Shown in pieces: positions 1 through 64,000 of a DNA stretch of 64,000 nt. The stretch is taken from positions 158,136 through 222,135 of the forward strand of contig WJMJ01000046.1 in assembly GCA_014728035.1 (NCBI GenBank). The letters are read 5' to 3'. How positions within the stretch are numbered: position 1 is the first letter of the stretch; the number at the start of each line of letters is the position of its first letter. The translations under genes and the position numbers were made by a program. The DNA is from Promethearchaeota archaeon. GTDB taxonomy: Archaea; Asgardarchaeota; Thorarchaeia; Thorarchaeales; Thorarchaeaceae. The notes under the pieces were generated by a model. That model had not been told where the DNA came from, did not search any database, and was given only the letters and a program-made list of their open reading frames with translations.

Positions 1-185
1 TGGATATAACAGCAGAAGGAATGCTTAAGGAATATTCTTCTTCGATTTTGCGAGTGCTTGAAGATATTGGAAGTGGGTCATCTGTGTTGCCTATATCATC
101 ACGTCAGATGGAAGGAATGGAGATTCTATATGGGGAAATCCAGAGAATTCTTGCGGGAGGAGAAAACTACCAAACATACGAGTAG
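1..185 (+). CDS. 3' end of a probable GPN-loop GTPase (partial, runs off window)
   Basis: Frame 3 open to TAG at 183-185: ...VLPISSRQMEGMEILYGEIQRILAGGENYQTYE, resembling the G5 motif and C-terminus of archaeal GPN GTPases. Not in the ORF track. Confidence 0.55.
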   Translation, partial: DITAEGMLKEYSSSILRVLEDIGSGSSVLPISSRQMEGMEILYGEIQRILAGGENYQTYE

Positions 186-186
186 G

Positions 187-1215
187 ATGTCCCTAATGCA
201 CGAATACTTAATTGATATTTCAGGCGAAATTCCACATCTTGGAAAAGCCGAAGTTGATTCGCTTGTTGAAAATCATGATGGGGTATATAATCTCACATGG
301 AATGGTACAGATGGAACATTGAAAACACAAAATAATCCAATTGAATTTCTGATAGATAGAGCTGCATACTTGAAGAGAATCGTGAAAATCCTAAACAAAA
401 TTCCACGTGATACCTTGATTGCTCATTTGATGGATAAGGATATACTATCACGAATTGCACCATTTTCAAGCTTCAGTGTAAGAACGGAGTCTAGAATAAA
501 TGACTCATCTGAAGTTCGCGAGAGAATAACAAGAAAAATTGGAGCAAAAATTAAGAGTGTTTCAGGAGCTAAGGTATGTTTGGATTATCCCGAAAGAAAG
601 TTTCTTGTTATCATGGACTCTTCAGAAATCATCCTAGGAGAGTATTACAATTCTAGAGTTCGCCCAAAACTTAGAAAACTAAAAACTGGAATGAGAAGAT
701 ACTTTCATCCCTCAATGATGAATGCTTTTTTAGCTCGATCCATGTGTAACCTCGCAGGAGTAAAAAAGGGAAATATTGTGTTGGACCCATTCTGTGGAGC
801 TGGTGGTTTGTTATGCGAGATTGCAGATGTAGGAGCAATTCCAGTAGGCATTGATTTGAGTTGGAAATTGGTAAATGGGGCACGTCTGAATCTGGAGGAG
901 GATAGAATTCAGAGATATGGACTAGTCCAAGGTGATGCTTTTTCAATTCCAATCGAGAGATGTGACTGTATTGTTACGGACCCGCCCTATGGAAGGTGTA
1001 GTTCAACTAGGGGAGCTCATTCAAAGCATCTTGTAAGGAGTCTAATCGAACAAGCACCGGAAATAGTCAAGCCAACAGGAAAAATATGCATTGGAGCTAG
1101 TTCTAAAATGAATGTGGATCAGATTATTGAGGATTTCGATATATCTACAAAATATAAAATATCTATACCAGTTCATAAAGGGCTTATTAGAGAGATATTT
1201 GTTTTTAATGTCTAG
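187..1215 (+). CDS. THUMP-domain tRNA (guanine-N2)-methyltransferase (Trm11/TrmG10-like)
   Basis: SFSVR THUMP segment, HPSMM, LDPFCGAGG SAM motif, TDPPYG. ATG 187 preferred over TTG 58, which overlaps the upstream gene. Confidence 0.85.
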   Translation: MSLMHEYLIDISGEIPHLGKAEVDSLVENHDGVYNLTWNGTDGTLKTQNNPIEFLIDRAAYLKRIVKILNKIPRDTLIAHLMDKDILSRIAPFSSFSVRTESRINDSSEVRERITRKIGAKIKSVSGAKVCLDYPERKFLVIMDSSEIILGEYYNSRVRPKLRKLKTGMRRYFHPSMMNAFLARSMCNLAGVKKGNIVLDPFCGAGGLLCEIADVGAIPVGIDLSWKLVNGARLNLEEDRIQRYGLVQGDAFSIPIERCDCIVTDPPYGRCSSTRGAHSKHLVRSLIEQAPEIVKPTGKICIGASSKMNVDQIIEDFDISTKYKISIPVHKGLIREIFVFNV

Positions 1216-1637
1216 TTTTGAACAATACGTCCACCTTTTGTTGGAGGAGTAAACCATTTGAGAAATATTTCAAATCGATTCATTTCTTCAAAAAACAGCT
1301 CAACAAGTATACTTCCAAGAGGGGGGTCTTCAGCAGAATCATCCAAGATACGAAAACGTCCAACAGTAATTGCTTGTTTATCAAACTTGAAGAAAGTACT
1401 TGTTCCATTCCAGTTTTGTTCAAGTCGTTTCCGGACAGTATCAATTATTCTTAAATTATGAATCAAGTCTCTCAAAAGTTCAAGCGTTTCTTGGTCATTT
1501 GATGTATAAATTAGATAGCGAGTACCCATTATCTCCGTTATTTCAAAAGAAAGTGGAAAGAAGATCACCTCAATGCTACTTTTGATAACTTCAACAGATT
1601 CAGTAGAGTATACGGGACAACGAACAGCATATTTCAA
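1212..1637 (-). CDS. UPF0201/DUF54 putative RNA-binding protein
   Basis: PVYSTES, KFDKQA, DPPLGSI, FTPPTKGG motifs. TTG start chosen next to the upstream stop. Confidence 0.7.
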   Translation of the reverse strand: MKYAVRCPVYSTESVEVIKSSIEVIFFPLSFEITEIMGTRYLIYTSNDQETLELLRDLIHNLRIIDTVRKRLEQNWNGTSTFFKFDKQAITVGRFRILDDSAEDPPLGSILVELFFEEMNRFEIFLKWFTPPTKGGRIVQN

Positions 1638-1638
1638 T

Positions 1639-2178
1639 TCACAACAACTCTTTGATGGTATTGGTACATATAATCTGAAATTTTTCAAGTGATAATTCAT
1701 TGACAAGCATTATATCACTCATAGCAATTACCCCACCCAGTCCAACAGAGAGTTCCCTAATATCTCGCTCTTTGAAGGATTCCCAGTCTGTTGGGGCGTC
1801 ATCGCGCTTTCTTTCTTGTAGACGATTGAATCGAGTATTAGGAGAAGCATGAACGCATACTATCTTTAGATTGTCGCAATAGGACTGGAAAACATCTATT
1901 TCAGCCAAACTTCTACAACCTTCTATTAGAATCACATCATTGTTTAATTTTAATATGGCGTCGATACAGTATTTGGCGACTGCTCCAGGCCCTTCCTTTT
2001 CTCTAATTTCAAGCATAGTAATACGAGTGTTCGTGGGGGTTGGTTTGAGCCCCTTTCTACAAGTAATTTCGCGTATTATGTCACCCATTACAATAACAGG
2101 GACATCTAAATCACTTGCAGCCTTGGCAATTTCACTTTTTCCAGCACCAGGCATACCTGTAACAACAATAAGATTCAT
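1639..2178 (-). CDS. UPF0200 P-loop kinase (dephospho-CoA/nucleotide kinase-like)
   Basis: VTGMPGAGKS Walker A, MGDIIRE, IEGCRS, RxDD..F.ERD.REL. Confidence 0.8.
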   Translation of the reverse strand: MNLIVVTGMPGAGKSEIAKAASDLDVPVIVMGDIIREITCRKGLKPTPTNTRITMLEIREKEGPGAVAKYCIDAILKLNNDVILIEGCRSLAEIDVFQSYCDNLKIVCVHASPNTRFNRLQERKRDDAPTDWESFKERDIRELSVGLGGVIAMSDIMLVNELSLEKFQIICTNTIKELL

Positions 2179-2261
2179 TTTTCTTGCCCCTTAGCTCATA
2201 CGCTCTATTTGGAACGGTCAAAACCATTATGCTTTAAGAGTTCCTAATTGCTAAATATCGG

Positions 2262-2858
2262 ATGACATCAATCGTTTTTGGAGAGCAAAAATTAATGGAT
2301 AACAAATTAAGATCATTTATCAGTGTGAATATTTCGAATGAAACACTACTAGAAAGAATTATGGACATACAAAATGCACTAGATTATACTGCAGCAAAGA
2401 TTAAAAAAATAAAGCCAGAGAATATCCATTTTACATTACGCTTTCTCGGAAACACATCTGAATCAAAGCTCGCCCTAATAAAAAAAGAGCTTGAAAAAGC
2501 ATCATTCAACCCATTTAGAATCATCATCGAAGGAGTTGGCGTTTTCCCCAAGGTAAATAAACCAAGAATCATCTGGGTAGGAGTTACCCATAATGCACCC
2601 CAATTTGTAGAATTGAAAGAACAAATTGACAATGGACTAAAAAATTTAGGTTATGATAAAGATAGAAAATTTATTCCACATGCTACGATAGCTAGAGTAA
2701 GATACATCAAGAAAAAAGAACTGCTTAAGCAAAATATAACACATCTTTCAGAACGTATGATAGGAGAAATGGAAATATATCAATTTTCAATGATGATTAG
2801 CACTCTCACACCAGATGGACCAATTTATAAAAAATTATGGAGTATTAGCAGTTCGTAG
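2262..2858 (+). CDS. thpR: RNA 2',3'-cyclic phosphodiesterase (2H family)
   Basis: Two HxT motifs (HFTLRFLG, PHATIAR), PRIIWVG, GPIY. Confidence 0.9.
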   Translation: MTSIVFGEQKLMDNKLRSFISVNISNETLLERIMDIQNALDYTAAKIKKIKPENIHFTLRFLGNTSESKLALIKKELEKASFNPFRIIIEGVGVFPKVNKPRIIWVGVTHNAPQFVELKEQIDNGLKNLGYDKDRKFIPHATIARVRYIKKKELLKQNITHLSERMIGEMEIYQFSMMISTLTPDGPIYKKLWSISSS

Positions 2859-2870
2859 GTCGAGGAGGAG

Positions 2871-2947
2871 TGGTGGGCCGGGGGCGACTTGAACGCCCGA
2901 TCTCTTGCACCCCAAGCAAGAATCATACCAAGCTAGACTACCGACCC
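2871..2947 (-). tRNA. tRNA-Pro(GGG), CCA encoded
   Basis: Cloverleaf: GGGTCGG/CCGGCCC acceptor stem, anticodon arm CTTGC-TTGGGGT-GCAAG, TTCAAGT T-loop. Confidence 0.95.
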
Positions 2948-3060
2948 GAATTCATGTATGAGGGTGATACTTGCGATAATGAAAGAGAAAATAAACGTTA
3001 CCAATCACCTATGAATGTTGGAACACGTGTTCTAGTTTATAGAATGACACAGTTTATAGG

Positions 3061-4146
3061 ATGAAAACGTGTGATATACAAACAGGGATAGCAATGGTGA
3101 CCAAGATAGTATATGATGAAATATTCAAGCTTCATGAGATGGCGCCAGGACACCCAGAGAATCCACTTCGTTTAGAAGCAGCATTAGAAGGGATTAGAGA
3201 AATTAACACCATTGAGGGAGAAATTGGATTCCTTAAACCAAAGAGAGCAGAATTAGAAGATATTTACAAAATTCATGACAAAAAGTATATTGAACATGTA
3301 AAAGATCAATCGGAAAAAGGAGGCGGATTTTTCACGCTAGATACTACATCCAATGAGCACACATATTTAGCATCACTTTTCGCAGCTGGAGGAGGAGTAT
3401 TAGCAGTTAATGAAATAGTTCGTAATTCTGTAAAGAATGCATTGGTACTTTGTCGTCCACCAGGACATCATGCAGAGTTCGGACGAGCTTTCGGATTCTG
3501 CTTCGTTAACAATATAGCAATTGCTGCAAAATATCTAATTGATACAACAGATTGCAACAGAGTAATGATTATAGATTATGATGCACATCATGGGAACGGA
3601 ACACAGAATGCATTCTATTCAACAAATGATGTGATGTACATTGGATTACACCAAGATGGTAGAACTCTTTTCCCTGGGACAGGATTTGTAGGAGAAATTG
3701 GAGAAGGGGACGGAAAAGGATACAACATTAATATTCCCATGATACCTACTGCAGGAGATTGGGCATATGGAATAGCCTTTGATGAAGTGATTCAACCTAT
3801 TGCAGAATCGTATAATCCAGACTTCATTCTCGTATCATCGGGATTTGATTGCCATTATCAAGACCCATTAGCTCAACTAGGACTTACATATCAAGGAATA
3901 ATTAATATCAATCAAAGGCTAATAGATATCGCTGAAAAAATAGCAAGTGGAAGAATTGCATTTTTCTTAGAGGGCGGATATAATCTTGGAGTGATAAAAC
4001 AAGCTAGTAAACATCTTGTAGAACAATTAGCTGGAATTCCAATTGAAAAAATTCCAGAGCAACATCACAAAGAGAACAAACATGAAGAGAATATACAATT
4101 AATAATCCAAGAATTAAAAAAACAACTAACAGAATTATGCTTCTAA
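3061..4146 (+). CDS. Histone deacetylase family (Zn-dependent) protein
   Basis: HPENPLRL, RPPGHHA, GFCFVNN, DYDAHHGNGTQ, GFDCH..DPL, LEGGY. Confidence 0.93.
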   Translation: MKTCDIQTGIAMVTKIVYDEIFKLHEMAPGHPENPLRLEAALEGIREINTIEGEIGFLKPKRAELEDIYKIHDKKYIEHVKDQSEKGGGFFTLDTTSNEHTYLASLFAAGGGVLAVNEIVRNSVKNALVLCRPPGHHAEFGRAFGFCFVNNIAIAAKYLIDTTDCNRVMIIDYDAHHGNGTQNAFYSTNDVMYIGLHQDGRTLFPGTGFVGEIGEGDGKGYNINIPMIPTAGDWAYGIAFDEVIQPIAESYNPDFILVSSGFDCHYQDPLAQLGLTYQGIININQRLIDIAEKIASGRIAFFLEGGYNLGVIKQASKHLVEQLAGIPIEKIPEQHHKENKHEENIQLIIQELKKQLTELCF

Positions 4147-4394
4147 TTATCTTCAAAATTTTCGTGTGTGATTCGAGTGGAATGTTCTATGTGGCATAGA
4201 AGTTCTGGACTTTCTTGAACTTAAACAACGAAACATCAAATCTCAACTGTTTCGAAATAGAAAATATTTCTAGGAAATCATCTTGTTGTGACAGAGGGGA
4301 TTCAGTGATACTATGGTGTGTCGAAAGAGAGACAATTCTGTCATGGATAAGCACATCAAATACTCCGATTAATTTTCATCAGGTTTTCGGATTT

Positions 4395-7300
4395 TTATGG
4401 CCGCTTTATTTTTTCTCCGCCAGGATTAAAGAGGATACCTTCTGTAAGTAACTTACTTAATGCCTCTTCTGCACGTTCTTTTGAAAGACCCATTTCGCTT
4501 ACTCTTTGCAATAAAGTTTCTTTCTCAATAGACGATTTTCCTTCTGCTTCAAAGGCCTTCATAGCAGCTAATATGATTTCTGATGCATTGCGTTGAGATG
4601 CACTAATAGGAGATGCAATACGATCAATATCGATTCTCTTTGTTACGGGATCAAAAGCAACCATTCGTAACGATTCTTCCATAAGATGTACCGCAGCCTG
4701 TGCGTCTTCTCGACTCACTTCAGTATTTAGTGAAACTCTTGCACGTGCTTCCGATAAGCGAACCAATGCTTCAAGCTGCCTAGCGGTGATAGGAACAGGA
4801 GCAGCACCACCTTCAGCTCGAGACCTAAGACCTACATAAAAGGATTCTATTACTTCAGCAGCTTCAGCTGTAAGTTGAGGCGTCACATGAATATTTGCGT
4901 ATCCAATGTATTTTTTCAGAAAATCGGGTTCAATAGGAGGAATTGTTTCTTTCTCTTTTGTTGTCTGCATACGGTGCATACCCAAAATGAATTTTGCTAA
5001 TTCCCGGTCTTTACTTTCTTCAACAGTATCTACTAGAATCCATATGAGGTCGAATCGAGACAATATAGTAAAAGGAAGCTTAATGTTATCTTGAATTGAC
5101 AACGAGGGTTCGTATCGACCAAGAGTGGGATTTGCTGCAGCCAATATAGAGGTACGTGCATTTAGTGTAGCGACAATTCCAGCTTTAGCAATGCTAACGG
5201 TATTATGAAGAATGGTACCTTGACTGATGAAGCTGTGTTCGGGTTCAACCGTTACATCATACACGTATTCCGTGGAATATGGGCCTGCATTATCAATACG
5301 CCGTATACTTTCAATTCTTAGAAAGCTAAGAATTCCTTCAAGATGGGATTCTATTTTCTCGATTTCGGAGTCAAGTACATCCAATTCAGCTCTGATAGAT
5401 CTTTTCAGTTTCTCAATAGTCTTCTCTAGTAATTCAATTGAATAGTCACCATTTTCAAGATGGTATATGGAAGATTTACTTATACCAATCTTTTGAGCAG
5501 CTGTTTCCTGTGACCATTTGAGAATTTTTCGTAACGATTTCAAAGAGTCTGATGCATTTTCAAAATTTTCTCCAACCTGCTTTCTTGCATTTATGATGGA
5601 ATCGAGACATTTTCTAAGCATATATCTTGTAATTCCGAATCCATCTTGTATCGAACGATAGAAATCGCAATCATGGGTAATGCCTACCCGCCTACTCAGT
5701 TGCATCAGTCTTTCACCAAAGCTTTGTAGAAAGACATCATGATGGTCGTTTCTTCTACTAGATTGTTTAATAATCTGGTCGATTCTCTCAAGACGTGAGT
5801 CCCACTCTTCAACAAATTTATCCCTGAAAAGAGGAAGAGAATTACTTCGAATGACGACCTTGTAAGAATTATTATGGGAGTCAGCCAATATTTTACTTTG
5901 TAATCCAATTCCTAGAAGAAGATCTTGATAATCGCAAGCTAATCCTGATGATGCAGTTCGATAAGACACCTCTTCAGATTCAACAGCTCCAGCTCCTATG
6001 AAAGCAGATTTTAGAAAACTAATTATCGCCTTCTCTCCAGACTTAAAAAGCTGAGAAGGTATACGTTTCTGAGTTGAAAGATTCATTATCTCGGGAAAAT
6101 TCTCAGAAAAGAAATCCATCAGTTGAACCGAAACAAAACGAATCGTACGATTCCGTTCAACATAATCAACACTTTCAATTCCAAAAATATCTTGCATCAA
6201 ATTAAGAAGATCATTCTTAATTTGGACTGAAGTTGTGGAGAATTCAATTTCATTAGTAGATTCATCATAGCGATATCCTTCTGTAACAAAATAACCCAGA
6301 ATTCGAGCCAAATTGTTCGACATACGTGCTGGTTGAATTATTGCTTCTACAGGCTTGTGAGATGCTTGAACTGCTGTCAGAATTGCCCCAGGATTGTGAC
6401 CACAGGGCATTTTTCGTGGAGCAGGAACAAAAGCACCAACCATAGCATCCTCTGCAGGAATTGTTCTAACATCTCCATCCTTGTATATAAACAAGGGATG
6501 GTCTGGAGTTACGACAATCTTCCGACCATTACCAAATGCGACTTCAATGAAATAATCAGGGGCGGTATGACGGCTGACTCTATCCACTTTCACCTTTCTG
6601 ACAGTAATGAAGTTGGTGGTATAAAGTTCCAAATTGAGAGAGATTGTATCAACTATCTCACAATTTACACCTTGAACAACTCTTTTAGGATGCGCATCGA
6701 ACAATCTATCAACAATGGACCCAATGGGAAGCCTGCGTCCATCAGTAAGAAGAATCTCTGTCGAGGGATGGAAACTATGTTGTTCCATCGCCTCATGAAT
6801 TGCAGTTCTGTCATTAGGGTCCATTTTATCAAATTCATCAATGCACGCAATACCTTGGTCAGCTAAAACTAATGCTCCAGCTTCGAGTGTCATTGAGCCG
6901 GTATCGGTATCATGGACAACAGCAGCAGTAAGTCCTGCAGCTGTGGTGCCTTTTCCAGAAGTATACAAACTTCGTGATGCTAACTTTGCCACGAATTTTA
7001 GAATTTGGCTCTTACCTGTGCCAGGGTCTCCAATCATCAGAATATTGGAACGCCCCCTTAATCGAGTTCCATCGGGAAGAGTTTTTCCAACCCCACCAAA
7101 TAGAAGTAAAGCAATTGATTCTTTTATGAATTCATGACCATGTATTGAAGGAGCAATTGAAGCGAAAATACGCTCGTGAATGTAGGGGTCCTCAGATAGC
7201 TCGTGAATCCGTTTTTCTTCTTCATCTGATATTTCCAACTGTTCATATTCTTTTTCGGTTATTTCAACTCCATTAGCTTCAATGAATACATTGAAAGTAG

Positions 7301-8036
7301 CTAGTTTGCCACCGCGACGAGAGAAATCAGGAGATGTTTGAAGAATTCCTGAAACCTTCACCAAATCACCTGGTCTAGATATATCGACAATATCACCTTC
7401 AAGAGTAACATCAACTGATCGAGGCATTTGGCCGGGAGGTAATTCTTCAGGAGACTCCTGAATACGTACTCTTTGCCAATCGATGAATTGAGATTCTTCT
7501 GGCAATAGTTTCATTGGAGTCTTTTTCATACAGGTTGGACACATTACAGGTTCGGAGTATCGACCACCTTCCAGCTCATGTGACAAAGGATTAGAACAGA
7601 TTCGACATTCAAACACAGCTTTAACTAGCAAGGGTTTAACTTCACTTGCACGCATCATTATTCCACTAATACGAATCAAATGACCAATATGTCTAGAACG
7701 AATAGCTCTTAGGGGTACAGTATCAAGGTAGTTGGTTATTCGTACCTTGATAATACCCTCATCAATACTTTCAATATAATCAGGATCTTCGATTCTTAAA
7801 ATCGACACTAGTGCATTACTTATACTTCTAATAAATTCAGAGGGGGTTTCAGCAGCTTCTGTAATAAAGATGCTATCAAAACTAGCTAAATCTTGAAAAT
7901 CAACAGATAATGAGGTTTCATCATTTAAGGACATTCTCTGGACGCGATTCCAGTATGTCAAAGCACCTTGTTCATCCGTATAGCTTCGTAGAAAATTTTG
8001 GAATCTTTCTTCCAATGAGTCTAACTCGGTCGTCAT
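4395..8036 (-). CDS. mcm: Replicative helicase MCM, intein-containing
   Basis: Zn finger CRIC..CPTC, QESPEELPPGQMPR, GDPGTGKSQ, IDEFDKM, SIAKAG, SRFDL, ITARQLE. Confidence 0.97.
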   Translation of the reverse strand: MTTELDSLEERFQNFLRSYTDEQGALTYWNRVQRMSLNDETSLSVDFQDLASFDSIFITEAAETPSEFIRSISNALVSILRIEDPDYIESIDEGIIKVRITNYLDTVPLRAIRSRHIGHLIRISGIMMRASEVKPLLVKAVFECRICSNPLSHELEGGRYSEPVMCPTCMKKTPMKLLPEESQFIDWQRVRIQESPEELPPGQMPRSVDVTLEGDIVDISRPGDLVKVSGILQTSPDFSRRGGKLATFNVFIEANGVEITEKEYEQLEISDEEEKRIHELSEDPYIHERIFASIAPSIHGHEFIKESIALLLFGGVGKTLPDGTRLRGRSNILMIGDPGTGKSQILKFVAKLASRSLYTSGKGTTAAGLTAAVVHDTDTGSMTLEAGALVLADQGIACIDEFDKMDPNDRTAIHEAMEQHSFHPSTEILLTDGRRLPIGSIVDRLFDAHPKRVVQGVNCEIVDTISLNLELYTTNFITVRKVKVDRVSRHTAPDYFIEVAFGNGRKIVVTPDHPLFIYKDGDVRTIPAEDAMVGAFVPAPRKMPCGHNPGAILTAVQASHKPVEAIIQPARMSNNLARILGYFVTEGYRYDESTNEIEFSTTSVQIKNDLLNLMQDIFGIESVDYVERNRTIRFVSVQLMDFFSENFPEIMNLSTQKRIPSQLFKSGEKAIISFLKSAFIGAGAVESEEVSYRTASSGLACDYQDLLLGIGLQSKILADSHNNSYKVVIRSNSLPLFRDKFVEEWDSRLERIDQIIKQSSRRNDHHDVFLQSFGERLMQLSRRVGITHDCDFYRSIQDGFGITRYMLRKCLDSIINARKQVGENFENASDSLKSLRKILKWSQETAAQKIGISKSSIYHLENGDYSIELLEKTIEKLKRSIRAELDVLDSEIEKIESHLEGILSFLRIESIRRIDNAGPYSTEYVYDVTVEPEHSFISQGTILHNTVSIAKAGIVATLNARTSILAAANPTLGRYEPSLSIQDNIKLPFTILSRFDLIWILVDTVEESKDRELAKFILGMHRMQTTKEKETIPPIEPDFLKKYIGYANIHVTPQLTAEAAEVIESFYVGLRSRAEGGAAPVPITARQLEALVRLSEARARVSLNTEVSREDAQAAVHLMEESLRMVAFDPVTKRIDIDRIASPISASQRNASEIILAAMKAFEAEGKSSIEKETLLQRVSEMGLSKERAEEALSKLLTEGILFNPGGEKIKRP
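5202..6776 (-). mobile_element. Intein (525 aa) with LAGLIDADG-type homing endonuclease region and an XRE-like HTH
   Basis: Interrupts EAMEQH|TVSIAKAG. Starts SFHPSTEILL, block B VTPDHP, LGYFVTEG and FLKSAFIGAG blocks, ends VYDVTV..HSF..GTILHN followed by Thr. Confidence 0.93.
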
Positions 8037-8176
8037 TATTCAGAAGCCTCACTTATAGAGTTACATTGTTATCATTTCGAGTCAATCGAAGTTCAAAGAG
8101 TGTATCTCTCATAGAGATATTAAAAACACTCTCAAGGATAACGAGTAATATCATTAAGGCAATTAAGTTCTGTGTA

Positions 8177-8746
8177 TTACTCAAGAAGTTCTTTTCGCCA
8201 ATCAGAGAGAAGAGAGGTTAATTGTTCACCCAACCAACGTTCTTCCAAGGTCATTTCATTTCGCATATCTTGTAATGCACCAGACTTTGCAATTCTCAAT
8301 ATTTTGGATAAGCGGGTTTGAACCAGAAAGGGGAGCATTTGCTGTGTTCTCTCAATTTCATCATATCTTCTTTTGTCAAGAATAGTTTTGTCATTTTGTA
8401 ACCTAGCTATTTTCCTGCATAATGCTTGATACAGTAAAGGAGGAATTGCCTGCATTTTATGAGGATGCCGTTCTTCAGCACGGTGAATATTTTGAAGATT
8501 TCTTGAAGATTCATATTCATTTTGTGAATCAATTTCAATAATCTGTTCCTTTAGAAGTACTTCAATGACCCAATTGGGAAGTTCAACCTTAGAACCGGAT
8601 TTGAAAGGGCCAATAATACGACCACTGATAGTCATTTTTGGTATATCTTTTTGAAAGATACAACTTCTTACTTCATGTAAAAATTCCAACCCAAAACGAT
8701 TCATTACATCTTCAGGCAAATCAACCAGTTGCATTATAGTCACCAT
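8177..8746 (-). CDS. GINS subunit Gins23 (Psf2/Psf3-like)
   Basis: IGPFKSG..VELPNW B-domain, RLSKILRIA..MTLEE. Directly upstream of mcm as in many archaea. Confidence 0.8.
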   Translation of the reverse strand: MVTIMQLVDLPEDVMNRFGLEFLHEVRSCIFQKDIPKMTISGRIIGPFKSGSKVELPNWVIEVLLKEQIIEIDSQNEYESSRNLQNIHRAEERHPHKMQAIPPLLYQALCRKIARLQNDKTILDKRRYDEIERTQQMLPFLVQTRLSKILRIAKSGALQDMRNEMTLEERWLGEQLTSLLSDWRKELLE

Positions 8747-8887
8747 TAGGATAACGAATTGATATCAAGGTATACTCGTTTAAATATCACCATTCAAAGT
8801 TAAGCCGGAGAATCTATTAGGATTCTGATGAGGACCAGTACTAGATACCTACTATATGAAATAAATGTGTGGATGTGAAATTATCTA

Positions 8888-9835
8888 ATGGATATAGATC
8901 TCTGGACAGAAAAATATCGCGCTCGAACGCTCAAAGATGTCTTAGGGCAAAAAGCTGCAATTGAAAGTCTAACAAAATTTGTTGAGAACAAAACAGTTCC
9001 ACATTGCCTTTTTGCGGGACCACCAGGAACAGGTAAGACCACTGCAGCTATGGCAATGGCCAGAGATTTATTTGGTGATTCTTTTGAGAGAAACTTCATG
9101 GAACTCAATGCCAGTGATGAAAGGGGAATAGATGTTGTTCGAAACCAAATAAAACGATTTGCCAGAATAAAACCAACTGAAAATGCACCCTTCAAAATAC
9201 TGGTTCTAGATGAAGCAGATCACCTTACAGGAGATGCTCAACATGCACTCAGAAGAACTATGGAAACATATGCTTCATCTTGTCGAATAATCTTGATATG
9301 CAACTATTCAAGTAGAATAATACCACCAATTCAATCAAGATGTGCAATATTCAAATTCAATAGATTAGACAACGAAGCTATTTCAGACAGATTGGAATAC
9401 ATCAGCAAAAATGAAGATGTTGATATTGAAAAAGAAGCGATTGACGCAATTCTTTATTTGTCCGAAGGGGATATGCGTGCAGCAATTAATCTTTTACAAG
9501 CATCCTCATCTAGTTCAAGTAAAATTTCTGAAGGGATTGTATTTTCAATTTCGGGTAAAGCAAATCCACAGTTAATTGAAGATATGCTTGAACTTGCTCT
9601 AACGGGCAATTACGAAAAATCCATCAGCGAAATGAAAAACCTTCTCTACAAAGTAGGTATTGCACCCATTGACTTGGTGAGGCAAATTCATCGCCAAATA
9701 ATGAGAAAAGAAATACCATCAAAACAAAGAACAACCATATTAGAGAAAATGGCGGATACGGAGTTTCGGATAACAGAAGGAGCAAATGGAGAAATTCAAC
9801 TCACATCCCTACTTATCTCAATGCACGGGTTGTAG
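8888..9835 (+). CDS. rfcS: Replication factor C small subunit
   Basis: [30 protein letters not shown]. Confidence 0.95.
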   Translation: MDIDLWTEKYRARTLKDVLGQKAAIESLTKFVENKTVPHCLFAGPPGTGKTTAAMAMARDLFGDSFERNFMELNASDERGIDVVRNQIKRFARIKPTENAPFKILVLDEADHLTGDAQHALRRTMETYASSCRIILICNYSSRIIPPIQSRCAIFKFNRLDNEAISDRLEYISKNEDVDIEKEAIDAILYLSEGDMRAAINLLQASSSSSSKISEGIVFSISGKANPQLIEDMLELALTGNYEKSISEMKNLLYKVGIAPIDLVRQIHRQIMRKEIPSKQRTTILEKMADTEFRITEGANGEIQLTSLLISMHGL

Positions 9836-9838
9836 AAA

Positions 9839-11035
9839 ATGATTGATGGAATGCCTTGGCCAGAAAGATTTCGTCCGAAGTCAATTTCAGAGGTAGTTGG
9901 TAATAGACACGCGATGAAGACAATTCTTGGATGGATTGAAACATGGAAAAATGGAATACCTAAAAAGAAGGGCTTGCTTTTAGTAGGACCACCAGGTGTT
10001 GGAAAAACAGCATCAGTAATTGCAATTGCAAGCGAATTTGATGTCGAGCTTGTTGAATTCAATGCCAGTGATAAACGCAACAAAGCACACATAGAAAACC
10101 AAGTATGGATAGCTGCAACACAACATACACTCGACGACCGAATGAGAATAATATTGTTAGATGAAGTAGATGGGCTTTCAGGAACAAGTGATAGGGGTGG
10201 AGCTGGAGCAATATCCAAGGTAATTGACCAAGCAGTGCATCCAATAATCATGACTGCAAATGATCCAGACAGTTCACGCCTTAAGAAAATTACTAAGAAA
10301 TCACTAGTTATCGAGTTTAGTTTTTTAGAAAAAGAAGATGTAAAAATAGTGCTACAAAGAATTCTAACCGAAGTCGCCAAAGAAGTAGCTGAGAGCGATT
10401 TAGAGCAAATCATTCAACAATCGGGAGGCGATCTGAGAGCGGCTATAGCCGATTTGCAAACTTTCATCGAGGGAAGTAAAAATCTTACAAGAAGCTACAG
10501 CAGAGATACGCAGAGGAATATCACAGAAACTTTGCAAAGAATGTTTATGACAACCGAGATTTCTACTGCAAAGAGAATCATTTCCGAAGGCGATATTGGA
10601 TTTGAAGACTTGTTATTATGGTTAGAAGAGAATATACATCTTCACCTAAGAGATACTGTTGAGCTTGAAATGGGATTGGAAGCTCTCTCACTTGCAGATT
10701 TAACGTTGGGAAGAATAATGCAGAAACAAAGTTGGAAGCTTCTTTCTTATTTCTACGATTTAATAGCTAACGGAATTACATCAAGTCGATACAAAACACC
10801 GTACAGAAAAGTATCATATTCAAGACCATCATGGCCTCTTACAATGTGGAAAGGAGGAAGGAGAAGTAACAAGAAAAAGAAACTCTACAAACAAATAGGA
10901 AACAAATCAGGAGTTTCAAATCAAAGAGTATGGAAAACTCATGCTGAAGCCATAGATCGAATAATTAAAAAGAATCCGAAAATGTTATCCGAATTTGCTA
11001 CATGGCTCAAAGTTAAAAGGTCTGTCTTTGGATAG
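9839..11035 (+). CDS. rfcL: Replication factor C large subunit
   Basis: WPERFRP, GPPGVGKT, EFNASDKR, DEVDG, WLEEN; follows rfcS. Confidence 0.92.
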   Translation: MIDGMPWPERFRPKSISEVVGNRHAMKTILGWIETWKNGIPKKKGLLLVGPPGVGKTASVIAIASEFDVELVEFNASDKRNKAHIENQVWIAATQHTLDDRMRIILLDEVDGLSGTSDRGGAGAISKVIDQAVHPIIMTANDPDSSRLKKITKKSLVIEFSFLEKEDVKIVLQRILTEVAKEVAESDLEQIIQQSGGDLRAAIADLQTFIEGSKNLTRSYSRDTQRNITETLQRMFMTTEISTAKRIISEGDIGFEDLLLWLEENIHLHLRDTVELEMGLEALSLADLTLGRIMQKQSWKLLSYFYDLIANGITSSRYKTPYRKVSYSRPSWPLTMWKGGRRSNKKKKLYKQIGNKSGVSNQRVWKTHAEAIDRIIKKNPKMLSEFATWLKVKRSVFG

Positions 11036-11846
11036 CGGTGATTTCGCGCTTTATGAATTCCAAAGTTTCTAAAGTTCTAGTAAACCGAGAAGAATAATCG
11101 TTTAGCGTACGAAGTGCTTTTCGAATTGCATATTTACTGAGTGTGAAAATAAAGGGAACTACAGATTCCACCAGAACTAGTGATTCCGGAGGAGAAGGTT
11201 GGATACCTCCAGGATAAATTTTATCCCCATCTAGCATTCGACTAATTGCATCACATCGTACATAACCAGACCCGATATCTTTCAATACCGTAACAATTTT
11301 TCGAATCATTTTCCACAAAAAACTATTACCGACGAAATCAAAGGATAATGGGTTATCTCTTGAGGATATACAGGCATTCAGCATAGTAATTGTGGTTGTA
11401 CGTGGACCATCAGGTTTAGAGAGCAACCTAAAGTCATTTGTCCCAATTAACGACTGCAATTCCTTTTGAATGGAATCAAAATTAGAAAACGAATGATTTC
11501 GTATATAGTATCTGTAATGCCGATGTAAGACATCGTATCTTGGATGAAAGGTAGAAGGAATTTTTGACCGAGCCCAAATTACTATATCATCTGGGAGATA
11601 TCTATTTATTTTGTCTATGTTCAAAGACGAATCGGAATCAATTCGAACAACTTGACCAATGCTATGAACTCCACGGTCTGTTCTTCCAGCAAATTGCACA
11701 GAGGAATTGGTGAAAGGTAAACCACTCCAAGATTGCAATGCATCTACAAGATTTCCTGCAACTGTTCGGAAACCAGGTTGAATTTGAGACCCATGATACC
11801 TATTTCCAAGATAAAATAGTCGAATTAGATAGGAACTCATTGCCAA
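11013..11846 (-). CDS. truA: tRNA pseudouridine(38-40) synthase
   Basis: YHGSQIQP, GRTDRGVH, RHYRY, SFLWKMIR. Confidence 0.92.
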   Translation of the reverse strand: MAMSSYLIRLFYLGNRYHGSQIQPGFRTVAGNLVDALQSWSGLPFTNSSVQFAGRTDRGVHSIGQVVRIDSDSSLNIDKINRYLPDDIVIWARSKIPSTFHPRYDVLHRHYRYYIRNHSFSNFDSIQKELQSLIGTNDFRLLSKPDGPRTTTITMLNACISSRDNPLSFDFVGNSFLWKMIRKIVTVLKDIGSGYVRCDAISRMLDGDKIYPGGIQPSPPESLVLVESVVPFIFTLSKYAIRKALRTLNDYSSRFTRTLETLEFIKREITAIQRQTF

Positions 11847-11852
11847 ATTGCC

Positions 11853-12143
11853 TCAAGACTTCCAAATTTCAAGCAAGTTCTTAAGAGACCGAGCACGCAT
11901 GTCTTCATTACGATATCTGTAAATTTTAATTCTTCCAAATATTTTTTCCTCGATTAAACCAGATTCGAGTAGGACTTCTAAATGTGATTTAGTGGTACTA
12001 TGATTCAATCCAACTCTTCGACAAATCTCGGATATATTCAACTCTGTTTTATGTGCCAGTTCTTTAAGAATTTTAATTCTCCCTTTTGATGAAAGTAATT
12101 CTTCAATAGGAATACGTGATTCGAATTCGGATTCATCTTTAAT
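11853..12143 (-). CDS. ArsR-like winged-helix protein downstream of cdc6
   Basis: LNISEICRRVGLNHSTTKSHL..L...GLI HTH. Frame is open upstream of TTG 12041 through IEELLSSKGRIKILKEL; probable ATT start at 12143. Confidence 0.75.
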   Translation of the reverse strand: MKDESEFESRIPIEELLSSKGRIKILKELAHKTELNISEICRRVGLNHSTTKSHLEVLLESGLIEEKIFGRIKIYRYRNEDMRARSLKNLLEIWKS

Positions 12144-13371
12144 GAGAATTGCCTCCTTCAGTTAGTAGGTCTTGAATGAATTGTTCCAGTTTGTCTGCGG
12201 GAATCTCAGAAAGTCCAATCAATGTTGTTTGCCCTCTTTGACCAGTACTGGATTTCTTTGTATCCAATATATCGTGAGCTGTTAAATCTTGAACCCATTC
12301 CCAAACTTGAGTATGTGCACGTGCTTCTGTTTTATATTCTTCACAAACAGGATGGTACTCATCCTCAACCTCACCCATTGTTACATAAGCTGCTCGTGCT
12401 TCTTTCAGCCGTCTAGCTGTAGCAAGAAGCAATAGCTTATGATGGAAAGGAAGAGTTGTAAAAACTTCGTTGATTAGTTCCGGATGGGTATCAGCTTTTG
12501 CACGACGAACATAATCAGGAATTACAATGTTGTTTTGTTCATGATCTGCTTGTTTTCCTGCACGCCATAACAACTCTATTGCATATCTTGCATCACCACG
12601 TTCTGCAGCAATATCAGAAATAACATGCACTGTATCATCCAAAACAGTTTTTTTTTCAAACGCCATTTCAATTCTATCATATAAAATATCCATTAATTCA
12701 GCGGCATTGTATTTCTCAAAACGTAAAATATTCCGTTGTAATGTACTTAACGTGCTAGAGTCAAATAATTCATCACTAAGAGGAATGTTTCGTCCAATTC
12801 CAATCATTGAAACTCTTTGAGGTGCATTTAACCGATCATCCATTAGACGAGTTAAATCGTATATTATATCCACACCTTTGTTCCTGATGAAATAATCCAA
12901 CTCATCTAGCACAAGTATTAGAAAACGATCTTCCATATCAAGAACTTCAACTATTAATTGAAGTATCTCTTCTGGAGAATGACCACGTCTTGGGAATTTT
13001 GGTCTAAACTCACGCAAAATCCTAAGAAAAACAAGATACGTACTCTTGTTAACTCTACAATTTATGTGAATTTTATGAAGTCGAATATTTCTTCTATCCG
13101 CTGCTTGAATCAATTGCTCTGTGAATTTTTTTGTGACTGCAGTTTTGCCAGTTCCAACTGAACCTTCAATGATGAATTTTTGACTTGTTCTACCAGGTGA
13201 AGAAATAAGGCTCTTAAAAGATTGAGCTAAAATCCGCAATTCTTCATCCCGATGATGTAGCCTTTCAGGAACATAATCAATAGACAGGAAATGCTCTGAT
13301 TTAAATACACTGTCCTTACCTAATTCATCCTCAACAAAGTCCCGAGTCATCACTCTCGTGAATATTGGCAT
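12139..13371 (-). CDS. cdc6: Orc1/Cdc6 replication initiator
   Basis: DYVPERLHHRDEE, GSVGTGKT, INCR, LDELD, GDARYAI, C-terminal winged helix ending GQRGQTT. Confidence 0.95.
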   Translation of the reverse strand: MPIFTRVMTRDFVEDELGKDSVFKSEHFLSIDYVPERLHHRDEELRILAQSFKSLISSPGRTSQKFIIEGSVGTGKTAVTKKFTEQLIQAADRRNIRLHKIHINCRVNKSTYLVFLRILREFRPKFPRRGHSPEEILQLIVEVLDMEDRFLILVLDELDYFIRNKGVDIIYDLTRLMDDRLNAPQRVSMIGIGRNIPLSDELFDSSTLSTLQRNILRFEKYNAAELMDILYDRIEMAFEKKTVLDDTVHVISDIAAERGDARYAIELLWRAGKQADHEQNNIVIPDYVRRAKADTHPELINEVFTTLPFHHKLLLLATARRLKEARAAYVTMGEVEDEYHPVCEEYKTEARAHTQVWEWVQDLTAHDILDTKKSSTGQRGQTTLIGLSEIPADKLEQFIQDLLTEGGNSH

Positions 13372-13444
13372 ACTTTTAACTTAAAAGGATTATGTGGTTG
13401 TTCATTTAAACAGATATTCGGAGAGGGGGTGCCCGAAAGTATTG

Positions 13445-13520
13445 TTGGCGAGCTCCTTACTCAAGATCTCTATCATCATCATAAAGATTCAAAGGGGTCA
13501 TATCAGTCATCGCTCGCCAA
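13445..13520 (-). ncRNA. Box C/D guide sRNA (predicted pre-tRNA position-34 guide)
   Basis: 9-bp terminal stem TTGGCGAGC/GCTCGCCAA closing a K-turn (GAU bulge, GA/GA, CU/AG). Internal D' UUGA and C' AUGAUGA. Guides complementary to pre-tRNA-Leu and pre-tRNA-Met in this window. Confidence 0.75.
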
Positions 13521-13560
13521 GTAATAAGAGAAGATTTTGTCCTTAAGTATACCTAAAAGA

Positions 13561-13663
13561 TGCGAGCGCCGGGATTCGAATTCCCGCGATTTCACAAAGT
13601 GCAAAATCGTCCCGGGTCAAAAGCTTGGGAAGCTTCCGTCCTAACCAACTAGACTACGCTCGC
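13561..13663 (-). tRNA. tRNA-Gly(CCC) with 30-nt intron at 53/54 (13581-13610)
   Basis: GCGAGCG/CGCTCGC acceptor stem, GAAGC-TTCCCAA-GCTTT. Full BHB (CCCG/CGGG helix, GGA and AAT bulges); splicing restores CCGGG-TTCGAAT-CCCGG. Confidence 0.9.
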
Positions 13664-13774
13664 TCAACGAATTCTGAAAATTTTATCAAGATAAGATTAT
13701 CGGATAGAGATATTAAATGACTGCATCTTAATGCTTATCTTCACATTTTAGAATCAAAATTTGTGTGGCAGATC

Positions 13775-14902
13775 ATGGCTCAAAATTCAGTCGATATCAA
13801 CTTCTGGCAAGGAAATCAAGCATGTGCAGAAGCAGCACTAAAAGCAGGATGTGAATTTTTCGCAGGATATCCTATCACACCAGCTTCGGAAATCGCAGAA
13901 ATTATGGCAGAGAAATTGCCAACTGATGTTGGGACCTACATCCAAATGGAAGATGAAATAGGAGCAATTTCTGCAGTTATTGGAGCTTCATGGGGAGGTA
14001 AATTGTCAATGACTGCAACATCTGGACCTGGTTTTAGTCTTATGCAAGAAAATATTGGTTATGCAATTATGACTGAAACACCTTGTGTCATTGTAAACGT
14101 GCAAAGAGCTGGGCCAAGTACCGGACAAGCAACAAAAGCAGCTCAAGGAGATATAATGCAAACAAGATGGGGTACTCATGGAGACCATAGTAGCATTGTC
14201 CTTGCCCCAAATTCGGCACAAGAAACCTTTGAGTTAACAATCCGTGCTTTTGAAATATCAGAAAGATTACGGCATCCAGTTATTTTGTTATCAGATGAAA
14301 TAGTAGCTCATACTCGTGAGAAGGTAATTACTTGCAAATCAGACAAGTATAAGGTAAAACGTAAATATACTCGAAAAGGAGACAATCCATACTCCACTGT
14401 TGAAAACGGACATATTCTAATGCCAAAATTTGGAGAGGACCAAAATCTACTGATTACTGGTTCAACTCATGATGATTTTGGTTTCAGAAAAACGTCAGAT
14501 CCAAATGCACATGATTCTTTGGTCAGAAGAATTGTTAGAAAAGTTGATGCATCATCAGAATACCTCACTGATTTTGTAACGAATGGCCCTGAAGAAGCAG
14601 AATGGGGGATTATTTCTTTCGGTTGTACATCACGATCTGTTGAAGAAGTTATGATACAAGATGACACTAACTCGATCAAATCTTTAAGATTGAGAACCAT
14701 TTGGCCATTCCCAGATGTGACAATTAGAGAATTCTCAGACTCTGTTGAAAGAATCTTAGTTCCTGAGCTAAATCTTGGGCAATTATCGCTTGAAGTATCT
14801 CGTGTTGTGTCTAAATCAAAAGATGTTGTGCAATTCAATAAAATTGGAGGTGGACTAATGATTGAGCCAGAAGAGATATTAAAAACATTAGAATCTTCTT
14901 GA
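13775..14902 (+). CDS. korA: 2-oxoacid:ferredoxin oxidoreductase alpha subunit
   Basis: GNQACA, YPITPASE, QMEDE, TATSGPG, QRAGPSTG, ELNLGQ. Confidence 0.9.
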   Translation: MAQNSVDINFWQGNQACAEAALKAGCEFFAGYPITPASEIAEIMAEKLPTDVGTYIQMEDEIGAISAVIGASWGGKLSMTATSGPGFSLMQENIGYAIMTETPCVIVNVQRAGPSTGQATKAAQGDIMQTRWGTHGDHSSIVLAPNSAQETFELTIRAFEISERLRHPVILLSDEIVAHTREKVITCKSDKYKVKRKYTRKGDNPYSTVENGHILMPKFGEDQNLLITGSTHDDFGFRKTSDPNAHDSLVRRIVRKVDASSEYLTDFVTNGPEEAEWGIISFGCTSRSVEEVMIQDDTNSIKSLRLRTIWPFPDVTIREFSDSVERILVPELNLGQLSLEVSRVVSKSKDVVQFNKIGGGLMIEPEEILKTLESS

Positions 14903-17175
14903 TCAATCAACGTATAATTGGCATCATTATCAGAAGATTCTACTTTCAGAATCATTTGTGTTTTCATCCAAATAGTCAAATCACATGTATAATTTACAGA
15001 ATAGTAGTTAGTCTTGTTAAAGATAAAAGTGATAGTGTGGATGCCAGGATATATAATAGAGGGAAGGTCAATTCCTTCCAAAGATGAAATAGAAATATTG
15101 TGTGCTGCATAAATCGATGATTCGAAATCATCAATGTAGATTAGAACAGATGTATAAGATATCTCAACATCAAGATCATCAAAAAGAAGGCATGATAAAT
15201 TTAGCATTTCACTATAAAATGCTGTAGAAACCTCAACAGAAGCATTCAATTTTCCAAATATATAGTATTCGATAGTAAAGTCATTATAAAACACATAGGA
15301 TTGATTTACAGGAGATATAGTAATAGTATGTAGCCCAATAGGCGTGTCCTGCGATGAGGGTATATAGAGTAGAGTTGTTGTGTTAAAGGGAATTGTTGTG
15401 AACATACTGATTGCCGAGTCTTCATCAATCAATGAGAAATTGATACTGTTATAGTTCCAGAAAGATGAATGTACAGAAAATAAAAGAGTCCAGTTACTAC
15501 TCCTTTCAATAGTATATACAGAACTTGATACATTCAAGTAAATTGGACATCTCAAAAAAAATTGTAATTCTTTAGTTGTATTCATTTGAAATAGTATTGA
15601 ATTACCTCGAACAAGGAGAAAGTAACATATTTCAGTACTCGAAATTTCTGGAATGCGCCACCTAAGAGATACATACCCATTAAAAGAAATATTTTGAGTA
15701 ATACATGTTTCTGATGAATCCAGAAGCAATATATCAAGATTTGATAATTTTATACCATTGGGGTCAAAAATAGCTACTTCAAGTTCCATAAATTCACCTA
15801 TAACTGCAAAAGGAGTGGAATTGACATCAATATCTAACATATAACTAATATTGACTGGAGTTATAAAATCCAAACTACGATAATATTGAGATTCATTTAT
15901 CTGTATCTGAAGTTCTCCTAGTCCCCAGTTATTTGGTGGAAGCGAAAATTCTATTGAAAAATAACCAGATGAATTACTGCTTGATATGCTTTCACAAATG
16001 AGTTCTGAGTTTAGAAATAGACTTGCTTTTGCTGGAATATCTGAGATTCCATAACCTGCGATATAATCAGATATCAAATAAGCTATTTTGTATGTTCGAT
16101 TACATATTGCATCATTAAGTGGACTGTAAAATCCGTCAATAAGACGGGGATGAACAGTGACATTTGTGAAGACACTGGCCGCTTGATATGCTGAATTCTC
16201 TGCAGATATATTCAATTCATAAGATCCAGAAGTAACATTGAATGGGATAGCTGCAAAATAAGATCCATTACCAATTGAAGTGAGATAACCGATAGAGAAT
16301 GAGGTATGCCAAGTTATGATACTGTCAGATAGACTCACGCCACCATAACCAACATGTTCAATCACAACATCAACCAGGTCGTAAAACAGTCCATCTGGAG
16401 AAACCCCCATTATTTCTGTAGTACAATTAGTGATTATGAGAGAGGATTTAGGGGGTAATATCTCTAAAGTGTAATTCTTTTCATAAGGTTCAAAACAAGC
16501 AGTGCCTTCGAATAACAGATTGAGGATATATTGACCGGATGACGCGTCACTGCCCCAAGTGTTACTTACAAATCCACTTGAATTTGTTCTGCTGAGATTT
16601 TCAAAAACGGTTGTAGATTCCGCATTATAAATTCGTAAGCTTAGGTTTTCATTTGATAGAGGTATTGAATCATTTTCAAAGGAGTACATCCGAAAGTCAA
16701 GGGTACTATTTTCTCCATAGTTTACTGAATCAGATGAACAAAACTCCGATTCCACTTTACCTTTAGAAACATTGACACTAATTGTATCAGTGCCACCCTT
16801 AGAATAGGTATCATAAACTTCAGTAGTGAAAATAATTAACAAAGTTTCACCGTCAACACCAGGTTCAACTAGATCTGGTAATAAAGAGCATCTTGAGATA
16901 AACGTTCGTTGGTTAGGAGATGACTCGATGAAATAGGTATCATCATGAATAACAGTGCCATTGAGTACTTTCACAATAAAAGATACATAGCACCATCCAG
17001 TTTCACTAAAATCTGCTAACAAATCTGCAGTCATAGTGATGGATTCTCCTACAGAATATGCCATCTTGTCGGTTTCAAAACTAATGAACTCAAAAGACAG
17101 GGCCTGTACTGGAGAAACTAAACAGAAACATATTGATATAGACAAGATTATTGCAGCAAAGTAATGAGGTTTCAC
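14467..17175 (-). CDS. Large secreted beta-rich (Ig-like repeat) protein
   Basis: N-terminal signal peptide, many NxS/T sequons, repeated TN.SG turns. The last 436 nt overlap korA antisense. Confidence 0.65.
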   Translation of the reverse strand: MKPHYFAAIILSISICFCLVSPVQALSFEFISFETDKMAYSVGESITMTADLLADFSETGWCYVSFIVKVLNGTVIHDDTYFIESSPNQRTFISRCSLLPDLVEPGVDGETLLIIFTTEVYDTYSKGGTDTISVNVSKGKVESEFCSSDSVNYGENSTLDFRMYSFENDSIPLSNENLSLRIYNAESTTVFENLSRTNSSGFVSNTWGSDASSGQYILNLLFEGTACFEPYEKNYTLEILPPKSSLIITNCTTEIMGVSPDGLFYDLVDVVIEHVGYGGVSLSDSIITWHTSFSIGYLTSIGNGSYFAAIPFNVTSGSYELNISAENSAYQAASVFTNVTVHPRLIDGFYSPLNDAICNRTYKIAYLISDYIAGYGISDIPAKASLFLNSELICESISSSNSSGYFSIEFSLPPNNWGLGELQIQINESQYYRSLDFITPVNISYMLDIDVNSTPFAVIGEFMELEVAIFDPNGIKLSNLDILLLDSSETCITQNISFNGYVSLRWRIPEISSTEICYFLLVRGNSILFQMNTTKELQFFLRCPIYLNVSSSVYTIERSSNWTLLFSVHSSFWNYNSINFSLIDEDSAISMFTTIPFNTTTLLYIPSSQDTPIGLHTITISPVNQSYVFYNDFTIEYYIFGKLNASVEVSTAFYSEMLNLSCLLFDDLDVEISYTSVLIYIDDFESSIYAAHNISISSLEGIDLPSIIYPGIHTITFIFNKTNYYSVNYTCDLTIWMKTQMILKVESSDNDANYTLIDQEDSNVFNISSGSIISPPPILLNCTTSFDLDTTRDTSSDNCPRFSSGTKILSTESENSLIVTSGNGQMVLNLKDLIELVSSCIITSSTDRDVQPKEIIPHSASSGPFVTKSVRYSDDASTFLTILLTKESCAFGSDVFLKPKSS

Positions 17176-17280
17176 CTAATCACCTAAGGGTAGTCTAAAT
17201 CGGCCCTAAAAAACAGCACGTGAATGAAACGACAAGTTTTTCTACGGTATGCAAACTTTGAAAATGGAGCGTCTTTGAAG

Positions 17281-17646
17281 ATGGCAATAAGATTGAATAG
17301 TTCAATAGTTGAAACAATAGAAGATACCGAAACTAAGAAACTGAAACTGATTAAAATAAGAGATAAAGAAGTAGACGCATCCATTGAACTTGAACTTCCA
17401 AAGGCATTATCAGATACATTTCAGATAAAGGAGGAAGTTAGTGTTGTTATTGATAGTGAAGAGATTCCAAAAGGAGAAAGTGCAAGATTATACGGAGAGG
17501 GCACGATTTTCAAAATGAAACACGAAGAGCCATTTGAGGTTGTTGCAACATTAGGGGGACTACGACTTATCATTGAAATTACTAAACCAAAAAAATCGCA
17601 AACCAAAGCCTTCGAAAAACATAACTTCTTCATTGCAATAAAATGA
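17281..17646 (+). CDS. rpo8: RNA polymerase subunit Rpo8 (RpoG, RPB8 homolog)
   Basis: ~120-aa beta-rich protein with G.IFK and TLGGLRL, matching the RPB8 SFGGLL motif. Confidence 0.7.
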   Translation: MAIRLNSSIVETIEDTETKKLKLIKIRDKEVDASIELELPKALSDTFQIKEEVSVVIDSEEIPKGESARLYGEGTIFKMKHEEPFEVVATLGGLRLIIEITKPKKSQTKAFEKHNFFIAIK

Positions 17647-17798
17647 ACTAAGCGAATACTTTCGGTCATCCCTTTCCGTCGGGGCCGTCAGAGTTCATTC
17701 AAAGGCCTCGATTATTCACTCTATCGGATAATATGACCTCTGTAACGTACAAACATACACTGAAAGTCAGATAGGATATAATTACGGATTCTATCTGG

Positions 17799-18842
17799 GT
17801 GTGGTCTTTGTTTGAAGGAACATGCAGATCAATAAGAAATCAACCAGTAAGATGTCCAGATTGTTCTGGACAGATAGTAAGTAGCCATGGACATAAGGTG
17901 TGTTCAGAATGCGGTCTTGTTATGTCACGAGACTATGTGGACCCTACATTTCAGATGGGTGAAAAAGTAAAAGAAGGGGATCCAACAGCTTCAGTATATG
18001 GGTCTCTTGGAAAACGACTACATATTGTTGATGGGTTAGGTAGTTACATCGACTTTCATAAAACAAGATATTTTCGAGATGCTCAAGGACGAATTCTGAG
18101 AAGCAGGAGACAGAAACAGTTCAAACGACTCAAAACAGTATATAGTACACGAATAAGAATTGGCCAAGATGAAGCAAAATATAGAGCATTACGTACACTA
18201 AATCATGTATCAAAATTACTAATGATACATGAACAAGTACGTGACCGAACCGCATACATATATCAAAAAATCTTGGACGATGCTAAAGATAAGATTTCGA
18301 ATAACATCCTGCTTATTGCTGTCTGCCTGTTAATGGCAGTGAGAGAGTTTAAGGATAGTGCTCCTATAACACTTGAGGAAATAGCTGAAGTTTTCGAAAG
18401 ATGTGGACATCGAGTTAGTGTTAGATCGATTGTAAGAGAAGCTCTGAGATTAAGAACAATTACTGGATACTCACCAGAAATTAGAAAACCCGAGGATTAT
18501 GTGCCAAGAGTAATTTCGATGTTAGTAAACAATTCACAAGTCATTAAGAAGATTGAATCAAGAGGATGGCAGATTATACAGTATGAAAACGTGTTGAGGA
18601 ATAAAATGAACGAAATAATTGAGATGGTTCCTGCTTCAAAAAGAGGCGGTCGAAATCCGTTTATTTTTGCAGTTTCTTCAGCATATGCAGGCGACCGTAT
18701 AATATCTGAAGAGTATGGAAAACGATCTGTTCTAACACAGAAATTGACTGCAAAAGCAACAGAGGTTGCAGAATACAGCATAAGAGATCATTATGGCATG
18801 ATGAAGAAAATAATTGAACCACTTATGAAGGCAACACAATGA
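17799..18842 (+). CDS. Divergent TFIIB/TFB-family protein
   Basis: Zn ribbon CPDC..VCSECGLV, two cyclin-like repeats (ITLEEIA; GRNP..LTQK..AKATEVAEYSIRDHY). Confidence 0.8.
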   Translation: MWSLFEGTCRSIRNQPVRCPDCSGQIVSSHGHKVCSECGLVMSRDYVDPTFQMGEKVKEGDPTASVYGSLGKRLHIVDGLGSYIDFHKTRYFRDAQGRILRSRRQKQFKRLKTVYSTRIRIGQDEAKYRALRTLNHVSKLLMIHEQVRDRTAYIYQKILDDAKDKISNNILLIAVCLLMAVREFKDSAPITLEEIAEVFERCGHRVSVRSIVREALRLRTITGYSPEIRKPEDYVPRVISMLVNNSQVIKKIESRGWQIIQYENVLRNKMNEIIEMVPASKRGGRNPFIFAVSSAYAGDRIISEEYGKRSVLTQKLTAKATEVAEYSIRDHYGMMKKIIEPLMKATQ

Positions 18843-19003
18843 GTTAAGCTCATTTATCATAAATTGTGCCATTTCATGAAATAGGAGATTATATGCAAAA
18901 AAACATAACAAGGTGCGAAAAGAGCTCTAAAAATACAAACGCATTAAATGGTCAACTGGTCATTGGATGGCGAAGCTTGTTTTTCACCAAGAGGAGAGTA
19001 TGA

Positions 19004-20656
19004 ATGGCAAAAAGAAACAATCAATTTCTAAAGATTATATGTCATCCTGAGCGCTGCCATAGTTGCGAAAATGCTGAAGACCAAATTTGTGCAAAGCAAA
19101 GATATGCTGAGAAATCATCAAAGCTCGTAATAATCGAAGCAACCAGAGGCATAATTCATTTCATTGACTCGAAAAAGAAGATTCCAAATGATTTGCCTTG
19201 GAAATCTTCTGGTTGGATAACAGTATTCATTGGTAAAGATTATGCAAATAGTTTGTCTAATGATCAAATTATTGACTTGTATGTAATTGAGCCCTATGTG
19301 GTAATATTTACTCAGAAGGAACAAAAAAAATACTTCAAAGCATATCCATTTCTACAAACTACATTAGAACGAGCTTTATTCGAAGAGTTATCCAGCCGGA
19401 TCGAAATGCAAACTTGTAAATTAATAGAAAGAACCACATTAGATAATAAAATAAAGCAGATAAAAAACAAAGTATTAACTGAGATATCAGAATATGTTCC
19501 AGAAATGACCAGTGATGTAAGAAACCGTATTGCTCTACTGATCGCCCATAAATCAACTGTTTTAGAAAAAATGATACCAATCATTTTAGATGAGAAAGTT
19601 GAAGAAATATTCCTAGATCAACCAGATTCAAACATCTATTTCGACCATGGGGAATGGGGGAGATGCGAATCATTCATTTCCGTAAATAAAAGTGATGCCA
19701 AACGAATTGTTACAATGATACGAGCTATTAGTAACTATCATTTGGATAGAACAAATCCATCGCTCAAGTCAGATATTCATTTCTTGGGAACCAATTTGCG
19801 CTTCTCGGTAGCGCTGCCGCCGCTTAGTTCTCGTGGTCTAAACCTGGAAATTCGTCGAGCAAGGAAGATTCCATTTTCAGTAAAAGACCTTATTCTAAAT
19901 GGAACATTGACAAAAGAAGCAGCGATCGTTCTAATAATAGCAATGAATCTAAGATATAATATCACAATAACAGGCGCACCTGGTTCAGGAAAAACTACAC
20001 TTATGAATGCACTGGATATGACAACACCCGATATTTGGAGAAAAGTCTACATTGAAGATGCAATAGAAAGCAGGACAATTGAGGGGCACCATCAAATAAG
20101 AATTAGAGTGGATCCATTTGATGAAAGAAGTGGAATTTTGGATAAAGAGTCAGAAATAGTGAAAACCCTGCATAGATCTCCAGACTACTTAATCCTAGGA
20201 GAAATACAAACTGCAGAACACACCAAAGCTCTATTTCACGCGATGGCAGCTGGTCTTAGAAGTATCCAAACAACACATAGCAGATCAGCATCCAATCTAA
20301 TTACAAGATGGAAAAACAATCATGGAGTGAATTTGTCGAATCTTGCACTTATGGACCTAATTGTAACTATGGATCGCCCGAATCCAGGAAAATCTTTTCG
20401 ATTTGTTTCGGAAATCGTAGAAGTGAAGAGGAAAATTAATTCCCAAGGAATTTTGGTATTTGCAGGGCTAAATACAATATATGATAACGAAAGAGGAATT
20501 ATTGAACTGGCAAATGAGGAATCATATTTTGAACAAATAATGAAATTAAAATCAATCGAGGAAATTCACAAAATTTTAGAAATATGCCAGATAAATGAAG
20601 ATAATTCATACCTATTTAGATTTCTCTCATCACAAATTGACAGACATCAGCAGTAA
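19004..20656 (+). CDS. Type II/IV secretion ATPase (TadA/VirB11/FlaI family)
   Basis: VEEIF, IRR, TGAPGSGKTTLMNAL, IED..E, RSPDYLILGEI, TTHS. Confidence 0.88.
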   Translation: MAKRNNQFLKIICHPERCHSCENAEDQICAKQRYAEKSSKLVIIEATRGIIHFIDSKKKIPNDLPWKSSGWITVFIGKDYANSLSNDQIIDLYVIEPYVVIFTQKEQKKYFKAYPFLQTTLERALFEELSSRIEMQTCKLIERTTLDNKIKQIKNKVLTEISEYVPEMTSDVRNRIALLIAHKSTVLEKMIPIILDEKVEEIFLDQPDSNIYFDHGEWGRCESFISVNKSDAKRIVTMIRAISNYHLDRTNPSLKSDIHFLGTNLRFSVALPPLSSRGLNLEIRRARKIPFSVKDLILNGTLTKEAAIVLIIAMNLRYNITITGAPGSGKTTLMNALDMTTPDIWRKVYIEDAIESRTIEGHHQIRIRVDPFDERSGILDKESEIVKTLHRSPDYLILGEIQTAEHTKALFHAMAAGLRSIQTTHSRSASNLITRWKNNHGVNLSNLALMDLIVTMDRPNPGKSFRFVSEIVEVKRKINSQGILVFAGLNTIYDNERGIIELANEESYFEQIMKLKSIEEIHKILEICQINEDNSYLFRFLSSQIDRHQQ

Positions 20657-20723
20657 CTCGCTTCAGTTTTTTTACGGGTTTAAATGTTCAGAGAAAAACA
20701 CACATGTATCAGAGGGATAAACC

Positions 20724-20924
20724 ATGACAAAAGAAATTATTAAAGATGAAATGGGTGGTCCACTTGTTGAGGAAAGTCTTCTTCTAGGTTTAGCAGTTGT
20801 AACAATTTCTATCGTAATAGCGGTAATATTACAGGCAACTGGTTGGGCACAAGAAGTTATTACAGGATTAGTGGATATGCTCGAAAATAGCTGGAATAAC
20901 CTGAATCAGCTTTTTGTGCCATAA
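20724..20924 (+). CDS. Flp-like small pilin (class III signal peptide)
   Basis: KDEMG|GPLVEE followed by a hydrophobic helix (G-1, E+5); 66 aa; directly after the ATPase. Confidence 0.65.
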   Translation: MTKEIIKDEMGGPLVEESLLLGLAVVTISIVIAVILQATGWAQEVITGLVDMLENSWNNLNQLFVP

Positions 20925-21034
20925 AGATAATGAGCAATCGTTATAGTAATCTACAGCTATATCGTTGTTAAAAACCGCCCGAAACCCTTATTTGGAAATA
21001 GACTGGTTCTGAACCGCTCCGGACTGGTGCATCT

Positions 21035-21138
21035 GCTCCGGTAGATCCGTAATCAATTTATGGAGCCGAGTGTAGTCCGGCCCAGCATGAAGGACTCTCG
21101 ATCCTTCGACCCGGGTTCGAATCCCGGCCGGAGCACCA
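21035..21138 (+). tRNA. tRNA-Glu(CTC) with 26-nt intron at 10/11 (21045-21070)
   Basis: The 3' strand CCGGAGC-A-CCA needs 5' GCTCCGG (21035). BHB-like motif: CGGT/GCCG helix, AGA and AGT bulges, TCCGT/ATGGA inner stem. Confidence 0.85.
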
Positions 21139-21147
21139 ATCTTGTTT

Positions 21148-23115
21148 TTAGCTTAGTAAATATTTTCGCCTGAAGAACGGAATACATACTATTAGTGTGG
21201 ATATTGAACTTGTTATAAAAATCCCCGGAAGGCCAATTCCTTGTGATGCTAATATCTCATCATGACTTATACAAATTGCTACAATGCCAGTTTTATTTAA
21301 GAATCTACTATTTTCTTCGATTTCGTATTTCAAAATATAACAACCAGAGGTGTTGGGCATAGGAATAACAATATGTAAATATCCATCAGAATTAGATACA
21401 ACGGAATGAGATATATTTAGCCATTCATAGGTGAACCCCATATTTTCTGCAGCAACACCATTCAAACCAATTAGTGAAAAATCTAGATGAATTTGTTGCA
21501 AGGGACAACTTGTGAATCTATCTATCAATAGTACTGTTAAGGGAACCTGTTCGCATATATTTATCGAATATATGAAGCACACCGGAGTTTCATATCTAGT
21601 TTCATTCCCATCATATTGTATTACGTACTGATATTTTCCAGTTTCAGAAGGACAGGTGATATCAAATGAAGCTAAACCATTAACGGTGGTGTAAATGGAC
21701 ATAAGAACTGAACTTTCCAGTAATACATATAATACACAATGTGAAAGAGGATGTGTTTCATTAATAATAGTGAACTCAAAGTGGATAACCTGACGAGGGA
21801 AGGCATATCCATCGATGGATGAATTTATTAAAGTAATAGTAGGCCTTGACCAGATTGTTGCGATATATGAAACTGATTGATTGACAAACTGATTCTGAAT
21901 CAATATAGCAAATTTTCTAAGCCCTTTTTTCCCTACTATTTCAAATCTGAAAGCAGCAGAAATGTTAGAAAGAGAATCAATTGGATAGTGAAAAATATCT
22001 AAAGATAAGTCATGAATAACCACATTCAGATCATAAAGAGTACGATTAAAAATATCTGAAACTGTCACATTAATTGATACAAGTTCATTCAATATATAGG
22101 AAGAGTTGGTACTGATAACTGCAAGAGGTGATGAGAGGATTATTGAGTGTTTTGTAGTTACAGTATTATAACGTGAGTTACCATCAAAAACAATAGCAAG
22201 AGAATGATTGAACAGTTCAAAGGATTCATCAAATTCTAGAAAGAAATCAATGAACCCACTTTCATTTGTTTGTTGAATCTCATATACTTCATAATCTATC
22301 AATATGGTAATGGGTACTCCTGCAATGGGAGAATCAAATGAAGCAAGTTGGAAATGGAATGATGATGAATCATTCAGAGATGCATGAATGATTTCAGAAT
22401 AATTGGAATGAAATTGAGTTTCCAATTTATGAATCTCAAAAGTATAAAGGGAACTACTTGAGGAATAGAAACGATTCGAATCATCATGCACGGTTATTAG
22501 AAGTTGGTTATCACCCAAGCTAAAAACATCTAATTCACATTTAATACGAAAAGAAGTCGATCCATTTTGGTTAGTTGTCGATGTATCAAGAATTGTATCT
22601 TCAAAAAATACTGATACATTCACATCACCTAATGTGAAACCAGAATCATCGAATACAGATACATCTAGTTGCATAAAATCATCAGGAACATAAATCGAAG
22701 CGTTAGCTTCGATATTAGCAGTGGTGGATGAATATAATTCAAAGAAGTAAAATTGAACTGAAGGATAAAGATATTCAGACTGATTTCCTCTGAAGGTGGC
22801 ATTCAAAAGAGTGGGGCCTAATGAATGAGTGTATGGAATTGTCCACTCAATACAAGCATAGCCTGTTTCATCTGTAATACTAAAACCTAACAAAGTATTC
22901 TCAGTTTCATCATAAAACTGGATTTTTTGATTAGGAACAGGATCTCCATAGGTACCATTTTGAAGCAAAGTCACCCCAAAAGACAAAGTATCACCACGTT
23001 CATAGATATCTGTATTATCTGCCGAAACATCAGAAATTGTGAAAAATAAGAAACAGCATATGAAACAGAAAAATAAGAGAGGTGGTGATATTTTGTTCAA
23101 CGATATACACTCCAA
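21148..23115 (-). CDS. Membrane-anchored secreted Ig-like repeat protein
   Basis: Signal peptide, repeated T(D/N)xxG.A motifs, C-terminal TM followed by RRK. Confidence 0.7.
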   Translation of the reverse strand: MECISLNKISPPLLFFCFICCFLFFTISDVSADNTDIYERGDTLSFGVTLLQNGTYGDPVPNQKIQFYDETENTLLGFSITDETGYACIEWTIPYTHSLGPTLLNATFRGNQSEYLYPSVQFYFFELYSSTTANIEANASIYVPDDFMQLDVSVFDDSGFTLGDVNVSVFFEDTILDTSTTNQNGSTSFRIKCELDVFSLGDNQLLITVHDDSNRFYSSSSSLYTFEIHKLETQFHSNYSEIIHASLNDSSSFHFQLASFDSPIAGVPITILIDYEVYEIQQTNESGFIDFFLEFDESFELFNHSLAIVFDGNSRYNTVTTKHSIILSSPLAVISTNSSYILNELVSINVTVSDIFNRTLYDLNVVIHDLSLDIFHYPIDSLSNISAAFRFEIVGKKGLRKFAILIQNQFVNQSVSYIATIWSRPTITLINSSIDGYAFPRQVIHFEFTIINETHPLSHCVLYVLLESSVLMSIYTTVNGLASFDITCPSETGKYQYVIQYDGNETRYETPVCFIYSINICEQVPLTVLLIDRFTSCPLQQIHLDFSLIGLNGVAAENMGFTYEWLNISHSVVSNSDGYLHIVIPMPNTSGCYILKYEIEENSRFLNKTGIVAICISHDEILASQGIGLPGIFITSSISTLIVCIPFFRRKYLLS

Positions 23116-23347
23116 ATATCTAGTAATAGTAATTTCAGAACGACTTGAATCATTTCAAGAATAATATCAGATTTGACATATTTAAGGTCCAATCTCAATT
23201 AGAATAGAAGCCAAATCAGAAATTGCTAATGAGTTAGCACCAGAATTCAACGATTGAATGAAGTATTCAATTTCAAGTGGTGTTCATATGGGTTTGAATG
23301 AACATAAGATTGAGCTCCTAAATGGAAAAAATTACGGTGAATAGTGG

Positions 23348-26300
23348 GTGCAACCTTTGAAATGGCAAGATTTCACAAAAGATGCTATAGCTCAAAAAAT
23401 TAGTAGAAATCAGATACAAAAGATATGGTTTTTCTGTTTTATTATTTCATGTGTGTATTTCATCATTGGATACCTCTTGCCACTTGTTGTCGAGGATTTT
23501 ATGTTTATACTGCCAGGGAAAAATCTGATTGAGTATGGTATCTACAGTATACCCGTCATAATATCAACTCTTTACGCGTACTTGACCATATCTGAAGAGG
23601 ATATCATCCACAAAATTGATGGGCCCTATCAAACTATTCAAGTTGGAAATAGTTTCGTCTTGACACAATGCTTTGAAATTCAGACGGTTTCAAGTAATTT
23701 AGAAAGTACTATAGAACCAACATCCAAATACGAAACATCAATGCTTCTTGCCCTAAGGGCAGGTATGGACCAGAATGTAAGTATGGCATATGAAACAGGT
23801 GTTTTTCAAGGAACTCCTTTTATCAGGTTAGCAATCTCAGTAGTAGGTAAGAATATAGATGAGCTAAAACAATTTCTCAGAAGAGAAGCGATACGATCTG
23901 AAGCAATAATAATTTCTTCCATAGAAGGAGCTAGTCTCAGACTGCTAGAAAATATTGAATTAGATGATGCACTATCACAGTTTACCAATACTGAAAATGC
24001 CATTATTGATGAGCCTGAATTAATTAAGACAAGTATGATATCAATAAAAGGAAATCCCAAGATAAATCCAACATTACAATCAACACAAATTGACAAATTC
24101 CTTTCTACTGCTCTTAAACAGCAATATTCTGTTTGTCTTACAACAGTATTTTCAAGAGCTGAATCAGGTAAAGAAAAAAAGAAACTCGAATCTAAATATA
24201 AAAAGATAAGGACAAAAGAAAAAGAGAAAGAAGACTCTTTAACGGATTATGCAGAAAAACAACGAATTTTGAAACAGTATGAAAAAGTTCAAAATGACTC
24301 TGGATGGTTTGATACTTCAACATATATTCTATTCAGAGAAAGCTTAGACAAAATAGATTCGCTCCAGCAAGCAGTAAAGGGAATCGTATTATCTATATGG
24401 GGAGGCACGAATGAAATCGAACTATCAGAAAAGAATATTGGGACTAAGACTAAAATTCAGCTGCAATCAAGAAGACATATCAAGAAGTACAAATTACATG
24501 TTACGGAATTAGCAGCTTTTGTGAATCTGCCAATTCAGCCACTTCCTGTAATTTCTTCAATACCAAAACCCACTTTTTCTGTCCCATCGAAAGAAAGTGT
24601 GGATAATGAACTTGTTATCGGAAAAATGATTTTTGAAGACAAACCAATAGGATCTGTTGGTCTAAAAGAGAACTGGCTTAGAGAACACCTTGCTGTTCTT
24701 GGAGCAACTGGAACTGGGAAAACCACCTTAGTGAGGAAACTAATTCACGAAATTAGTACTAAGACAAATATTCCCTGGTGGATATTTGATGTGAAAGGTT
24801 CCGAATATGCAGATTTAGCTAAAGAAGATCCAAATGGAGTTGTGATTCGTCCAGGACTTGATGAAACTTTTACCCTTCATCTTCTGAATCCAAGGAGTAA
24901 AGATATTCAACAGGAAAGTCATACAACATTTTTGATACTGAGAGAATTGCTAAGAGAAAGAAATAGCTCATCAGAACTTTCTCCAGCCATGGAGAGGGTG
25001 TTAAGAGAATCTATAATTGAATTAGCAGAAAAAGAAAACCTAGCCAAATCTGTAGAGAATCTTGTAGAGATAATAAAAAAGAATGCAACTGATAATAGAA
25101 CAGGAGATCTAACTAAAGACGCACTACTGAATAGACTTGAAATATTATTGAGAGATCCCTTGGGTACAATTCTAAGTGGTGGGAAAGGTGCGATTGATAT
25201 AGAGAATCTCCTTGACAGAAGAGTAGTTTTTGATTTACGATATGTTTCCAGAAAGGGAGGAATGGATGCTGCTAGATTATTGTACAATCTTGTTGCTAAA
25301 AAGATATTTGACGTTTCAATGAAAAGAGGTATTACTCCAAAAGTACATCATATTGTTGTTCTAGAAGAGGCTAGTAACCTTGTTCCAGAAAGTTATACTC
25401 GAAGCTCTGCAGCTGATGTAACAACTGGGGAGTCCATGGTGCTTCTTCAAAGAGCAACTGGTCAAGGAGTCATAGTTGTATCAACTAGGCCAAATATATC
25501 ATCTAACATTTTAGCAAATACAGCAACAAAGATAACGTTCAGATTGCCATATGATAGCTCTATTGGTGGAAGGTTTTTGGCATTGGAGGAGCTACAAGAA
25601 AAATATCTTCGCACCATGCAAAGAGGAAGAGCAATAGCAATATTCCCAGGAACGGAAGCTTTCGAAATAGCAACGGAAAAACCATCGGACATGATTTCAA
25701 TATTTGATCAAGATACAGAATCTAAGGATCAAATACGAATTGAAACACATCATTATGAGTCAAGTGTTCAGGATAAAGAAGAATCTACATCGATATATGA
25801 TAGGTTTGGAAACATCGCAAATCATATTGTTGCATTTCTTGCATCTAATAAAATGGCAACAGAGGAGGGGATAATAGGTCACATCGAATCATTAGAGATG
25901 AATATTAGTAAAGAAGATGTAAGAGAAATCATTTGGGAACTGATATCTCTTGGGACGATTCAGAGAGAATCCATATCACTTGTTGGAGGAGGTTTCATTT
26001 TCTGTTTGCCAAACTGCGGGAAAGATTCAGTTAAACAAGTTATAGTAGACTACATTGTATCAAAGCTTACGGAAATAGACGAAGAAATAGATTATCAAAC
26101 TATGAACGGAAATCCTACTCTAGTAGTTAATAAGACAGGTATAGCTATATTTCCAGAACATATCAAGGCATCCGAATTAAATCAGATAATGGAGAACATA
26201 TCAGAAATTTTGAATAACCATACTTCATATCATAGCTTGATTGTGATTGTCAGAGGTAGTGTGGCAGCCGCTGAATTGAGAGAGTTAATAGAAAATAGTG

Positions 26301-27052
26301 AAAGCCATGAAGATGTGTCTGTAATTCCTGCATTCCCTTCATCAATTGATCAAATGCTAAAAACCCATGTTCAAGAGTCAAGACCTGCAACCGTTACGAA
26401 GAAAGCCTCAAAAAGTCAATATATTCCTTCAAAGGATTCACAAATAATAGCTCCTGAAAGAGCAGAAACAAAAAACAAAAGAACACAGTTAAAAATATGG
26501 AAAGACTTGGTTCTTAAATTTGTTAAGATATCTGATGGTAGTATTGAATGGAACAACTTGCTAGAATTTATAGAAACTACGGCTATTCAATCGCATAACA
26601 AAAGGTCAATTCCATTAGATATCGAAATGGGAACAAAATGTTTGAAAGAGTTACTAGCAGACGAAGAGCTTATTGCAATTCGTATAGGTGAATATACAAC
26701 AATTAACGGCTATTCGCCTGGTTTGTGGGTGCTTGGTGCAAATCAAATTATGAAAATCAAAGAACATGTAATTCAAGACATCCAAAAACATCTTTTGAAA
26801 AAGTCAAATAAAATTGGATTGGCCCATGAATCATATGATATCTGTGATGGTACGACTTCATATATCATTTTACCTTCACAGAAACAACTTTCAGAAATTT
26901 CAAATTGTGAAAAAGAGGTGAAATGTGAAGTCTGTGGTGCTACAAAAATAATATGTATAGTTGCAGCTTCTGAATATATTGATGAAAGGTTGTTGAAAAA
27001 AGAAAATATTCAGATTCGAACTATTGAAGAAGGGATAACTATACTGACATAA
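23348..27052 (+). CDS. Membrane-anchored HerA/VirB4-like ATPase with long extensions
   Basis: Two N-terminal TM helices, EHLAVLGATGTGKT, IFDVKGSEY, VVLEEA, STRP..ILANT.TKI.FRL. Confidence 0.82.
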   Translation: MQPLKWQDFTKDAIAQKISRNQIQKIWFFCFIISCVYFIIGYLLPLVVEDFMFILPGKNLIEYGIYSIPVIISTLYAYLTISEEDIIHKIDGPYQTIQVGNSFVLTQCFEIQTVSSNLESTIEPTSKYETSMLLALRAGMDQNVSMAYETGVFQGTPFIRLAISVVGKNIDELKQFLRREAIRSEAIIISSIEGASLRLLENIELDDALSQFTNTENAIIDEPELIKTSMISIKGNPKINPTLQSTQIDKFLSTALKQQYSVCLTTVFSRAESGKEKKKLESKYKKIRTKEKEKEDSLTDYAEKQRILKQYEKVQNDSGWFDTSTYILFRESLDKIDSLQQAVKGIVLSIWGGTNEIELSEKNIGTKTKIQLQSRRHIKKYKLHVTELAAFVNLPIQPLPVISSIPKPTFSVPSKESVDNELVIGKMIFEDKPIGSVGLKENWLREHLAVLGATGTGKTTLVRKLIHEISTKTNIPWWIFDVKGSEYADLAKEDPNGVVIRPGLDETFTLHLLNPRSKDIQQESHTTFLILRELLRERNSSSELSPAMERVLRESIIELAEKENLAKSVENLVEIIKKNATDNRTGDLTKDALLNRLEILLRDPLGTILSGGKGAIDIENLLDRRVVFDLRYVSRKGGMDAARLLYNLVAKKIFDVSMKRGITPKVHHIVVLEEASNLVPESYTRSSAADVTTGESMVLLQRATGQGVIVVSTRPNISSNILANTATKITFRLPYDSSIGGRFLALEELQEKYLRTMQRGRAIAIFPGTEAFEIATEKPSDMISIFDQDTESKDQIRIETHHYESSVQDKEESTSIYDRFGNIANHIVAFLASNKMATEEGIIGHIESLEMNISKEDVREIIWELISLGTIQRESISLVGGGFIFCLPNCGKDSVKQVIVDYIVSKLTEIDEEIDYQTMNGNPTLVVNKTGIAIFPEHIKASELNQIMENISEILNNHTSYHSLIVIVRGSVAAAELRELIENSESHEDVSVIPAFPSSIDQMLKTHVQESRPATVTKKASKSQYIPSKDSQIIAPERAETKNKRTQLKIWKDLVLKFVKISDGSIEWNNLLEFIETTAIQSHNKRSIPLDIEMGTKCLKELLADEELIAIRIGEYTTINGYSPGLWVLGANQIMKIKEHVIQDIQKHLLKKSNKIGLAHESYDICDGTTSYIILPSQKQLSEISNCEKEVKCEVCGATKIICIVAASEYIDERLLKKENIQIRTIEEGITILT

Positions 27053-27055
27053 AGA

Positions 27056-27865
27056 TTATAGCTCGATTATGGTACATTTTGTATCCTTACCGGATAATAG
27101 AGATTTTAATCTTCCAGGAACAAGCAAATTGAATATTATGGTTCTAGAATTCTTAGAAATATGAACAAGTTCCTGAATCTTTCTAAGCATACCTCCAGTG
27201 ACATCTTTAGATTTAGAAGGTCCAACCATTGATAGAACTTGCTCGAGATTGAATCTTTCGATTTTGGGAATGAATGTGGCGGAGGGGTTTTCTTTAGGAT
27301 CTTCAATAAAAATACCATCAACATCAGTACCAACAAAAATTGAATCTATTGGCAACTTCTTTGTAATCTCAGCAATTATTGTATCTCCACTAAGAATAGC
27401 ACTTCCTTTCGAGAGGTCGTAACAGACATCTCCATGGATAAGAACGTTGCACCCGGATTCAAGGATTTTCAAAATAATGTCTACTGGGAAGGAAAGAGGA
27501 ACTCCATCTTGTAACATTACAAAATTGAAAGGAGAAACAACTACTGAAGGAATGCCGAGTGAATTAAAGATGGATTCAACATCTAAGGAGAGAATAGTCA
27601 TATTATGACGAATAAGTGGAATTCCAGAAAGTAAAGTAGACTTGGAAGTACTGGAATCATTATATCCAAATTTGTGAGCTGCTTGATGCCCATGAGCACC
27701 CCCACCAAGAACAAAAATCATAGGATTTGAAATATGAGTTATTTCAGTGGCAATCTGTCTAATAATTTCACGATTTGATTTGGGCGGTGATTGATTCTTG
27801 TACGTAATAACAGACCCACCAAGTTTTACCATACTATAGGAATTCATCGCAAACCAAGATTGCAA
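27056..27865 (-). CDS. Isopentenyl phosphate kinase
   Basis: KLGGSVIT.K, GGGAHGH, HGDV, SGD, DVTGGM..K. Confidence 0.88.
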   Translation of the reverse strand: MQSWFAMNSYSMVKLGGSVITYKNQSPPKSNREIIRQIATEITHISNPMIFVLGGGAHGHQAAHKFGYNDSSTSKSTLLSGIPLIRHNMTILSLDVESIFNSLGIPSVVVSPFNFVMLQDGVPLSFPVDIILKILESGCNVLIHGDVCYDLSKGSAILSGDTIIAEITKKLPIDSIFVGTDVDGIFIEDPKENPSATFIPKIERFNLEQVLSMVGPSKSKDVTGGMLRKIQELVHISKNSRTIIFNLLVPGRLKSLLSGKDTKCTIIEL

Positions 27866-27998
27866 AACAGATAAAGGGCTATTAACCTATTTATGGAAGA
27901 CATCTAAATCTGAATGGAAATATATCAGTCACAAGATAACCTTTTTATCCATATTTAGATTCACCTGAATGAACAGCCCAGCCAGAAGGGATTGCAAT

Positions 27999-28310
27999 AT
28001 GACACAGAGAGCCAGAATTCGTCTTTCAAGTACTAGTACAGAACATCTAGATGGAGTATGCAATCAAATCAAACGTATAACACGAAAAACAGGTGTACGT
28101 ATGTCAGGACCAATCCCACTTCCTACTCGTAGAATGGTCATTCCTACAAGGAAAACACCATGTGGTGATGGATCACAATCCTGGGACAAATGGGAGATGC
28201 GAGTTCACAAAAGACTCATTGATATCGATGCAGACGAGCGTGCAATACGTCAGATTATGCGTGTAAGAATACCAGACTCTGTTTACATTGAAATTGAACT
28301 TACAGGATAA
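27999..28310 (+). CDS. rpsJ: 30S ribosomal protein uS10
   Basis: [33 protein letters not shown]. Confidence 0.97.
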
Positions 28311-28380
28311 AAGAAAAAGCACAAACCATTTGTGCATAGAATCCTATTTCTTTCTGTAATATCATGAGGAGTCATATCCT

Positions 28381-30204
28381 GTGTGTGGAATTATAGCAGT
28401 AATACAGAAGAAAGGACAAGTTGCCCCATTTCTTCATCAAGCATTGAAACGTCTAGAATATAGAGGATATGATTCTGTAGGAATCACAACTATCAGTGAA
28501 GATCAACTCTTCACAAAGAAAGACAAAGGAAAAATCGATGAGGTCCATAAGAAACTTAACTTAGATAATTTACCAGGTAGTATAGGAATCGGACACACAA
28601 GATGGGCAACACATGGAATTCCTTCTTTATATAATTCACATCCACATTTTGATTGTTATGAAAAAATAGCTGTGGTTCACAATGGAGTGATAGACAACTT
28701 TTTGGAGCTTAGAAAGAAGCTTCTGAAGAAAGGTCATACCTTTGGCTCTGAAACTGATACCGAAGTCATTCCCCATATGATAGAAGATGAGATGAAATCA
28801 GGGAGTTCCTTAAAAGAAGCAATCAAAAATGTAACTGAGCGAATAGAGGGAACATATGCAATAGTTGCTATGTCAATTCACGAACCAGACAAAATTATCT
28901 GTACGAGAAATGGAAATCCATTAGTAATAGGAAAAAAGGAAGGTACATCATATGTGTCATCTGATATTCCAGCATTTCTTCCAATGACGAACAGTATGAT
29001 TCTACTGTTAGATGGTGAAATTGCTACATTGACAACTGACGATGTAAGAATTGAGAAGCTATCTGATGGCAGTGTTATCGAAAGAGATACTATCAAGATT
29101 AGCTGGACAGCAAGTCAAGCCCAGAAAGGTGGATTTCCACACTTCATGCTGAAAGAAATCCATGAACAACCAGACGCAATCAAACAAACACTACGAATTA
29201 GACCTGAAATGTTTGTAAAAGCAGCAAATACAATTCAAGAAGCAAATCGAGTGTATTTTCTTGCAATGGGAACCTCGGGACATTCCGCAATGGCCGGAAG
29301 GTATATGTTTGCCTCATCCTCAGGAATTGTACCTTCATTTGAACTAGCAAGTGATTTTACAGATATCATGTATGACTCTATTTCAGAAGATGATTGTATT
29401 ATTGCCATTACTCAATCAGGTGAAACAACTGATACGATAACTTCAGTAAAATATGCAAAAGAACATGGGGCAAAAATTATTGCTATAACAAATGTAGTTG
29501 GTAGTTCGATTACGAGAATTGCAGATCATACTATAATAACACAAGCGGGACCAGAAATAGGAGTAGCGGCAACAAAAACATTGATGGTGCAGTTGGCTGC
29601 ACTGGCACAGTTATCAATTCATACTGGACAAATAACCGAGTTTCGAACAAATGAATTTCTTATGAGAATGAGAGAAAACTTAGAGGAAGTTCCAGATAAA
29701 ATATCAAATATAATTGCTATCGAGGAAGAAAAAGCAAGAAGACTGGCAAGGATATACTATAACAAACCCAGCTTTCTATTCTTGGGTCGGGGCATATCAA
29801 TCTCAACTGCATTTGAAGGAGCATTAAAGCTAAAGGAGATATCTTATAATCATGCGGAAGGTTATTCGGCAGGAGAATCAAAACATGGTCCAATAGCACT
29901 TGTTGAGAAAGGATATCCAGTTATATTTGTTGCACCCAAAGATAGTACACATGGACGGATTATTGGAAATGTGATGGAAATGAAGTCACGTGGTGCTGAA
30001 ATTATCTCGGTAATAGAGGAGAGTGATTCAGATTTGCTTGAACTTTCAGATCATGCTTTCCAAATACCATCAGGAATTAGACACGAGTTCTCACCTATGG
30101 CATACGTTGTACCATTACAGCTCTTCAGTTACTATATGGCAAGAAGAAATGGATATGATCCAGACAAACCAAGAAACCTTGCAAAATCAGTCACAGTTCT
30201 TTGA
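28381..30204 (+). CDS. glmS: Glutamine-fructose-6-phosphate aminotransferase
   Basis: CGI N-terminus, LEYRGYDS, GHTRWATHG, QSGET, PRNLAKSVT. Confidence 0.97.
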   Translation: MCGIIAVIQKKGQVAPFLHQALKRLEYRGYDSVGITTISEDQLFTKKDKGKIDEVHKKLNLDNLPGSIGIGHTRWATHGIPSLYNSHPHFDCYEKIAVVHNGVIDNFLELRKKLLKKGHTFGSETDTEVIPHMIEDEMKSGSSLKEAIKNVTERIEGTYAIVAMSIHEPDKIICTRNGNPLVIGKKEGTSYVSSDIPAFLPMTNSMILLLDGEIATLTTDDVRIEKLSDGSVIERDTIKISWTASQAQKGGFPHFMLKEIHEQPDAIKQTLRIRPEMFVKAANTIQEANRVYFLAMGTSGHSAMAGRYMFASSSGIVPSFELASDFTDIMYDSISEDDCIIAITQSGETTDTITSVKYAKEHGAKIIAITNVVGSSITRIADHTIITQAGPEIGVAATKTLMVQLAALAQLSIHTGQITEFRTNEFLMRMRENLEEVPDKISNIIAIEEEKARRLARIYYNKPSFLFLGRGISISTAFEGALKLKEISYNHAEGYSAGESKHGPIALVEKGYPVIFVAPKDSTHGRIIGNVMEMKSRGAEIISVIEESDSDLLELSDHAFQIPSGIRHEFSPMAYVVPLQLFSYYMARRNGYDPDKPRNLAKSVTVL

Positions 30205-30238
30205 CGAGTTTATATTCTAAGGCTCGAAAAAGTAGTTA

Positions 30239-30496
30239 GTGGAGCTAATGCAATTAATTCAACTATTAAGTCCTTTAACAGATTTTGTCAATCTAATCAC
30301 AGGCTATTTCATTGAAATTTGGGATTTTCTTATATTTATTGGAAGTGTTTCAGCAGTAATGGTGGTATTATCAGGAGCGATATTGTGGTTCACAAATTTC
30401 AATGAAAAGAAAGGGAAAGGTCTGGTATTTAGCGGAATTCTATTAGCACTCGTTGTCGAATATTTCATTCTGTATCCACCAGAGTTTCTAATCTGA
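30239..30496 (+). CDS. Small two-helix membrane protein, TrbC/VirB2/CedA1 pilin-like
   Basis: Two hydrophobic segments separated by NEKKGKGL; 85 aa. Confidence 0.5.
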   Translation: MELMQLIQLLSPLTDFVNLITGYFIEIWDFLIFIGSVSAVMVVLSGAILWFTNFNEKKGKGLVFSGILLALVVEYFILYPPEFLI

Positions 30497-31708
30497 TCAA
30501 ATTAATTGCTCTCCAATTAAAATTAGAGTGTCCATCAACTTATCGATATCAGTAATGGAATTATAACAATGGAGGGAAATCTGAATAATCCCTTCAGGAT
30601 TAAGTGATCTAATAAGTGGATGAGCACACAATAGACCACTACGAACATAGATGTTGGATTCATCCAGAAATAGAGCCACATCATGACAATTAATCGAGTT
30701 ATCAGAACCAATGCTAAGACCAAATATTGTTCGTGTGTCATAATGGGAACCGTACATGTTCACAATATCAGTTTCATCTATTCGATTGGTCAGGTGATTT
30801 CTCAAATGAGACATATGTTCAAAGAACCCATTCTTTCGGAGGAAATCAGAGTATTCTAGTCCAGCTCCAAGACCAATAATCCCTGGAACATTTAAGATTC
30901 CAGTTTCGAATTTGTCTGGTTGAAGTGCGACATCAAAAGAACCAAGTCTAACATCAGAAACACTAGAACCACCAAGAATACCGGGATATATTTCTCGGCC
31001 TAGCTCTGAATCTATGCATTGTATTACAACACCAGGAGGACCAAAGAAACCAATATTCCCAGAAAACAAACAAATATCTGCACCAAACGAAGACAAGGGT
31101 TTTTTAGTAAAACCAATCGATTGGGTCAGGTCTGAAATCAGTACTGCATTGAAATCACGAGTCATTCGTGATACCATATCAACAGGGTTGGGATTCCCAG
31201 TACCCAACATAACATGAGACAAAGCAACTATTCCAGTACTATCATCAATTTTCTCATATAATGAATCTAATTCTATTTCTCCAAATTCATTTACGCGAAC
31301 AAAATCAACTTCGAGCTTCAGTATTTTTGCCAGATGCATCAGTGGAACAGAAATCGAATTTTCTTCCCCTTCTGAAATAATGATTTTCTTCTTTCGATTT
31401 CCAATCCAATCAAATCCTAAGCAAAACGAAGTGATAGATGATGCAATGGAATTATTAAATGAAATTCGGGATGAATCAATATCCAATAATTCAGCAAGTT
31501 TCATTCGAGTACTTTCAACTTGGTTCCCACCCTGTACAGCTAAAGAATAGGCTCCACGTCTAGTTGAAATTACGGTATTTTTTAGAAAGTTACTTACAGA
31601 ATCAGCAACAATATCAGGAACCAAGGTAGTACTTGCTGAGTCAAAGAAGGCCAAAGATGGATTGTTACGTAATATCGAAAAATCGGATCGGATATCAAGC
31701 TCGCTCAT
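30497..31708 (-). CDS. SufS-like class V aminotransferase fold, PLP lysine apparently missing
   Basis: FFDSAST, KFETG, VRSGLLCAHP present, but SGHK is replaced by SGNI. Confidence 0.8.
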   Translation of the reverse strand: MSELDIRSDFSILRNNPSLAFFDSASTTLVPDIVADSVSNFLKNTVISTRRGAYSLAVQGGNQVESTRMKLAELLDIDSSRISFNNSIASSITSFCLGFDWIGNRKKKIIISEGEENSISVPLMHLAKILKLEVDFVRVNEFGEIELDSLYEKIDDSTGIVALSHVMLGTGNPNPVDMVSRMTRDFNAVLISDLTQSIGFTKKPLSSFGADICLFSGNIGFFGPPGVVIQCIDSELGREIYPGILGGSSVSDVRLGSFDVALQPDKFETGILNVPGIIGLGAGLEYSDFLRKNGFFEHMSHLRNHLTNRIDETDIVNMYGSHYDTRTIFGLSIGSDNSINCHDVALFLDESNIYVRSGLLCAHPLIRSLNPEGIIQISLHCYNSITDIDKLMDTLILIGEQLI

Positions 31709-31761
31709 AATACTGCACTCGTAAGTATGTTATTCGATTTCTTTTAATACAAATATATAAT

Positions 31762-32778
31762 TTGATATTTCTGATTGTCTTGTTTAAGAATATAGTTGAA
31801 AGTTATTTAATAACAACAAAGGATAAACTAATTTTTGAAGTCAAAGGAGTTTTGCATCCTTCAGAACGAATAATCGCATATCTGAGATATGTTCCAATAG
31901 ACATAGGCAAAAACAAAGCTTCAACAACAAAATATAGAAAAATAGTTCACTTGCCAGAAAGAACAGCATTTTTGAAAAAGCACTACCCAGAATATATATG
32001 GTATCACAAAAAAACAAGAAGACAATACCAATCAGTACCATATGAATACATACAAGCTGTTCATAATCCAAAAACATTTCTGAAACATCTTAGATTAAAA
32101 CCATCAAGAAACAATACAGATGAAAAAATAGTTCAGCTAACGGATTTACTAGTTCATGTATCAGGGATAAATTATGAAGATATTGGCATAACTGGGTCTC
32201 ATCTGGTGTATCTTTCAAATAATGAATCAGATATTGACCTCACGATATTTGGTAAAGAAGCATGTTTACAATTCTACAATTCAATTGATAAGATATTCAC
32301 TTACGAGGATATTCAAGCTTATGAGGATAAAGCATTAGAACAACATGTCAAATTCAGATGGCCTAAACTAGAAAGATATCAAACAAAGCTTCAAGAAATT
32401 GAAAAACAAAAGAAACTCCAAGGGTTCTTCAAAGATAAAGAATTCTTTATCAGGTTGGTTATGAATCCTGAAGATATACCATATCAATTTGATGATTTTG
32501 AGATCATCTCACTGGGAAGGATAGAAACAACATTACAAATTCAAGACCACCAGAAGGCAATATTCACTCCAACAGAATACGAAATAGTACCAACAGAACC
32601 TGAAATTTCAAAGGTAATCAGTTATCGGAGTAGATTTTGTGAACAGGTAAGGAAGGGTCAGTATGTCAAAGCTTACGGAAGATTAGAAAGAGTATTGAAT
32701 TTGGATAACAACATAACATCATACCAATTAGTTTTGGGAGAATCTAATGAAGATTACTTGATACCAATTGAAAAATAA
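31762..32778 (+). CDS. Predicted archaeal nucleotidyltransferase (COG1665-like)
   Basis: GITGS..SDIDL Pol-beta NTase motif, HP..RIIAYLRYVP. Confidence 0.75.
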   Translation: MIFLIVLFKNIVESYLITTKDKLIFEVKGVLHPSERIIAYLRYVPIDIGKNKASTTKYRKIVHLPERTAFLKKHYPEYIWYHKKTRRQYQSVPYEYIQAVHNPKTFLKHLRLKPSRNNTDEKIVQLTDLLVHVSGINYEDIGITGSHLVYLSNNESDIDLTIFGKEACLQFYNSIDKIFTYEDIQAYEDKALEQHVKFRWPKLERYQTKLQEIEKQKKLQGFFKDKEFFIRLVMNPEDIPYQFDDFEIISLGRIETTLQIQDHQKAIFTPTEYEIVPTEPEISKVISYRSRFCEQVRKGQYVKAYGRLERVLNLDNNITSYQLVLGESNEDYLIPIEK

Positions 32779-32809
32779 CAGAAAACATCAATTCGCACCA
32801 TTAACAAAG

Positions 32810-33241
32810 ATTCACAAATCAATATTGTGAATGGCGCCTTATTTGTGAACCATCAAAAATAAAAAGACCCCATAACCCTCAAAAACTTATTTTCTGTAAT
32901 TTAAAAGCCGGTTACCATTGTGAACAAAGACACCCCTTTGTTTCCAGTGGAAAAACGGTTAAAGAGATATGATACAGTGTATAATGTATTCACAAAATAC
33001 ATAATACTGTGAAGACCTAACAGAATGGAGAAAAGCATTATTATTGAAAATAGAGCAATATAAGAGCCCCATTATAAATATTAATGATTAATATCGCATA
33101 TTTACTGATAAAAAGATAGAACTAGCCACAACATAGCTATGTACGAATTATCAGGCCAATACCCTCATACAGCGTATTGACATATTCACACTTATTAGCA
33201 AACAAATAGTAAGTCATTGTGAATGAAGAATTATTTGTGAA
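32810..33241. repeat. Cluster of TTGTGAA/TTCACAA motifs (7 exact copies)
   Basis: Copies at 32811, 32825, 32843, 32918, 32989, 33217, 33235. Confidence 0.7.
32931..32952 (-). promoter_or_regulatory. ORB (Orc1/Cdc6 origin recognition box)
   Basis: TTCCACTGGAAACAAAGGGGTG, matching the archaeal ORB inverted repeat plus G-string. Confidence 0.8.
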
Positions 33242-33250
33242 TAGTGCTAG

Positions 33251-33910
33251 GTGAACTCTGTGACTGATGAAGGAAAAACAAATTATGTGTATGAATTTAC
33301 CTATAATTCAGGTCCAGGTCTCAGAGAGATATTTCAATGTAAATATGTGCAACCAGATGAAGCTCTTAATAGATTTCGCAAAATACTTGCACTTACCGAA
33401 AAACCATTCGACTTCAAAATATCAATCTTTGATGAGTCTACAAGGGAAGAATCAAGCTTTCAGGTAAAAGGAAGTGTAGAAGAAATGTTTCAGAAATTCA
33501 AGGTATTTCTTGAAACAAGTACGGGATATGTATTTTCGGTAGTATCTACAGACGAGATGTATCAGGATATAGAAGTAGAAGAATATGATATAGATACCAT
33601 GAGTAATTTTGATAAAATGCAAATGATAATCTATGCGTCTTTTAAACATGGAAAATTTTCATCTCTTGATGTTACAGAGATATATGAAGACACCTTCAAA
33701 GAGGACCTTCCAAAAAGTACTGCATCAACATACCTCAAAAGAATGTGGGAAGATGGTAAGGGACATCTTGAACGTCACGGTAATCGAACAGGATACACAT
33801 ATCGCTTAAGAACAGAAATGCCTGAAGTTCAAAGAGAGGTAGATCGAGCAGATGAGATACTTGCAGCAATTCAAATTAGAGCAAGTAAATCGACATCTAC
33901 TCGACGGTAA
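33251..33910 (+). CDS. Hypothetical protein with C-terminal winged helix
   Basis: FSSLDVTEIYEDTF...LPKSTASTYLKRMW..GHLER.GNRTGYTYRL. Confidence 0.7.
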   Translation: MNSVTDEGKTNYVYEFTYNSGPGLREIFQCKYVQPDEALNRFRKILALTEKPFDFKISIFDESTREESSFQVKGSVEEMFQKFKVFLETSTGYVFSVVSTDEMYQDIEVEEYDIDTMSNFDKMQMIIYASFKHGKFSSLDVTEIYEDTFKEDLPKSTASTYLKRMWEDGKGHLERHGNRTGYTYRLRTEMPEVQREVDRADEILAAIQIRASKSTSTRR

Positions 33911-33924
33911 TACAAATAATACAC

Positions 33925-35241
33925 TTAACTTAGTGGAGAAGTTACCTCGATCAATTCTATATTCTGACGTTTTAGCTCCGAGAGTATCGGTTCGTAGATT
34001 TCTGGAAGAATTGGTCTATGAACACCAACAAGGTCAATTTTTCCTTCAAGTATCATTCTACTAGCAATAGCTACAGGTAGTGCTACTGTTCGAGACATTG
34101 AAGAATCACCGTTTGGTATACCATAATCAATCATAGTAGAGGTAATCAATTCTTTTCGATTGTCATATCGTGCATGAAATTCATGATGCATGACAATCAT
34201 ATCCCTTTCACCTTTTGCATATTGAAGTTTCGCTTCAAAGAGATAACAAAGTGCATCTAAATTGGTGTCAACAGAAGAAGGAATCTCGAGTGTATCAAAG
34301 AGACCTAACCACTTGAAACGATGGATAACATCATCGTCTTGATCTAATCCAAGAGTATTTGCAGTCGCTTCAGTAACATCTCCATCAGAATGAACAAGTT
34401 CTTTCATCAAATCTAAGTAAGTCATGTCTTCAAACGAACGTTCTTCTAGAGAGAGTAGCCCGAGGTCAGAAATTTTTTTCAGTGTCTTGCACCAACCAAT
34501 GTTACGGAATGTACCCCGCAGCATTGTCTTGGTTTCAGGAATAGAATAGATGTCAATATACGAAAGGCTGTCTCGATTAGGATACCCTTCGAAAACACCC
34601 ATTCCAGGGACCTCCATTTCTTCGCAATTATCGAATAATTCAGATCCTGGAATTGTAACCTTTTTGCCATCCAGTAAAAATTGAGCATCGTTACGGCCAG
34701 CAAGTAGAACTCCTCTCGGACTCCATGATAATTTGTATCCAAAAGGATTGTTATTACAATCAGGTGCGGGAAGGCCTCCTGTAAATGAGGTAAACCGAAT
34801 TATTTCACCTCCATTGTTATGAACAGCATCGATAATCTTCATTGCACTCATGTGGTCAATTCCTGGATCGACACCACATTCATTTAATAAAAGAATTCGA
34901 GCATTTCGAGCGGCTTCATCCAGTGCTTGCATTTCATCAGAGATGTAAGAAGTGGTGCAAAAGTGCTTCTTATGTTTGATAGCAACCTTTGCAGCTTTTA
35001 CATGAAAGGTATAAGGGAGTAAGGAACAAACCAAATCCACTTGACCTGTAAGCTTATCAAGAAGGTCATCATCTGTCTTAATGTTAAAGGCAATAGATTC
35101 TGCATTTTCCAAACCCTTGATTAACTGGTCTGCTTTTTCCTTAGTACGACTTGCAACAATAACATGAAATCCGTGTTCAGAAAGATACTGGACATAAGGT
35201 CTTGCAACAAGTCCCGCACCCAGGCACAATATGTTCTTCAT
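33925..35241 (-). CDS. Saccharopine dehydrogenase (glutamate-forming, Lys9/SDH type)
   Basis: LGAGLVA, SLLPY..H, TTSY, ECGVDPGIDHMSA, GYKLSWSPRG, RGTFR. Confidence 0.93.
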   Translation of the reverse strand: MKNILCLGAGLVARPYVQYLSEHGFHVIVASRTKEKADQLIKGLENAESIAFNIKTDDDLLDKLTGQVDLVCSLLPYTFHVKAAKVAIKHKKHFCTTSYISDEMQALDEAARNARILLLNECGVDPGIDHMSAMKIIDAVHNNGGEIIRFTSFTGGLPAPDCNNNPFGYKLSWSPRGVLLAGRNDAQFLLDGKKVTIPGSELFDNCEEMEVPGMGVFEGYPNRDSLSYIDIYSIPETKTMLRGTFRNIGWCKTLKKISDLGLLSLEERSFEDMTYLDLMKELVHSDGDVTEATANTLGLDQDDDVIHRFKWLGLFDTLEIPSSVDTNLDALCYLFEAKLQYAKGERDMIVMHHEFHARYDNRKELITSTMIDYGIPNGDSSMSRTVALPVAIASRMILEGKIDLVGVHRPILPEIYEPILSELKRQNIELIEVTSPLS

Positions 35242-35243
35242 AA

Positions 35244-36578
35244 TTAATTCTCCTCAGTTCTAAGATATTCTTTGAGATATTCATATTGAGGTGTAAGTTC
35301 ACCTCTATAAACAATAATGGCATCTTTTAATTCACGACACAAGACGAGTTGGTCAAATGATTCTGTCAAGAAATTTGTTTCCGCCAAGGTAGGGATGAAA
35401 CGTAACAGACTATTACTAAAGGAGGTGGAGGATTCTCGTGGTAATTCACAAGGTAAATTGTCCACAGCCATTACAACAGGCCCATTTCCAGAAATACCAA
35501 TTTTTGATTTTGTTTCATCTATGAGATATGTGAAAGCTGGTTTATCAGGTTTGGTTGTTATCACAGTGAATTCTATTGCGCCTTCTACATCACATGATAT
35601 ATCGCCAACTACCCGAAGTTTTCGTGAAGTGTTATTCCAATGTTGCTGAATAAAATCAGTGGACACTAGACGAGGGTATTCATCAGTCCAGTAAATACAG
35701 TTCATAAGAACTGTAAGATGAGGGATATATCTTTCAAAGACTCCACGATATTTCTTTGAACCAAATTGATAGTAATGCGATAGATCAAATTCAGCTGTTT
35801 CATCAATAGGTTCAACCATATGTTCCTCTTTGAAGACACACTTGTATAACACGTTTTCATTGTCGGATTCCAAATCAAGCAACTGATCAGGTTCTATTCG
35901 AACGTGAGGAAGTATATCAAAAAGTTCCTGTGCACCCTTTGATACATTACCATATCCAGCAAAACCGACAACTAGCGGTCTAAGAAGATCAGGAAGTCCT
36001 AAGGAAGAAATTCGTTCACCCAAAGATACGAATTCATCTTTCAAGCGTTCAAGTGTACGACATTCCAGAGTTGTTTTCATGCCTTTGAAGGGATTGGGTT
36101 CAAGGCATTCATATTCTAAACGTTTCCCCAACACTCTAAGAGTGTCAGACATACCAGCAAAACCAGCCCAGTTTCCAAAGTAAATGAGTCGACGTCCAGA
36201 ATCATCCACAACACATTCGTAGTCAATAAGGGTAGAGCCAGAATCGATAATCTTTTGCAGCATTGGCATATTATAGTCCTGGCCTTTTATTGTATGACTG
36301 AAGAAGAGATAGACTTTATCGCGCTCGAAAAAGTCGTTTGGCATCTCTTTGACTCCAAGAATTATTGAAGCTTCACTTCCATGAAGTTCCTCAATTTGTG
36401 CGTTTGCTTCTAGAAATTCTTCGTGACTAAAAGCACGTTGATCACTAGGTTCGACAAGAAAGTCCAATTTCCTTTCTGAAACCAACTTTGCGACATGAAT
36501 TGGTACAACAGGTACCCGGGTCTCAAAGGGTTTTTCTTCTTTTCTCAGACCAAAAATATTCAAGATTTGGGCCTCCAA
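35244..36578 (-). CDS. Lysine-ketoglutarate reductase (LKR domain of AASS)
   Basis: E.R.P, LGVKE, FFSHTIKGQ.YNM, IDYE, GYGNVSKGA, NCIYW...PRL, DISCD, VDNLPCELP. Confidence 0.9.
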   Translation of the reverse strand: MEAQILNIFGLRKEEKPFETRVPVVPIHVAKLVSERKLDFLVEPSDQRAFSHEEFLEANAQIEELHGSEASIILGVKEMPNDFFERDKVYLFFSHTIKGQDYNMPMLQKIIDSGSTLIDYECVVDDSGRRLIYFGNWAGFAGMSDTLRVLGKRLEYECLEPNPFKGMKTTLECRTLERLKDEFVSLGERISSLGLPDLLRPLVVGFAGYGNVSKGAQELFDILPHVRIEPDQLLDLESDNENVLYKCVFKEEHMVEPIDETAEFDLSHYYQFGSKKYRGVFERYIPHLTVLMNCIYWTDEYPRLVSTDFIQQHWNNTSRKLRVVGDISCDVEGAIEFTVITTKPDKPAFTYLIDETKSKIGISGNGPVVMAVDNLPCELPRESSTSFSNSLLRFIPTLAETNFLTESFDQLVLCRELKDAIIVYRGELTPQYEYLKEYLRTEEN

Positions 36579-36679
36579 TATGCCATTATTTCGACAAGCG
36601 CGTTGAAAATTACATACGCATTAAGCTTTCCGTTTAGGAGTAATACAAAGTCTGAAAATAGTACACATGTTCCAATAAT

Positions 36680-36979
36680 ATGAGTATCACAATGTATAGC
36701 TATCTATTCTTGTATGATTGTAAACGAGCCAGGCAAACAAACGCAAGAAGAGTGGCATTCACAAAGGAGATCTACGGTTATTCATATTCATGGAAGACCA
36801 AGTCAGGGTTAAAACAAAAACGGAAGCAGGGATTGCTTGATCAATATGAAGGGGTAGAAGCAGTTTCAGATTCAGCAATTTTGGTACCCGAAGATTACTA
36901 TGGGATTTTTGAAAAACTGTTTCAGGAATATAATGATATCATGAATCTTCGGATATTCAGAGTAACGGAAGAAGTTTAG
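36680..36979 (+). CDS. Small basic protein with Cas2/VapD-like signature, origin-adjacent
   Basis: YLFLYD first strand, F..EIYGY, GLL, DSAILVP; no cas genes nearby. Confidence 0.55.
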   Translation: MSITMYSYLFLYDCKRARQTNARRVAFTKEIYGYSYSWKTKSGLKQKRKQGLLDQYEGVEAVSDSAILVPEDYYGIFEKLFQEYNDIMNLRIFRVTEEV

Positions 36980-37251
36980 AACACGTGTTCCAAATAATCA
37001 GAGTGTAGGAGGACCACACCCCCTCATTTCCACTAGAATAAGTAAAAATGGAGGTCAGCTAAAAAGAAATCTATAATTGTTGATAAAAATGGAGATAAAT
37101 TGAAAATGTACTAAAGTATATTTATACTTTTGGATAATTAATCTTAGCACGATCTTTATTCTTTCTACAGGAAATAAAGGGGTGAATTGTATTTTAGAAC
37201 ATGTGGTCTAAATTCGTATTAATCGTATTACATATTAGAACACGTGTTCTA
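36977..37251. other. Probable chromosomal replication origin (oriC)
   Basis: Inverted ORBs at 37017-37038(-) TTCTAGTGGAAATGAGGGGGTG and 37163-37184(+) TTCTACAGGAAATAAAGGGGTG around an AT-rich ~120-bp core. The + strand A/T bias appears to switch here. Confidence 0.8.
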
Positions 37252-37332
37252 ATTAGGTTTCACCGGAAGACTGATACACTTTATTACCGGGAGGAACACA
37301 TCTCAAGAAATATCTCGATCGGAGGCTCAAAA

Positions 37333-39225
37333 TTGACAAAACCAAAGGAGTTACTTGAAGATTCAGAAGGAATAAAGAAACTTCTGTTAGCAAACGAGGC
37401 AATCGCTAGAGGAGTTGTGGAAGCCGGAGTACGATTGGTTGCATTATATCCCGGCACTCCTAGTAGTGAGATTGGAAATAATCTAACATTTATGGCTCCT
37501 CATATTCCAAATTTCTATTTTGAATTTAGTACAAATGAGAAGGTTGCTCTAGAAGTTGCTGGAGCGGCTGCAGTGGCTGGTGTACGTTCTATGATGGTCT
37601 GTAAAGGGCCTGGTCTTAATGTTGCGGCTGACCCATTTTTTTCATTGGCATATGTTGGTGTTCGTGGTGGAATGGTTATCGTTGTTGCTGATGATCCCAG
37701 TATGTGGAGTTCTCAAAATGAGAATGATAGTCGTTACTATGCGTTGATGGGAAATATGCCTATGATAGAACCTGCTGATCCAGCTGAAGCAAAGTCCTTA
37801 CTTCTCGAAGCCTACAAACTATCAGAGGAATTGGAGCTCCCTGTTCTTTTCAGAACCACTACAAGGGTAAATCATACAAGAGCTCCGGTTGAATTTGGAA
37901 AGATTCCAAAACTGTCTGATAAGGTTGAATTTGACAAAGAACCTTATCGATTTGTTCCAATTCCAGCTGTAGCTAGAAAGAGACATCCTTGGCTTCTTGA
38001 CCAAATCGCAAAAGCAAAAGAGATTGCTGAAGAATCATCCTTGAATTTCGTAGAGGGGTCTGGCGAACTAGGAATTATTACTTCAGGTGTTTCTTTCAAT
38101 TACGTCCGCGAAGCATTGGAGTCGCTTGAGTTGGAAGCTGAGATACTAAAGCTAGGAATTACCCATCCTGTTCCGGAAAATATGATCAAGTCATTTCTAA
38201 CTAAACACAAACGTGTTGTAATTGTAGAAGAACTCGAACCGTTTCTTGAAACTCATAGTCGCCGCATCGCACAACGCGATAACATTATGGTTGAAATTCT
38301 AGGCAAAGAGCAAGGTTACTTCTCTCGAACTTTTGAATATAGTCCTCGAATTGTCATTGAAGCTCTTGCAAAGATTATTAGTCGTAATACAAGTATTAAT
38401 TGGGACGATATTGAAGAAAAGGAGAAATCTCTTCCTGATTTACCTCCACGCCCACCCTTACTCTGTGCGGGATGTCCACATCGTGCTACATACTATGCTA
38501 TACGAACCGCTACTAGAGGTAAAGCAATCTATCCTTCTGATATTGGATGCTATACTCTTAGTATTGCTCCACCTTTGGAAACCGCAGATATTCTCTTTGA
38601 TATGGGTTCATCTATTACTACTGCTTGTGGTTTATCTCAAGTGACAGACCAAGATGTAGTCTGTACCATAGGTGATAGTACCTTCTTTGCATCAGGTCTT
38701 CCAGGTGTAGTAAATGCTGTGTACAATCATCATCCTATCAGTATTGTAGTATTAGATAATCGTACTACCGCAATGACGGGCCATCAACCTCATCCTGGTA
38801 CCGGTGTTACTGGAATGCAAGAAAAAGTACCTCCCTCTGATATATCTGAGGTGTGCACAGGTCTCGGAGTTAAATATGTGAAAGTTATTGATCCCTTGGA
38901 GTCAGTTGTTGACCTTGTAAAAGAAATTAGAGAAATGGTTTCTTGGACTAAGGAGAACAGAGCACCTGCGGTGCTAGTTTCAAAAGCACCTTGTGCACTA
39001 TTAACCGCGTCAGAACGTCGACGTACAGGTGAATATCCTCCAATATATTTTGTAGATTCTGATGTCTGTAACTCTTGCAAAAGATGTCTTAATCGACTAT
39101 CTTGTCCTGCCATGTATTTGGACCCCGAAACTGATAAAGCTGTAATAGATGAAACGCTGTGTAATTTGTGTGGGACTTGTGTTTCGGTTTGTCCCCAAGG
39201 AGCAATAAAACAGGAGGAAGAATAA
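37333..39225 (+). CDS. iorA: Indolepyruvate:ferredoxin oxidoreductase alpha
   Basis: NEAIARG, YPGTPSSE, NEKVALE, LCAGCPHR, SDIGC, GDSTF, two C-terminal 4Fe-4S motifs. TTG start after GGAGG. Confidence 0.95.
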   Translation: MTKPKELLEDSEGIKKLLLANEAIARGVVEAGVRLVALYPGTPSSEIGNNLTFMAPHIPNFYFEFSTNEKVALEVAGAAAVAGVRSMMVCKGPGLNVAADPFFSLAYVGVRGGMVIVVADDPSMWSSQNENDSRYYALMGNMPMIEPADPAEAKSLLLEAYKLSEELELPVLFRTTTRVNHTRAPVEFGKIPKLSDKVEFDKEPYRFVPIPAVARKRHPWLLDQIAKAKEIAEESSLNFVEGSGELGIITSGVSFNYVREALESLELEAEILKLGITHPVPENMIKSFLTKHKRVVIVEELEPFLETHSRRIAQRDNIMVEILGKEQGYFSRTFEYSPRIVIEALAKIISRNTSINWDDIEEKEKSLPDLPPRPPLLCAGCPHRATYYAIRTATRGKAIYPSDIGCYTLSIAPPLETADILFDMGSSITTACGLSQVTDQDVVCTIGDSTFFASGLPGVVNAVYNHHPISIVVLDNRTTAMTGHQPHPGTGVTGMQEKVPPSDISEVCTGLGVKYVKVIDPLESVVDLVKEIREMVSWTKENRAPAVLVSKAPCALLTASERRRTGEYPPIYFVDSDVCNSCKRCLNRLSCPAMYLDPETDKAVIDETLCNLCGTCVSVCPQGAIKQEEE

Positions 39226-39226
39226 G

Positions 39227-39847
39227 ATGTCGGGTGATACACGTAATACAATTAATATCGTGATTTCTGGAGTTGGCGGTCAAGGAGTTTTGACTCTTGC
39301 TGAAATCTTAGCAAAGACTGCACTAGCCAGTTCTCACAATGTACGAGTTGGAGAAATTCATGGAATGGCCCAAAGAGGGGGACATGTTGTATGTACTGTT
39401 CGCATTGGTCCAAATGCACATGGTCCTATTGTGGATCCGGGAACTGCAGATCTCCTAGTTGGATTCGAACCTGTTGAAACTTTGAGGGAGATTTCTTCCA
39501 TTAAACAAGATGGATATGTTCTACTGAGTACCCATGTCCAATATCCAGTATCTGTTTCAATGGGCAAATCAGAATATCCCTCTCAAAAGGAAATTCTTTC
39601 GGAGCTCAATAAGTTTACACCAAACATCTTTGAGATTGATGCTATGAAATTTGCAAAAAAGGCAGGAAGTAGTAGGTCTCTCAACATGGTTATGTTGGGA
39701 GCTATAATTGGAACTGGACTTACTCCTTTGACGAAACAAGCAGCTATAGAATCGGTAACATCTGCATTTTCGAAACGGTTTGAACCTATTAATAGTAGAG
39801 CTGTTGAATTGGGATTTGAGGAAATATCGAAGCAGTTCACTAAGTGA
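39227..39847 (+). CDS. iorB: Indolepyruvate:ferredoxin oxidoreductase beta
   Basis: GVGGQG, EIHGMAQRGG, NMVMLG. Confidence 0.93.
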   Translation: MSGDTRNTINIVISGVGGQGVLTLAEILAKTALASSHNVRVGEIHGMAQRGGHVVCTVRIGPNAHGPIVDPGTADLLVGFEPVETLREISSIKQDGYVLLSTHVQYPVSVSMGKSEYPSQKEILSELNKFTPNIFEIDAMKFAKKAGSSRSLNMVMLGAIIGTGLTPLTKQAAIESVTSAFSKRFEPINSRAVELGFEEISKQFTK

Positions 39848-39870
39848 AATTATTAGTTGTAATACACATA

Positions 39871-42225
39871 TTAGGGGCAGACATGTCTAGCAGCTGCAAC
39901 GGCAATCTGCCCTATTGATATTCCTCCATCACCCGGTGGAACTCGTTTGTGAATCAAAGGTTTGTATCCATTTTCTTCTACTATTTGGATGATTGTAGAA
40001 GTGATGATTCTGTTTAGAGCAACACCTCCTGAGAAACCTATGTATTCAGTGTCATTTTCTTCAGATGCATTTATTGCTATTTGTGCAAGTCCTTCTCCTA
40101 TAGTTTTTTGAGCAGAATAGGCAAGATTCTCAATTGCGGATCCTTCTTGTTTCTTCTCAATTATTTCTTGAAACATGGTTCTTATATCGAGTGTTTTCCC
40201 TCCATTTTTGAATGCTGGACCTAATCGCAAGTCGCTCTCTTTAGCAGCTGCTTCTAGTTTCATAGGACACTCTCCGTCGTAAGTGTTTTCAGAACATATT
40301 CCCAAAGCTAATGCTACTGCATCCAAATATCTTCCCACACTGGAACTCGATATTGAATTGATTCTTTTAGAAATTACTTTTTGTAATAATTGTATTACAT
40401 CAACTGAAGATTCTTGATTTGGTGCAACTTTTACCTTATGCGTCAACTCATGAATTTTTTCAGCATCCATATTATTTGCTAGTAATCCAATGAATGGTCT
40501 AATTGGATATCTCGCTGAGAGGTCGCCTCCAGGATATATCACCTGATCTACATTTCCATATTTCTTGAAATCTTTCAAACCACCGACCAGTACCTCTCCT
40601 CCCCACGCACTTCCATCAGAACCGTATCCATATCCGTCAGCAGTAATACAAGTAATATTTGTATTAATATCTAATCTGTGGTCAACTATAATTGAGGCTA
40701 AGTGCGCATGATGATGTTGAACTTTATACAGCGGAACTCTATGATGTTTGCTAAAATCTGAAGCAAATTCTGAACTCAAGAATTGTGGGTGTAGGTCACA
40801 TGCTATTCCCTCTATTTTGCTAACACCCAAAATATTCATCAAATTATTCAATGAAGCTTCCAAAAATTTTAGACTCTCTATTTTATCCGTGTCTCCAATA
40901 TGCTGTGTTGAATAAATAGCACCTGCTTTCAAAACAGCACCTGTTGCTTTTTCTTCAGGACCTACCGAGAGAAGAGAGAATCCATCCCATTCCTTAGACA
41001 ATAAAATTGGTTCAGGTACATATCCTCTAGCTCTGCGAATGAATACTGGTTGTTCCTTGGTTACGAACTTCAAAACTGAGTCATCAACGCGTTGATGAAT
41101 TTGTCTGTTATGTGTCAGTACGTAATCTGCAATATTTTTCAATTCTGACTTAATTCTTTCAGGATCAATATACATTGGAATCGATGTAGGATTTGCGCTT
41201 GTCATAACAAAAGCTGGCTCATCTGAATTTTGGAACATCAAATAATGCATTGGTGAATATGGCAACATTACTCCTATTGTATTGAGTTCTGGTGCAATCA
41301 GATTTAATGACTCTATTGGTATTACATTTATTGTTCGTAATACATCATAGTCTTCTTTCAATCTAATTAGGACTATTGGTCTTTTCCATGATCTAAGAAG
41401 TTGGGCTTCATGTATGCTAACATCACAAATTCTTTGCAGTGTTTCTAAATCGCGAATCATTATTGCAAAAGGTCTTTGATATCTTTTCTTTCTCTCTCGC
41501 AGCTTTTCTATTGGTTTAGGTGTTGATGTTTTTGTTACGAGATGTGTTCCTGAAATCCCTTGTATTGCAACAATCAATCCTTTATCAAGTATTTTCATTG
41601 TTCTCTCAATAAGATTTGTTTTACTAGTCTTTCCATCAATGAGTGAAGTTAGTGTATATCTTGGTCCACATTTTTCACAGGCAGTTGTTTGTGCATGATA
41701 TCTTCTATCCATTGGGTTTGTATAACCTTTATTACACGTATTACAAAGAGGGAATTCTCTCATTGTTGTATTAGGTCTATCGTATGGTAGGTCTTCAATT
41801 GTTGAATAACGAGGACCACATGCTGCACAAGAGGTGAATGGATAACTTCTCCACCTTGAATTTGGATCAGTCAAGTCCGAAACACATTGAGGACAAATTG
41901 CAATATCTGGAGGTATTTCTGGAATTGCACTGGGCGTCTTTTTCTCGGATGATTTTATTATTTCAAAATCTGTGTATCTTTCTTTGCTTTTAACCCACTC
42001 CAATTGAAATGATTCTATTCGTGATATCGATGGTGGATTATTTTTAATTTCCTGTGCTAGCTTTTGTATTTTGGACCTATTTCCCTGAACTGAAATTCTT
42101 ACTCCTGCATCCCCAAGATTGAGAACGTAACCCTTCAATCCCAGTTTCTTTGCAAATCTATACACAAAAGGTCTGAATCCAACTCCTTGGACAACCCCTG
42201 TTATATGAATCTCAGCTTCAATCAA
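39871..42225 (-). CDS. hypF: Hydrogenase maturation carbamoyltransferase
   Basis: GVVQGVGFRPFV, two Zn fingers, MTSAN, QHHHAH, PPGDGG. Confidence 0.96.
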   Translation of the reverse strand: MIEAEIHITGVVQGVGFRPFVYRFAKKLGLKGYVLNLGDAGVRISVQGNRSKIQKLAQEIKNNPPSISRIESFQLEWVKSKERYTDFEIIKSSEKKTPSAIPEIPPDIAICPQCVSDLTDPNSRWRSYPFTSCAACGPRYSTIEDLPYDRPNTTMREFPLCNTCNKGYTNPMDRRYHAQTTACEKCGPRYTLTSLIDGKTSKTNLIERTMKILDKGLIVAIQGISGTHLVTKTSTPKPIEKLRERKKRYQRPFAIMIRDLETLQRICDVSIHEAQLLRSWKRPIVLIRLKEDYDVLRTINVIPIESLNLIAPELNTIGVMLPYSPMHYLMFQNSDEPAFVMTSANPTSIPMYIDPERIKSELKNIADYVLTHNRQIHQRVDDSVLKFVTKEQPVFIRRARGYVPEPILLSKEWDGFSLLSVGPEEKATGAVLKAGAIYSTQHIGDTDKIESLKFLEASLNNLMNILGVSKIEGIACDLHPQFLSSEFASDFSKHHRVPLYKVQHHHAHLASIIVDHRLDINTNITCITADGYGYGSDGSAWGGEVLVGGLKDFKKYGNVDQVIYPGGDLSARYPIRPFIGLLANNMDAEKIHELTHKVKVAPNQESSVDVIQLLQKVISKRINSISSSSVGRYLDAVALALGICSENTYDGECPMKLEAAAKESDLRLGPAFKNGGKTLDIRTMFQEIIEKKQEGSAIENLAYSAQKTIGEGLAQIAINASEENDTEYIGFSGGVALNRIITSTIIQIVEENGYKPLIHKRVPPGDGGISIGQIAVAAARHVCP

Positions 42226-42352
42226 TTTTCAGTCACCTGTTTATCGTATAGAATGAAAAAATATTAACTCGATGAAGTAACAAATAATGTATTGCAAATA
42301 ATACTAGTAATACATTTTTCTATATGTCTTCTTAAGCACTAGTCTGTACATA

Positions 42353-42781
42353 TTGATGATAAAAGTGCGGTCCAATAGTGATCAACAAGACTCGATATAT
42401 TATGAACCTAAGACAACTCCTTCTATTCTTGCATCGATTCCAGATTGTTTGCGGATGATTCTTATGGATTCAGTTGAGAAATCTAAGGTTTCAAGAAAAT
42501 CTATTCTGGTTTCAAGTAATAGTTTAGCCAATCGGTTCATTCTGGATCGCTGGGATATAAGACCGTCTCAAAGAAGACGATATCGCAATCTATTTTCTAA
42601 GATTCGAAAACGATGCCGTAAGATATTCCAGTATCATTTAGCCCGAGGTCGTATTGAATGGACTGATAAATCAGATTCTTATCTACTAGGAGTTTTCAAA
42701 TTCGATGAGGTTCGGGGAAATTTAATTCTTGGATTTGTTCCCATCAGTAAAGACCAAGAATGGACAATGAAACCAAAATAG
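42353..42781 (+). CDS. Basic hypothetical protein, possible DNA-binding
   Basis: 142-aa ORF, Arg/Lys-rich helix followed by beta strands; no family recognised. Confidence 0.6.
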   Translation: MMIKVRSNSDQQDSIYYEPKTTPSILASIPDCLRMILMDSVEKSKVSRKSILVSSNSLANRFILDRWDIRPSQRRRYRNLFSKIRKRCRKIFQYHLARGRIEWTDKSDSYLLGVFKFDEVRGNLILGFVPISKDQEWTMKPK

Positions 42782-42983
42782 TGCTGTAATACAAGTAATA
42801 TTACTAATACTATGCTCTTCTCATTTTCAAATATGTTTATCAGGAATCATGTATACGAAAGTGTATCCGTATAGAAACCCTGAACGCCGTATTATTTAAA
42901 ACGCCTAATATCTCTTTAAAGTGAAATATGGGCACTAATAGGCCTTATTTAGATGAGCTGTTTTCTTCAATGAGCTGAACAAA

Positions 42984-43526
42984 ATGAAAAGCAATAAAGA
43001 CACCTTTGACAAGAAAGAAATTTTGAATCTTGCAAAAAATGCACGTCAGGTTTTAAGTGAACCAATTTTACAGGTTCTACTCAAAGAATCAACTTTGACT
43101 GAAACTCAGTTAGAAACATTATTGATTGATTTGCTTGTAGAAGATAATCTTGGAAGTCATATCCCATATGACGAAAAAGCATCTTTAAGATCCGTAGATA
43201 GAAAGAAACGTAAAGGCGTTTCGAGAGGTTCTTTTAATCGTACATTGCGCCAAGCAAGAAAGAATGTGACCAAGAGCATCTATACAATGTTGTTACTTGC
43301 TTATCTTGGTTTATTTGAAATCTCTATATTTCGTCCTTTTGAGGAGGTCGCAGGAAAAATTGCCAATTATAGGAATATTCGTTCTGTTTTATCGGGTAAA
43401 CAGGATTTGAGCAAAGAAGAGGTTGAGAGCTTTCGAACCTCTGAAAAGATGATTCAAGATGCTATTCAAGAATTAATTTCACCACTTTCTTTAAAGAGCG
43501 AGCTCTCTAAACGAAAATCAGATTAA
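42984..43526 (+). CDS. Tfx/sigma-region-4-like HTH protein
   Basis: STLTETQLETL...GVSRGSFNRTLRQARKNV.KSIYT pattern. Confidence 0.6.
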   Translation: MKSNKDTFDKKEILNLAKNARQVLSEPILQVLLKESTLTETQLETLLIDLLVEDNLGSHIPYDEKASLRSVDRKKRKGVSRGSFNRTLRQARKNVTKSIYTMLLLAYLGLFEISIFRPFEEVAGKIANYRNIRSVLSGKQDLSKEEVESFRTSEKMIQDAIQELISPLSLKSELSKRKSD

Positions 43527-43955
43527 TGTAATACAATAAATACAACTATTAGAATTCAAAATTTATTTGGATGTGCTTTTGACAGTATACTTACTTTATT
43601 GATCTGTTATTCCATTAAATAGAAAAAGAATAAACGGCACGAGCATGTCATGACATTCCATTGAATCGGTTTATTCGATTCATCGTAGTCATCTTTGGAG
43701 GTATTGCGTGAGGAGATAGAGATGAAAACGACAGGCCGAACAATGGACTTGAAAATCCATATGCCGAACCAATGTCATAATCATGACATACTCATTCTAG
43801 TATGTGAACATAGTTATACATAGTTCTAATCTTAGAACGGGGTTTTTTTCATGATTTTTTACAGGAATTGACAGTAAGTTACTGTATTACAATTAATAGT
43901 GCTATCACACAAATAAGATTTAAGAAAAATCTATACTTCTATATCCTGGTGTTAT

Positions 43956-45170
43956 TTGTTTTTGTCAAAAGATGATTTGGAACGCTTACTGAAATATGCA
44001 AGGAATCATTCAAATAGCCTCCTCGAAAAGAAGCAGGCTCAGTATCTCTCTCAGTGTATCGGAGACAGACGTGAGAAAGACCTACTTGATAGTCTGCTTG
44101 CAATAGAAGAATCATCTGGTTGGAAACAGTCAGTTAGGCTATTAGAGTCATCATTATCTTGTGAATATATGGTTCCTCCTGGTTTTGGAAAAGAAAAAAT
44201 AAATCTAGAAACTTTGAAAGCTCGTGAAGTAATTTTTTCTCTGTTTGGAAGTCGCGGTTTGGAGCCCGTCGGTGTAGAAATAGATACTCTACTTTCTTTT
44301 TGCATGAAATGTGAAAGTTATATTGAAGCAAAGAATGCCTTCTATGATTTTGTTTTAAGGACTTCTTTAAATCAGATTAAATCAGGCAACTCACTTTTTT
44401 TTCAATATGATCTATCTTTGATTCCTGAACTGACGGAAGTAGAGAAAATAAGAACGGAGAAACTCAATGAAATCGTAATCCCTGTTAATGATGAAATCTA
44501 TGATATACGCAGTTTATGGTATACAGAATATGGTCGACAAGCGTTAGTTGACTCTTGTATACGTGGTTTTGTTGTTGACAAAGATGAATTTGAAAATATA
44601 ATACTTGTATTACAAACAATACTGCAAAAGGAGGTAAAAATCACAATTGAAGAATCTGAAAAAACAATCCCTAAAACACCTCCTCGTTTATATCCTCTAT
44701 ATTCAAACTTGTTAGATGCACTAATCTCACACGATATATTTCAGCTTCAAGAATTAGGAAGTGAACACTGTACGAACACTCTTGTTTACCATACAAGATT
44801 ATCAAGTTCTGCTTACAAACGTTTACCAACTTCTTTTACGTATAGTCGTTTCTTAGAGCTCATTAAAGCACATGTTAGAGTACGATCTCTCTTTTCAATA
44901 TCTCTCCTTGAAGAATTAATACACTCCAAAATACAAAGGATAGCAGCTCCTGCTATTAGTGCTTTAGGAAATATTTACCATCCTTCTTCGGTGTCAGTTT
45001 TAGCTGATTTTATTTGCGAAAGCCGAAACTCTACTTTAGTTTCACAGGCTATTAGAGCATTGGAGACCGTACGTAATCGAACAACTGAAACGGACCACAT
45101 TCTCCTACATAGGATGAAACAGTCGGATTGTATTAATTCTTCAAAACTGAGGGTATTATTGAAAAGGTAA
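43956..45170 (+). CDS. Hypothetical helical protein with C-terminal HEAT-like repeats
   Basis: AISALGNI...SV..L and AIRALE repeats. Confidence 0.6.
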   Translation: MFLSKDDLERLLKYARNHSNSLLEKKQAQYLSQCIGDRREKDLLDSLLAIEESSGWKQSVRLLESSLSCEYMVPPGFGKEKINLETLKAREVIFSLFGSRGLEPVGVEIDTLLSFCMKCESYIEAKNAFYDFVLRTSLNQIKSGNSLFFQYDLSLIPELTEVEKIRTEKLNEIVIPVNDEIYDIRSLWYTEYGRQALVDSCIRGFVVDKDEFENIILVLQTILQKEVKITIEESEKTIPKTPPRLYPLYSNLLDALISHDIFQLQELGSEHCTNTLVYHTRLSSSAYKRLPTSFTYSRFLELIKAHVRVRSLFSISLLEELIHSKIQRIAAPAISALGNIYHPSSVSVLADFICESRNSTLVSQAIRALETVRNRTTETDHILLHRMKQSDCINSSKLRVLLKR

Positions 45171-45246
45171 TATTTGTATTATTAATAATATTTGTAATAC
45201 ATAATCACGACACATATAAATTTGAATCTTGTCCGACTCCTAGATT

Positions 45247-46641
45247 ATGACATCAGTATCGCCTAACTCGTCCAGTGTTATTGACTCGTTTTTCAATCCA
45301 CGAAATGTTGCTTTAATTGGTGCTTCTTCTGATTATAGGAAATTAGGGAATTCAATTCTTATGAATTTGCTAGCTTCTGAAATCAACGTATATCCTATTA
45401 CACGTAATAGAGATCGTGTATTAGGTGTAAAAGCATATTCTAGCTTAGATGATTTACCTGAGCCAGTTGATTTAGTAATTATTGCTATCAGCGCTAAGTA
45501 TTGTCCAGGTCTTATGCCCGATGTGCGTAGAGCGGGATCAAAGAATGCTGTAATTATTTCAGGTGGTTTTAGCGAAACTGGAGAAAATGGCGAAGCATTA
45601 GAAAAGGCTCTTGTGGAATCAGCAGCAAGTGAAGGTGTACGATTTATTGGTCCAAACTGTGTAGGTGTGTCAAATAGTCGTCTATTTAATGGTACTTTTA
45701 CAATGATGCCAGAACGAGGAAATATCGCATTCATTTCTCAAAGCGGTGCGTTAGGTGGGATGTTGATATATACTACCCGTCAAAAACGAATTGGAATAAG
45801 TAAATTTGCTAGTATTGGTAATGCGGCAGATGTTAGCTTTGTTGAAATTTTAGATTACTTCAAAGAAGATGATCGTAGCAATGTAATTGCTGTTTATGTA
45901 GAAGGTGTTGAAAATGGTCGAGCATTCTATGAATCATTAAGCCAAGCTGCAAGGAAGAAACCAGTTGTTGTATTAAAGGGTGGGCGAAGTGAAGTAGGCA
46001 GTAGAGCTACTCTTTCACATACCGGTTCGCTTGCTGGTTCAACTCAAGTTTTTGATGGCATGATTCGTCAAAGTGGCTGTGTAACAGCTCCAACTCTTGA
46101 CACTCTGCTTGAAATTGCAAAACTTTTTGATTATCAACCACTTCCTTCTGGTCGTAATATTGGTATTATTAGTAATACAGGTGGTGCAGGAGTTCTTGCT
46201 ACCGATGCATCAGCAAATTTTGGATTGCGAATTCCTTCTTTGTCGGAAACAACTCGAAAAGAGCTAAGGCAAGTTTTGTCTCCTATGGCATCCATTGAAA
46301 ATCCTATTGATGTTGTTGCTAGTGGTGGTCGACGTGAATACCGAATTACAACCGAATTGATGTTAAGAGACCCAAACATCGATATGCTTCTTGTGATTTG
46401 TGCTGTTCCAACTTTTGCAGGTATGACTCAAACTGAACATGCTGCAGGTACTTTAGAAGGTGTAAGAATATCCGAAACCGATAAACCCGTTCTGGGTGTT
46501 TGGCTAGCTGGTGATGTTGGAAAACCAGGAAAAGATCTTCTTGAGATGAATCGCATTCCCTGCTATGATGATCCTTTTACTGCTGCCATCTGCATGGCAC
46601 GAGTCCTGGATTATGTTGATTTCAGGTCAAATCATTTATAG
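45247..46641 (+). CDS. acdA: Acyl-CoA synthetase (NDP-forming) alpha subunit
   Basis: VALIGAS, SGGFSE, GPNCVG, SQSGA, SHTGSLAG, NPID. Confidence 0.9.
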   Translation: MTSVSPNSSSVIDSFFNPRNVALIGASSDYRKLGNSILMNLLASEINVYPITRNRDRVLGVKAYSSLDDLPEPVDLVIIAISAKYCPGLMPDVRRAGSKNAVIISGGFSETGENGEALEKALVESAASEGVRFIGPNCVGVSNSRLFNGTFTMMPERGNIAFISQSGALGGMLIYTTRQKRIGISKFASIGNAADVSFVEILDYFKEDDRSNVIAVYVEGVENGRAFYESLSQAARKKPVVVLKGGRSEVGSRATLSHTGSLAGSTQVFDGMIRQSGCVTAPTLDTLLEIAKLFDYQPLPSGRNIGIISNTGGAGVLATDASANFGLRIPSLSETTRKELRQVLSPMASIENPIDVVASGGRREYRITTELMLRDPNIDMLLVICAVPTFAGMTQTEHAAGTLEGVRISETDKPVLGVWLAGDVGKPGKDLLEMNRIPCYDDPFTAAICMARVLDYVDFRSNHL

Positions 46642-46880
46642 ATGGGATTCTTTCTATTTATTGTAATACATTTATTACGGAAGCGTATTCAACAAATCTC
46701 TTTATAATTGAAGCGAGTCATAGCTGGTTGTAAAACTCATTTTGAAATCTTTATTTCTATTTAGTTTTAATTCAATATTGATCTAGTGTGTCTACTATCA
46801 GCAGCTTCTTTTGTGTTCAATTGTATGGAATGACTCTATGTAATCGAATCACTATATTAGTTGTAATACATCAAATACAG

Positions 46881-47198
46881 TTAATCGAAGTATTTTTCAG
46901 CAATTTTAGGATAGTGTTCAACAATAGCTTCCCGAAGTCTTCTTTCAACCCACATAGATAGATTAATTGCATACTCTTCTCTAACTGCTTGAAGACATTC
47001 TCGTAGATCTGTAGCAACACTAAATGATATAATTGGGCTTCTTCTTTCACTGTTTGGTACTGCTTCAGTAGCTTTTTCTGTCTTTGGCTCTTTTTTTGGT
47101 TTTTTCGGAGTTTTTCGGATAGTCGTTTCCTCAGAAACTTCCTTTTCCACCTCTTCTTCTTTGTCAGTTTCTTTTCGATATTTTCCAAGAAGACTCAA
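46881..47198 (-). CDS. Ribbon-helix-helix protein with charged, disordered N-terminal tail
   Basis: IISFSV strand, TDLRECLQAVREEY helix, INLS turn, MWVERRLREAI helix; abuts the AAA+ gene. Confidence 0.65.
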   Translation of the reverse strand: MSLLGKYRKETDKEEEVEKEVSEETTIRKTPKKPKKEPKTEKATEAVPNSERRSPIISFSVATDLRECLQAVREEYAINLSMWVERRLREAIVEHYPKIAEKYFD

Positions 47199-48173
47199 TT
47201 ATCTAACCTCCTTTAGAATTGATTCATACGCATTTGATACTAACTCTGCAATTTTTGAGTCAACTTTTGCATTTTTTGATTGTTTAAATCCTTCAGCAGC
47301 AACTTGTTGACAACCTCTAGCGAGCATTCGAAGGTCTCTTGGATTTCCTCCCGCAGCATCATTCAGAATTTTAATTGCATCCTCAGTAAAGGGATATATT
47401 GAAAATTCATCTGAATTGAATGTATCAATTTTCCCTTGAGCGTATGCTATTCTTCTACCGATGAATTCGAGAGCTTGATCGAAATTAAGAGGCGGGACAT
47501 CAAGTGGCTCTGTTCGATCAGCTATCTGTGGAAGATACGCCATCATAGCATTCCAATATTCTCTTGTCCCTGACATTATCAAAGTCACTACCGGTTCATC
47601 AAGAGCTCCTCCAAACTCATCTTTCATTTCTTCGCTTGGGAGGTCAGCCAAATATCTCAATTTATGAAATGATGCCTCTTGATTATCTGCAACATCTTCA
47701 ATGAATAATGCAGTTCTACATTGCTCTTCTACATATCGTCGAACACATTCATCTGCCACAGCTTCGATAATTTGACTTGATTCCCAAGATCGTCGATACT
47801 TTATTTTTAGAGAATCTGCAATAGCTGCAGACATCTGTTTCTCATATAGTCCTGTCATTCCAACATATCCAGTTACGAATTTATTTCCTCTTCTGTCTGC
47901 CAATGTTGGAAGGTCTCTAAGGGCTAAGAGCATGAGGGTGCTTTTACCAGAACCAACAGGACCTCTCAAAAAAATATGTCTTTCATTGGTGAGTACTAAA
48001 TCAACAATCGAATCTAAAAATGCAGGATGCTCCACATAGAGTCTGGATTCTGGCATTTTGAATCCACGAAATGGTGAAAATCTAGCTCCAATGTGTTCTT
48101 CCCAGGCCTGTAATGTTTCTTTTCTTGTATTGAAATGCCTGATCAGAGCTGATTCATGAATTGCAATTGTCAT
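47199..48173 (-). CDS. ExeA/AAA_22-like AAA+ ATPase
   Basis: N-terminal SPF, GPVGSGKST, Walker B LFIED, LIMSG, DR finger, PFTEDAI..AGGNPRDL. Confidence 0.8.
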   Translation of the reverse strand: MTIAIHESALIRHFNTRKETLQAWEEHIGARFSPFRGFKMPESRLYVEHPAFLDSIVDLVLTNERHIFLRGPVGSGKSTLMLLALRDLPTLADRRGNKFVTGYVGMTGLYEKQMSAAIADSLKIKYRRSWESSQIIEAVADECVRRYVEEQCRTALFIEDVADNQEASFHKLRYLADLPSEEMKDEFGGALDEPVVTLIMSGTREYWNAMMAYLPQIADRTEPLDVPPLNFDQALEFIGRRIAYAQGKIDTFNSDEFSIYPFTEDAIKILNDAAGGNPRDLRMLARGCQQVAAEGFKQSKNAKVDSKIAELVSNAYESILKEVR

Positions 48174-48351
48174 ATTGTATTACATATATTAGTCGTATAA
48201 AAACATTGACCCAGTATTCTCTTACTGAAAAATGCATAGATGTCTTTGTATTATGTGTTTTTTTTGTTAGCAGTCGCAATCTTTTTCAAGCAACAGTTAT
48301 GCAAAAGAATGCAATCAACATACTGGTTTATCTCATCCAGAGGTTATAAAA

Positions 48352-48630
48352 ATGCAAAACGAACATCTGAAAAACGTACTGAACTCGCTTATGATAATCA
48401 GCTTTCTTATCTTCGGAGGGCTTTCCGCTATACTTCTTATTACAGATGCCCCTCTGGTTGGCGCTACCGTTGCTTTGCCATTTGCCTTTCTGTATATTTC
48501 CATGATGACTCTTGTCGTCACAGCACAGATATCAGATCATCCATCCCAGACTGGAAGGTTCCTACGTGACTGGTTACTAATGGTTTCCTTTGGGATTGTT
48601 TTCTGCGCATTGGTACTTGCTTTTGCATAA
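48352..48630 (+). CDS. Small three-TM membrane protein
   Basis: Three hydrophobic segments. Confidence 0.6.
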   Translation: MQNEHLKNVLNSLMIISFLIFGGLSAILLITDAPLVGATVALPFAFLYISMMTLVVTAQISDHPSQTGRFLRDWLLMVSFGIVFCALVLAFA

Positions 48631-48701
48631 GCCAGTGTTCTCTATCACAATAGTTTTAGCAGTTCATACAATGCTCTATCTATCATCTTCCTGCCTTTGA
48701 A

Positions 48702-49337
48702 GTGATTGAAATGAGTCAGATTCTTCCAGGTACAAAAACCACTCGGATGGAACTTTTGCGATTGAAAAATCGGAAACGACTGGCCGAACGTGGTCACAAC
48801 CTTTTGAAAGAAAAACGTGACTCTCTTATCATGGAATTTTTCAATGCTATTGCTGAAATCAAAGAAGCTAGAGAGCAAGTAGAAGAAGCTCTTGAAATTG
48901 CATTTTCTGCGTTGACTCAAGCGAAGATGATAATGGGCCCTTCTCGTGTGGTTGAGTTTGCACAAGCTAGCAAAACAAAAGCTGATCTGAGTATTAGTAC
49001 TAGGTCAATGATGGGTGTACGGGTACCAGTTCTCTCATTGGATCATGAAGAACCAGAACTACCATATTCACTTCCTGATTCGTCTGTAAAACTTGATACT
49101 ATGAGTACTAAGTTTTGCGAAGCACTGAAAGCTATCATACGATTAGCTGAAGTGGAATCTACTGTTAAACGACTTGCTCTTGAAATTGAGCGAACCAAAC
49201 GAAGAGTTTCTGCTCTTGAAAATGTCGTCATTCCTAGACTCGATAACACCGTCCGTTTCGTTAAGCTTGCTCTTGAAGAAAGAGAACGTGAAGATTTCTT
49301 CAGAATACGTCTCATAAGAGACCGAATTACAGACTGA
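48702..49337 (+). CDS. atpD: A/V-type ATP synthase subunit D
   Basis: TRMELL.LK, GHNLLKEKRD, TKRRVSALE.V.IP. Confidence 0.93.
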   Translation: MIEMSQILPGTKTTRMELLRLKNRKRLAERGHNLLKEKRDSLIMEFFNAIAEIKEAREQVEEALEIAFSALTQAKMIMGPSRVVEFAQASKTKADLSISTRSMMGVRVPVLSLDHEEPELPYSLPDSSVKLDTMSTKFCEALKAIIRLAEVESTVKRLALEIERTKRRVSALENVVIPRLDNTVRFVKLALEEREREDFFRIRLIRDRITD

Positions 49338-49364
49338 TGAACTGTAATACATGTATTGCTTAAG

Positions 49365-49748
49365 CTATTTGTGTCTGAGTTTCAGAATAGCTGCAGCGAG
49401 GTCTCCTTCTGTTTCTTTCAACGCCTCTGTTGCTTCCTCTATTGAAACATTAGTCTGACTAGCCACAAGAGCAGCATCTTCTTTGGGTATTTCTACTTCT
49501 TTTTTGATCGGTGCTGCATCATCCGATACTCCGTCTGTAGTTAATCCTCTTTCTGTTTTTTCGCCTGATATTTGAAATGATTCGCTGCCAGCTTGTTTCA
49601 CCAGAGCTACTTGTGGTTTAGAAATTAACCATTCTTTGTCTTCGAATCTTATAATGACTTCAGTAACACCACTGATGTCTTTCTGTTCTATTCCCATTTT
49701 CTTCATCATTCGAGCGAGTTGCTTTGGTGACATTCCTCTAAATCCCAT
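49365..49748 (-). CDS. nac: Nascent polypeptide-associated complex protein
   Basis: MMKKMGI, EVIIR, C-terminal UBA LVASQ..GDLAAAI. Confidence 0.92.
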   Translation of the reverse strand: MGFRGMSPKQLARMMKKMGIEQKDISGVTEVIIRFEDKEWLISKPQVALVKQAGSESFQISGEKTERGLTTDGVSDDAAPIKKEVEIPKEDAALVASQTNVSIEEATEALKETEGDLAAAILKLRHK

Positions 49749-49807
49749 GGTCTAACCTCATTCTAATGTTCCTGTATTGACTGAGAACAGACTGGATAAA
49801 ATAATTA

Positions 49808-50641
49808 CTATGTATCAATCGGACAAAGAAAGATATCATATACAAAATGTCCGATGTTTGGTGCATATTGTTTAATCTCTCTCACTTCTATATCTGCATT
49901 ATGTGCTTTCTCAAGAGATATTGTATTAATCGTATTACAAATGGAATCTATTTCATGAATCGGGTTTGATTGGTGCATATGAATTATTCCACCTTGTGGC
50001 ACCAGTGAATCGACTGCGACTGGAAGATATGAAATTGTATTATGTAGATATCCCATTACTACCCGATTAAAAGACTTCAATGGTGAAGCAATTCTACAAT
50101 CCCCATTTATTATAGTCATATCATCTTCCAGTTTGTTTAGTTCTGTATTGATTTTTAGAAAATGAAACGCATCTTGATTTAGCTCGATTGCAGTTACATT
50201 TGCCCCTGCTCTTTTGGCAATATGTAATGCAAATTGTCCTACACATGCAAACATATCCAAAACAGTTTCTTCAGATTGTGTGATTGTTCCCATTCGTATT
50301 CTTTCAGTCATATTACCTCCCGAAAATGTTAATCTCAAAGGATCAATTTGGAACTTTACTCCTGCTTCAGTATGTGTAGTAATTGTATTACAACTTCCTG
50401 CAATCACTTTGTATTGCGGTTTTCTCATTTGACCATTTGTTGGTCCAACCTTCATCGCAATAGTCTTCGCTTTTTTTTCAAATGCAAGAATTTCTTCAGC
50501 AATAATTTTAGCATAAGGGGCCACAGAATCATTAAGATGTAGCAGGATGACATGTCCTACCACATGATAACCTGATGGTAGAATTGCTGTGTTTGGAATT
50601 ATCCCTTGCAGTCTTCTTTCAAGATATGTTCTAAGACGCAT
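49808..50641 (-). CDS. Trm5/TYW2-family tRNA SAM-dependent transferase
   Basis: FSGGN..ER, DMFACVGQF, ELN, RVVMG, KQYAP. Confidence 0.85.
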   Translation of the reverse strand: MRLRTYLERRLQGIIPNTAILPSGYHVVGHVILLHLNDSVAPYAKIIAEEILAFEKKAKTIAMKVGPTNGQMRKPQYKVIAGSCNTITTHTEAGVKFQIDPLRLTFSGGNMTERIRMGTITQSEETVLDMFACVGQFALHIAKRAGANVTAIELNQDAFHFLKINTELNKLEDDMTIINGDCRIASPLKSFNRVVMGYLHNTISYLPVAVDSLVPQGGIIHMHQSNPIHEIDSICNTINTISLEKAHNADIEVREIKQYAPNIGHFVYDIFLCPIDT

Positions 50642-50655
50642 TCGATATTATCTCT

Positions 50656-51858
50656 CTAACAGTAAATGTCTGTTGGAGCAATACTTTCCATTTTTTGTCC
50701 TTTGACTTTCTCAATAGCTTTATCGAAATCGTCCTGAATCACACATGTTCTTCCTTCTCTGATTGCGAACATTCCTGCTTCAGTACAGATTGCTTTGATG
50801 TCTGCCCCAGTCCTTCCTTTTGTTGTAATTACTACTCTATCAAGATTAATGCTCTCTGATATATTCATCCCACGAGTATGAATCTTGAATATTTCTCTTC
50901 TACTGTCCTCATCAGGTAGTGGGAATTCAATGAGTCTGTCAAATCTTCCTGGTCGAAGCAGTGCGGGGTCAAGGATATCAGGCCTATTAGTTGCTCCTAT
51001 AACTGCAACTTGTCCTCTCTTTTCAAAACCATCTAGTTCACTTAACAATTGCATTAGGGTTCTCTGTACTTCGCGGTCTCCAGAAGTTGCTATGTCTAGT
51101 CGTTGAGAACCAACAGCATCCAGTTCATCTACAAATATTATTGCTGGAGCTTTTTCTTTTGCCAACATGAAAATCTCGCGTACTAGTCTCGCTCCTTCCC
51201 CAATAAATTTCTGTACCAACTCAGATCCTATTACTCTGATAAATGTGGCATTTGTTTCATGTGCTACAGCTCTTGCACATAGTGTCTTACCTGTTCCAGG
51301 TGGACCTGTCAGTAAAACTCCCCTTGGTGGTTCAATACCCACCTTCTCAAATAAATCTGGTTTCAGTAGTGGAAGTTCAACTGTTTCTCTAATCTCTCTT
51401 AGTTGGTCTCTAAGACCACCAATTTCGGTATATGATACATCTGGTGCTTCTTCAATTTGCATAGCTCTTATCATAGGGTCTTTGGAGGTGGGTAAATCCT
51501 GTGTAATTGCGAAAGATCTTTGATTAAGTGCCACTCTCATTCCTGGTTGAAGTTTTTCTTTTGGTATCGATGATGCTACATGCACAACAAAATTTGGTCC
51601 TGTTGAACTCTTAACAATTGCTCGACCATCTTCTAGTAATTCAATAATTGTTCCTGTAATCAATGGTGAATGTCTAAGCTTTTCAAGTTCAGTTCGCAGA
51701 GTTTGTGTTTCTTTTTCTAATCTGCTACGTTCGGCGTGAAGGATCTGTTTTTCAGTTTCCAATGCACGTAATCTTCTTTCCAAATGGCGTGTATAACTCT
51801 GTGTGTAAGATGCATCATCAACTTCTCCATCCTTCTTTGCATCGGTAGTTCCTGGCAA
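50656..51858 (-). CDS. pan: Proteasome-activating nucleotidase
   Basis: Coiled coil, [35 protein letters not shown] 51858 after a GAGGTG SD preferred over 51942. Confidence 0.95.
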
Positions 51859-51989
51859 GCTTTGACACCTCAGAACTCCATCCTCTACTAATGATTTAAG
51901 GATTGCTTTGCTGGCTTGAGTAAGAATATCACCTACAGTCAATAATGTTTATGAATCTTCATTTACACTTCTCAATTGAGGAAGATCCT

Positions 51990-52568
51990 TTGGTAAGCTG
52001 TGAATTATGCGGCAGTAAAATGAAAGGACGTGGACGTGATGTTAAAATAGAGGGTGCTATGATGATTTTATGCCCTCGTTGTGCTTCGAAATTTGATTCC
52101 GGAGATGATACTTCTTCGGATTCGAAGAGCGGTTCAAGACACCATAGACATCAACCTTCTTGGGTTAAGCCAAAACCGAGCAGCTCAACATCATCCCGAA
52201 GACCTAAGAGACCAAAACCAGTGCGAAAAACTCGAAAGCACACTTCGGCACCAGCTACCTTGGAAGATATGGTTTTAGTAGATGATTATGCAAAAATTAT
52301 TCGTGTAGCACGCCAGAAGAAGAAAATTACTCAAGACCTTCTTGCGCAAAGAGTTGGTGAAAGAATTTCAACACTTCAGGCTATAGAAGCAGGAAGATTA
52401 AAACCAACACGTAAAACTATTCGTGGTTTAGAACGTGAGCTTGAAATTTCTTTGCTTGAACCAATAGATACCGTTCCATTGAAAACTTCTACCGGCAAGT
52501 CCGATAAAGGGCCTACATTAGGTGATGTTGTCAAAATTAAGAGAAAGAAGTCCCAAAAGGACCGATAA
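51990..52568 (+). CDS. Multiprotein bridging factor aMBF1
   Basis: CELCG..C..C Zn ribbon, XRE HTH, TLGD motif. Confidence 0.9.
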   Translation: MVSCELCGSKMKGRGRDVKIEGAMMILCPRCASKFDSGDDTSSDSKSGSRHHRHQPSWVKPKPSSSTSSRRPKRPKPVRKTRKHTSAPATLEDMVLVDDYAKIIRVARQKKKITQDLLAQRVGERISTLQAIEAGRLKPTRKTIRGLERELEISLLEPIDTVPLKTSTGKSDKGPTLGDVVKIKRKKSQKDR

Positions 52569-52703
52569 GTCGTCTTAATCAAGTCAGGAAGAACAGCTCT
52601 TAAATAGCATTTAGGACTATATTATAGTGAGTGTAGATTTCAAATCTTCCGAGCTTCAGCGACAACTAAGTTCAGATGACTAGCCAATTACTGCACATTC
52701 TAG

Positions 52704-53243
52704 GTGATAATTTCAATGGCACATTCCAGCTTCAATCATGATTTGTTTAGACTTGTTGTAGAAGAGATTGCAGGGAAGGAAGGTGTTGATGTTGCAACGG
52801 TCCTTGTCAATTCGGATGAAACAACCGATGAAGAAATTGCAACCAAGACAGATTTAAAGCTAAATGTAGTTAGACGAATTCTGTATAAATTACATGACAA
52901 CCATCTTGCATCATATAGAAGAATTCGTGATCCCAATACTGGATGGTTCCTCTACTATTGGAAGATTGACCCAAAAAAGGCTCAAGCTTTAGTTAATCGC
53001 AAGAAACGAATGGTATTAAATCTTCTAGAACAAAGGTTAGAACACGAGTCAAACAATGACCTATATGCATGTGTAAATCGTGACTCTTCACCAGTCCCGT
53101 TCGAAGAAGCTATGAATCTATCTTTTAGATGTCCTGTTTGCAATGGGCAACTGGAATATGTTGATAATAAACGAGCAATATCATTTCTAAGAAAACGTGT
53201 TGAAGAACTTCGAGCTGATTTGGAAGCAACCTCGACCACTTAG
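52704..53243 (+). CDS. tfe: Transcription factor E alpha
   Basis: TDEEIA..LNVVRRILY.L, GWFLYYW, F.CP.C. Confidence 0.93.
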   Translation: MIISMAHSSFNHDLFRLVVEEIAGKEGVDVATVLVNSDETTDEEIATKTDLKLNVVRRILYKLHDNHLASYRRIRDPNTGWFLYYWKIDPKKAQALVNRKKRMVLNLLEQRLEHESNNDLYACVNRDSSPVPFEEAMNLSFRCPVCNGQLEYVDNKRAISFLRKRVEELRADLEATSTT

Positions 53244-53305
53244 AATATAATGTATACTTCAAAAGGTACTTAGCCAGTAATCTCTCTGCGATATCGAGGA
53301 ATTCA

Positions 53306-54079
53306 TTGTTGACACAGATTGTTCTGCTTGCGCGGGCTTATGGTGCCTATCGTGGTCGTATTCTTGAAACGGTTAGGTCTAGTGTAAATTCATTAGCGAG
53401 TGAGCTCGATGTAGAACTATTGAAAATTGGCACGAATAGAAAAGATCACATTGTTCTCTCTCTTGTAGGAGAAGATGAAGAGTTCCTGACTAATCTCTTG
53501 GGCCAAGAGTACGGTCTAGTTCCCGAGGTGCAAATTTTGCTTCCTGAAACAGACTATTCCGGATCAATTGTTGACTCTGGAAAAGTTGGCTACGGGTTAT
53601 ATGTAGATCTTGGAATTGTTGAACGTAATTTGGATGCTTTAATCCCTCTTCATATTATTAGAAAGCAATTCGAAATGGAAGATGAGTCTCTTAGGAGAAT
53701 TGCCGATACTTTTGTGTTGGTTGATAATTTACCAGTAGATGTATCTATTGAAAGTGTAAAACGCGACGAGAAGAAAATTGAAGCTCGGTTTGCATCTTCG
53801 TTTATTACTCGTATCCATAATTGGAGAACAGATGAACGTGAACGGCTTCTTGTTCTTGGTTCAACAAAAAAGATGATAGAAATTGCGTTGTCCAAATCAA
53901 ATCATTCTGAGGATATAGTGGTAATAGAAAAACTTGGCCATTTTGAGTATTCTCTTGTATGTAAAAGAAGCACTCGGGCCAGTGGCATCCTTAGTGCTAT
54001 TGGTCCACTGTTACGTGGAGTTCCTATGCATCTATTCATCCCTTCTGAAGTTGAGGAGAAATTCAGTGCCTCGACTTGA
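53306..54079 (+). CDS. DUF2110 family protein
   Basis: GKVGYGLYVD OB motif; usual neighbour of tfe. Confidence 0.8.
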   Translation: MLTQIVLLARAYGAYRGRILETVRSSVNSLASELDVELLKIGTNRKDHIVLSLVGEDEEFLTNLLGQEYGLVPEVQILLPETDYSGSIVDSGKVGYGLYVDLGIVERNLDALIPLHIIRKQFEMEDESLRRIADTFVLVDNLPVDVSIESVKRDEKKIEARFASSFITRIHNWRTDERERLLVLGSTKKMIEIALSKSNHSEDIVVIEKLGHFEYSLVCKRSTRASGILSAIGPLLRGVPMHLFIPSEVEEKFSAST

Positions 54080-54743
54080 TGTCCATCTAGTTGAAACTGA
54101 TAGCTTTCCCTCACGGGAAGCTGCAAAAAGAGCAATCAAATCAGGTCATGTACTTGTTAACGGATATCTTTCAAAGCCCTCCAAATCCGTTTCTCCTTAT
54201 GATGTAATTACTGTTATTGACAGAACATTCGCCAACCCTATGGGGTATTCCAAATTAAAGAAATTAGATTCGATAATCTCATCTTCACTTGTTTCAGAAG
54301 GTGACCTTGTTCTCGATATTGGTAGTTCGGCCGGTGGATTTGCTCTTTATCTTCTTGAGCACGGTGCTACCCTCATAGGAATCGAGTATTCCAAAGAATT
54401 TGAATCTAGTTTATTAAAAATTGCTAACCAATATGAATCTTCAAGTTTTTTGTTTGCTGATGCTTTTTCACTTGACCCGCGAATTGTATGCGAACCAGAA
54501 AAATTGGATTTGCTAACTGTAGATGTGACTACTGACCCTGAAGGAACATTGTTGCTTATTCAGCGCTATTCAATTTTATTGAAGTCCGGTGCTCGCCTAA
54601 TTGCTACTTTCAAATCAAAAGATGCTGAGATTGTTGAGAAATACATAATTGAAACCATTGAATCCTTTGGTTATATTGAAACAATCTTACACAATATCAA
54701 TACAAATCAGCAAGAATTTCATGTGGAAGCAATTCGTCACTGA
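54066..54743 (+). CDS. S4-domain FtsJ/TlyA-like RNA methyltransferase
   Basis: RLDVHLV..SRE.AK.AI..G.V.VNG S4 domain, LDIGSSAGGF. GTG start at 54066. Confidence 0.82.
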   Translation: MPRLDVHLVETDSFPSREAAKRAIKSGHVLVNGYLSKPSKSVSPYDVITVIDRTFANPMGYSKLKKLDSIISSSLVSEGDLVLDIGSSAGGFALYLLEHGATLIGIEYSKEFESSLLKIANQYESSSFLFADAFSLDPRIVCEPEKLDLLTVDVTTDPEGTLLLIQRYSILLKSGARLIATFKSKDAEIVEKYIIETIESFGYIETILHNINTNQQEFHVEAIRH

Positions 54744-54779
54744 GCAACTCTTTTATTGAGATTATACAACAAAAAATTA

Positions 54780-54857
54780 GGGCCGATAGTCTAGCTCGGC
54801 TATGATGTCTCGTTTACACCGAGAAGGTCGCTGGTTCAAATCCGGCTCGGCCCACCA
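54780..54857 (+). tRNA. tRNA-Val(TAC)
   Basis: Cloverleaf, TCTCG-TTTACAC-CGAGA, ends ACCA. Confidence 0.95.
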
Positions 54858-54940
54858 CTCTCTATTGCAAGTAAAGAGTCAAAAATGATTTATGACTTCA
54901 ATAGAATGTAACTACACCAGTTATTTTGGTCCTCAAAAAA

Positions 54941-55057
54941 GCGGGAGTAGCCAAGACAGGCCAAAGGCGGCGGACTTAAGATCTTATGAATTAAGGGGTC
55001 ATCTGATGAGAGATCCGCTCTCATAGGAGTCCAGGGGATCGAAGCCCCTCTCCCGCA
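54941..55057 (+). tRNA. tRNA-Leu(TAA) with 32-nt intron at 37/38 (54981-55012)
   Basis: GCGGGAG/CTCCCGC acceptor stem, long variable arm, CTTA/TGAG BHB helix. Confidence 0.9.
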
Positions 55058-55111
55058 CTTTTTCATATCATTCAGAGATATCCTTATCGGTAGTATACAC
55101 AATCAAAATTT

Positions 55112-56431
55112 GTGGATAATATGGAATATATTGATCTTTTCTTTCCTGAAGGATTTCTGTGGGGTAGTGCTGCTGCTGCTCATCAAACTGAAGGTGGGAA
55201 TCATAACAATTGGAGCGAATGGGAGAAAATCCCTGGAAAAATAAAGGATGGTACGAATGCTGATGTTGCATGTGATCATTATAATCGTTATGAGGAGGAT
55301 TTTGACCTTGCTAAAGAATTAGGTCATCAAGTCCATCGGTTCTCAATTGAATGGAGTCGTATTGAACCATCTTTTGGAAAATGGGATTATACACAAATTG
55401 TTCACTACAAAAAAGTAATCGAATCACTTGTGAAACGTGGCATTCAGCCAATGGTCACACTCCATCATTTCACAAATCCAGTTTGGTTTGCTGAAAATGG
55501 GGATTGGTTGAATCCTGAGAGTCCTGAGTTATTTGGCCGATATTGTAGAAAAATTGTCCAGGAGCTTTCAAATTACGATGTAATTTGGAATACAATAAAT
55601 GAACCGATGGTTGTTGTTACTATTGGTTATCTTTGGGGTGATTTCCCTCCTGGTCACAATGATTTTGGAAAAGCTATCCAAGCGGCAAAACATCTTTTGA
55701 TGGCACATGGACAAGCATCAACTCAGATTAGAGAGGTCTATTCAGAAAAAGGGTTAGACCAACCAAAGATTGCTCCTGTACTAAGCACATCTTACATAAT
55801 GCCTGAGAACCCAGAAGACCCAGAAGACTTGGAATTAGCTGAATACATTGACAACCTGTACAATCACCTATGGATTGAATCAGCTATAACTGGGCGGATT
55901 CTGAATCCAATGGGTGATGGACAACGTTATGCCCCTCTTGAGAATTCAGTTGATTTCATTGGAGTTAACTACTATAGTCGAATGGTTGTATCCTCCAAAA
56001 GAGATTTCATGGCTGGCGAAATAGCTCCAAAAGATCCATACCGTGTTCGATGTGAGGGTCTTGAATGGGAATTTTATCCAGAAGGATATTATCATCAGAT
56101 TATGGACTATTGGAAGAAATATCAAAAACCAATATTTCTTACAGAGAATGGTATTGGCACAAGCGATGACCGTATTCGTCAGAGATACATTATCTCCCAT
56201 CTACAGCAGGTCCATAAAGCAATTCAAGATGGTGCCAAAGTTGATGGGTATCTTGTTTGGAGTCTTACTGATAATTTTGAATGGGCTCAAGGATTCAGTA
56301 GCCATTTTGGTATAATTGAGTGTGACTTTGATACGTTGAAACGTAAACCACGTGAAAGTGCATTCATGTTGCGAAAAATTATCAAAGATAATGGACTTGT
56401 AAAAGAAACGCAAGAAACGTATCTTGCTTAA
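55112..56431 (+). CDS. Glycoside hydrolase family 1 (beta-glucosidase-like)
   Basis: FLWG.A.AAHQ.EG, RFSIEWSR, TINEP, LTENG, DNFEW. Confidence 0.95.
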   Translation: MDNMEYIDLFFPEGFLWGSAAAAHQTEGGNHNNWSEWEKIPGKIKDGTNADVACDHYNRYEEDFDLAKELGHQVHRFSIEWSRIEPSFGKWDYTQIVHYKKVIESLVKRGIQPMVTLHHFTNPVWFAENGDWLNPESPELFGRYCRKIVQELSNYDVIWNTINEPMVVVTIGYLWGDFPPGHNDFGKAIQAAKHLLMAHGQASTQIREVYSEKGLDQPKIAPVLSTSYIMPENPEDPEDLELAEYIDNLYNHLWIESAITGRILNPMGDGQRYAPLENSVDFIGVNYYSRMVVSSKRDFMAGEIAPKDPYRVRCEGLEWEFYPEGYYHQIMDYWKKYQKPIFLTENGIGTSDDRIRQRYIISHLQQVHKAIQDGAKVDGYLVWSLTDNFEWAQGFSSHFGIIECDFDTLKRKPRESAFMLRKIIKDNGLVKETQETYLA

Positions 56432-56481
56432 GTTTTGCATTTAGAATTAACTTCATTTGCTTGTAAAGGTGTGATCATGTC

Positions 56482-57045
56482 ATGCCTGCACAAGTATTTC
56501 TTGCATCGCTTATTATTGTCTTTTTAACAGAGCTTGGTGATAAAACGATGATTGCAACAATATTGCTTAGTGCAGAACACAGACAACCTTCACTTGTGTT
56601 AATTGCTTCTTTAGCTGCATTGGCTACATCTACTTTTATTGCTATAATCATTGGCGTTGTATTATCTTCAGCATTACCATTAGATTTAATCATCTACCTT
56701 TCAGGAGTGATTTTCATCGTATTAGGTCTATATACTCTTTTTAAAAAAGAGGAATCTGAAGAAACCACTGAAAACACTCAAATCACATTTTTGAGTATGT
56801 TTTCTTTGGTACTTGTTTCAGAACTTGGTGATAAGAGCCAGCTTGCAATATTAGCTATTGCAGCTCAGTCTCTATTTCCAGCTTTCGTCTTTATTGGTGC
56901 AGTCACTGGCTTCCTATTGTTGAATTCGATTGGTGCATTCTCGGGTGATAAGATTGGGGAAAACCTTCCAATGAATGCCATTCGGGCTTTCACAGGAATT
57001 GTTTTCATTATTATTGGCACACTCGTTCTCTTTAGAATGATGTGA
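56482..57045 (+). CDS. TMEM165/GDT1 (UPF0016) Ca/Mn transporter
   Basis: Two ELGDK(T/S) motifs. Confidence 0.92.
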   Translation: MPAQVFLASLIIVFLTELGDKTMIATILLSAEHRQPSLVLIASLAALATSTFIAIIIGVVLSSALPLDLIIYLSGVIFIVLGLYTLFKKEESEETTENTQITFLSMFSLVLVSELGDKSQLAILAIAAQSLFPAFVFIGAVTGFLLLNSIGAFSGDKIGENLPMNAIRAFTGIVFIIIGTLVLFRMM

Positions 57046-57084
57046 TGTTGCGACAAATTTATGACCTGTGAGTAAGAGTTTCGC

Positions 57085-58461
57085 TTGACTGAAGGTGTAG
57101 AAACGTTGGTCCTAGAAGATTCCGGATATATTGGATTGGTTCTCGAGAAACTTGTCAGTGCGGATCTCAAAGTTGGTGACACTTTAACTATAATCGGTTC
57201 TGATCAGGAATATACTGGCATTCTTATGCCCAGAGCATCGGTAGGAGCAAACTCCGACCATATTGTTCTAAAACTTGAAAATGGATACAACATTGGAGTT
57301 CGCTTGAGTGCAAAGGCCAAAGTCAAAAAAACGAAATCTAGGATTGTAAAAAAAGCTAAATCCAGCTCAAAACTGGATTTTAAATCTCATCTTCCAACCG
57401 TTTCGATTCTCAGCACTGGTGGCACTATTGCCAGCAAAGTTGACTATCAAACGGGTGCGGTCAATCCTGCCTTAACCGCTCAAGATTTGTATGACACAAT
57501 TCCCGAACTTCAAAAACATGTCAACATTCGTGCTGAAATTGTAATGAGCAAGCTGTCAGAGAATATTTCTCCATCTGATTGGACAATAATAGCAAAGAAA
57601 GCTGCCAGTCATATTCGTGATGGGATTGATGGTCTAGTAATTGCTCATGGTACTGATACTTTGAGTTATACTGGTGCTGCTCTTTCTTTCGCATTACAAA
57701 ATCTGCCCGTTCCAATCGCATTAGTCGGTTCTCAACGTTCTTCGGATAGGCCATCTTCGGATGCTTCACTGAATCTAATTCATGCAACTGATTTTGTTTC
57801 CCGTGGAAATATTGCTGAAGTCTCTATTGTGATGCATGGTGAAACTAGTGATAGTTTTACATATGCACATCGTGCTGTCAGAACGCGAAAATGTCATACT
57901 AGTAGACGAGATGCATTTCAATCAATTAACTCAACACCTCTATTTCGAATTGATAACTCAGGTATTACAGAGCTTGTTACTCCTATCTGCAGACGTGACT
58001 CCAGTAGAAAGATATCCGTGAAACCAAAATTTGAGAAAAAAGTGGCTCTTATCAAGATTCATCCTGGTACATCTCCCAACTTAATTGATTTTCTGACCTC
58101 ATCCGGTTTTCGTGGTATTGTTCTAGAAGGTACAGGGTTAGGGCATTCATCAAAGAACCTGCAAGAAGCTATCTCATCCGCAATTGAATCCGATATACTT
58201 GTTGCAATGACTAGTCAATGTATTAATGGACGTATTAACATGAATGTCTATCGTTCTGGTGTTGAATTGTTAGAATGTGGTGTGATTCCTTGTGAAGATA
58301 TGATTGCTGAAACTGCACTTGTAAAGATGATGTGGATACTTGGCAATACGCAGAGTATCAAAAAGGCTCGAAAACAGATGGTTACCAACCTTGTTGGAGA
58401 AATAGGTATGCGTTCAGAATACGAAGAATATCATTATGATGTTGAAGGAGATGCTGATTAA
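57085..58461 (+). CDS. gatD: Glu-tRNA(Gln) amidotransferase subunit D
   Basis: KLENGYNIG, TGGTIAS.VDY.TG, HGTDT, SQRSSDRPSSD. Confidence 0.96.
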   Translation: MTEGVETLVLEDSGYIGLVLEKLVSADLKVGDTLTIIGSDQEYTGILMPRASVGANSDHIVLKLENGYNIGVRLSAKAKVKKTKSRIVKKAKSSSKLDFKSHLPTVSILSTGGTIASKVDYQTGAVNPALTAQDLYDTIPELQKHVNIRAEIVMSKLSENISPSDWTIIAKKAASHIRDGIDGLVIAHGTDTLSYTGAALSFALQNLPVPIALVGSQRSSDRPSSDASLNLIHATDFVSRGNIAEVSIVMHGETSDSFTYAHRAVRTRKCHTSRRDAFQSINSTPLFRIDNSGITELVTPICRRDSSRKISVKPKFEKKVALIKIHPGTSPNLIDFLTSSGFRGIVLEGTGLGHSSKNLQEAISSAIESDILVAMTSQCINGRINMNVYRSGVELLECGVIPCEDMIAETALVKMMWILGNTQSIKKARKQMVTNLVGEIGMRSEYEEYHYDVEGDAD

Positions 58462-60371
58462 TGGATACGCAATATGAAGAACTTGGGCTTATGGTTGGTC
58501 TCGAATTACATCAGCAACTTGATACCTTCAGAAAACTCTATTGTCATTGTCCTACTTCAATCCGAGAAGACTCACCTCATGGTGTTTTCGAACGACGCCT
58601 TCGCCCCACTCAAAGCGAAATGGGTGCAATAGATCCTGCAGCGCTATTTGAGTTTCAAAGAAAAAAGGTATTTTGCTATGAGTATTATAATGACTCAACA
58701 TGTCTTGTTGAAGCAGATGAAGAACCTCCTCACAATCTATGTCAGGAAGCAATTGATATCTGTCTAACAATGGCAACATTTCTAAAATCAAAACCGGTTG
58801 AAGAGATACACCCTATGCGAAAGATTGTGATTGATGGTAGCAACACTACTGGTTTCCAACGAACTGCAATTATTGCTATGAATGGATCTATTGTCGTTGA
58901 TGAGAAGGAAATTAGAATCCAAACACTTTGTTTAGAAGAGGATGCTGCTAGAAAAATCAGGGATGATGAAAGAAACAATCGAAGGATTTATCGACTTGAT
59001 CGACTTGGAATTCCTTTAATCGAAATTGCAACCGCACCGGATATTCGTTCTCCCGATGAGGCACAAGAAGTTGCATTAGCACTCGGACTTCTCCTACGTT
59101 CTACTGGAAAGGTCAAACGTGGACTTGGCACTATTCGACAAGATGTCAATGTTTCTATTCGTGGTGGTGGAATTATCGAGATAAAGGGCCTTCAACAGCT
59201 GAATATGTTATCTCTTGTCGTTGAATTGGAGGCTCAAAGACAGGAGCAACTTCTTAAAATCAAGGATGAACTTGAAGCTAGGGGTATCACCGAGAAAATG
59301 GTTGATTTCACACCAATTAATGTGTCTGAAGTCTTTTCAAAGAGTGAATCAAAGCTAATTTCAAATACGATCAAATCTGGTGGCACTGTCTATGCTGTAT
59401 GTTTACCTGGCTTTGATAGTCTTTTAGGTATTGAATTACAACCTGAACGTCGTTTTGGCACAGAACTATCTGACTATGCTAAATTCTGGGGTGGTGTTGG
59501 TGGGATTTTCCATACCGATGAGCTCCCTAAATATGGGATTTCTAGTTCTGAAGTAGAAGAACTTAGAAAGCAGGTAGATGCTCATCCTTCTGATGCTGTT
59601 GTTATTGTTGCATCATCTGAGAAGAATTGCATTGATGCTCTTGATGCTGTTGTGAAACGAGCCAAGGCTGCGGTTAAAGGTGTTCCTGCTGAAACACGGA
59701 TTCCTCTTCCATCTGGAGCATCAAAATACGCTCGTCCTCGTCCAGGTGCAGAACGTATGTATCCTGAAACTGATGTACGTCCTGTTATTGTAACTCCCAA
59801 GCTTTTGAAACAGATTGAGAAGAATCTTCCTGAAACTCTTGAAGAAAAGAAAAATCGATTTGTAGAGGAGTATAACTTGAGTCTTGAATTGGCTGAACAG
59901 ATAACAAGATCATTGAACTTGTCACTCTTTGAAGATATTGTTTCCACTTATGATATCGATCCGACTTTAGTGGTCGTAACACTTGAAAATACTATGGTTA
60001 GCTTGATTCGTGATGGCATTCCTGTAGAATCAGTAAAAGAAAACGATATACTTGAAATTTTCAAATTGATTCAAGAAGAACAGATATCTTCAGAAGCCAT
60101 CCCACAACTCATATCCTACTTGGCAGAGCATCCTAACTCTGATGTTTCAGAAGCTTTAGATGAAACTGGACTTTCAAAGGTAGATGAAGAGAATCTTGAA
60201 GATATTATACAAGATATTGTAACCACTCGTATTGATTTTGTAAAAGAGAAGGGTGAACAATCAATAGGTGGTCTCATGGGTGTTGCTATGAAAAGACTTC
60301 GTGGAAAAGCTGATGGTAAAAAGGTCAGAGATATGCTGCAATCTGAGATAAGACGAATTCTCGCTGAATAA
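58461..60371 (+). CDS. gatE: Glu-tRNA(Gln) amidotransferase subunit E
   Basis: GLELHQQL, DGSNTTGFQRT, LEED, RMYPETD. Confidence 0.96.
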   Translation: MDTQYEELGLMVGLELHQQLDTFRKLYCHCPTSIREDSPHGVFERRLRPTQSEMGAIDPAALFEFQRKKVFCYEYYNDSTCLVEADEEPPHNLCQEAIDICLTMATFLKSKPVEEIHPMRKIVIDGSNTTGFQRTAIIAMNGSIVVDEKEIRIQTLCLEEDAARKIRDDERNNRRIYRLDRLGIPLIEIATAPDIRSPDEAQEVALALGLLLRSTGKVKRGLGTIRQDVNVSIRGGGIIEIKGLQQLNMLSLVVELEAQRQEQLLKIKDELEARGITEKMVDFTPINVSEVFSKSESKLISNTIKSGGTVYAVCLPGFDSLLGIELQPERRFGTELSDYAKFWGGVGGIFHTDELPKYGISSSEVEELRKQVDAHPSDAVVIVASSEKNCIDALDAVVKRAKAAVKGVPAETRIPLPSGASKYARPRPGAERMYPETDVRPVIVTPKLLKQIEKNLPETLEEKKNRFVEEYNLSLELAEQITRSLNLSLFEDIVSTYDIDPTLVVVTLENTMVSLIRDGIPVESVKENDILEIFKLIQEEQISSEAIPQLISYLAEHPNSDVSEALDETGLSKVDEENLEDIIQDIVTTRIDFVKEKGEQSIGGLMGVAMKRLRGKADGKKVRDMLQSEIRRILAE

Positions 60372-60427
60372 CCAATGAGCGAAGAATAACCTTATTAGAA
60401 GATTCCAATCTGCAAACAGATACCTGT

Positions 60428-60597
60428 GCCGCAGTGGCCTAGCCTGGTTAGGGCGCGAGACTCATAATCTTCCCGGACTATTCCGGGATGAAGAATGGGG
60501 TCATTGAGTGTGCGTCCCCCAATGGGCAATCTCGAATCGTTATGAGATTTCCTCTTATCGAGAAACGTCGAGGGCTCGAATCCCTCCTGCGGCACCA
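60428..60597 (+). tRNA. Elongator tRNA-Met(CAT) with two introns (37/38: 60467-60528; 44/45: 60536-60565)
   Basis: GCCGCAG/CTGCGGC-ACCA. CTCA/TGGG and TCTC/GAGA BHB-type helices; removing both introns restores a standard cloverleaf. Confidence 0.85.
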
Positions 60598-60729
60598 ATC
60601 AAATTTTTGGTTTCCGAGTCGGTAGGTTTTTGAGTAGGAGAGTTTTACAGCCGCATAATACTGAGCAGAAATCTCTTAGCATTTTAGATTCTGCAAAGTG
60701 TTTGTAGATTTGCTAATCGGTGGTATTTC

Positions 60730-61938
60730 ATGAAACTCCCATTCAAGACTCTTGATGATGTGGAATATGAAGGAAAACGTGTTCTAATTCGAGTTGATAT
60801 TAACTGTTCTTTAGATCCTGAAACAAAAAAAATTATCAATGACTCTCGGATTAGAGCTATGACTCCAACACTCGAAGAACTAAAAAAGAGTAAGGTAGTT
60901 CTTATGGCTCATCAGGGTCGTCCGGGAAGTGATGATTTCATTTCACTAGAACAACATACAAGGATTCTTCGTGATTTAGGATTCAATGCTTCTTTTGTGG
61001 ATGATATATTTGGTAAAGCAGCAAAAGATGCAATATCCAAGTTAAAGATTGGTGAAATTTTAGTTTTACAAAATGTTCGTATGTTTGAGGGTGAAATGAA
61101 AAAAGCGTCTGTAGATGAAGTTGCACAGGAACCAATTGTGCAAGAACTTTATTCGTTATTTGATTTATTTGTAAATGATGCATTTGGAGCAGCTCATCGA
61201 TCTCAAGCTTCAATTGTTGGATTCACCAAATATTTGCCATCTGTAGCAGGGCGTGTAATGGAAAAAGAAGTTCGAACATTGACAGAGATACTCTCCACTG
61301 AATATCACCCTTGGATTCTTGTCCTTGGGGGTAGCAAAGTCCCTGACAAAGTAAAAATCATTAAAAGACTACTGGAGATTGGTCGTGCAGACAACGTACT
61401 TCTTGGAGGATTAATTGGAAATCTATTCCTTATCGCTGCAGAGAAAATCTCCTCTCAATATGGTGCGCCAATAAAAGAATTCGAAGATATTTTGCCTTTA
61501 GCAAAAGAATTACTCTCTCAATATTCTGATGTCATAATGTTGCCCATTGATGCCGCAGTAGATCAAGATGGAGCACGCATCGAGTGCTCTTTGGAAAATA
61601 TAGGGGGGCGTCCCTTCTACGATATCGGTCCAAAAACCGCTGAAAAATTTGCAAAGATTATTCGGAATGCAAAAGTAGCTTTCGCGAATGGTCCAATGGG
61701 CTTTTTTGAAAAAGATGAATTCAAACATGGTACAGTCGAAGTTCTAAAAGCAATATCTGATTGTGATTGTATTACCGTAGTTGGTGGTGGTCATGTAAGT
61801 GCAATGGCTGAACAGATGAGTCTGGTAGACACAATTACTCACATCAGTACTGGTGGAGGTGCAACAATGGGTTTCATGACTGGTGAAAAACTACCTCTTG
61901 TGGAAGCTCTGGAAGTTGCTGCAAAGAGGATGGAATAG
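60730..61938 (+). CDS. pgk: Phosphoglycerate kinase
   Basis: RVDIN, HQGRPG, NDAFGAAHRS, LGGSK, NGPMG, STGGGA. Confidence 0.97.
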   Translation: MKLPFKTLDDVEYEGKRVLIRVDINCSLDPETKKIINDSRIRAMTPTLEELKKSKVVLMAHQGRPGSDDFISLEQHTRILRDLGFNASFVDDIFGKAAKDAISKLKIGEILVLQNVRMFEGEMKKASVDEVAQEPIVQELYSLFDLFVNDAFGAAHRSQASIVGFTKYLPSVAGRVMEKEVRTLTEILSTEYHPWILVLGGSKVPDKVKIIKRLLEIGRADNVLLGGLIGNLFLIAAEKISSQYGAPIKEFEDILPLAKELLSQYSDVIMLPIDAAVDQDGARIECSLENIGGRPFYDIGPKTAEKFAKIIRNAKVAFANGPMGFFEKDEFKHGTVEVLKAISDCDCITVVGGGHVSAMAEQMSLVDTITHISTGGGATMGFMTGEKLPLVEALEVAAKRME

Positions 61939-61940
61939 TT

Positions 61941-62240
61941 TTGCAAACAGAATATCATCTATTCAATTTGCTGCCCCTCATTTATATCATATTAATTCAA
62001 TTCATTGCGGTAATATTAGTCTGGTGGGACAAAAGAAAAGCTCAAAATCATGAGTGGCGTGTTGCAGAAGCAACTCTTCTCCTATCTGGCTTTCTAGGCG
62101 GAGCTATTGGACTTTTATTCGGAATATTTAGATTTCGGCACAAGACCAAGAAAAGAGGATTTCAATTGATAGCACTTGTGAGTTTATTCCTATCGTTGAT
62201 TTTCTATTGGTTGATTTTGAACTTCTATCTTCCGATGTAG
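61941..62240 (+). CDS. DUF1294 membrane protein
   Basis: DKRKA...WRVAEATL..GG..G...FRHKTKK..F. Confidence 0.88.
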   Translation: MQTEYHLFNLLPLIYIILIQFIAVILVWWDKRKAQNHEWRVAEATLLLSGFLGGAIGLLFGIFRFRHKTKKRGFQLIALVSLFLSLIFYWLILNFYLPM

Positions 62241-62329
62241 TGTATTACACTTATTACAATGCTGTGTTTCTCTATTTCCCAAAGAGTAGGCTTTTATAGA
62301 CAATCCGTAGCAAACATGAATTGAAAATT

Positions 62330-62407
62330 GCCCCAGTAGCATAGACCGGCCATTGCGGCTGACTTGTAATCAGCAGGTCGCGAGTTCAAATCTCGCCTGG
62401 GGCTCCA
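62330..62407 (+). tRNA. tRNA-Thr(TGT)
   Basis: Cloverleaf, GCTGA-CTTGTAA-TCAGC, ends TCCA. Confidence 0.95.
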
Positions 62408-62432
62408 AATTTCCTCTTCATTATTCTAAGTT

Positions 62433-62984
62433 CTATTTATCATGATAGACGTTGTCTATAATAACTGCATAGGCAAGTAGCATTAATCTATCTGCATCCA
62501 TATCCTCGATGTGAATCACATATCTGTCTTTTAGACTGAAGCCCTTAGCAAAAACATCACGCCATTTATCAGCTTTCTTAATTTCAGCATATACCTTCTT
62601 CTTATCCTCGGGATCAGTGATTCGAAAGTTCCATTTCGTCACTCCTCCTTGTGCTTTGTATATTTGCTGGTCATCTGCATCATACATATCTATTGAACCG
62701 CGAAACGATATCAATGGCTTTTTGGCTCTTCCAATTAGTGTATCATCAGGTAGTTTTACATCGTATATTGGTCGTGCACTAAGAAGTTTCTTGTTTATCG
62801 TACAAAGTAGTGTGTCATCTGGATCATACAATTGGATTTCAGCACGCATAGATAATAACTTACGTTTCATAGAACCTACTTTGTTACCATGCTGGTCGTA
62901 AATTTCACCACCACCAAACTTCCATGATTTTTCATGCATCACATAAAACGAAATTGTTGGATCTAACAAACTCACAATATTCAC
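62433..62984 (-). CDS. LURP-one/scramblase (Tubby-C-like) protein
   Basis: Repeated (I/L)YD..G/KxLS beta units, D.Y.I and C-terminal LLLAYAVIID helix. Confidence 0.75.
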   Translation of the reverse strand: MNIVSLLDPTISFYVMHEKSWKFGGGEIYDQHGNKVGSMKRKLLSMRAEIQLYDPDDTLLCTINKKLLSARPIYDVKLPDDTLIGRAKKPLISFRGSIDMYDADDQQIYKAQGGVTKWNFRITDPEDKKKVYAEIKKADKWRDVFAKGFSLKDRYVIHIEDMDADRLMLLAYAVIIDNVYHDK

Positions 62985-63273
62985 CTTTTATGTCATTGCG
63001 GAATACCAATTTAAGGTAATTTGCTCTGTGCTTGACTAGATAGTTGGAATCTTTAGTTATCTTCCAGAATTGATACAAAAATCTACTTGTTTCAATAAAT
63101 TAGAAATAAAATTGAATAACTGTAACTTTTAATACGTCTATCATGGACATCTTTATGAGGTTCCGTGTTAACAATAACTCAGCTTTAGCTTTCAAAATAT
63201 ACATCCCATAAGAAAGCTAAAATACATTACACGTGATAGTATTACATGTACGACGTACTATGGGTGATGCCAG

Positions 63274-64000
63274 TTGCAACCATATAATTATGACCTATTC
63301 TTTGATTACATATTTGGGTTCTTTTATTACACGCTATATGAGAATTTATACCCGCTGATACCATTAGGGCCGGGTGATTATTTCCTTATTTTCACTATTA
63401 TTCTATTTATAGCTGCAATCGTAGTCGTACGTCGCAAATCTGGAGGCGGCTCTCCAGTTCCTGAAGGCGTGAAAAGAATCATTGCATCAACAGGTGATGT
63501 TTCAGCCGGCATTTCTGGAACAAAGAAAGTGAAATTCATAAAGTCTCCAGGTCAAGCACTTGTCTTTCTGAAAATTGAAGAAAATGCAATTCAACAAGCT
63601 TTGACTGCTGTCGAATATTATGCCCAGCAAGGAGATATTGAAGATCTTCTAAAGGACAAACTTATGGCATTATATCAAGGCAGACTTTCAATGGTTCAAT
63701 CAGCTATTGCAAAAGATGAGGAATTGAAGGATATTGTTGATAGTGCGTCGGCTGTTGACCGTGCTCGATCAGATTATCTCAGAAAATTAGCTGCGATGTC
63801 CGGCACAACAGTTGAATCGGAAACAAGTGAATCCGGTCCGGCCAGTGTTGGAATGCCTGGCAAAGTTCCTGCAACTAAAACAACATCATCTGCGGCAAGT
63901 TCTAGTGGACCTCCTGGTGGGAGCAGTCCCAGTGGTGGGCCTCCTGGTGGTGGGCCTCCTGGTGGAGGTAAACCCAGTGGCGGACCTCCTGGTGGGAGCA
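63274..64000 (+). CDS. Membrane-anchored protein with GPPGG low-complexity repeats (partial)
   Basis: TTG after GGGTGA, TM helix then RRK, helical domain, then SGPPGG repeats running off the window. Not in the ORF track. Confidence 0.75.
   Translation, partial: MQPYNYDLFFDYIFGFFYYTLYENLYPLIPLGPGDYFLIFTIILFIAAIVVVRRKSGGGSPVPEGVKRIIASTGDVSAGISGTKKVKFIKSPGQALVFLKIEENAIQQALTAVEYYAQQGDIEDLLKDKLMALYQGRLSMVQSAIAKDEELKDIVDSASAVDRARSDYLRKLAAMSGTTVESETSESGPASVGMPGKVPATKTTSSAASSSGPPGGSSPSGGPPGGGPPGGGKPSGGPPGGS

Follow-up and report, generated by a model that had tools for sequence, protein, structure and literature searches.

The minus strand of the stretch of DNA analysed here (the window; 64,000 nucleotides, contig C9:158136-222135 of the 4.3-Mb genome of a Thorarchaeota member, an Asgard archaeon) encodes, at positions 13445-13520, a box C/D sRNA with two conserved guides. 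One of these, the D guide, pairs around the wobble nucleotide of three tRNAs; the D' guide is complementary to a tag of 7-10 nt in the precursors of two of them. The interaction of D' guide and tag was strongly supported by covariation; the biochemical outcome proposed for it is inferred. Probably, the D guide acts directly on tRNA-Leu(CAA), to which it is perfectly complementary, while the tag tethers the imperfectly matched tRNA-Met and tRNA-Leu(UAA), so that one guide replaces sR47, sR48 and sR49.

The 76-nt sRNA (13445..13520, minus strand) is supported by its fold, its homologs, its pairing and weak Rfam matches to C/D-box families. It is closed by a 9-bp terminal stem, whose 5' arm (13512..13520, minus), 97% paired across the alignment, pairs with a 3' arm (13445..13453, minus) that was recovered in both the fold and the alignment. 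Box C (AUGACUG, 13504..13510, minus) and box D (AGGA, 13454..13457, minus) adjoin this stem in a terminal C/D K-turn with a 3-nt G-A-U bulge and tandem sheared GA pairs, in which positions 5-6 of box C co-vary with box D. Between these boxes lie, all on the minus strand, the D' guide (13494..13503), box D' (UUGA, 13489..13492), an internal 3-bp stem and loop that closes the C'/D' K-turn (13478..13488), box C' (AUGAUAG, 13470..13476) and the D guide (13459..13469), which has 10 invariant nucleotides. Boxes D, D' and C' were placed by alignment of copies. The internal K-turn showed invariant GA pairs and a stem that was 100% paired, with compensatory changes in 3/3 pairs; its sequence is AUC/GAU here and GUC/GAC in 65/67 distinct Thorarchaeota copies. 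In all 67 of these copies the D' and D spacers are 11 and 12 nt long, respectively, and the eleventh base of the D guide is variable (G in 64, A in 3). The boxes of the window copy deviate from consensus; many homologs carry canonical boxes. The terminal stem, its K-turn, the co-varied boxes C and D, and box D' had all been located correctly by the original prediction. Box C', which it had read as AUGAUGA, was shifted to AUGAUAG (13476-13470), 3-6 nt further 3' and beyond the internal stem.

Relative to shuffled sequences, the fold of the sRNA was stable (z = -3.15). Homologs were found in 22 of 24 relatives from the same family and in one further relative from the same order. In an alignment of 24 copies, 89.9% of cells were paired, as compared to 32-49% in slid controls, and both sides had changed in seven pairs; none of 500 shuffles matched the observed pair statistics. 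Both guides were invariant in this alignment of relatives, while box positions varied as pairs. At gathering thresholds, Rfam yielded no sRNA family at 13445-13520; ranked by E-value, only generic C/D-box matches appeared, which were weak and below gathering scores. Taken together, the sequence evidence indicated, beyond chance expectation, that 13445-13520 (minus) is a box C/D sRNA.

The sRNA gene is intergenic. On the minus strand, 41 nt separate it from the upstream tRNA-Gly(CCC) gene (13561-13663), and cdc6 (12139-13371) follows downstream. A TATA-like element (13542..13549, minus), approximately 25 nt upstream of the sRNA, was seen again in relatives, a recurrence that makes it probable that the sRNA has its own promoter. 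Several other features were observed nearby. Directly after the 3' stem, at 13415-13440 (minus), nearly all Thorarchaeota copies share a conserved motif, ACTTTCGG followed by ACC, which may represent a 3' extension, a terminator or a protein site. In the cdc6 promoter region (13380-13415, minus), a TATA-like element is preceded by a conserved near-palindrome to which a regulator may bind. The tRNA-Gly(CCC) gene (minus strand) has a T-arm insertion and an intron; it was found by Rfam and missed by ARAGORN.

When the D guide was compared with the 23S rRNA and every tRNA gene of the genome, its best matches were tRNA-Leu(UAA), tRNA-Leu(CAA) and tRNA-Met, the last in a tie with tRNA-Leu(UAG). The first three all place guide position 5, the N+5 base G13462, opposite nucleotide 34. 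As originally predicted, pre-tRNA-Leu(UAA) (54941..55058, plus; 32-nt intron at 37/38) pairs at 11/11 positions (54974..54984, plus) with a single G:U, at U34, and elongator pre-tRNA-Met(CAU) (60428..60597, plus; an intron at 37/38 and a second insertion near the variable loop) pairs at 9/11 positions (60460..60470, plus), Watson-Crick at C34 and mismatched at nucleotides 36 and 37. The fifth guide base thus occupies the place foreseen for it, and the suggestion that one guide may serve several tRNAs agreed with the three tRNAs matched in the nucleotide-34 register. The second insertion of elongator tRNA-Met (60535-60570, plus) also occurs in a relative from the same genus and is absent at that site in the other relatives.

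A tRNA-Leu(CAA) gene with an intron in its anticodon region had been proposed as the perfect target. Such a gene, missed by ARAGORN, was found on contig C9 near 13320 and pairs with the D guide through 10 Watson-Crick bp. The tag that its intron was expected to hold was absent from it and from all 21 Thorarchaeota tRNA-Leu(CAA) genes, so that this part of the prediction failed; the recommended search for the exact 11-mer returned no tRNA, as base 11 of the actual gene is different. Calculated D-guide duplex energies were -15.0 kcal/mol for Leu(CAA), -13.0 for Leu(UAA), -8.6 for Met and -5.2 for the Ile2-type CAU tRNA, which pairs weakly and has no tag. Nor was a tag visible in the initiator tRNA-Met gene of the genome. 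Separately, the D guide forms 10 bp, including two G:U, with the tag-less tRNA-Leu(UAG) (C9:137605-137721, minus; -12.0 kcal/mol), which is possibly an off-target or a fourth substrate.

The D' guide showed a different selectivity. In the same genome-wide scan of tRNA genes and 23S rRNA, an unbroken match was confined to Met and Leu(UAA), both of whose introns contain the predicted motif GGGGTCAT (Leu(UAA), 54995..55002; Met, 60497..60504; both plus). Duplex energies were -13.6 to -13.8 kcal/mol on these tagged precursors and -7.2 kcal/mol on Leu(CAA). The two-part pattern of D-guide target and tag occurred three times in the genome (Leu(UAA), Met and the antisense of the sRNA itself), as compared to approximately 0.1 expected occurrences.

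The D guide had been predicted to be intron-specific by reading the anticodon/intron junction. Since the introns of Met, Leu(UAA) and Leu(CAA) all start with AUC, like exon nucleotides 38-40, the 10 invariant bases of the guide fit the spliced tRNA equally well, and the eleventh base is not conserved. This comparison indicated that any intron dependence stems from the D' arm and not from the D guide. None of the five other 37/38 introns in the genome copies the start of its exon in this manner, a small-number hint that the guide meets tRNA precursors. RNAfold analysis of the pre-tRNAs yielded no tRNA-like intron folds.

A separate guide for Met or Leu(UAA) was not found in the host genome, and a scan of the phylum for dedicated Leu(UAA) guides returned matches at chance level. 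A Met-perfect guide was found in none of 400 Asgard genomes; many Thermoproteota have one. A Met-perfect candidate with a CUGA box at C9:36323 was rejected, as it lies within a 721-codon open reading frame and has no box C.

The sRNA is deeply conserved, with copies across Asgard archaea and Thermoproteota. A strict pattern of the guide pair was found in approximately 80 Thorarchaeota records and also in Odin-, Freya/Jord- and Wukong-archaea, Bathyarchaeia, Thermoprotei and Altiarchaeales. A relaxed pattern matched 133/400 Asgard genomes with one control match, a count that includes a few chance matches, and 131/301 Thermoproteota genomes with two control matches, a count that includes separate Met-specific guides in addition to a few chance matches. 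Matches in bacteria were discarded as chance, since they had neither stems nor boxes, with the exception of one Thorarchaeota-like copy in an Actinomycetota bin. Thorarchaeota-type copies in Actinomycetota and Hermodarchaeota bins and a Jord-like copy in an Altiarchaeales bin (L216, L189, L132) are probably on misbinned contigs.

Across these lineages the D guide is constant, and the D' guide is lineage-specific and is followed by the tRNA tags. In Thorarchaeota, a guide end UGACCCC faces a tag GGGGUCA. Corresponding guide and tag sequences are UGACCCA and UGGGUCA in family f9, UAGCCCU and AGGGCUA in f5, UAACCCU and AGGGUUA in genome G075, UGGCCU and AGGCCA in f29, and CAGCCCU and AGGGCUG in f33. 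With a weighted run of at least 7, the D' guide of a genome matched its own Met precursor in 48/50 cases, its own Leu(UAA) precursor in 32/39 and its own Leu(CAA) precursor in 1/27. In permutations using one genome per lineage (the lineages being partly dependent, with seven guide boundaries placed manually), own-pair scores were 84 for Met (permuted, 60.7 ± 4.0; 10 distinct guide cores) and 95 for Leu(UAA) (permuted, 74.2 ± 4.1), and neither was reached in 100,000 permutations. A concerted change of guide and tag across approximately 10 lineages is thus strongly supported by the comparison. The covariation that the original prediction had anticipated among relatives was in this way seen at two levels, in the pairs of boxes and stems and between guide and tag.

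It could be argued that the tag reflects shared ancestry or an intron-folding element and that the real D' target lies elsewhere, for example in rRNA. The tag resembles the tRNA D-loop, to which the D' guide fits in some Thermoproteota (in these, the last base of the D guide changes with nucleotide 31), and one Odinarchaeota 16S rRNA has an 8-nt match of the Thorarchaeota type. The 7-nt tag was nevertheless absent from the 23S rRNA of the host and from two Thorarchaeota 16S genes, the 16S gene of the host itself being a fragment; the remainder of each intron diverges freely among relatives, and the lineage-specific compensatory changes in guide and tag largely refute this explanation, which we consider very improbable.

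The Met tag was present in 77/85 Thorarchaeota genomes. As exceptions, two Bathyarchaeia genomes have the guide and lack the Met tag. In Thermoproteota genome G670, the introns of Met and Leu(UAA) share a tag-like motif that pairs with a one-base bulge, and a further group of Thermoproteota has separate perfect Met guides. In many Thermoproteota, an sRNA was also observed whose D guide matches Met perfectly and whose second guide is conserved and ends in GGAAAAGCC.

Across lineages, the tag follows the position of the intron, and several of them hold it inside an insertion 5' of the anticodon, in the D-arm region of Leu(UAA) or Met. Of 43 displayed Thorarchaeota Leu(UAA) genes, 29 have an anticodon intron, and all of these hold the tag core inside the intron and none has the 7-nt tag upstream. 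The other 14 genes are intron-less; 11 of them have a tag 5-35 nt upstream of the gene, and three lack a full tag. Two further intron-less genomes with an upstream tag bring the total to 13 from five genera; related genomes do not count as independent observations, and 7 of the 13 belong to one genus. The tag-bearing stretch upstream of these genes may be a leader or an unrecognised acceptor-stem intron. A separate conserved element was observed 40-75 nt upstream of tRNA-Leu(UAA) in Thorarchaeota relatives (e.g., L439, L444, L437 and L039) and is absent in the host genome. It consists of a tRNA-like start (GCGG) and approximately 13 nt able to pair with the variable arm of tRNA-Leu, with which it co-varies in G016 and G020, and it may be a leader guide, a chaperone strand or a hidden intron.

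The portability of the tag also bears on whether the D' guide serves to direct methylation within the tag, thereby marking the intron or leader for stability, circular intron fate or splicing control. In nearly all genomes, a Watson-Crick pair occupies the N+5 position of the D' duplex (here, at the fourth G of the tag), which counts against a plain tether and makes methylation of the intron possible. Marking as the purpose of the D' guide nevertheless appears improbable, given that the base facing N+5 varies between lineages (G in most, C in f29 and f30), that the register is shifted by approximately 2 nt in f5, f16, f17 and f27, and that the tag is held at three different precursor locations.

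In the mechanism that we consider probable, the sRNA would be expressed and would form a standard box C/D particle together with L7Ae, Nop5 and fibrillarin; genes for fibrillarin, Nop5 and L7Ae-family proteins are all encoded in the genome. The D guide would then methylate the C34 ribose of tRNA-Leu(CAA) through its perfect duplex of 10 bp, whether or not the intron is present, like sR47. In Met and Leu(UAA), to which the D guide fits poorly, the tag, located outside the mature tRNA in an anticodon intron, a D-arm intron or the 5' flank, would pair with the D' guide and hold the precursor on the particle. The second duplex of approximately -13.7 kcal/mol that these precursors gain would allow the weak D duplex to form ahead of splicing or trimming. 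Such simultaneous binding of both arms would be compatible with either order of the two sites, given the two-fold symmetry of the particle. Because the tag exists only in the precursor, the imperfect substrates would be modified before processing. One sRNA would cover the wobble base of the tRNAs that read UUG, AUG and UUA, and the tag-less initiator tRNA-Met and Ile2 would be excluded.

A Watson-Crick pair at N+5 has been reported to be essential for C/D guide activity (PMC6009581). Such a pair was found on C34 of Leu(CAA) and Met, and on U34 of Leu(UAA) a G:U was found in every genome examined. This G:U conflicts with the Watson-Crick rule, makes binding of Leu(UAA) without methylation a real possibility, and makes Cm34 on Met likelier than Um34 on Leu(UAA). 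For stable duplexes, a mismatch outside guide positions 3-5 did not reduce activity, a result obtained with single mismatches only (PMC1635284); the pair of neighbouring mismatches in Met (guide positions 7-8) lies outside the sensitive positions and exceeds the single ones of that study.

The sRNA could instead have two separate jobs, in which its D guide methylates C34 of Leu(CAA) only and its D' arm folds, paces or protects the Met and Leu(UAA) precursors, as a chaperone or in the timing of splicing, with no methylation of their nucleotide 34. Such a division would respect the Watson-Crick rule at N+5 (PMC6009581), would have a precedent in conserved guide pairings without methylation (PMC4644070) and would agree with the observation that in Asgard archaea the D guide shows no drift toward a Met or UAA match. 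It leaves unexplained, however, why tags occur only in tRNAs whose anticodon loops match the D guide with nucleotide 34 in register as well, why their introns copy the exon with an AUC start that five other 37/38 introns lack, and why a separate Met guide is missing. On balance, we regard separate jobs as rather unlikely and tethered methylation as the preferred reading.

Among known guides, the closest family is sR47, and not the intron-reading guides of Met to which the original prediction had referred. In Pyrococcus abyssi, sR47 guides Cm34 of tRNA-Leu(CAA) and methylates in vitro both a tRNA-Leu transcript and a 24-mer oligonucleotide without a second duplex (PMC3413156). The window sRNA shares with sR47 the same 10-nt target core around the CAA anticodon, as present in the sR47 substrate oligonucleotide, and the D-box register on C34. 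It differs in giving no match to the Rfam sR47 model RF01131 even at E ≤ 10, in its degenerate, co-varying boxes and stem-closed C'/D' K-turn, and, relative to sR47 as described in the literature searched, in a second guide that co-evolves with tags in two other pre-tRNAs.

In Euryarchaeota, sR49/sR-tMet guide Cm34 of intron-containing pre-tRNA-Met (PMC2584109; Joardar 2011 on sR-tMet, as represented in PMC4033218). Like these, the window sRNA would be a trans-acting C/D sRNA that addresses nucleotide 34 of elongator Met before splicing. The D guide of sR49/sR-tMet is perfect on Met and pairs through its 5' bases with the first bases of the intron, and their D' guides differ by species (PMC2584109). 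In contrast, the D guide of the window sRNA matches Leu(CAA), has two mismatches on Met, and leaves the intron to be read by the D' guide at a distant tag. By these sequence features, the window sRNA is not a member of sR49/sR-tMet.

Pyrococcus uses a separate position-34 guide for each of Leu(CAA), Leu(UAA), Met and Trp, four in all (PMC7994747); here, one sRNA apparently serves three of the same four. Position-34 guides in Pyrobaculum likewise have a single tRNA target each (PMC6009581), and surveys describe position-34 guides as single-target and tRNA guides as usually having an empty second arm (PMC6009581, PMC7994747). In double-guide rRNA sRNAs with one imperfect arm, the two arms pair with a single RNA, at sites within 100 nt, and are mutually stabilising (PMC4644070, PMC6009581). 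The second site of the window sRNA, unlike theirs, lies in discarded precursor sequence, is relocated between lineages and would decide which tRNAs are substrates. An intron is also involved in wobble methylation by sR50, a guide encoded in the pre-tRNA-Trp intron. There the intron itself is the guide, whereas here it would be a docking site for a guide that is encoded separately, in an intergenic region. In human cells, SNORD97/SCARNA97 direct RNA-guided Cm34 on elongator tRNA-Met (PMC6601510), with a perfect single D-box guide to Met and no precursor tag. In the literature searched, a co-evolving intron tag was not described, and an earlier mention of pairing between a D' guide and an intron in Joardar 2011 or Clouet d'Orval 2001 is possible.

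The persistence of archaeal tRNA introns still awaits an explanation. Those of Asgard archaea are the subject of a 2026 preprint that makes no mention of guides, sRNAs or methylation (10.64898/2026.10.13.758758). Tethered methylation would give two such introns, those of Met and Leu(UAA), a specific function that is testable by mutation. It would also broaden the rules for C/D guides to include a second arm that acts as a substrate-selecting tether, multiple wobble targets per guide and possibly methylation through G:U, in the lineage closest to eukaryotes, in which Cm34 of Met is likewise RNA-guided. In its most general form, which we advance tentatively and rate as somewhat short of probable, the proposal is that a single C/D guide reads portable address tags in the tRNA introns and leaders of Asgard archaea and part of the Thermoproteota. 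Such a tag would license wobble methylation of imperfectly matched tRNAs, including methylation via G:U, and would set elongator Met apart from initiator Met and Ile2. Maturation of Met and Leu(UAA) would require the intron or a substitute leader, and losing an intron would be tolerated mostly where another part of the precursor has regained the tag.

Two further observations concerned tRNA genes of the host genome. The tRNA-Glu(CUC) gene (21016-21137, plus) is interrupted near the acceptor stem and D arm and was partly seen by Rfam. On a 26-kb contig, a dense array of 19 intron-less tRNA genes (C26:11286-25121) was unlike the tRNAs of the host, which suggests a phage-like or contaminant origin.

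Follow-up and report, generated by a model that had tools for sequence, protein, structure and literature searches.

An origin-linked AAA+ ATPase and its tailed RHH adaptor as a probable chromosome partition module of Asgard archaea

The motor, which may be ParA, ParM or TubZ, defines the class of a partition system. ParG, ParB and SegB are precedents for contact with the ATPase through a tail, and the logic of the diffusion ratchet is common to ParA/ParB and MuB/MuA. The bacterial ParB/parS complex also loads SMC. Partition ATPases that are stimulated by a tail, and RHH proteins that bind centromeres, have been described (PMC9178275). A triple repeat upstream of segAB, near an origin, is the binding site of SegB, which has an N-terminal region that interacts with SegA (PMC12139799). 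MuB coats DNA with ATP and is locally cleared by a partner bound at its site, providing a precedent for patterning (PMC3894238). For the segregation of Asgard chromosomes, a 2024 review can point to homologues of ParA and ParB only (PMC7617429).

We have studied a window of 64,000 nucleotides from a Thorarchaeota genome, i.e., the whole stretch of DNA that was analyzed. It carries two abutting genes, for an ATPase of 324 aa and an adaptor of 105 aa, at the positions assigned to them by a first-pass annotation of the sequence (Table 1). The adaptor start is a TTG immediately 3′ of the ATPase stop codon, and several orthologues have ATG at this position. The module is laid out like the type Ib systems (ParF-ParG of TP228; delta-omega of pSM19035) and SegA-SegB-segS, with an NTPase gene, then a gene for a tail-plus-RHH protein, and tandem repeats at the operon. 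As in a type I system the small protein comes right after the NTPase, and this gene order and the tail are conserved. The module differs from type Ib and SegAB in its NTPase, which is an AAA+ protein with an arginine finger and sensor-2 rather than a deviant-Walker ParA, and in its field of sites, which extends over 10-15 kb and passes through genes. Among the systems compared, this would be a tripartite partition design with a new class of motor. A neighboring gene for a 92-aa membrane protein (48352-48630) was considered as a further part and rejected, because it is a companion of atpD, and no copy turned up at the distant module loci.

Table 1. Positions of the module and of the origin features within the window
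Feature	Position	Strand	Description
Further full ORB	32931..32952	-	Only strict-consensus ORB of the assembly
Centromere-like GTAWTAC field	33907..50392		Densest at 36640-50392; only dense field of the genome
Predicted oriC core	37017..37184		Inverted ORBs at 37017-37038 and 37163-37184
Origin-linked 180-aa protein	42984..43526	+	Slot marker, possible accessory
Tandem 9-bp units just past the adaptor stop	46853..46870
Adaptor gene	46881..47198	-	105 aa; translationally coupled to the ATPase
N-terminal peptide S-L-L-G-K-Y-R-K	47169..47198	-	Conserved; candidate ATPase-docking motif
AAA+ ATPase gene	47199..48173	-	324 aa; ExeA-like sequence, Orc1/Cdc6-TnsC-MuB fold, initiator-clade AAA+
Operator-like array, three 9-bp units over the operon start	48176..48201

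The ATPase and adaptor have been kept across Asgard lineages. The ATPase is found in 77 of 85 Thorarchaeota of the source family as well as in the sister family; in most Thorarchaeota the pair is adjacent and single-copy, and five further groups of Asgard archaea have it too. The ATPase is present in 9/12 genomes of family f23 (NCBI-labelled Heimdall- or Gerdarchaeota), 3/3 of family f33, 10/11 of two Freyarchaeia/Jordarchaeia families and 4/4 Odinarchaeia, with a small tailed gene directly 3′ of it in every locus read in these families. Hermodarchaeia have a divergent ATPase of 439 aa and a like partner gene at the same locus. No ATPase was found in the 135 genomes of family f9 (probably Lokiarchaeia), 18 of which have a ParB-like match, or in several other families. 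Since many Asgard genomes, such as those of f9, show neither system in our searches, the partition function may be dispensable in them or handled otherwise. Longer paralogues of 350-460 aa in other Asgard families have no coupled RHH in the loci read. An apparent internal TAG in an f33 gene proved to be the normal stop. A Thor-like match in one genome (G150), found at the edge of a contig, probably reflects contamination of the bin.

The ATPase has the Walker A sequence GPVGSGKST within an AAA+ fold, in place of the KGGxGK motif and AAA_31 or CbiA domain of the ParA/MinD family. Its Pfam matches are confined to AAA_22, AAA_16 and ORC-CDC6-like, all below threshold, and the TIGR02928 profile gave no match to the window protein. 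An AlphaFold2 model (pLDDT 91, pTM 0.86) comprises an AAA+ module, i.e., a P-loop fold that is neither actin-like nor tubulin-like, with a two-helix initiator-specific insertion (111-150) followed by the lid. The model stops at the lid helices, with no winged helix and no C-terminal extension, so that the lack of a C-terminal winged helix-turn-helix described earlier is borne out; no transmembrane helix was found (maximum hydropathy 1.09). The top structural matches are to Cdc6/Orc1 (Z = 19.5, 18.5 and 18.3), TnsC (17.4) and MuB (17.1), and a single-sequence search of the PDB returned P-loop matches only. An alignment of 78 ATPase sequences shows no change at G76, K77 or the arginine finger R220, and sensor-2 R279 is near-invariant. 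A basic loop (125-132) within the initiator-specific insertion varies hardly at all among Thorarchaeota; in Orc1 and TnsC, DNA is bound by the corresponding region.

Orc1/Cdc6 is the best structural match (Z 17-19.5), and the likeness extends to the initiator-specific helical insertion and the linkage to an origin. However, the module ATPase lacks the C-terminal winged helix with which initiators read ORBs, has a variant Walker B, and falls on a separate branch of the tree, where the Cdc6 rows form their own branch (100/100). With MuB and TnsC it shares the fold (Z 17.1-17.4) and the character of an AAA+ protein without a sequence-reading domain. It differs from the TnsC/MuB/IstB proteins in having no DDE transposase, transposon ends or patchy spread; its partner is a 105-aa RHH protein, and it is a single-copy core chromosomal gene among housekeeping neighbors. 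The closest outside family in sequence is that of ExeA/GspA, MshM and the PEP-CTERM ATPases (COG3267, AAA_22, TIGR03015), with E about 1e-20 and an N-terminal motif common to both, but the module ATPase has neither the membrane anchor nor the C-terminal extension nor the secretion operon. A profile search of 1.8 billion representatives gave a tight clade of ATPases (E < 1e-70), then a gap, and then ExeA-like proteins at about 1e-20. The bacterial ExeA-like rows have their own branch in the tree (100/100), and the module ATPases lie in one archaeal group (85/87), with the exception of the Hermodarchaeia rows, which are long-branched and unplaced. The gene is 74-83% identical across genera with stable synteny, and no relatives were found in viral contigs.

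The first-pass annotation had read the Walker B as FIED, and the ATPase of the window indeed has LFIED, a variant with ED for DE. ED or DD is found in the ATPases of Thorarchaeota, f23 and Freyarchaeia-type genomes, and the canonical DE in those of Odinarchaeia and Hermodarchaeia. Hydrolysis by the ED/DD-type ATPases may be slow or partner-dependent, because their Walker B is missing the catalytic glutamate.

Alignments divide the adaptor into three parts: ten conserved residues at the N-terminus, a charged tail that varies, and the conserved C-terminal 55 residues, which open with an alternating strand-like stretch. The tail is rich in E, K and P as had been claimed, these making up 57% of residues 11-52. 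In the model, helices span residues 61-76, 80-95 and 97-103, and the tail is of low confidence (residues 18-43). The adaptor is likely to consist of this tail, a C-terminal RHH and an additional helix. The earlier assignment of the RHH is supported by the orthologue profiles, with RHH_1 (E = 0.001 and 0.003) and Arc (E = 0.047) among the Pfam matches of partner proteins in other lineages, and weak matches of the family profile to NikR and Rv0298. Fold searches with the window protein alone are weak. The structures of lowest rmsd (2.1-2.5 Å) include omega, SegB and StnY, but with Z about 3; Foldseek with the monomer gave nothing significant (best E 6; its five weak rows include Arc and StnY), and nor did VIA (best Z 3.8). 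We therefore grade the RHH as likely rather than proven, with its assignment drawn mainly from the orthologues. A feature search of the Atlas returned RHH_10 at 0.87, a lead only.

The conserved N-terminal peptide of the adaptor recurs in a different setting. At a Bathyarchaeia-labelled locus (L094, L097 and L098) there is an ATPase that is 41% identical to that of the window and groups with it in a 100/98 branch. A tail-less RHH-like gene lies 5′ of this homologue, and 3′ of it is a KaiC-like ATPase in which the adaptor peptide is repeated three times at the N-terminus (L097/L098). The peptide remains constant beside the ATPase while its carrier differs, which is the behavior expected of a docking motif and suggests that it may be a modular one. 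Prediction of a complex between the ATPase and adaptor residues 1-32 (with ATP and Mg) gave a median of 0.29 against a mark of 0.32, and is counted neither way.

The repeated sites flank the pair as originally described, with TGTAWTACA 2 bp upstream of the ATPase start (48176-48184) and 10 bp past the adaptor stop (46862-46870). There are 14 copies in the window compared to 0.67 expected from shuffles, and 12 of the 14 fall within one 15-kb stretch, where other contigs have no more than 2 per 15 kb. While the presence and clustering of the sites stand, the single 9-mer does not stand as their unit. Its genome-wide count is not above that of a reversed control, and the clustering is the informative part. 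The unit is instead a GTAWTAC core with degenerate neighbors, in tandem arrays with a period of 9 bp. The core spacing peaks at 9 (146 counts) and 18 (63) over a background of about 2-21. A single 15-kb stretch has 23 cores, with at most 7 elsewhere in the Thorarchaeota genome, and of the 64 comparable palindromes none clusters more strongly. The window holds 16 of the 18 near-perfect tandem pairs of the genome, 14 of the 18 at 33,907-49,923. In its core the motif is similar to the aCcr transcription factor box.

Comparable clusters are seen in relatives, with 7/8 perfect 9-mers at the module in a single-contig genome (G385), 15/22 in another (G001), and similar clusters in two more (G020 and G008). 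The motif varies with lineage. It is GTAWTAC with period 9 in Thorarchaeota and f23, TCAWTGA with period 9 in Hermodarchaeia, and GATATC with period 13 in Freyarchaeia-type genomes. In a complete Freyarchaeia genome of 3.58 Mb, 9 of 10 GATATC pairs are at the module, as are all the perfect TCAWTGA pairs listed for four Hermodarchaeia, where the single 9-mer is common genome-wide (304 copies) and the tandem pairs alone mark the locus. Of 31 module loci, 24 showed fields in a blind scan, which gave background only (3 or fewer) at 25 loci where the gene for the 180-aa protein of Table 1 occurs without the pair. The sites are thus clustered near the operon and origin as in type I systems, except that no extended field was detected in the scan at the loci of Odinarchaeia, f33 and the genome G037 (scores 1-2), where sites only adjoin the operon.

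About half of the field sites are intergenic, though intergenic DNA makes up 11-21% of the zone. Coding sequences in the field carry 52 sites where 16 are expected from synonymous codon resampling, three times the expected rate, and those outside carry 37, matching the expectation of 31; these figures come from eight genomes that are mutually related, and are therefore not independent tests. This distribution is unlike that of a promoter regulon. The array upstream of the operon start has been kept in most Thorarchaeota orthologues examined, and its position over the start suggests that the adaptor may repress its own operon.

The proximity to oriC that had been proposed holds. The predicted oriC core is 9.7 kb from the gene pair, and its inverted ORBs flank a spacer of 124 bp that is 77% AT. 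The further ORB lies upstream of an origin-linked winged-helix gene (33251-33910). Where the pair and ORBs are on one contig they are separated by about 1-17 kb: 10-15 kb from the ATPase in relatives, with the same ORB position, 1-3 kb in Freyarchaeia-type genomes, about 4 kb in Hermodarchaeia and about 17 kb in an f23 genome (G138). In a complete Odinarchaeia genome the sole two forward-pattern ORB matches lie next to cdc6-1 and DP1, at a distance of 5.4 kb from the ATPase. Cumulative GC skew of one contig (C9) gave no informative signal. The Thorarchaeota genome encodes its own cdc6-1 and cdc6-2; the cdc6 gene within the window (12139-13371) is the cdc6-2 paralogue, and cdc6-1 and DP1 lie outside.

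The 180-aa gene is near the pair in every lineage examined, and is also found without it in Bathyarchaeia and Atabeyarchaeia. We considered its product as the binder of the field, and rejected this as unlikely because loci carrying the gene without the pair show no field. At Bathyarchaeia origin loci neither the pair nor ParA was found within 8 kb of it.

In Atabeyarchaeia (0/3 genomes with the pair), ParA and ParB are encoded between the ORBs and the 180-aa gene. Pfam identifies the ParA as AAA_31 (180-187 bits) and the ParB as ParB_N plus HTH_ParB. The order there is DP1, cdc6-1, winged-helix gene, ORBs, small gene, ParA, ParB, 180-aa gene, CBS-HTH gene. In Freyarchaeia, the sister group of Atabeyarchaeia (PMC11291895), it is DP1, cdc6-1, winged-helix gene, ORB, Cas2-like gene, AAA+ ATPase, adaptor, 180-aa gene, hypF, CBS-HTH gene. 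This exchange within the slot is the most direct genomic evidence of a partition role, though it is one natural replacement in a single lineage rather than a statistical series, and a shared slot is not proof of a shared job. The module resembles chromosomal ParA-ParB-parS in its origin-proximal cluster of sites. It differs in having no ParB CTPase domain, HTH or ParA, and in its 9-bp periodic arrays where parS sites are 16-bp palindromes. Among 400 genomes, ParB-like matches occur in 9/135 genomes of the module-bearing families, and in families without the module in 3/3 Atabeyarchaeia and 28/31 genomes of family f5. The Thorarchaeota genome of the window (98% complete, 8.5% contamination) has no match to ParB_N, and its best ParA-family score is 72 bits; its listed deviant-Walker proteins are MinD-, Mrp- or ArsA-like, with no SegB-like neighbor. 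It is accordingly without ParB, true ParA or a listed SegB-like partner, as the partition reading had anticipated.

The anatomy of the module, its conservation, its linkage to the origin, its private periodic fields and the slot in common with ParAB are directly evident in the genomes. Since the ATPase, adaptor and private repeats adjoin the origin, in the slot of ParAB, the module probably segregates chromosomes. We consider, with a probability of about 0.68, that it is a three-part system for partition (origin positioning) in which an AAA+ motor takes the place of ParA. The first-pass annotation had proposed a partition or organization system, and all of its genomic predictions that could be tested here came out favorably. 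Adaptor binding, ATPase stimulation and DNA movement are the steps that we infer. Dimers of the adaptor would bind the 9-bp-periodic GTAWTAC arrays cooperatively, covering a centromere of 10-15 kb up to oriC, and would repress their own operon via the start-codon array. The ATPase would bind ATP, oligomerize by means of its arginine finger and coat non-specific nucleoid DNA via the basic initiator-specific loop, in the manner of MuB and TnsC. The flexible tail of the adaptor would bring its N-terminal peptide to the ATPase, triggering hydrolysis and release. The centromere would in this way deplete the ATPase locally, and new origins would be drawn toward DNA that is still coated, as in a diffusion ratchet. 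Against this, the ATPase class is connected with DNA movement by inference, the ParAB comparison is confined to one lineage, many Asgard genomes show neither system in our searches, Odinarchaeia, f33 and G037 have no detected extended field, Thorarchaeota, f23 and Freyarchaeia-type ATPases do without the catalytic glutamate, the core motif is like the aCcr box, and a field that touches the ORBs fits control of the origin too.

The last point leads to an explanation that we think unlikely, but to which we give some weight, in which the module controls origin firing. The adaptor would mark the origin and load the Orc-like ATPase, so that loading of Orc1-1 or MCM is blocked, sequestered or aided while the DNA is not moved. 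The nearest folds to the ATPase are those of Orc1/Cdc6, and arrays are found 31 bp from the right ORB (37216) as well as in the interval that separates the ORBs from the far ORB (33907). In this genome about 63 kb lie between cdc6-1 and oriC. However, the field lies mostly 2-13 kb to one side of oriC, centered on the operon and not on the unwinding element, and ParAB occupies the slot in Atabeyarchaeia. Moreover, a close homologue of the ATPase is found with the adaptor peptide at a locus without origin features.

Somewhat less likely again is a static organizer, where the adaptor-coated field would be a platform for SMC loading, anchoring or bridging, assembled or remodeled by the ATPase without a ratchet. 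SMC proteins are encoded in the genome, the field is broad and passes through genes, and MuB filaments are able to bundle DNA (PMC3894238). Yet the ORFs of the window showed no smc or scp gene close to the module, and the combination of an ATPase with an activator carried on a tail is that of positioning systems. Partition, control of origin firing and static organization with SMC loading are not mutually exclusive.

It is very improbable that the adaptor is simply a repressor of its neighbors in the manner of aCcr or CdrS, with the ATPase as a nucleotide-sensing partner. The array over the operon start would suit such a role, and aCcr1-3 and CdrS are RHH proteins that act on a similar 9-bp GTA-n-TAC palindrome. 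They are stand-alone proteins at dispersed promoters, whereas the RHH of the module is long-tailed and coupled to an ATPase, with its sites in one local cluster; many of these follow stop codons and half lie within genes, and the neighbors are unrelated housekeeping genes that differ by lineage.

That the ATPase is a secretion accessory (ExeA/MshM or PEP-CTERM type) or a transposition ATPase (TnsC/IstB/MuB type) lying near the origin by chance is least credible of all and is largely refuted by context, for although the nearest outside sequences are ExeA-like, JGI labels the homologues 'predicted ATPase ExeA', a VirB11-like gene is 27 kb away in the window and the Bathyarchaeia homologue is 5′ of membrane and glycosyltransferase genes, the protein lacks a transmembrane helix or C-terminal extension, scores 22.5 bits against the TIGR03015 cut-off of 324.5, stands apart from the bacterial ExeA-like branch, and is a single-copy gene of stable synteny, absent from viral contigs, with no transposase nearby, the gene pair thus having no such secretion or transposon context.

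We found no published description of the module in a literature covered mainly through its open-access part. Motors being the criterion of class, an initiator-clade AAA+ motor would make this a further class of partition system. More tentatively, and at slightly under even odds, we suggest a new segregation class that is old within the Asgard archaea: an ORC/MuB-like AAA+ filament on the nucleoid would be patterned by a peptide-tipped RHH adaptor on a lineage-specific centromere, interchangeable in function with ParABS and with a docking peptide that can be grafted onto other cargo, such as the KaiC-like protein, as a general positioning motor parallel to ParA/MinD. For the question of Asgard segregation, the module puts names to a motor, an adaptor, a docking peptide and a centromere in six or more Asgard groups, with parts small enough for reconstitution in vitro. 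The lineage-specific fields provide a sequence marker of the origin region in module-bearing genomes. If the partition reading is true, patterning of the MuB/TnsC kind would serve chromosome inheritance near the ancestry of eukaryotes, using a protein related to ORC.

The candidate partition pair, an initiator-clade AAA+ ATPase with a tail-RHH adaptor, has more distant counterparts at two loci (L079 and L080), one of which shares its contig with genes for E1, E2, ubiquitin-like proteins, gyrase and topoisomerase VI. Other Asgard families (L053-L055, L191) have longer paralogues of this ATPase, of 350-390 aa, with no RHH gene coupled to them.

The Cas2/VapD-like small gene and the winged-helix gene lie alongside the origin recognition boxes (ORBs) in most lineages examined. 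The cdc6-1 and DP1 genes adjoin the ORBs in the sister family, Odinarchaeia, Freyarchaeia, Hermodarchaeia and Atabeyarchaeia, whereas in the window's genome they lie about 60 kb away. A large, intein-like insertion seems to be present in the MCM gene. The 180-aa protein belongs to an uncharacterised origin-linked family common to several Asgard groups and Bathyarchaeia; it has no Pfam family, and gave 414 matches in GTDB species genomes and none in the 135 genomes searched of f9, probably Lokiarchaeia.

At the Atabeyarchaeia origin (L179-L181) a canonical chromosomal ParA-ParB adjoins the ORBs, with no obvious cluster of 16-bp parS palindromes within 20 kb. ParB and the 180-aa gene are separated in L179 by an IS605/TnpB-like remnant. 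In family f5, which lacks the module, a ParB-like protein of about 364 aa is conserved (28 of 31 genomes, G069 and G070 among them).

The Freyarchaeia-type field (L031-L032, L044, L047-L049, L057) is built from the unit GATATC, which does not contain GATC. GATATC is a known methyltransferase target, of the EcoRV type.

Coordinates of the features discussed
Feature	Location	Strand
Distant ATPase and tail-RHH pair	L079:5001-6248	
Distant ATPase and tail-RHH pair	L080:2152-3350	
Cas2/VapD-like small gene	window 36680-36979	
Winged-helix gene	window 33251-33910	
cdc6-1 and DP1	G000:C9:130833-133651	
MCM gene	window 4395-8036	-
180-aa gene	window 42984-43526	+
f5 ParB-like protein	G069:C1:766881	
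f5 ParB-like protein	G070:C1:866356	
Bathyarchaeia-labelled cassette	L097:2981-5021	
Bathyarchaeia-labelled cassette	L098:571-2603	
Bathyarchaeia-labelled cassette	L094	

The Bathyarchaeia-labelled cassette comprises, in order, a tail-less RHH-like gene, a close homologue of the window ATPase, a KaiC-like ATPase, an exosortase-like membrane protein and glycosyltransferases. The adaptor's candidate ATPase-docking peptide occurs three times in the KaiC-like ATPase, and L094 and L097 contain no GTAWTAC sites. Here the motor has possibly been put to use for a different cargo.

Follow-up and report, generated by a model that had tools for sequence, protein, structure and literature searches.

In Pyrococcus, base 34 of the tRNAs for Leu(CAA), Leu(UAA), Met and Trp is reported to be served by four guides (PMC7994747). 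The P. abyssi RNA sR47 methylates C34 of tRNA-Leu(CAA) in vitro (PMC3413156), and sR49 / sR-tMet of Euryarchaeota is responsible for Cm34 on the pre-tRNA of elongator Met (PMC2584109, with Additional file 5); since the latter pairs into the intron start, methylation precedes splicing (PMC2584109). For tRNA-Trp, the intron guide sR50 directs Cm34/Um39 (PMC7994747). Extra base-pairing near the target has been found to support methylation by yeast C/D snoRNPs, up to five-fold, on rRNA (PMC3116282). About 80% of the tRNA-targeting sRNAs of Pyrobaculum have an orphan second guide, as judged from scans of mature tRNA.

When analyzing a 64-kb window (the whole stretch of DNA examined here) from a Thorarchaeota (Asgard) genome, we found a box C/D sRNA that resembles these systems in part. 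It shares with sR47 the D-guide target string (tRNA-Leu(CAA) 31-40, with C34 at N+5) and the protein machinery, a comparison made on the target string. While sR47 is described for one tRNA, the second arm of the Asgard sRNA pairs with a motif in tRNA introns, hereafter the handle, which would extend its reach to Met, Trp and Leu(UAA). Like sR49 / sR-tMet, it acts in trans, and its pairing runs from the anticodon into the start of the intron. However, the D guide of sR49 / sR-tMet fits Met perfectly and needs three intron bases of a GGG start, whereas the Asgard D guide is a different one, with two mismatches to Met and an AUC intron start, and we therefore rejected an identification of the two RNAs. 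The D' guide also sets them apart, being unconserved in sR49 / sR-tMet, where its pairing with the Met intron is at chance level (5 bp) in Methanoculleus and Methanothrix, while the Asgard D' guide pairs with the handle. As in the sR50 system, a tRNA intron appears to have a selected role in wobble methylation, but the sR50 intron is the guide, whereas the Asgard intron would be a target tag; in Thorarchaeota, the intron of tRNA-Trp has a handle and no C/D boxes. With dual-guide archaeal sRNAs, and with the extra base-pairing of eukaryotic C/D snoRNAs, methylation is likewise aided by pairing at a second site close to the target (PMC6009581; PMC3116282). These known cases use mature rRNA, while the second site of the Asgard sRNA is a disposable intron, common to several tRNAs and movable between intron positions. 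Intron-dependent methylation is thus already known from sR49 / sR-tMet, and the Asgard sRNA differs in having a second arm aimed at a handle common to several introns. In the part of the primary literature that was covered, we found no description of this Asgard RNA, nor of a D' guide directed at a motif common to tRNA introns.

A conserved box C/D sRNA with two guides

The sRNA gene lies on the minus strand and has the following features.

13445..13520, minus strand: box C/D sRNA gene, flanked by tRNA-Gly(CCC) and cdc6, recognized by its terminal stem, orthologs and covariation
13542..13547, minus strand: TATA-like element, the probable own promoter of the sRNA, ~29 nt upstream
13504..13510, minus strand: C box, variant AUGACUG, in the terminal kink-turn, with invariant GA dinucleotides and with stem II pairs that covary with those of the D box
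13493..13503, minus strand: D' guide, antisense to the intron handle; N+5 is C at 13497
13489..13492, minus strand: D' box UUGA; UGA invariant in 30 orthologs
13470..13476, minus strand: C' box AUGAUAG; UGA invariant in 30 orthologs
13458..13469, minus strand: D guide, antisense to tRNA positions 31-37 plus AUC(U); N+5 is G at 13462, opposite base 34
13454..13457, minus strand: D box, variant AGGA; many Asgard orthologs have canonical CUGA

The C, D', C' and D boxes follow one another in order, with kink-turn GA pairs and a terminal stem; GA and UGA are invariant and the stems covary (0 of 500 shuffles). The terminal stem has 8 bp (z -3.2), the internal D'/C' pair closes a short stem, and the stem II letters of the variant C and D boxes compensate one another. 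Among the 30 orthologs of the Thorarchaeota family, all GA pairs and both guides are invariant while the loops drift, 7 of 14 stem pairs show two-sided changes, and the TATA-like element recurs at -27 to -32 in 26 of 30 loci. A covariance model detected one copy of the sRNA in each of 109 of 150 Asgard genomes; a collection-wide pattern scan was too loose, its matches being mostly chance. The D-guide core is identical in all 44 sRNAs inspected, and lies 1 base from the D box in nearly all of them and 3 bases from it in family f16. No Rfam family reached its gathering threshold for this sRNA, the only matches being weak generic C/D ones. Genes for Nop5 and fibrillarin, at G000:C9:68.8-70.3 kb, adjoin the tRNA-Trp gene in this genome, which also encodes an L7Ae-family protein. 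A pattern search of the genome found no separate Met or Leu(UAA) guide, and no conserved rRNA target was found for either arm, the best pairings (7-8 bp) being unshared among four genomes.

Two introns of the window carry the complement of the D' guide

The two tRNA genes of interest are on the plus strand, and a glycosidase, a GDT1 transporter and gatD-gatE are encoded between them.

54941..55057, plus strand: tRNA-Leu(UAA) gene (Rfam tRNA match, ARAGORN with intron option), U34 at 54977
54981..55012, plus strand: Leu(UAA) 37/38 BHB intron, 32 nt; its first bases pair with the D guide; central helix 32-35 / 55007-55010
54994..55002, plus strand: Leu(UAA) intron handle, 9-bp complement of the D' guide
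60428..60597, plus strand: elongator tRNA-Met(CAU) gene with two introns (Rfam tRNA match, ARAGORN), C34 at 60463
60467..60528, plus strand: Met intron 1, 37/38 BHB, 62 nt; central helix 32-35 / 60523-60526
60497..60504, plus strand: Met intron 1 handle, 8-bp complement of the D' guide
60537..60566, plus strand: Met intron 2, 30 nt, in the variable region, identified by ortholog comparison; without handle and missing from many relatives

As read from the sequence, both 37/38 introns have a BHB motif with a 4-bp central helix (CUUA/UGAG in Leu(UAA), CUCA/UGGG in Met), two 3-nt bulges and a cut after base 37, and the central helix retains 4 of 4 pairs in 22 of 27 Leu(UAA) and 26 of 28 Met orthologous introns. 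An earlier note on this DNA had reported that the two introns share an AUCUU start and the motif GGGGUCAU, and both elements were confirmed on the sequence, with GGGGUCAU at 54995-55002 in the Leu(UAA) intron and at 60497-60504 in Met intron 1; beyond these two motifs, the introns do not align. The third copy of this 8-mer in the window, at 13494-13501, is inside the candidate guide, so that the three non-canonical introns (Gly CCC, Glu CUC and Met intron 2) lack it, as had also been noted. The count by itself is not significant, since 1.1 copies are expected in the window and 3 were reached in 10 of 100 shuffles. The significance of GGGGUCAU rests on its placement and conservation.

Comparison with relatives changed the picture of the intron start. 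AUCUU begins just 3 of 27 Leu(UAA), 13 of 28 Met and 5 of 30 Trp introns (in these counts and those of the BHB, three Met genes with handle-bearing introns were taken as intronless), so the common AUCUU holds for the two window introns but not as a conserved element. What the relatives keep is AUC, which is invariant across the Leu(UAA), Leu(CAA), Met and Trp introns of the Thorarchaeota family. BHB structure accounts poorly for this, as the outer h' helix pairs the invariant C3 in just 3 of 30 Trp and 10 of 27 Leu(UAA) introns, and the AUC of Trp introns is not a copy of the 3' exon. We attribute the conservation of AUC to the D guide, whose last 3-4 pairs are made with the intron start. The non-canonical Leu(UAG) intron of the same genome also starts with AUCUU and is without the handle motif.

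The handle is restricted to three tRNAs

Within this genome, 3 of 28 intron-bearing tRNA genes have the handle, namely Leu(UAA), Met and, outside the window, Trp (G000:C9:72573), and the 25 others are without it. It was not found in Leu(CAA), nor in the intron-bearing Gln, Glu, Arg, Lys, Ser, Pro and Ala genes with U34 or C34. The motif thus does not track pyrimidine-34 anticodons in general, being limited to Leu(UAA), Met(CAU) and Trp(CCA). The same distribution was observed across the Thorarchaeota family, where the handle core GGGUCA is present in 26 of 27 Leu(UAA), 29 of 30 Met and 29 of 30 Trp(CCA) introns compared with 0 of 22 Leu(CAA) introns. Each exception is a single change that leaves most of the pairing intact; the longer GGGGUCA is found in 29 of 30 Met introns, and the remaining one keeps the D' pairing through G.U.

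Several lineages place the Leu(UAA) handle elsewhere, either upstream of the anticodon in an intron of the D-loop or, with a one-base bulge, in a variable-arm intron, so what the handle is tied to is being intronic and not a position. In two family genomes the sRNA is intact and the Leu(UAA) gene is intronless, so the handle is dispensable for Leu(UAA). The handle is predicted to be largely paired inside the Met and Trp introns (unpaired probability 0.1-0.4) and would therefore have to be opened.

The D arm fits one tRNA perfectly and three imperfectly

By the N+5 rule, the D guide sets base 34 as its target. It forms 10 contiguous Watson-Crick pairs with pre-tRNA-Leu(CAA), with C34 at N+5, in agreement with the 9-12 nt and the Watson-Crick N+5 pair of a guide. 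With Leu(UAA) it forms 11 pairs, where N+5 is G.U34 instead of Watson-Crick. The duplexes with Trp(CCA) and Met both have a Watson-Crick G-C at N+5 and are both interrupted, by one mismatch at D+6 and by two at D+7 and D+8, respectively. The duplex energies of the D arm in this genome are -16.1 kcal/mol for Leu(CAA), -15.6 for Leu(UAA), -13.0 for Trp and -10.6 for Met, and those of the D' arm are -2.5 kcal/mol for Leu(CAA) compared with -15.5, -16.7 and -14.8 for Leu(UAA), Trp and Met. In the family, the sole perfect D-guide target is without a handle and the three imperfect targets carry one. The rule is not absolute, because some Asgard Leu(CAA) genes (G050, G037) do have a handle.

A tethered hemi-complex tolerated mismatches beyond positions 3-5 (PMC1635284), and those of Met and Trp are consequently compatible with methylation. 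C/D methylation is considered to require the Watson-Crick pair at N+5 (PMC6009581), and Um34 on Leu(UAA) is doubtful for this reason.

Guide and handle covary across Asgard families

The D' guide differs in other Asgard families, and the Met intron there carries a matching different word. At least five distinct handle sequences were found, each matching its own D' guide (own-guide matches in G040 and G065, G164, G060, G079, G122, G143, and G085 and G109), in a D' register that varies by up to 2 nt among lineages. With one genome taken from each of 11 families, the duplex between D' guide and Met intron averaged 9.0 bp for cognate and 5.7 bp for non-cognate combinations, and 0 of 20,000 permutations reached the observed sum (p 5e-5), the families being treated as independent. 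Leu(UAA) introns also covary (8.3 compared with 6.7 bp, p 0.0004-0.01), and Leu(CAA) introns gave no guide-intron covariation signal among the Asgard families. The patterns used to recover introns outside the Thorarchaeota family miss many genes; for Trp the pattern yielded one real gene, so these counts cover Met, Leu(UAA) and Leu(CAA). Inside the family, covariation of the flanks is weak (p ~0.01, from non-independent genomes with a few mis-located handles).

Taken together, these results bear out the suggestion that the intron motif serves the guide at 13445-13520 as a docking site and is maintained by selection: it is exactly complementary to the D' guide, is kept in orthologous introns and covaries with the guide across families. 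Loss of the motif from orthologous introns, or lack of relation to the guide, had been named as grounds against this suggestion; the motif is both kept and complementary. A selected RNA-RNA pairing between the C/D guide and tags in three tRNA introns is almost certainly real.

Discussion

Given the observed box anatomy, N+5 register, handle distribution and guide-handle covariation, we infer that the sRNA is expressed and would form, together with L7Ae, Nop5 and fibrillarin, a box C/D RNP with two arms that contacts pre-tRNAs at two sites before they are spliced. Its D arm would pair with the anticodon region and the start of the intron and thereby position base 34 for 2'-O-methylation. Leu(CAA), with its perfect D fit, would need no help. 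For Met, Trp and Leu(UAA), with an imperfect D fit, the D' arm would grip the handle with 7-11 bp and so steady the weak D duplex; at -15 to -17 kcal/mol, the pairing with the handle may make up for the weakness of the D duplexes of Met (-10.6) and Trp (-13.0), allowing fibrillarin to methylate base 34. Since the D arm covers a central-helix strand and the 5' splice site, RNP binding and splicing should, judging from the pairing, be mutually exclusive, and after release of the RNP the BHB would refold, splicing would follow and the handle would be thrown away with the intron. One guide could in this way cover four tRNAs: Leu(CAA), Leu(UAA), Met and Trp. We give a probability of roughly two in three to this reading, drawn from sequence comparison, in which the D' arm grips the handle so that one guide can modify base 34 of several tRNAs. 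Its weakest step is Um34 on Leu(UAA), which is doubtful.

The pairing might instead serve folding or splicing control, with the RNP binding both sites and unfolding the BHB as a chaperone or timer and only Leu(CAA) being methylated. The G.U at N+5 in all Leu(UAA) cases, the conserved non-methylating guide pairings of Pyrobaculum, the overlap of the handle with intron helices and the moving D' register are all in line with this explanation. We consider it unlikely, as the handle carriers are exactly the known Nm34 set of Leu, Met and Trp (PMC7994747), the N+5 pair is a Watson-Crick G-C in both Met and Trp, dozens of other introns are spliced without a handle, and the pattern search of this genome found no separate Met guide. 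The intact C'/D' boxes, and the D' N+5 C that stands opposite an invariant handle G in the family, could also mean that the D' arm is an ordinary second guide that methylates a G within the intron, for example stabilising or marking the precursor or the excised circle. This is very unlikely, for the modified base would be thrown away, the register and the position of the handle (37/38, D-loop or variable-arm intron) vary by lineage, and it would be left unexplained why only D-guide targets have a handle. Methylation of the intron G may nevertheless occur as a by-product when the D' arm anchors the guide for base 34.

Two further explanations do without such a role for the D' arm. The shared motif could be due to intron copying among tRNA genes together with intron-internal structure, the match to the sRNA being historical or accidental; in three genomes the Trp intron is indeed a near copy of the Leu(UAA) intron, and the handle often pairs within its own intron. 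However, the two window introns (32 and 62 nt) cannot be aligned outside the two motifs, the intron segments that pair with the handle vary whereas the handle itself is invariant, and the compensatory change with a trans-encoded guide in 11 families largely refutes plain copying, which we regard as even less probable. Copying carries the tag and is not the cause of its conservation. It is barely credible that the introns are themselves C/D guides, like the euryarchaeal Trp intron, with GGGGUCAU as guide element. In this genome CUGA (Leu) or UUGA (Met) does follow the motif and AUGAA-like words precede it, but these box-like words are unconserved in orthologous introns, the Leu intron has a mere 32 nt, and the separate sRNA on the complementary strand has all four boxes, a stem and a probable promoter. 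An intron-encoded guide of the sR50 type was rejected, as no conserved C/D and C'/D' boxes were found in Leu, Met or Thorarchaeota Trp introns.

Going beyond the anchoring of one guide on several tRNAs, we tentatively propose, against somewhat longer odds, that the tRNA introns of Asgard archaea serve as recruitment tags that are portable and independent of position. The D' arm would then be a non-catalytic anchor that licenses wobble methylation despite mismatches, G.U34 among them, and holds up splicing until the methylation is complete, and intron gain or copying would reprogram the set of tRNAs served by the guide.

Asgard genomes are unusually rich in tRNA introns (PMC11291895). Why tRNA introns persist is an open question, and the co-evolution of an intronic tag with a guide acting in trans is direct comparative evidence for a selected function. 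The "orphan" second guides, screened only against mature tRNA, gain a class of targets, and the locus shows how one guide can stand in for four. If true, the recruitment-tag reading would mean that tRNA introns have a selected function in the archaea that stand closest to eukaryotes.

Flanking region and register of the guide RNA

The short stretch between the box C/D guide gene (sRNA) and cdc6 (12139-13371) holds a conserved word:

13428-13440, minus strand: TACTTTCGG (9 nt) followed by a C-rich run, directly 3' of the sRNA gene

Almost every one of the 30 Thorarchaeota family loci keeps both the word and the C-rich run immediately downstream of the sRNA, and they are possibly a Cdc6-binding or promoter element. 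In the sRNAs of the Asgard family f16 (L329, L330 and L344), the core of the D guide, which is predicted to target base 34, is separated from the D box by three bases, compared with the usual one; with this spacing the N+5 register would shift, unless two bases bulge.

The D' guide of an sR49-like RNA of Methanomassiliicoccales (L439) contains GGGUCAG in the same sense as the Asgard intron handle (core GGGUCA in Thorarchaeota). The tRNA-Met gene belonging with this RNA was not recovered, and the likeness is probably a coincidence.

tRNA introns and intron copying

Two introns of equal length in the window are patchily present among relatives:

13561-13663 region: T-loop intron of tRNA-Gly(CCC), 30 nt
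60537-60566: Met intron 2, 30 nt

In the tRNA-Leu(UAA) genes of G048 and G058 (L406 and L390), the variable-arm intron holds the handle, which in both genomes has one inserted base when compared with the guide. Three contigs of the host genome bin G000 (C26, C161 and C122) carry intronless tRNA genes in dense arrays (19 on C26), unlike those of the host; these arrays suggest a viral or contaminating contig within the bin, the contamination of which is 8.5%.

The tRNA-Trp genes of five genomes (L106, L109, L110, L121 and L122 of G019, G061, G028, G029 and G062, respectively) have a Leu(UAA)-type intron of 33-34 nt in place of the 58-60 nt Trp intron, and the handle is retained in all five. This is intron copying between tRNA genes. 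Outside the Thorarchaeota family, the intron of an Asgard tRNA-Trp (L421, G081) resembles a classical C/D-guide intron, whereas the Thorarchaeota Trp introns are without boxes. This difference looks like a switch from intron-as-guide to intron-as-tag.
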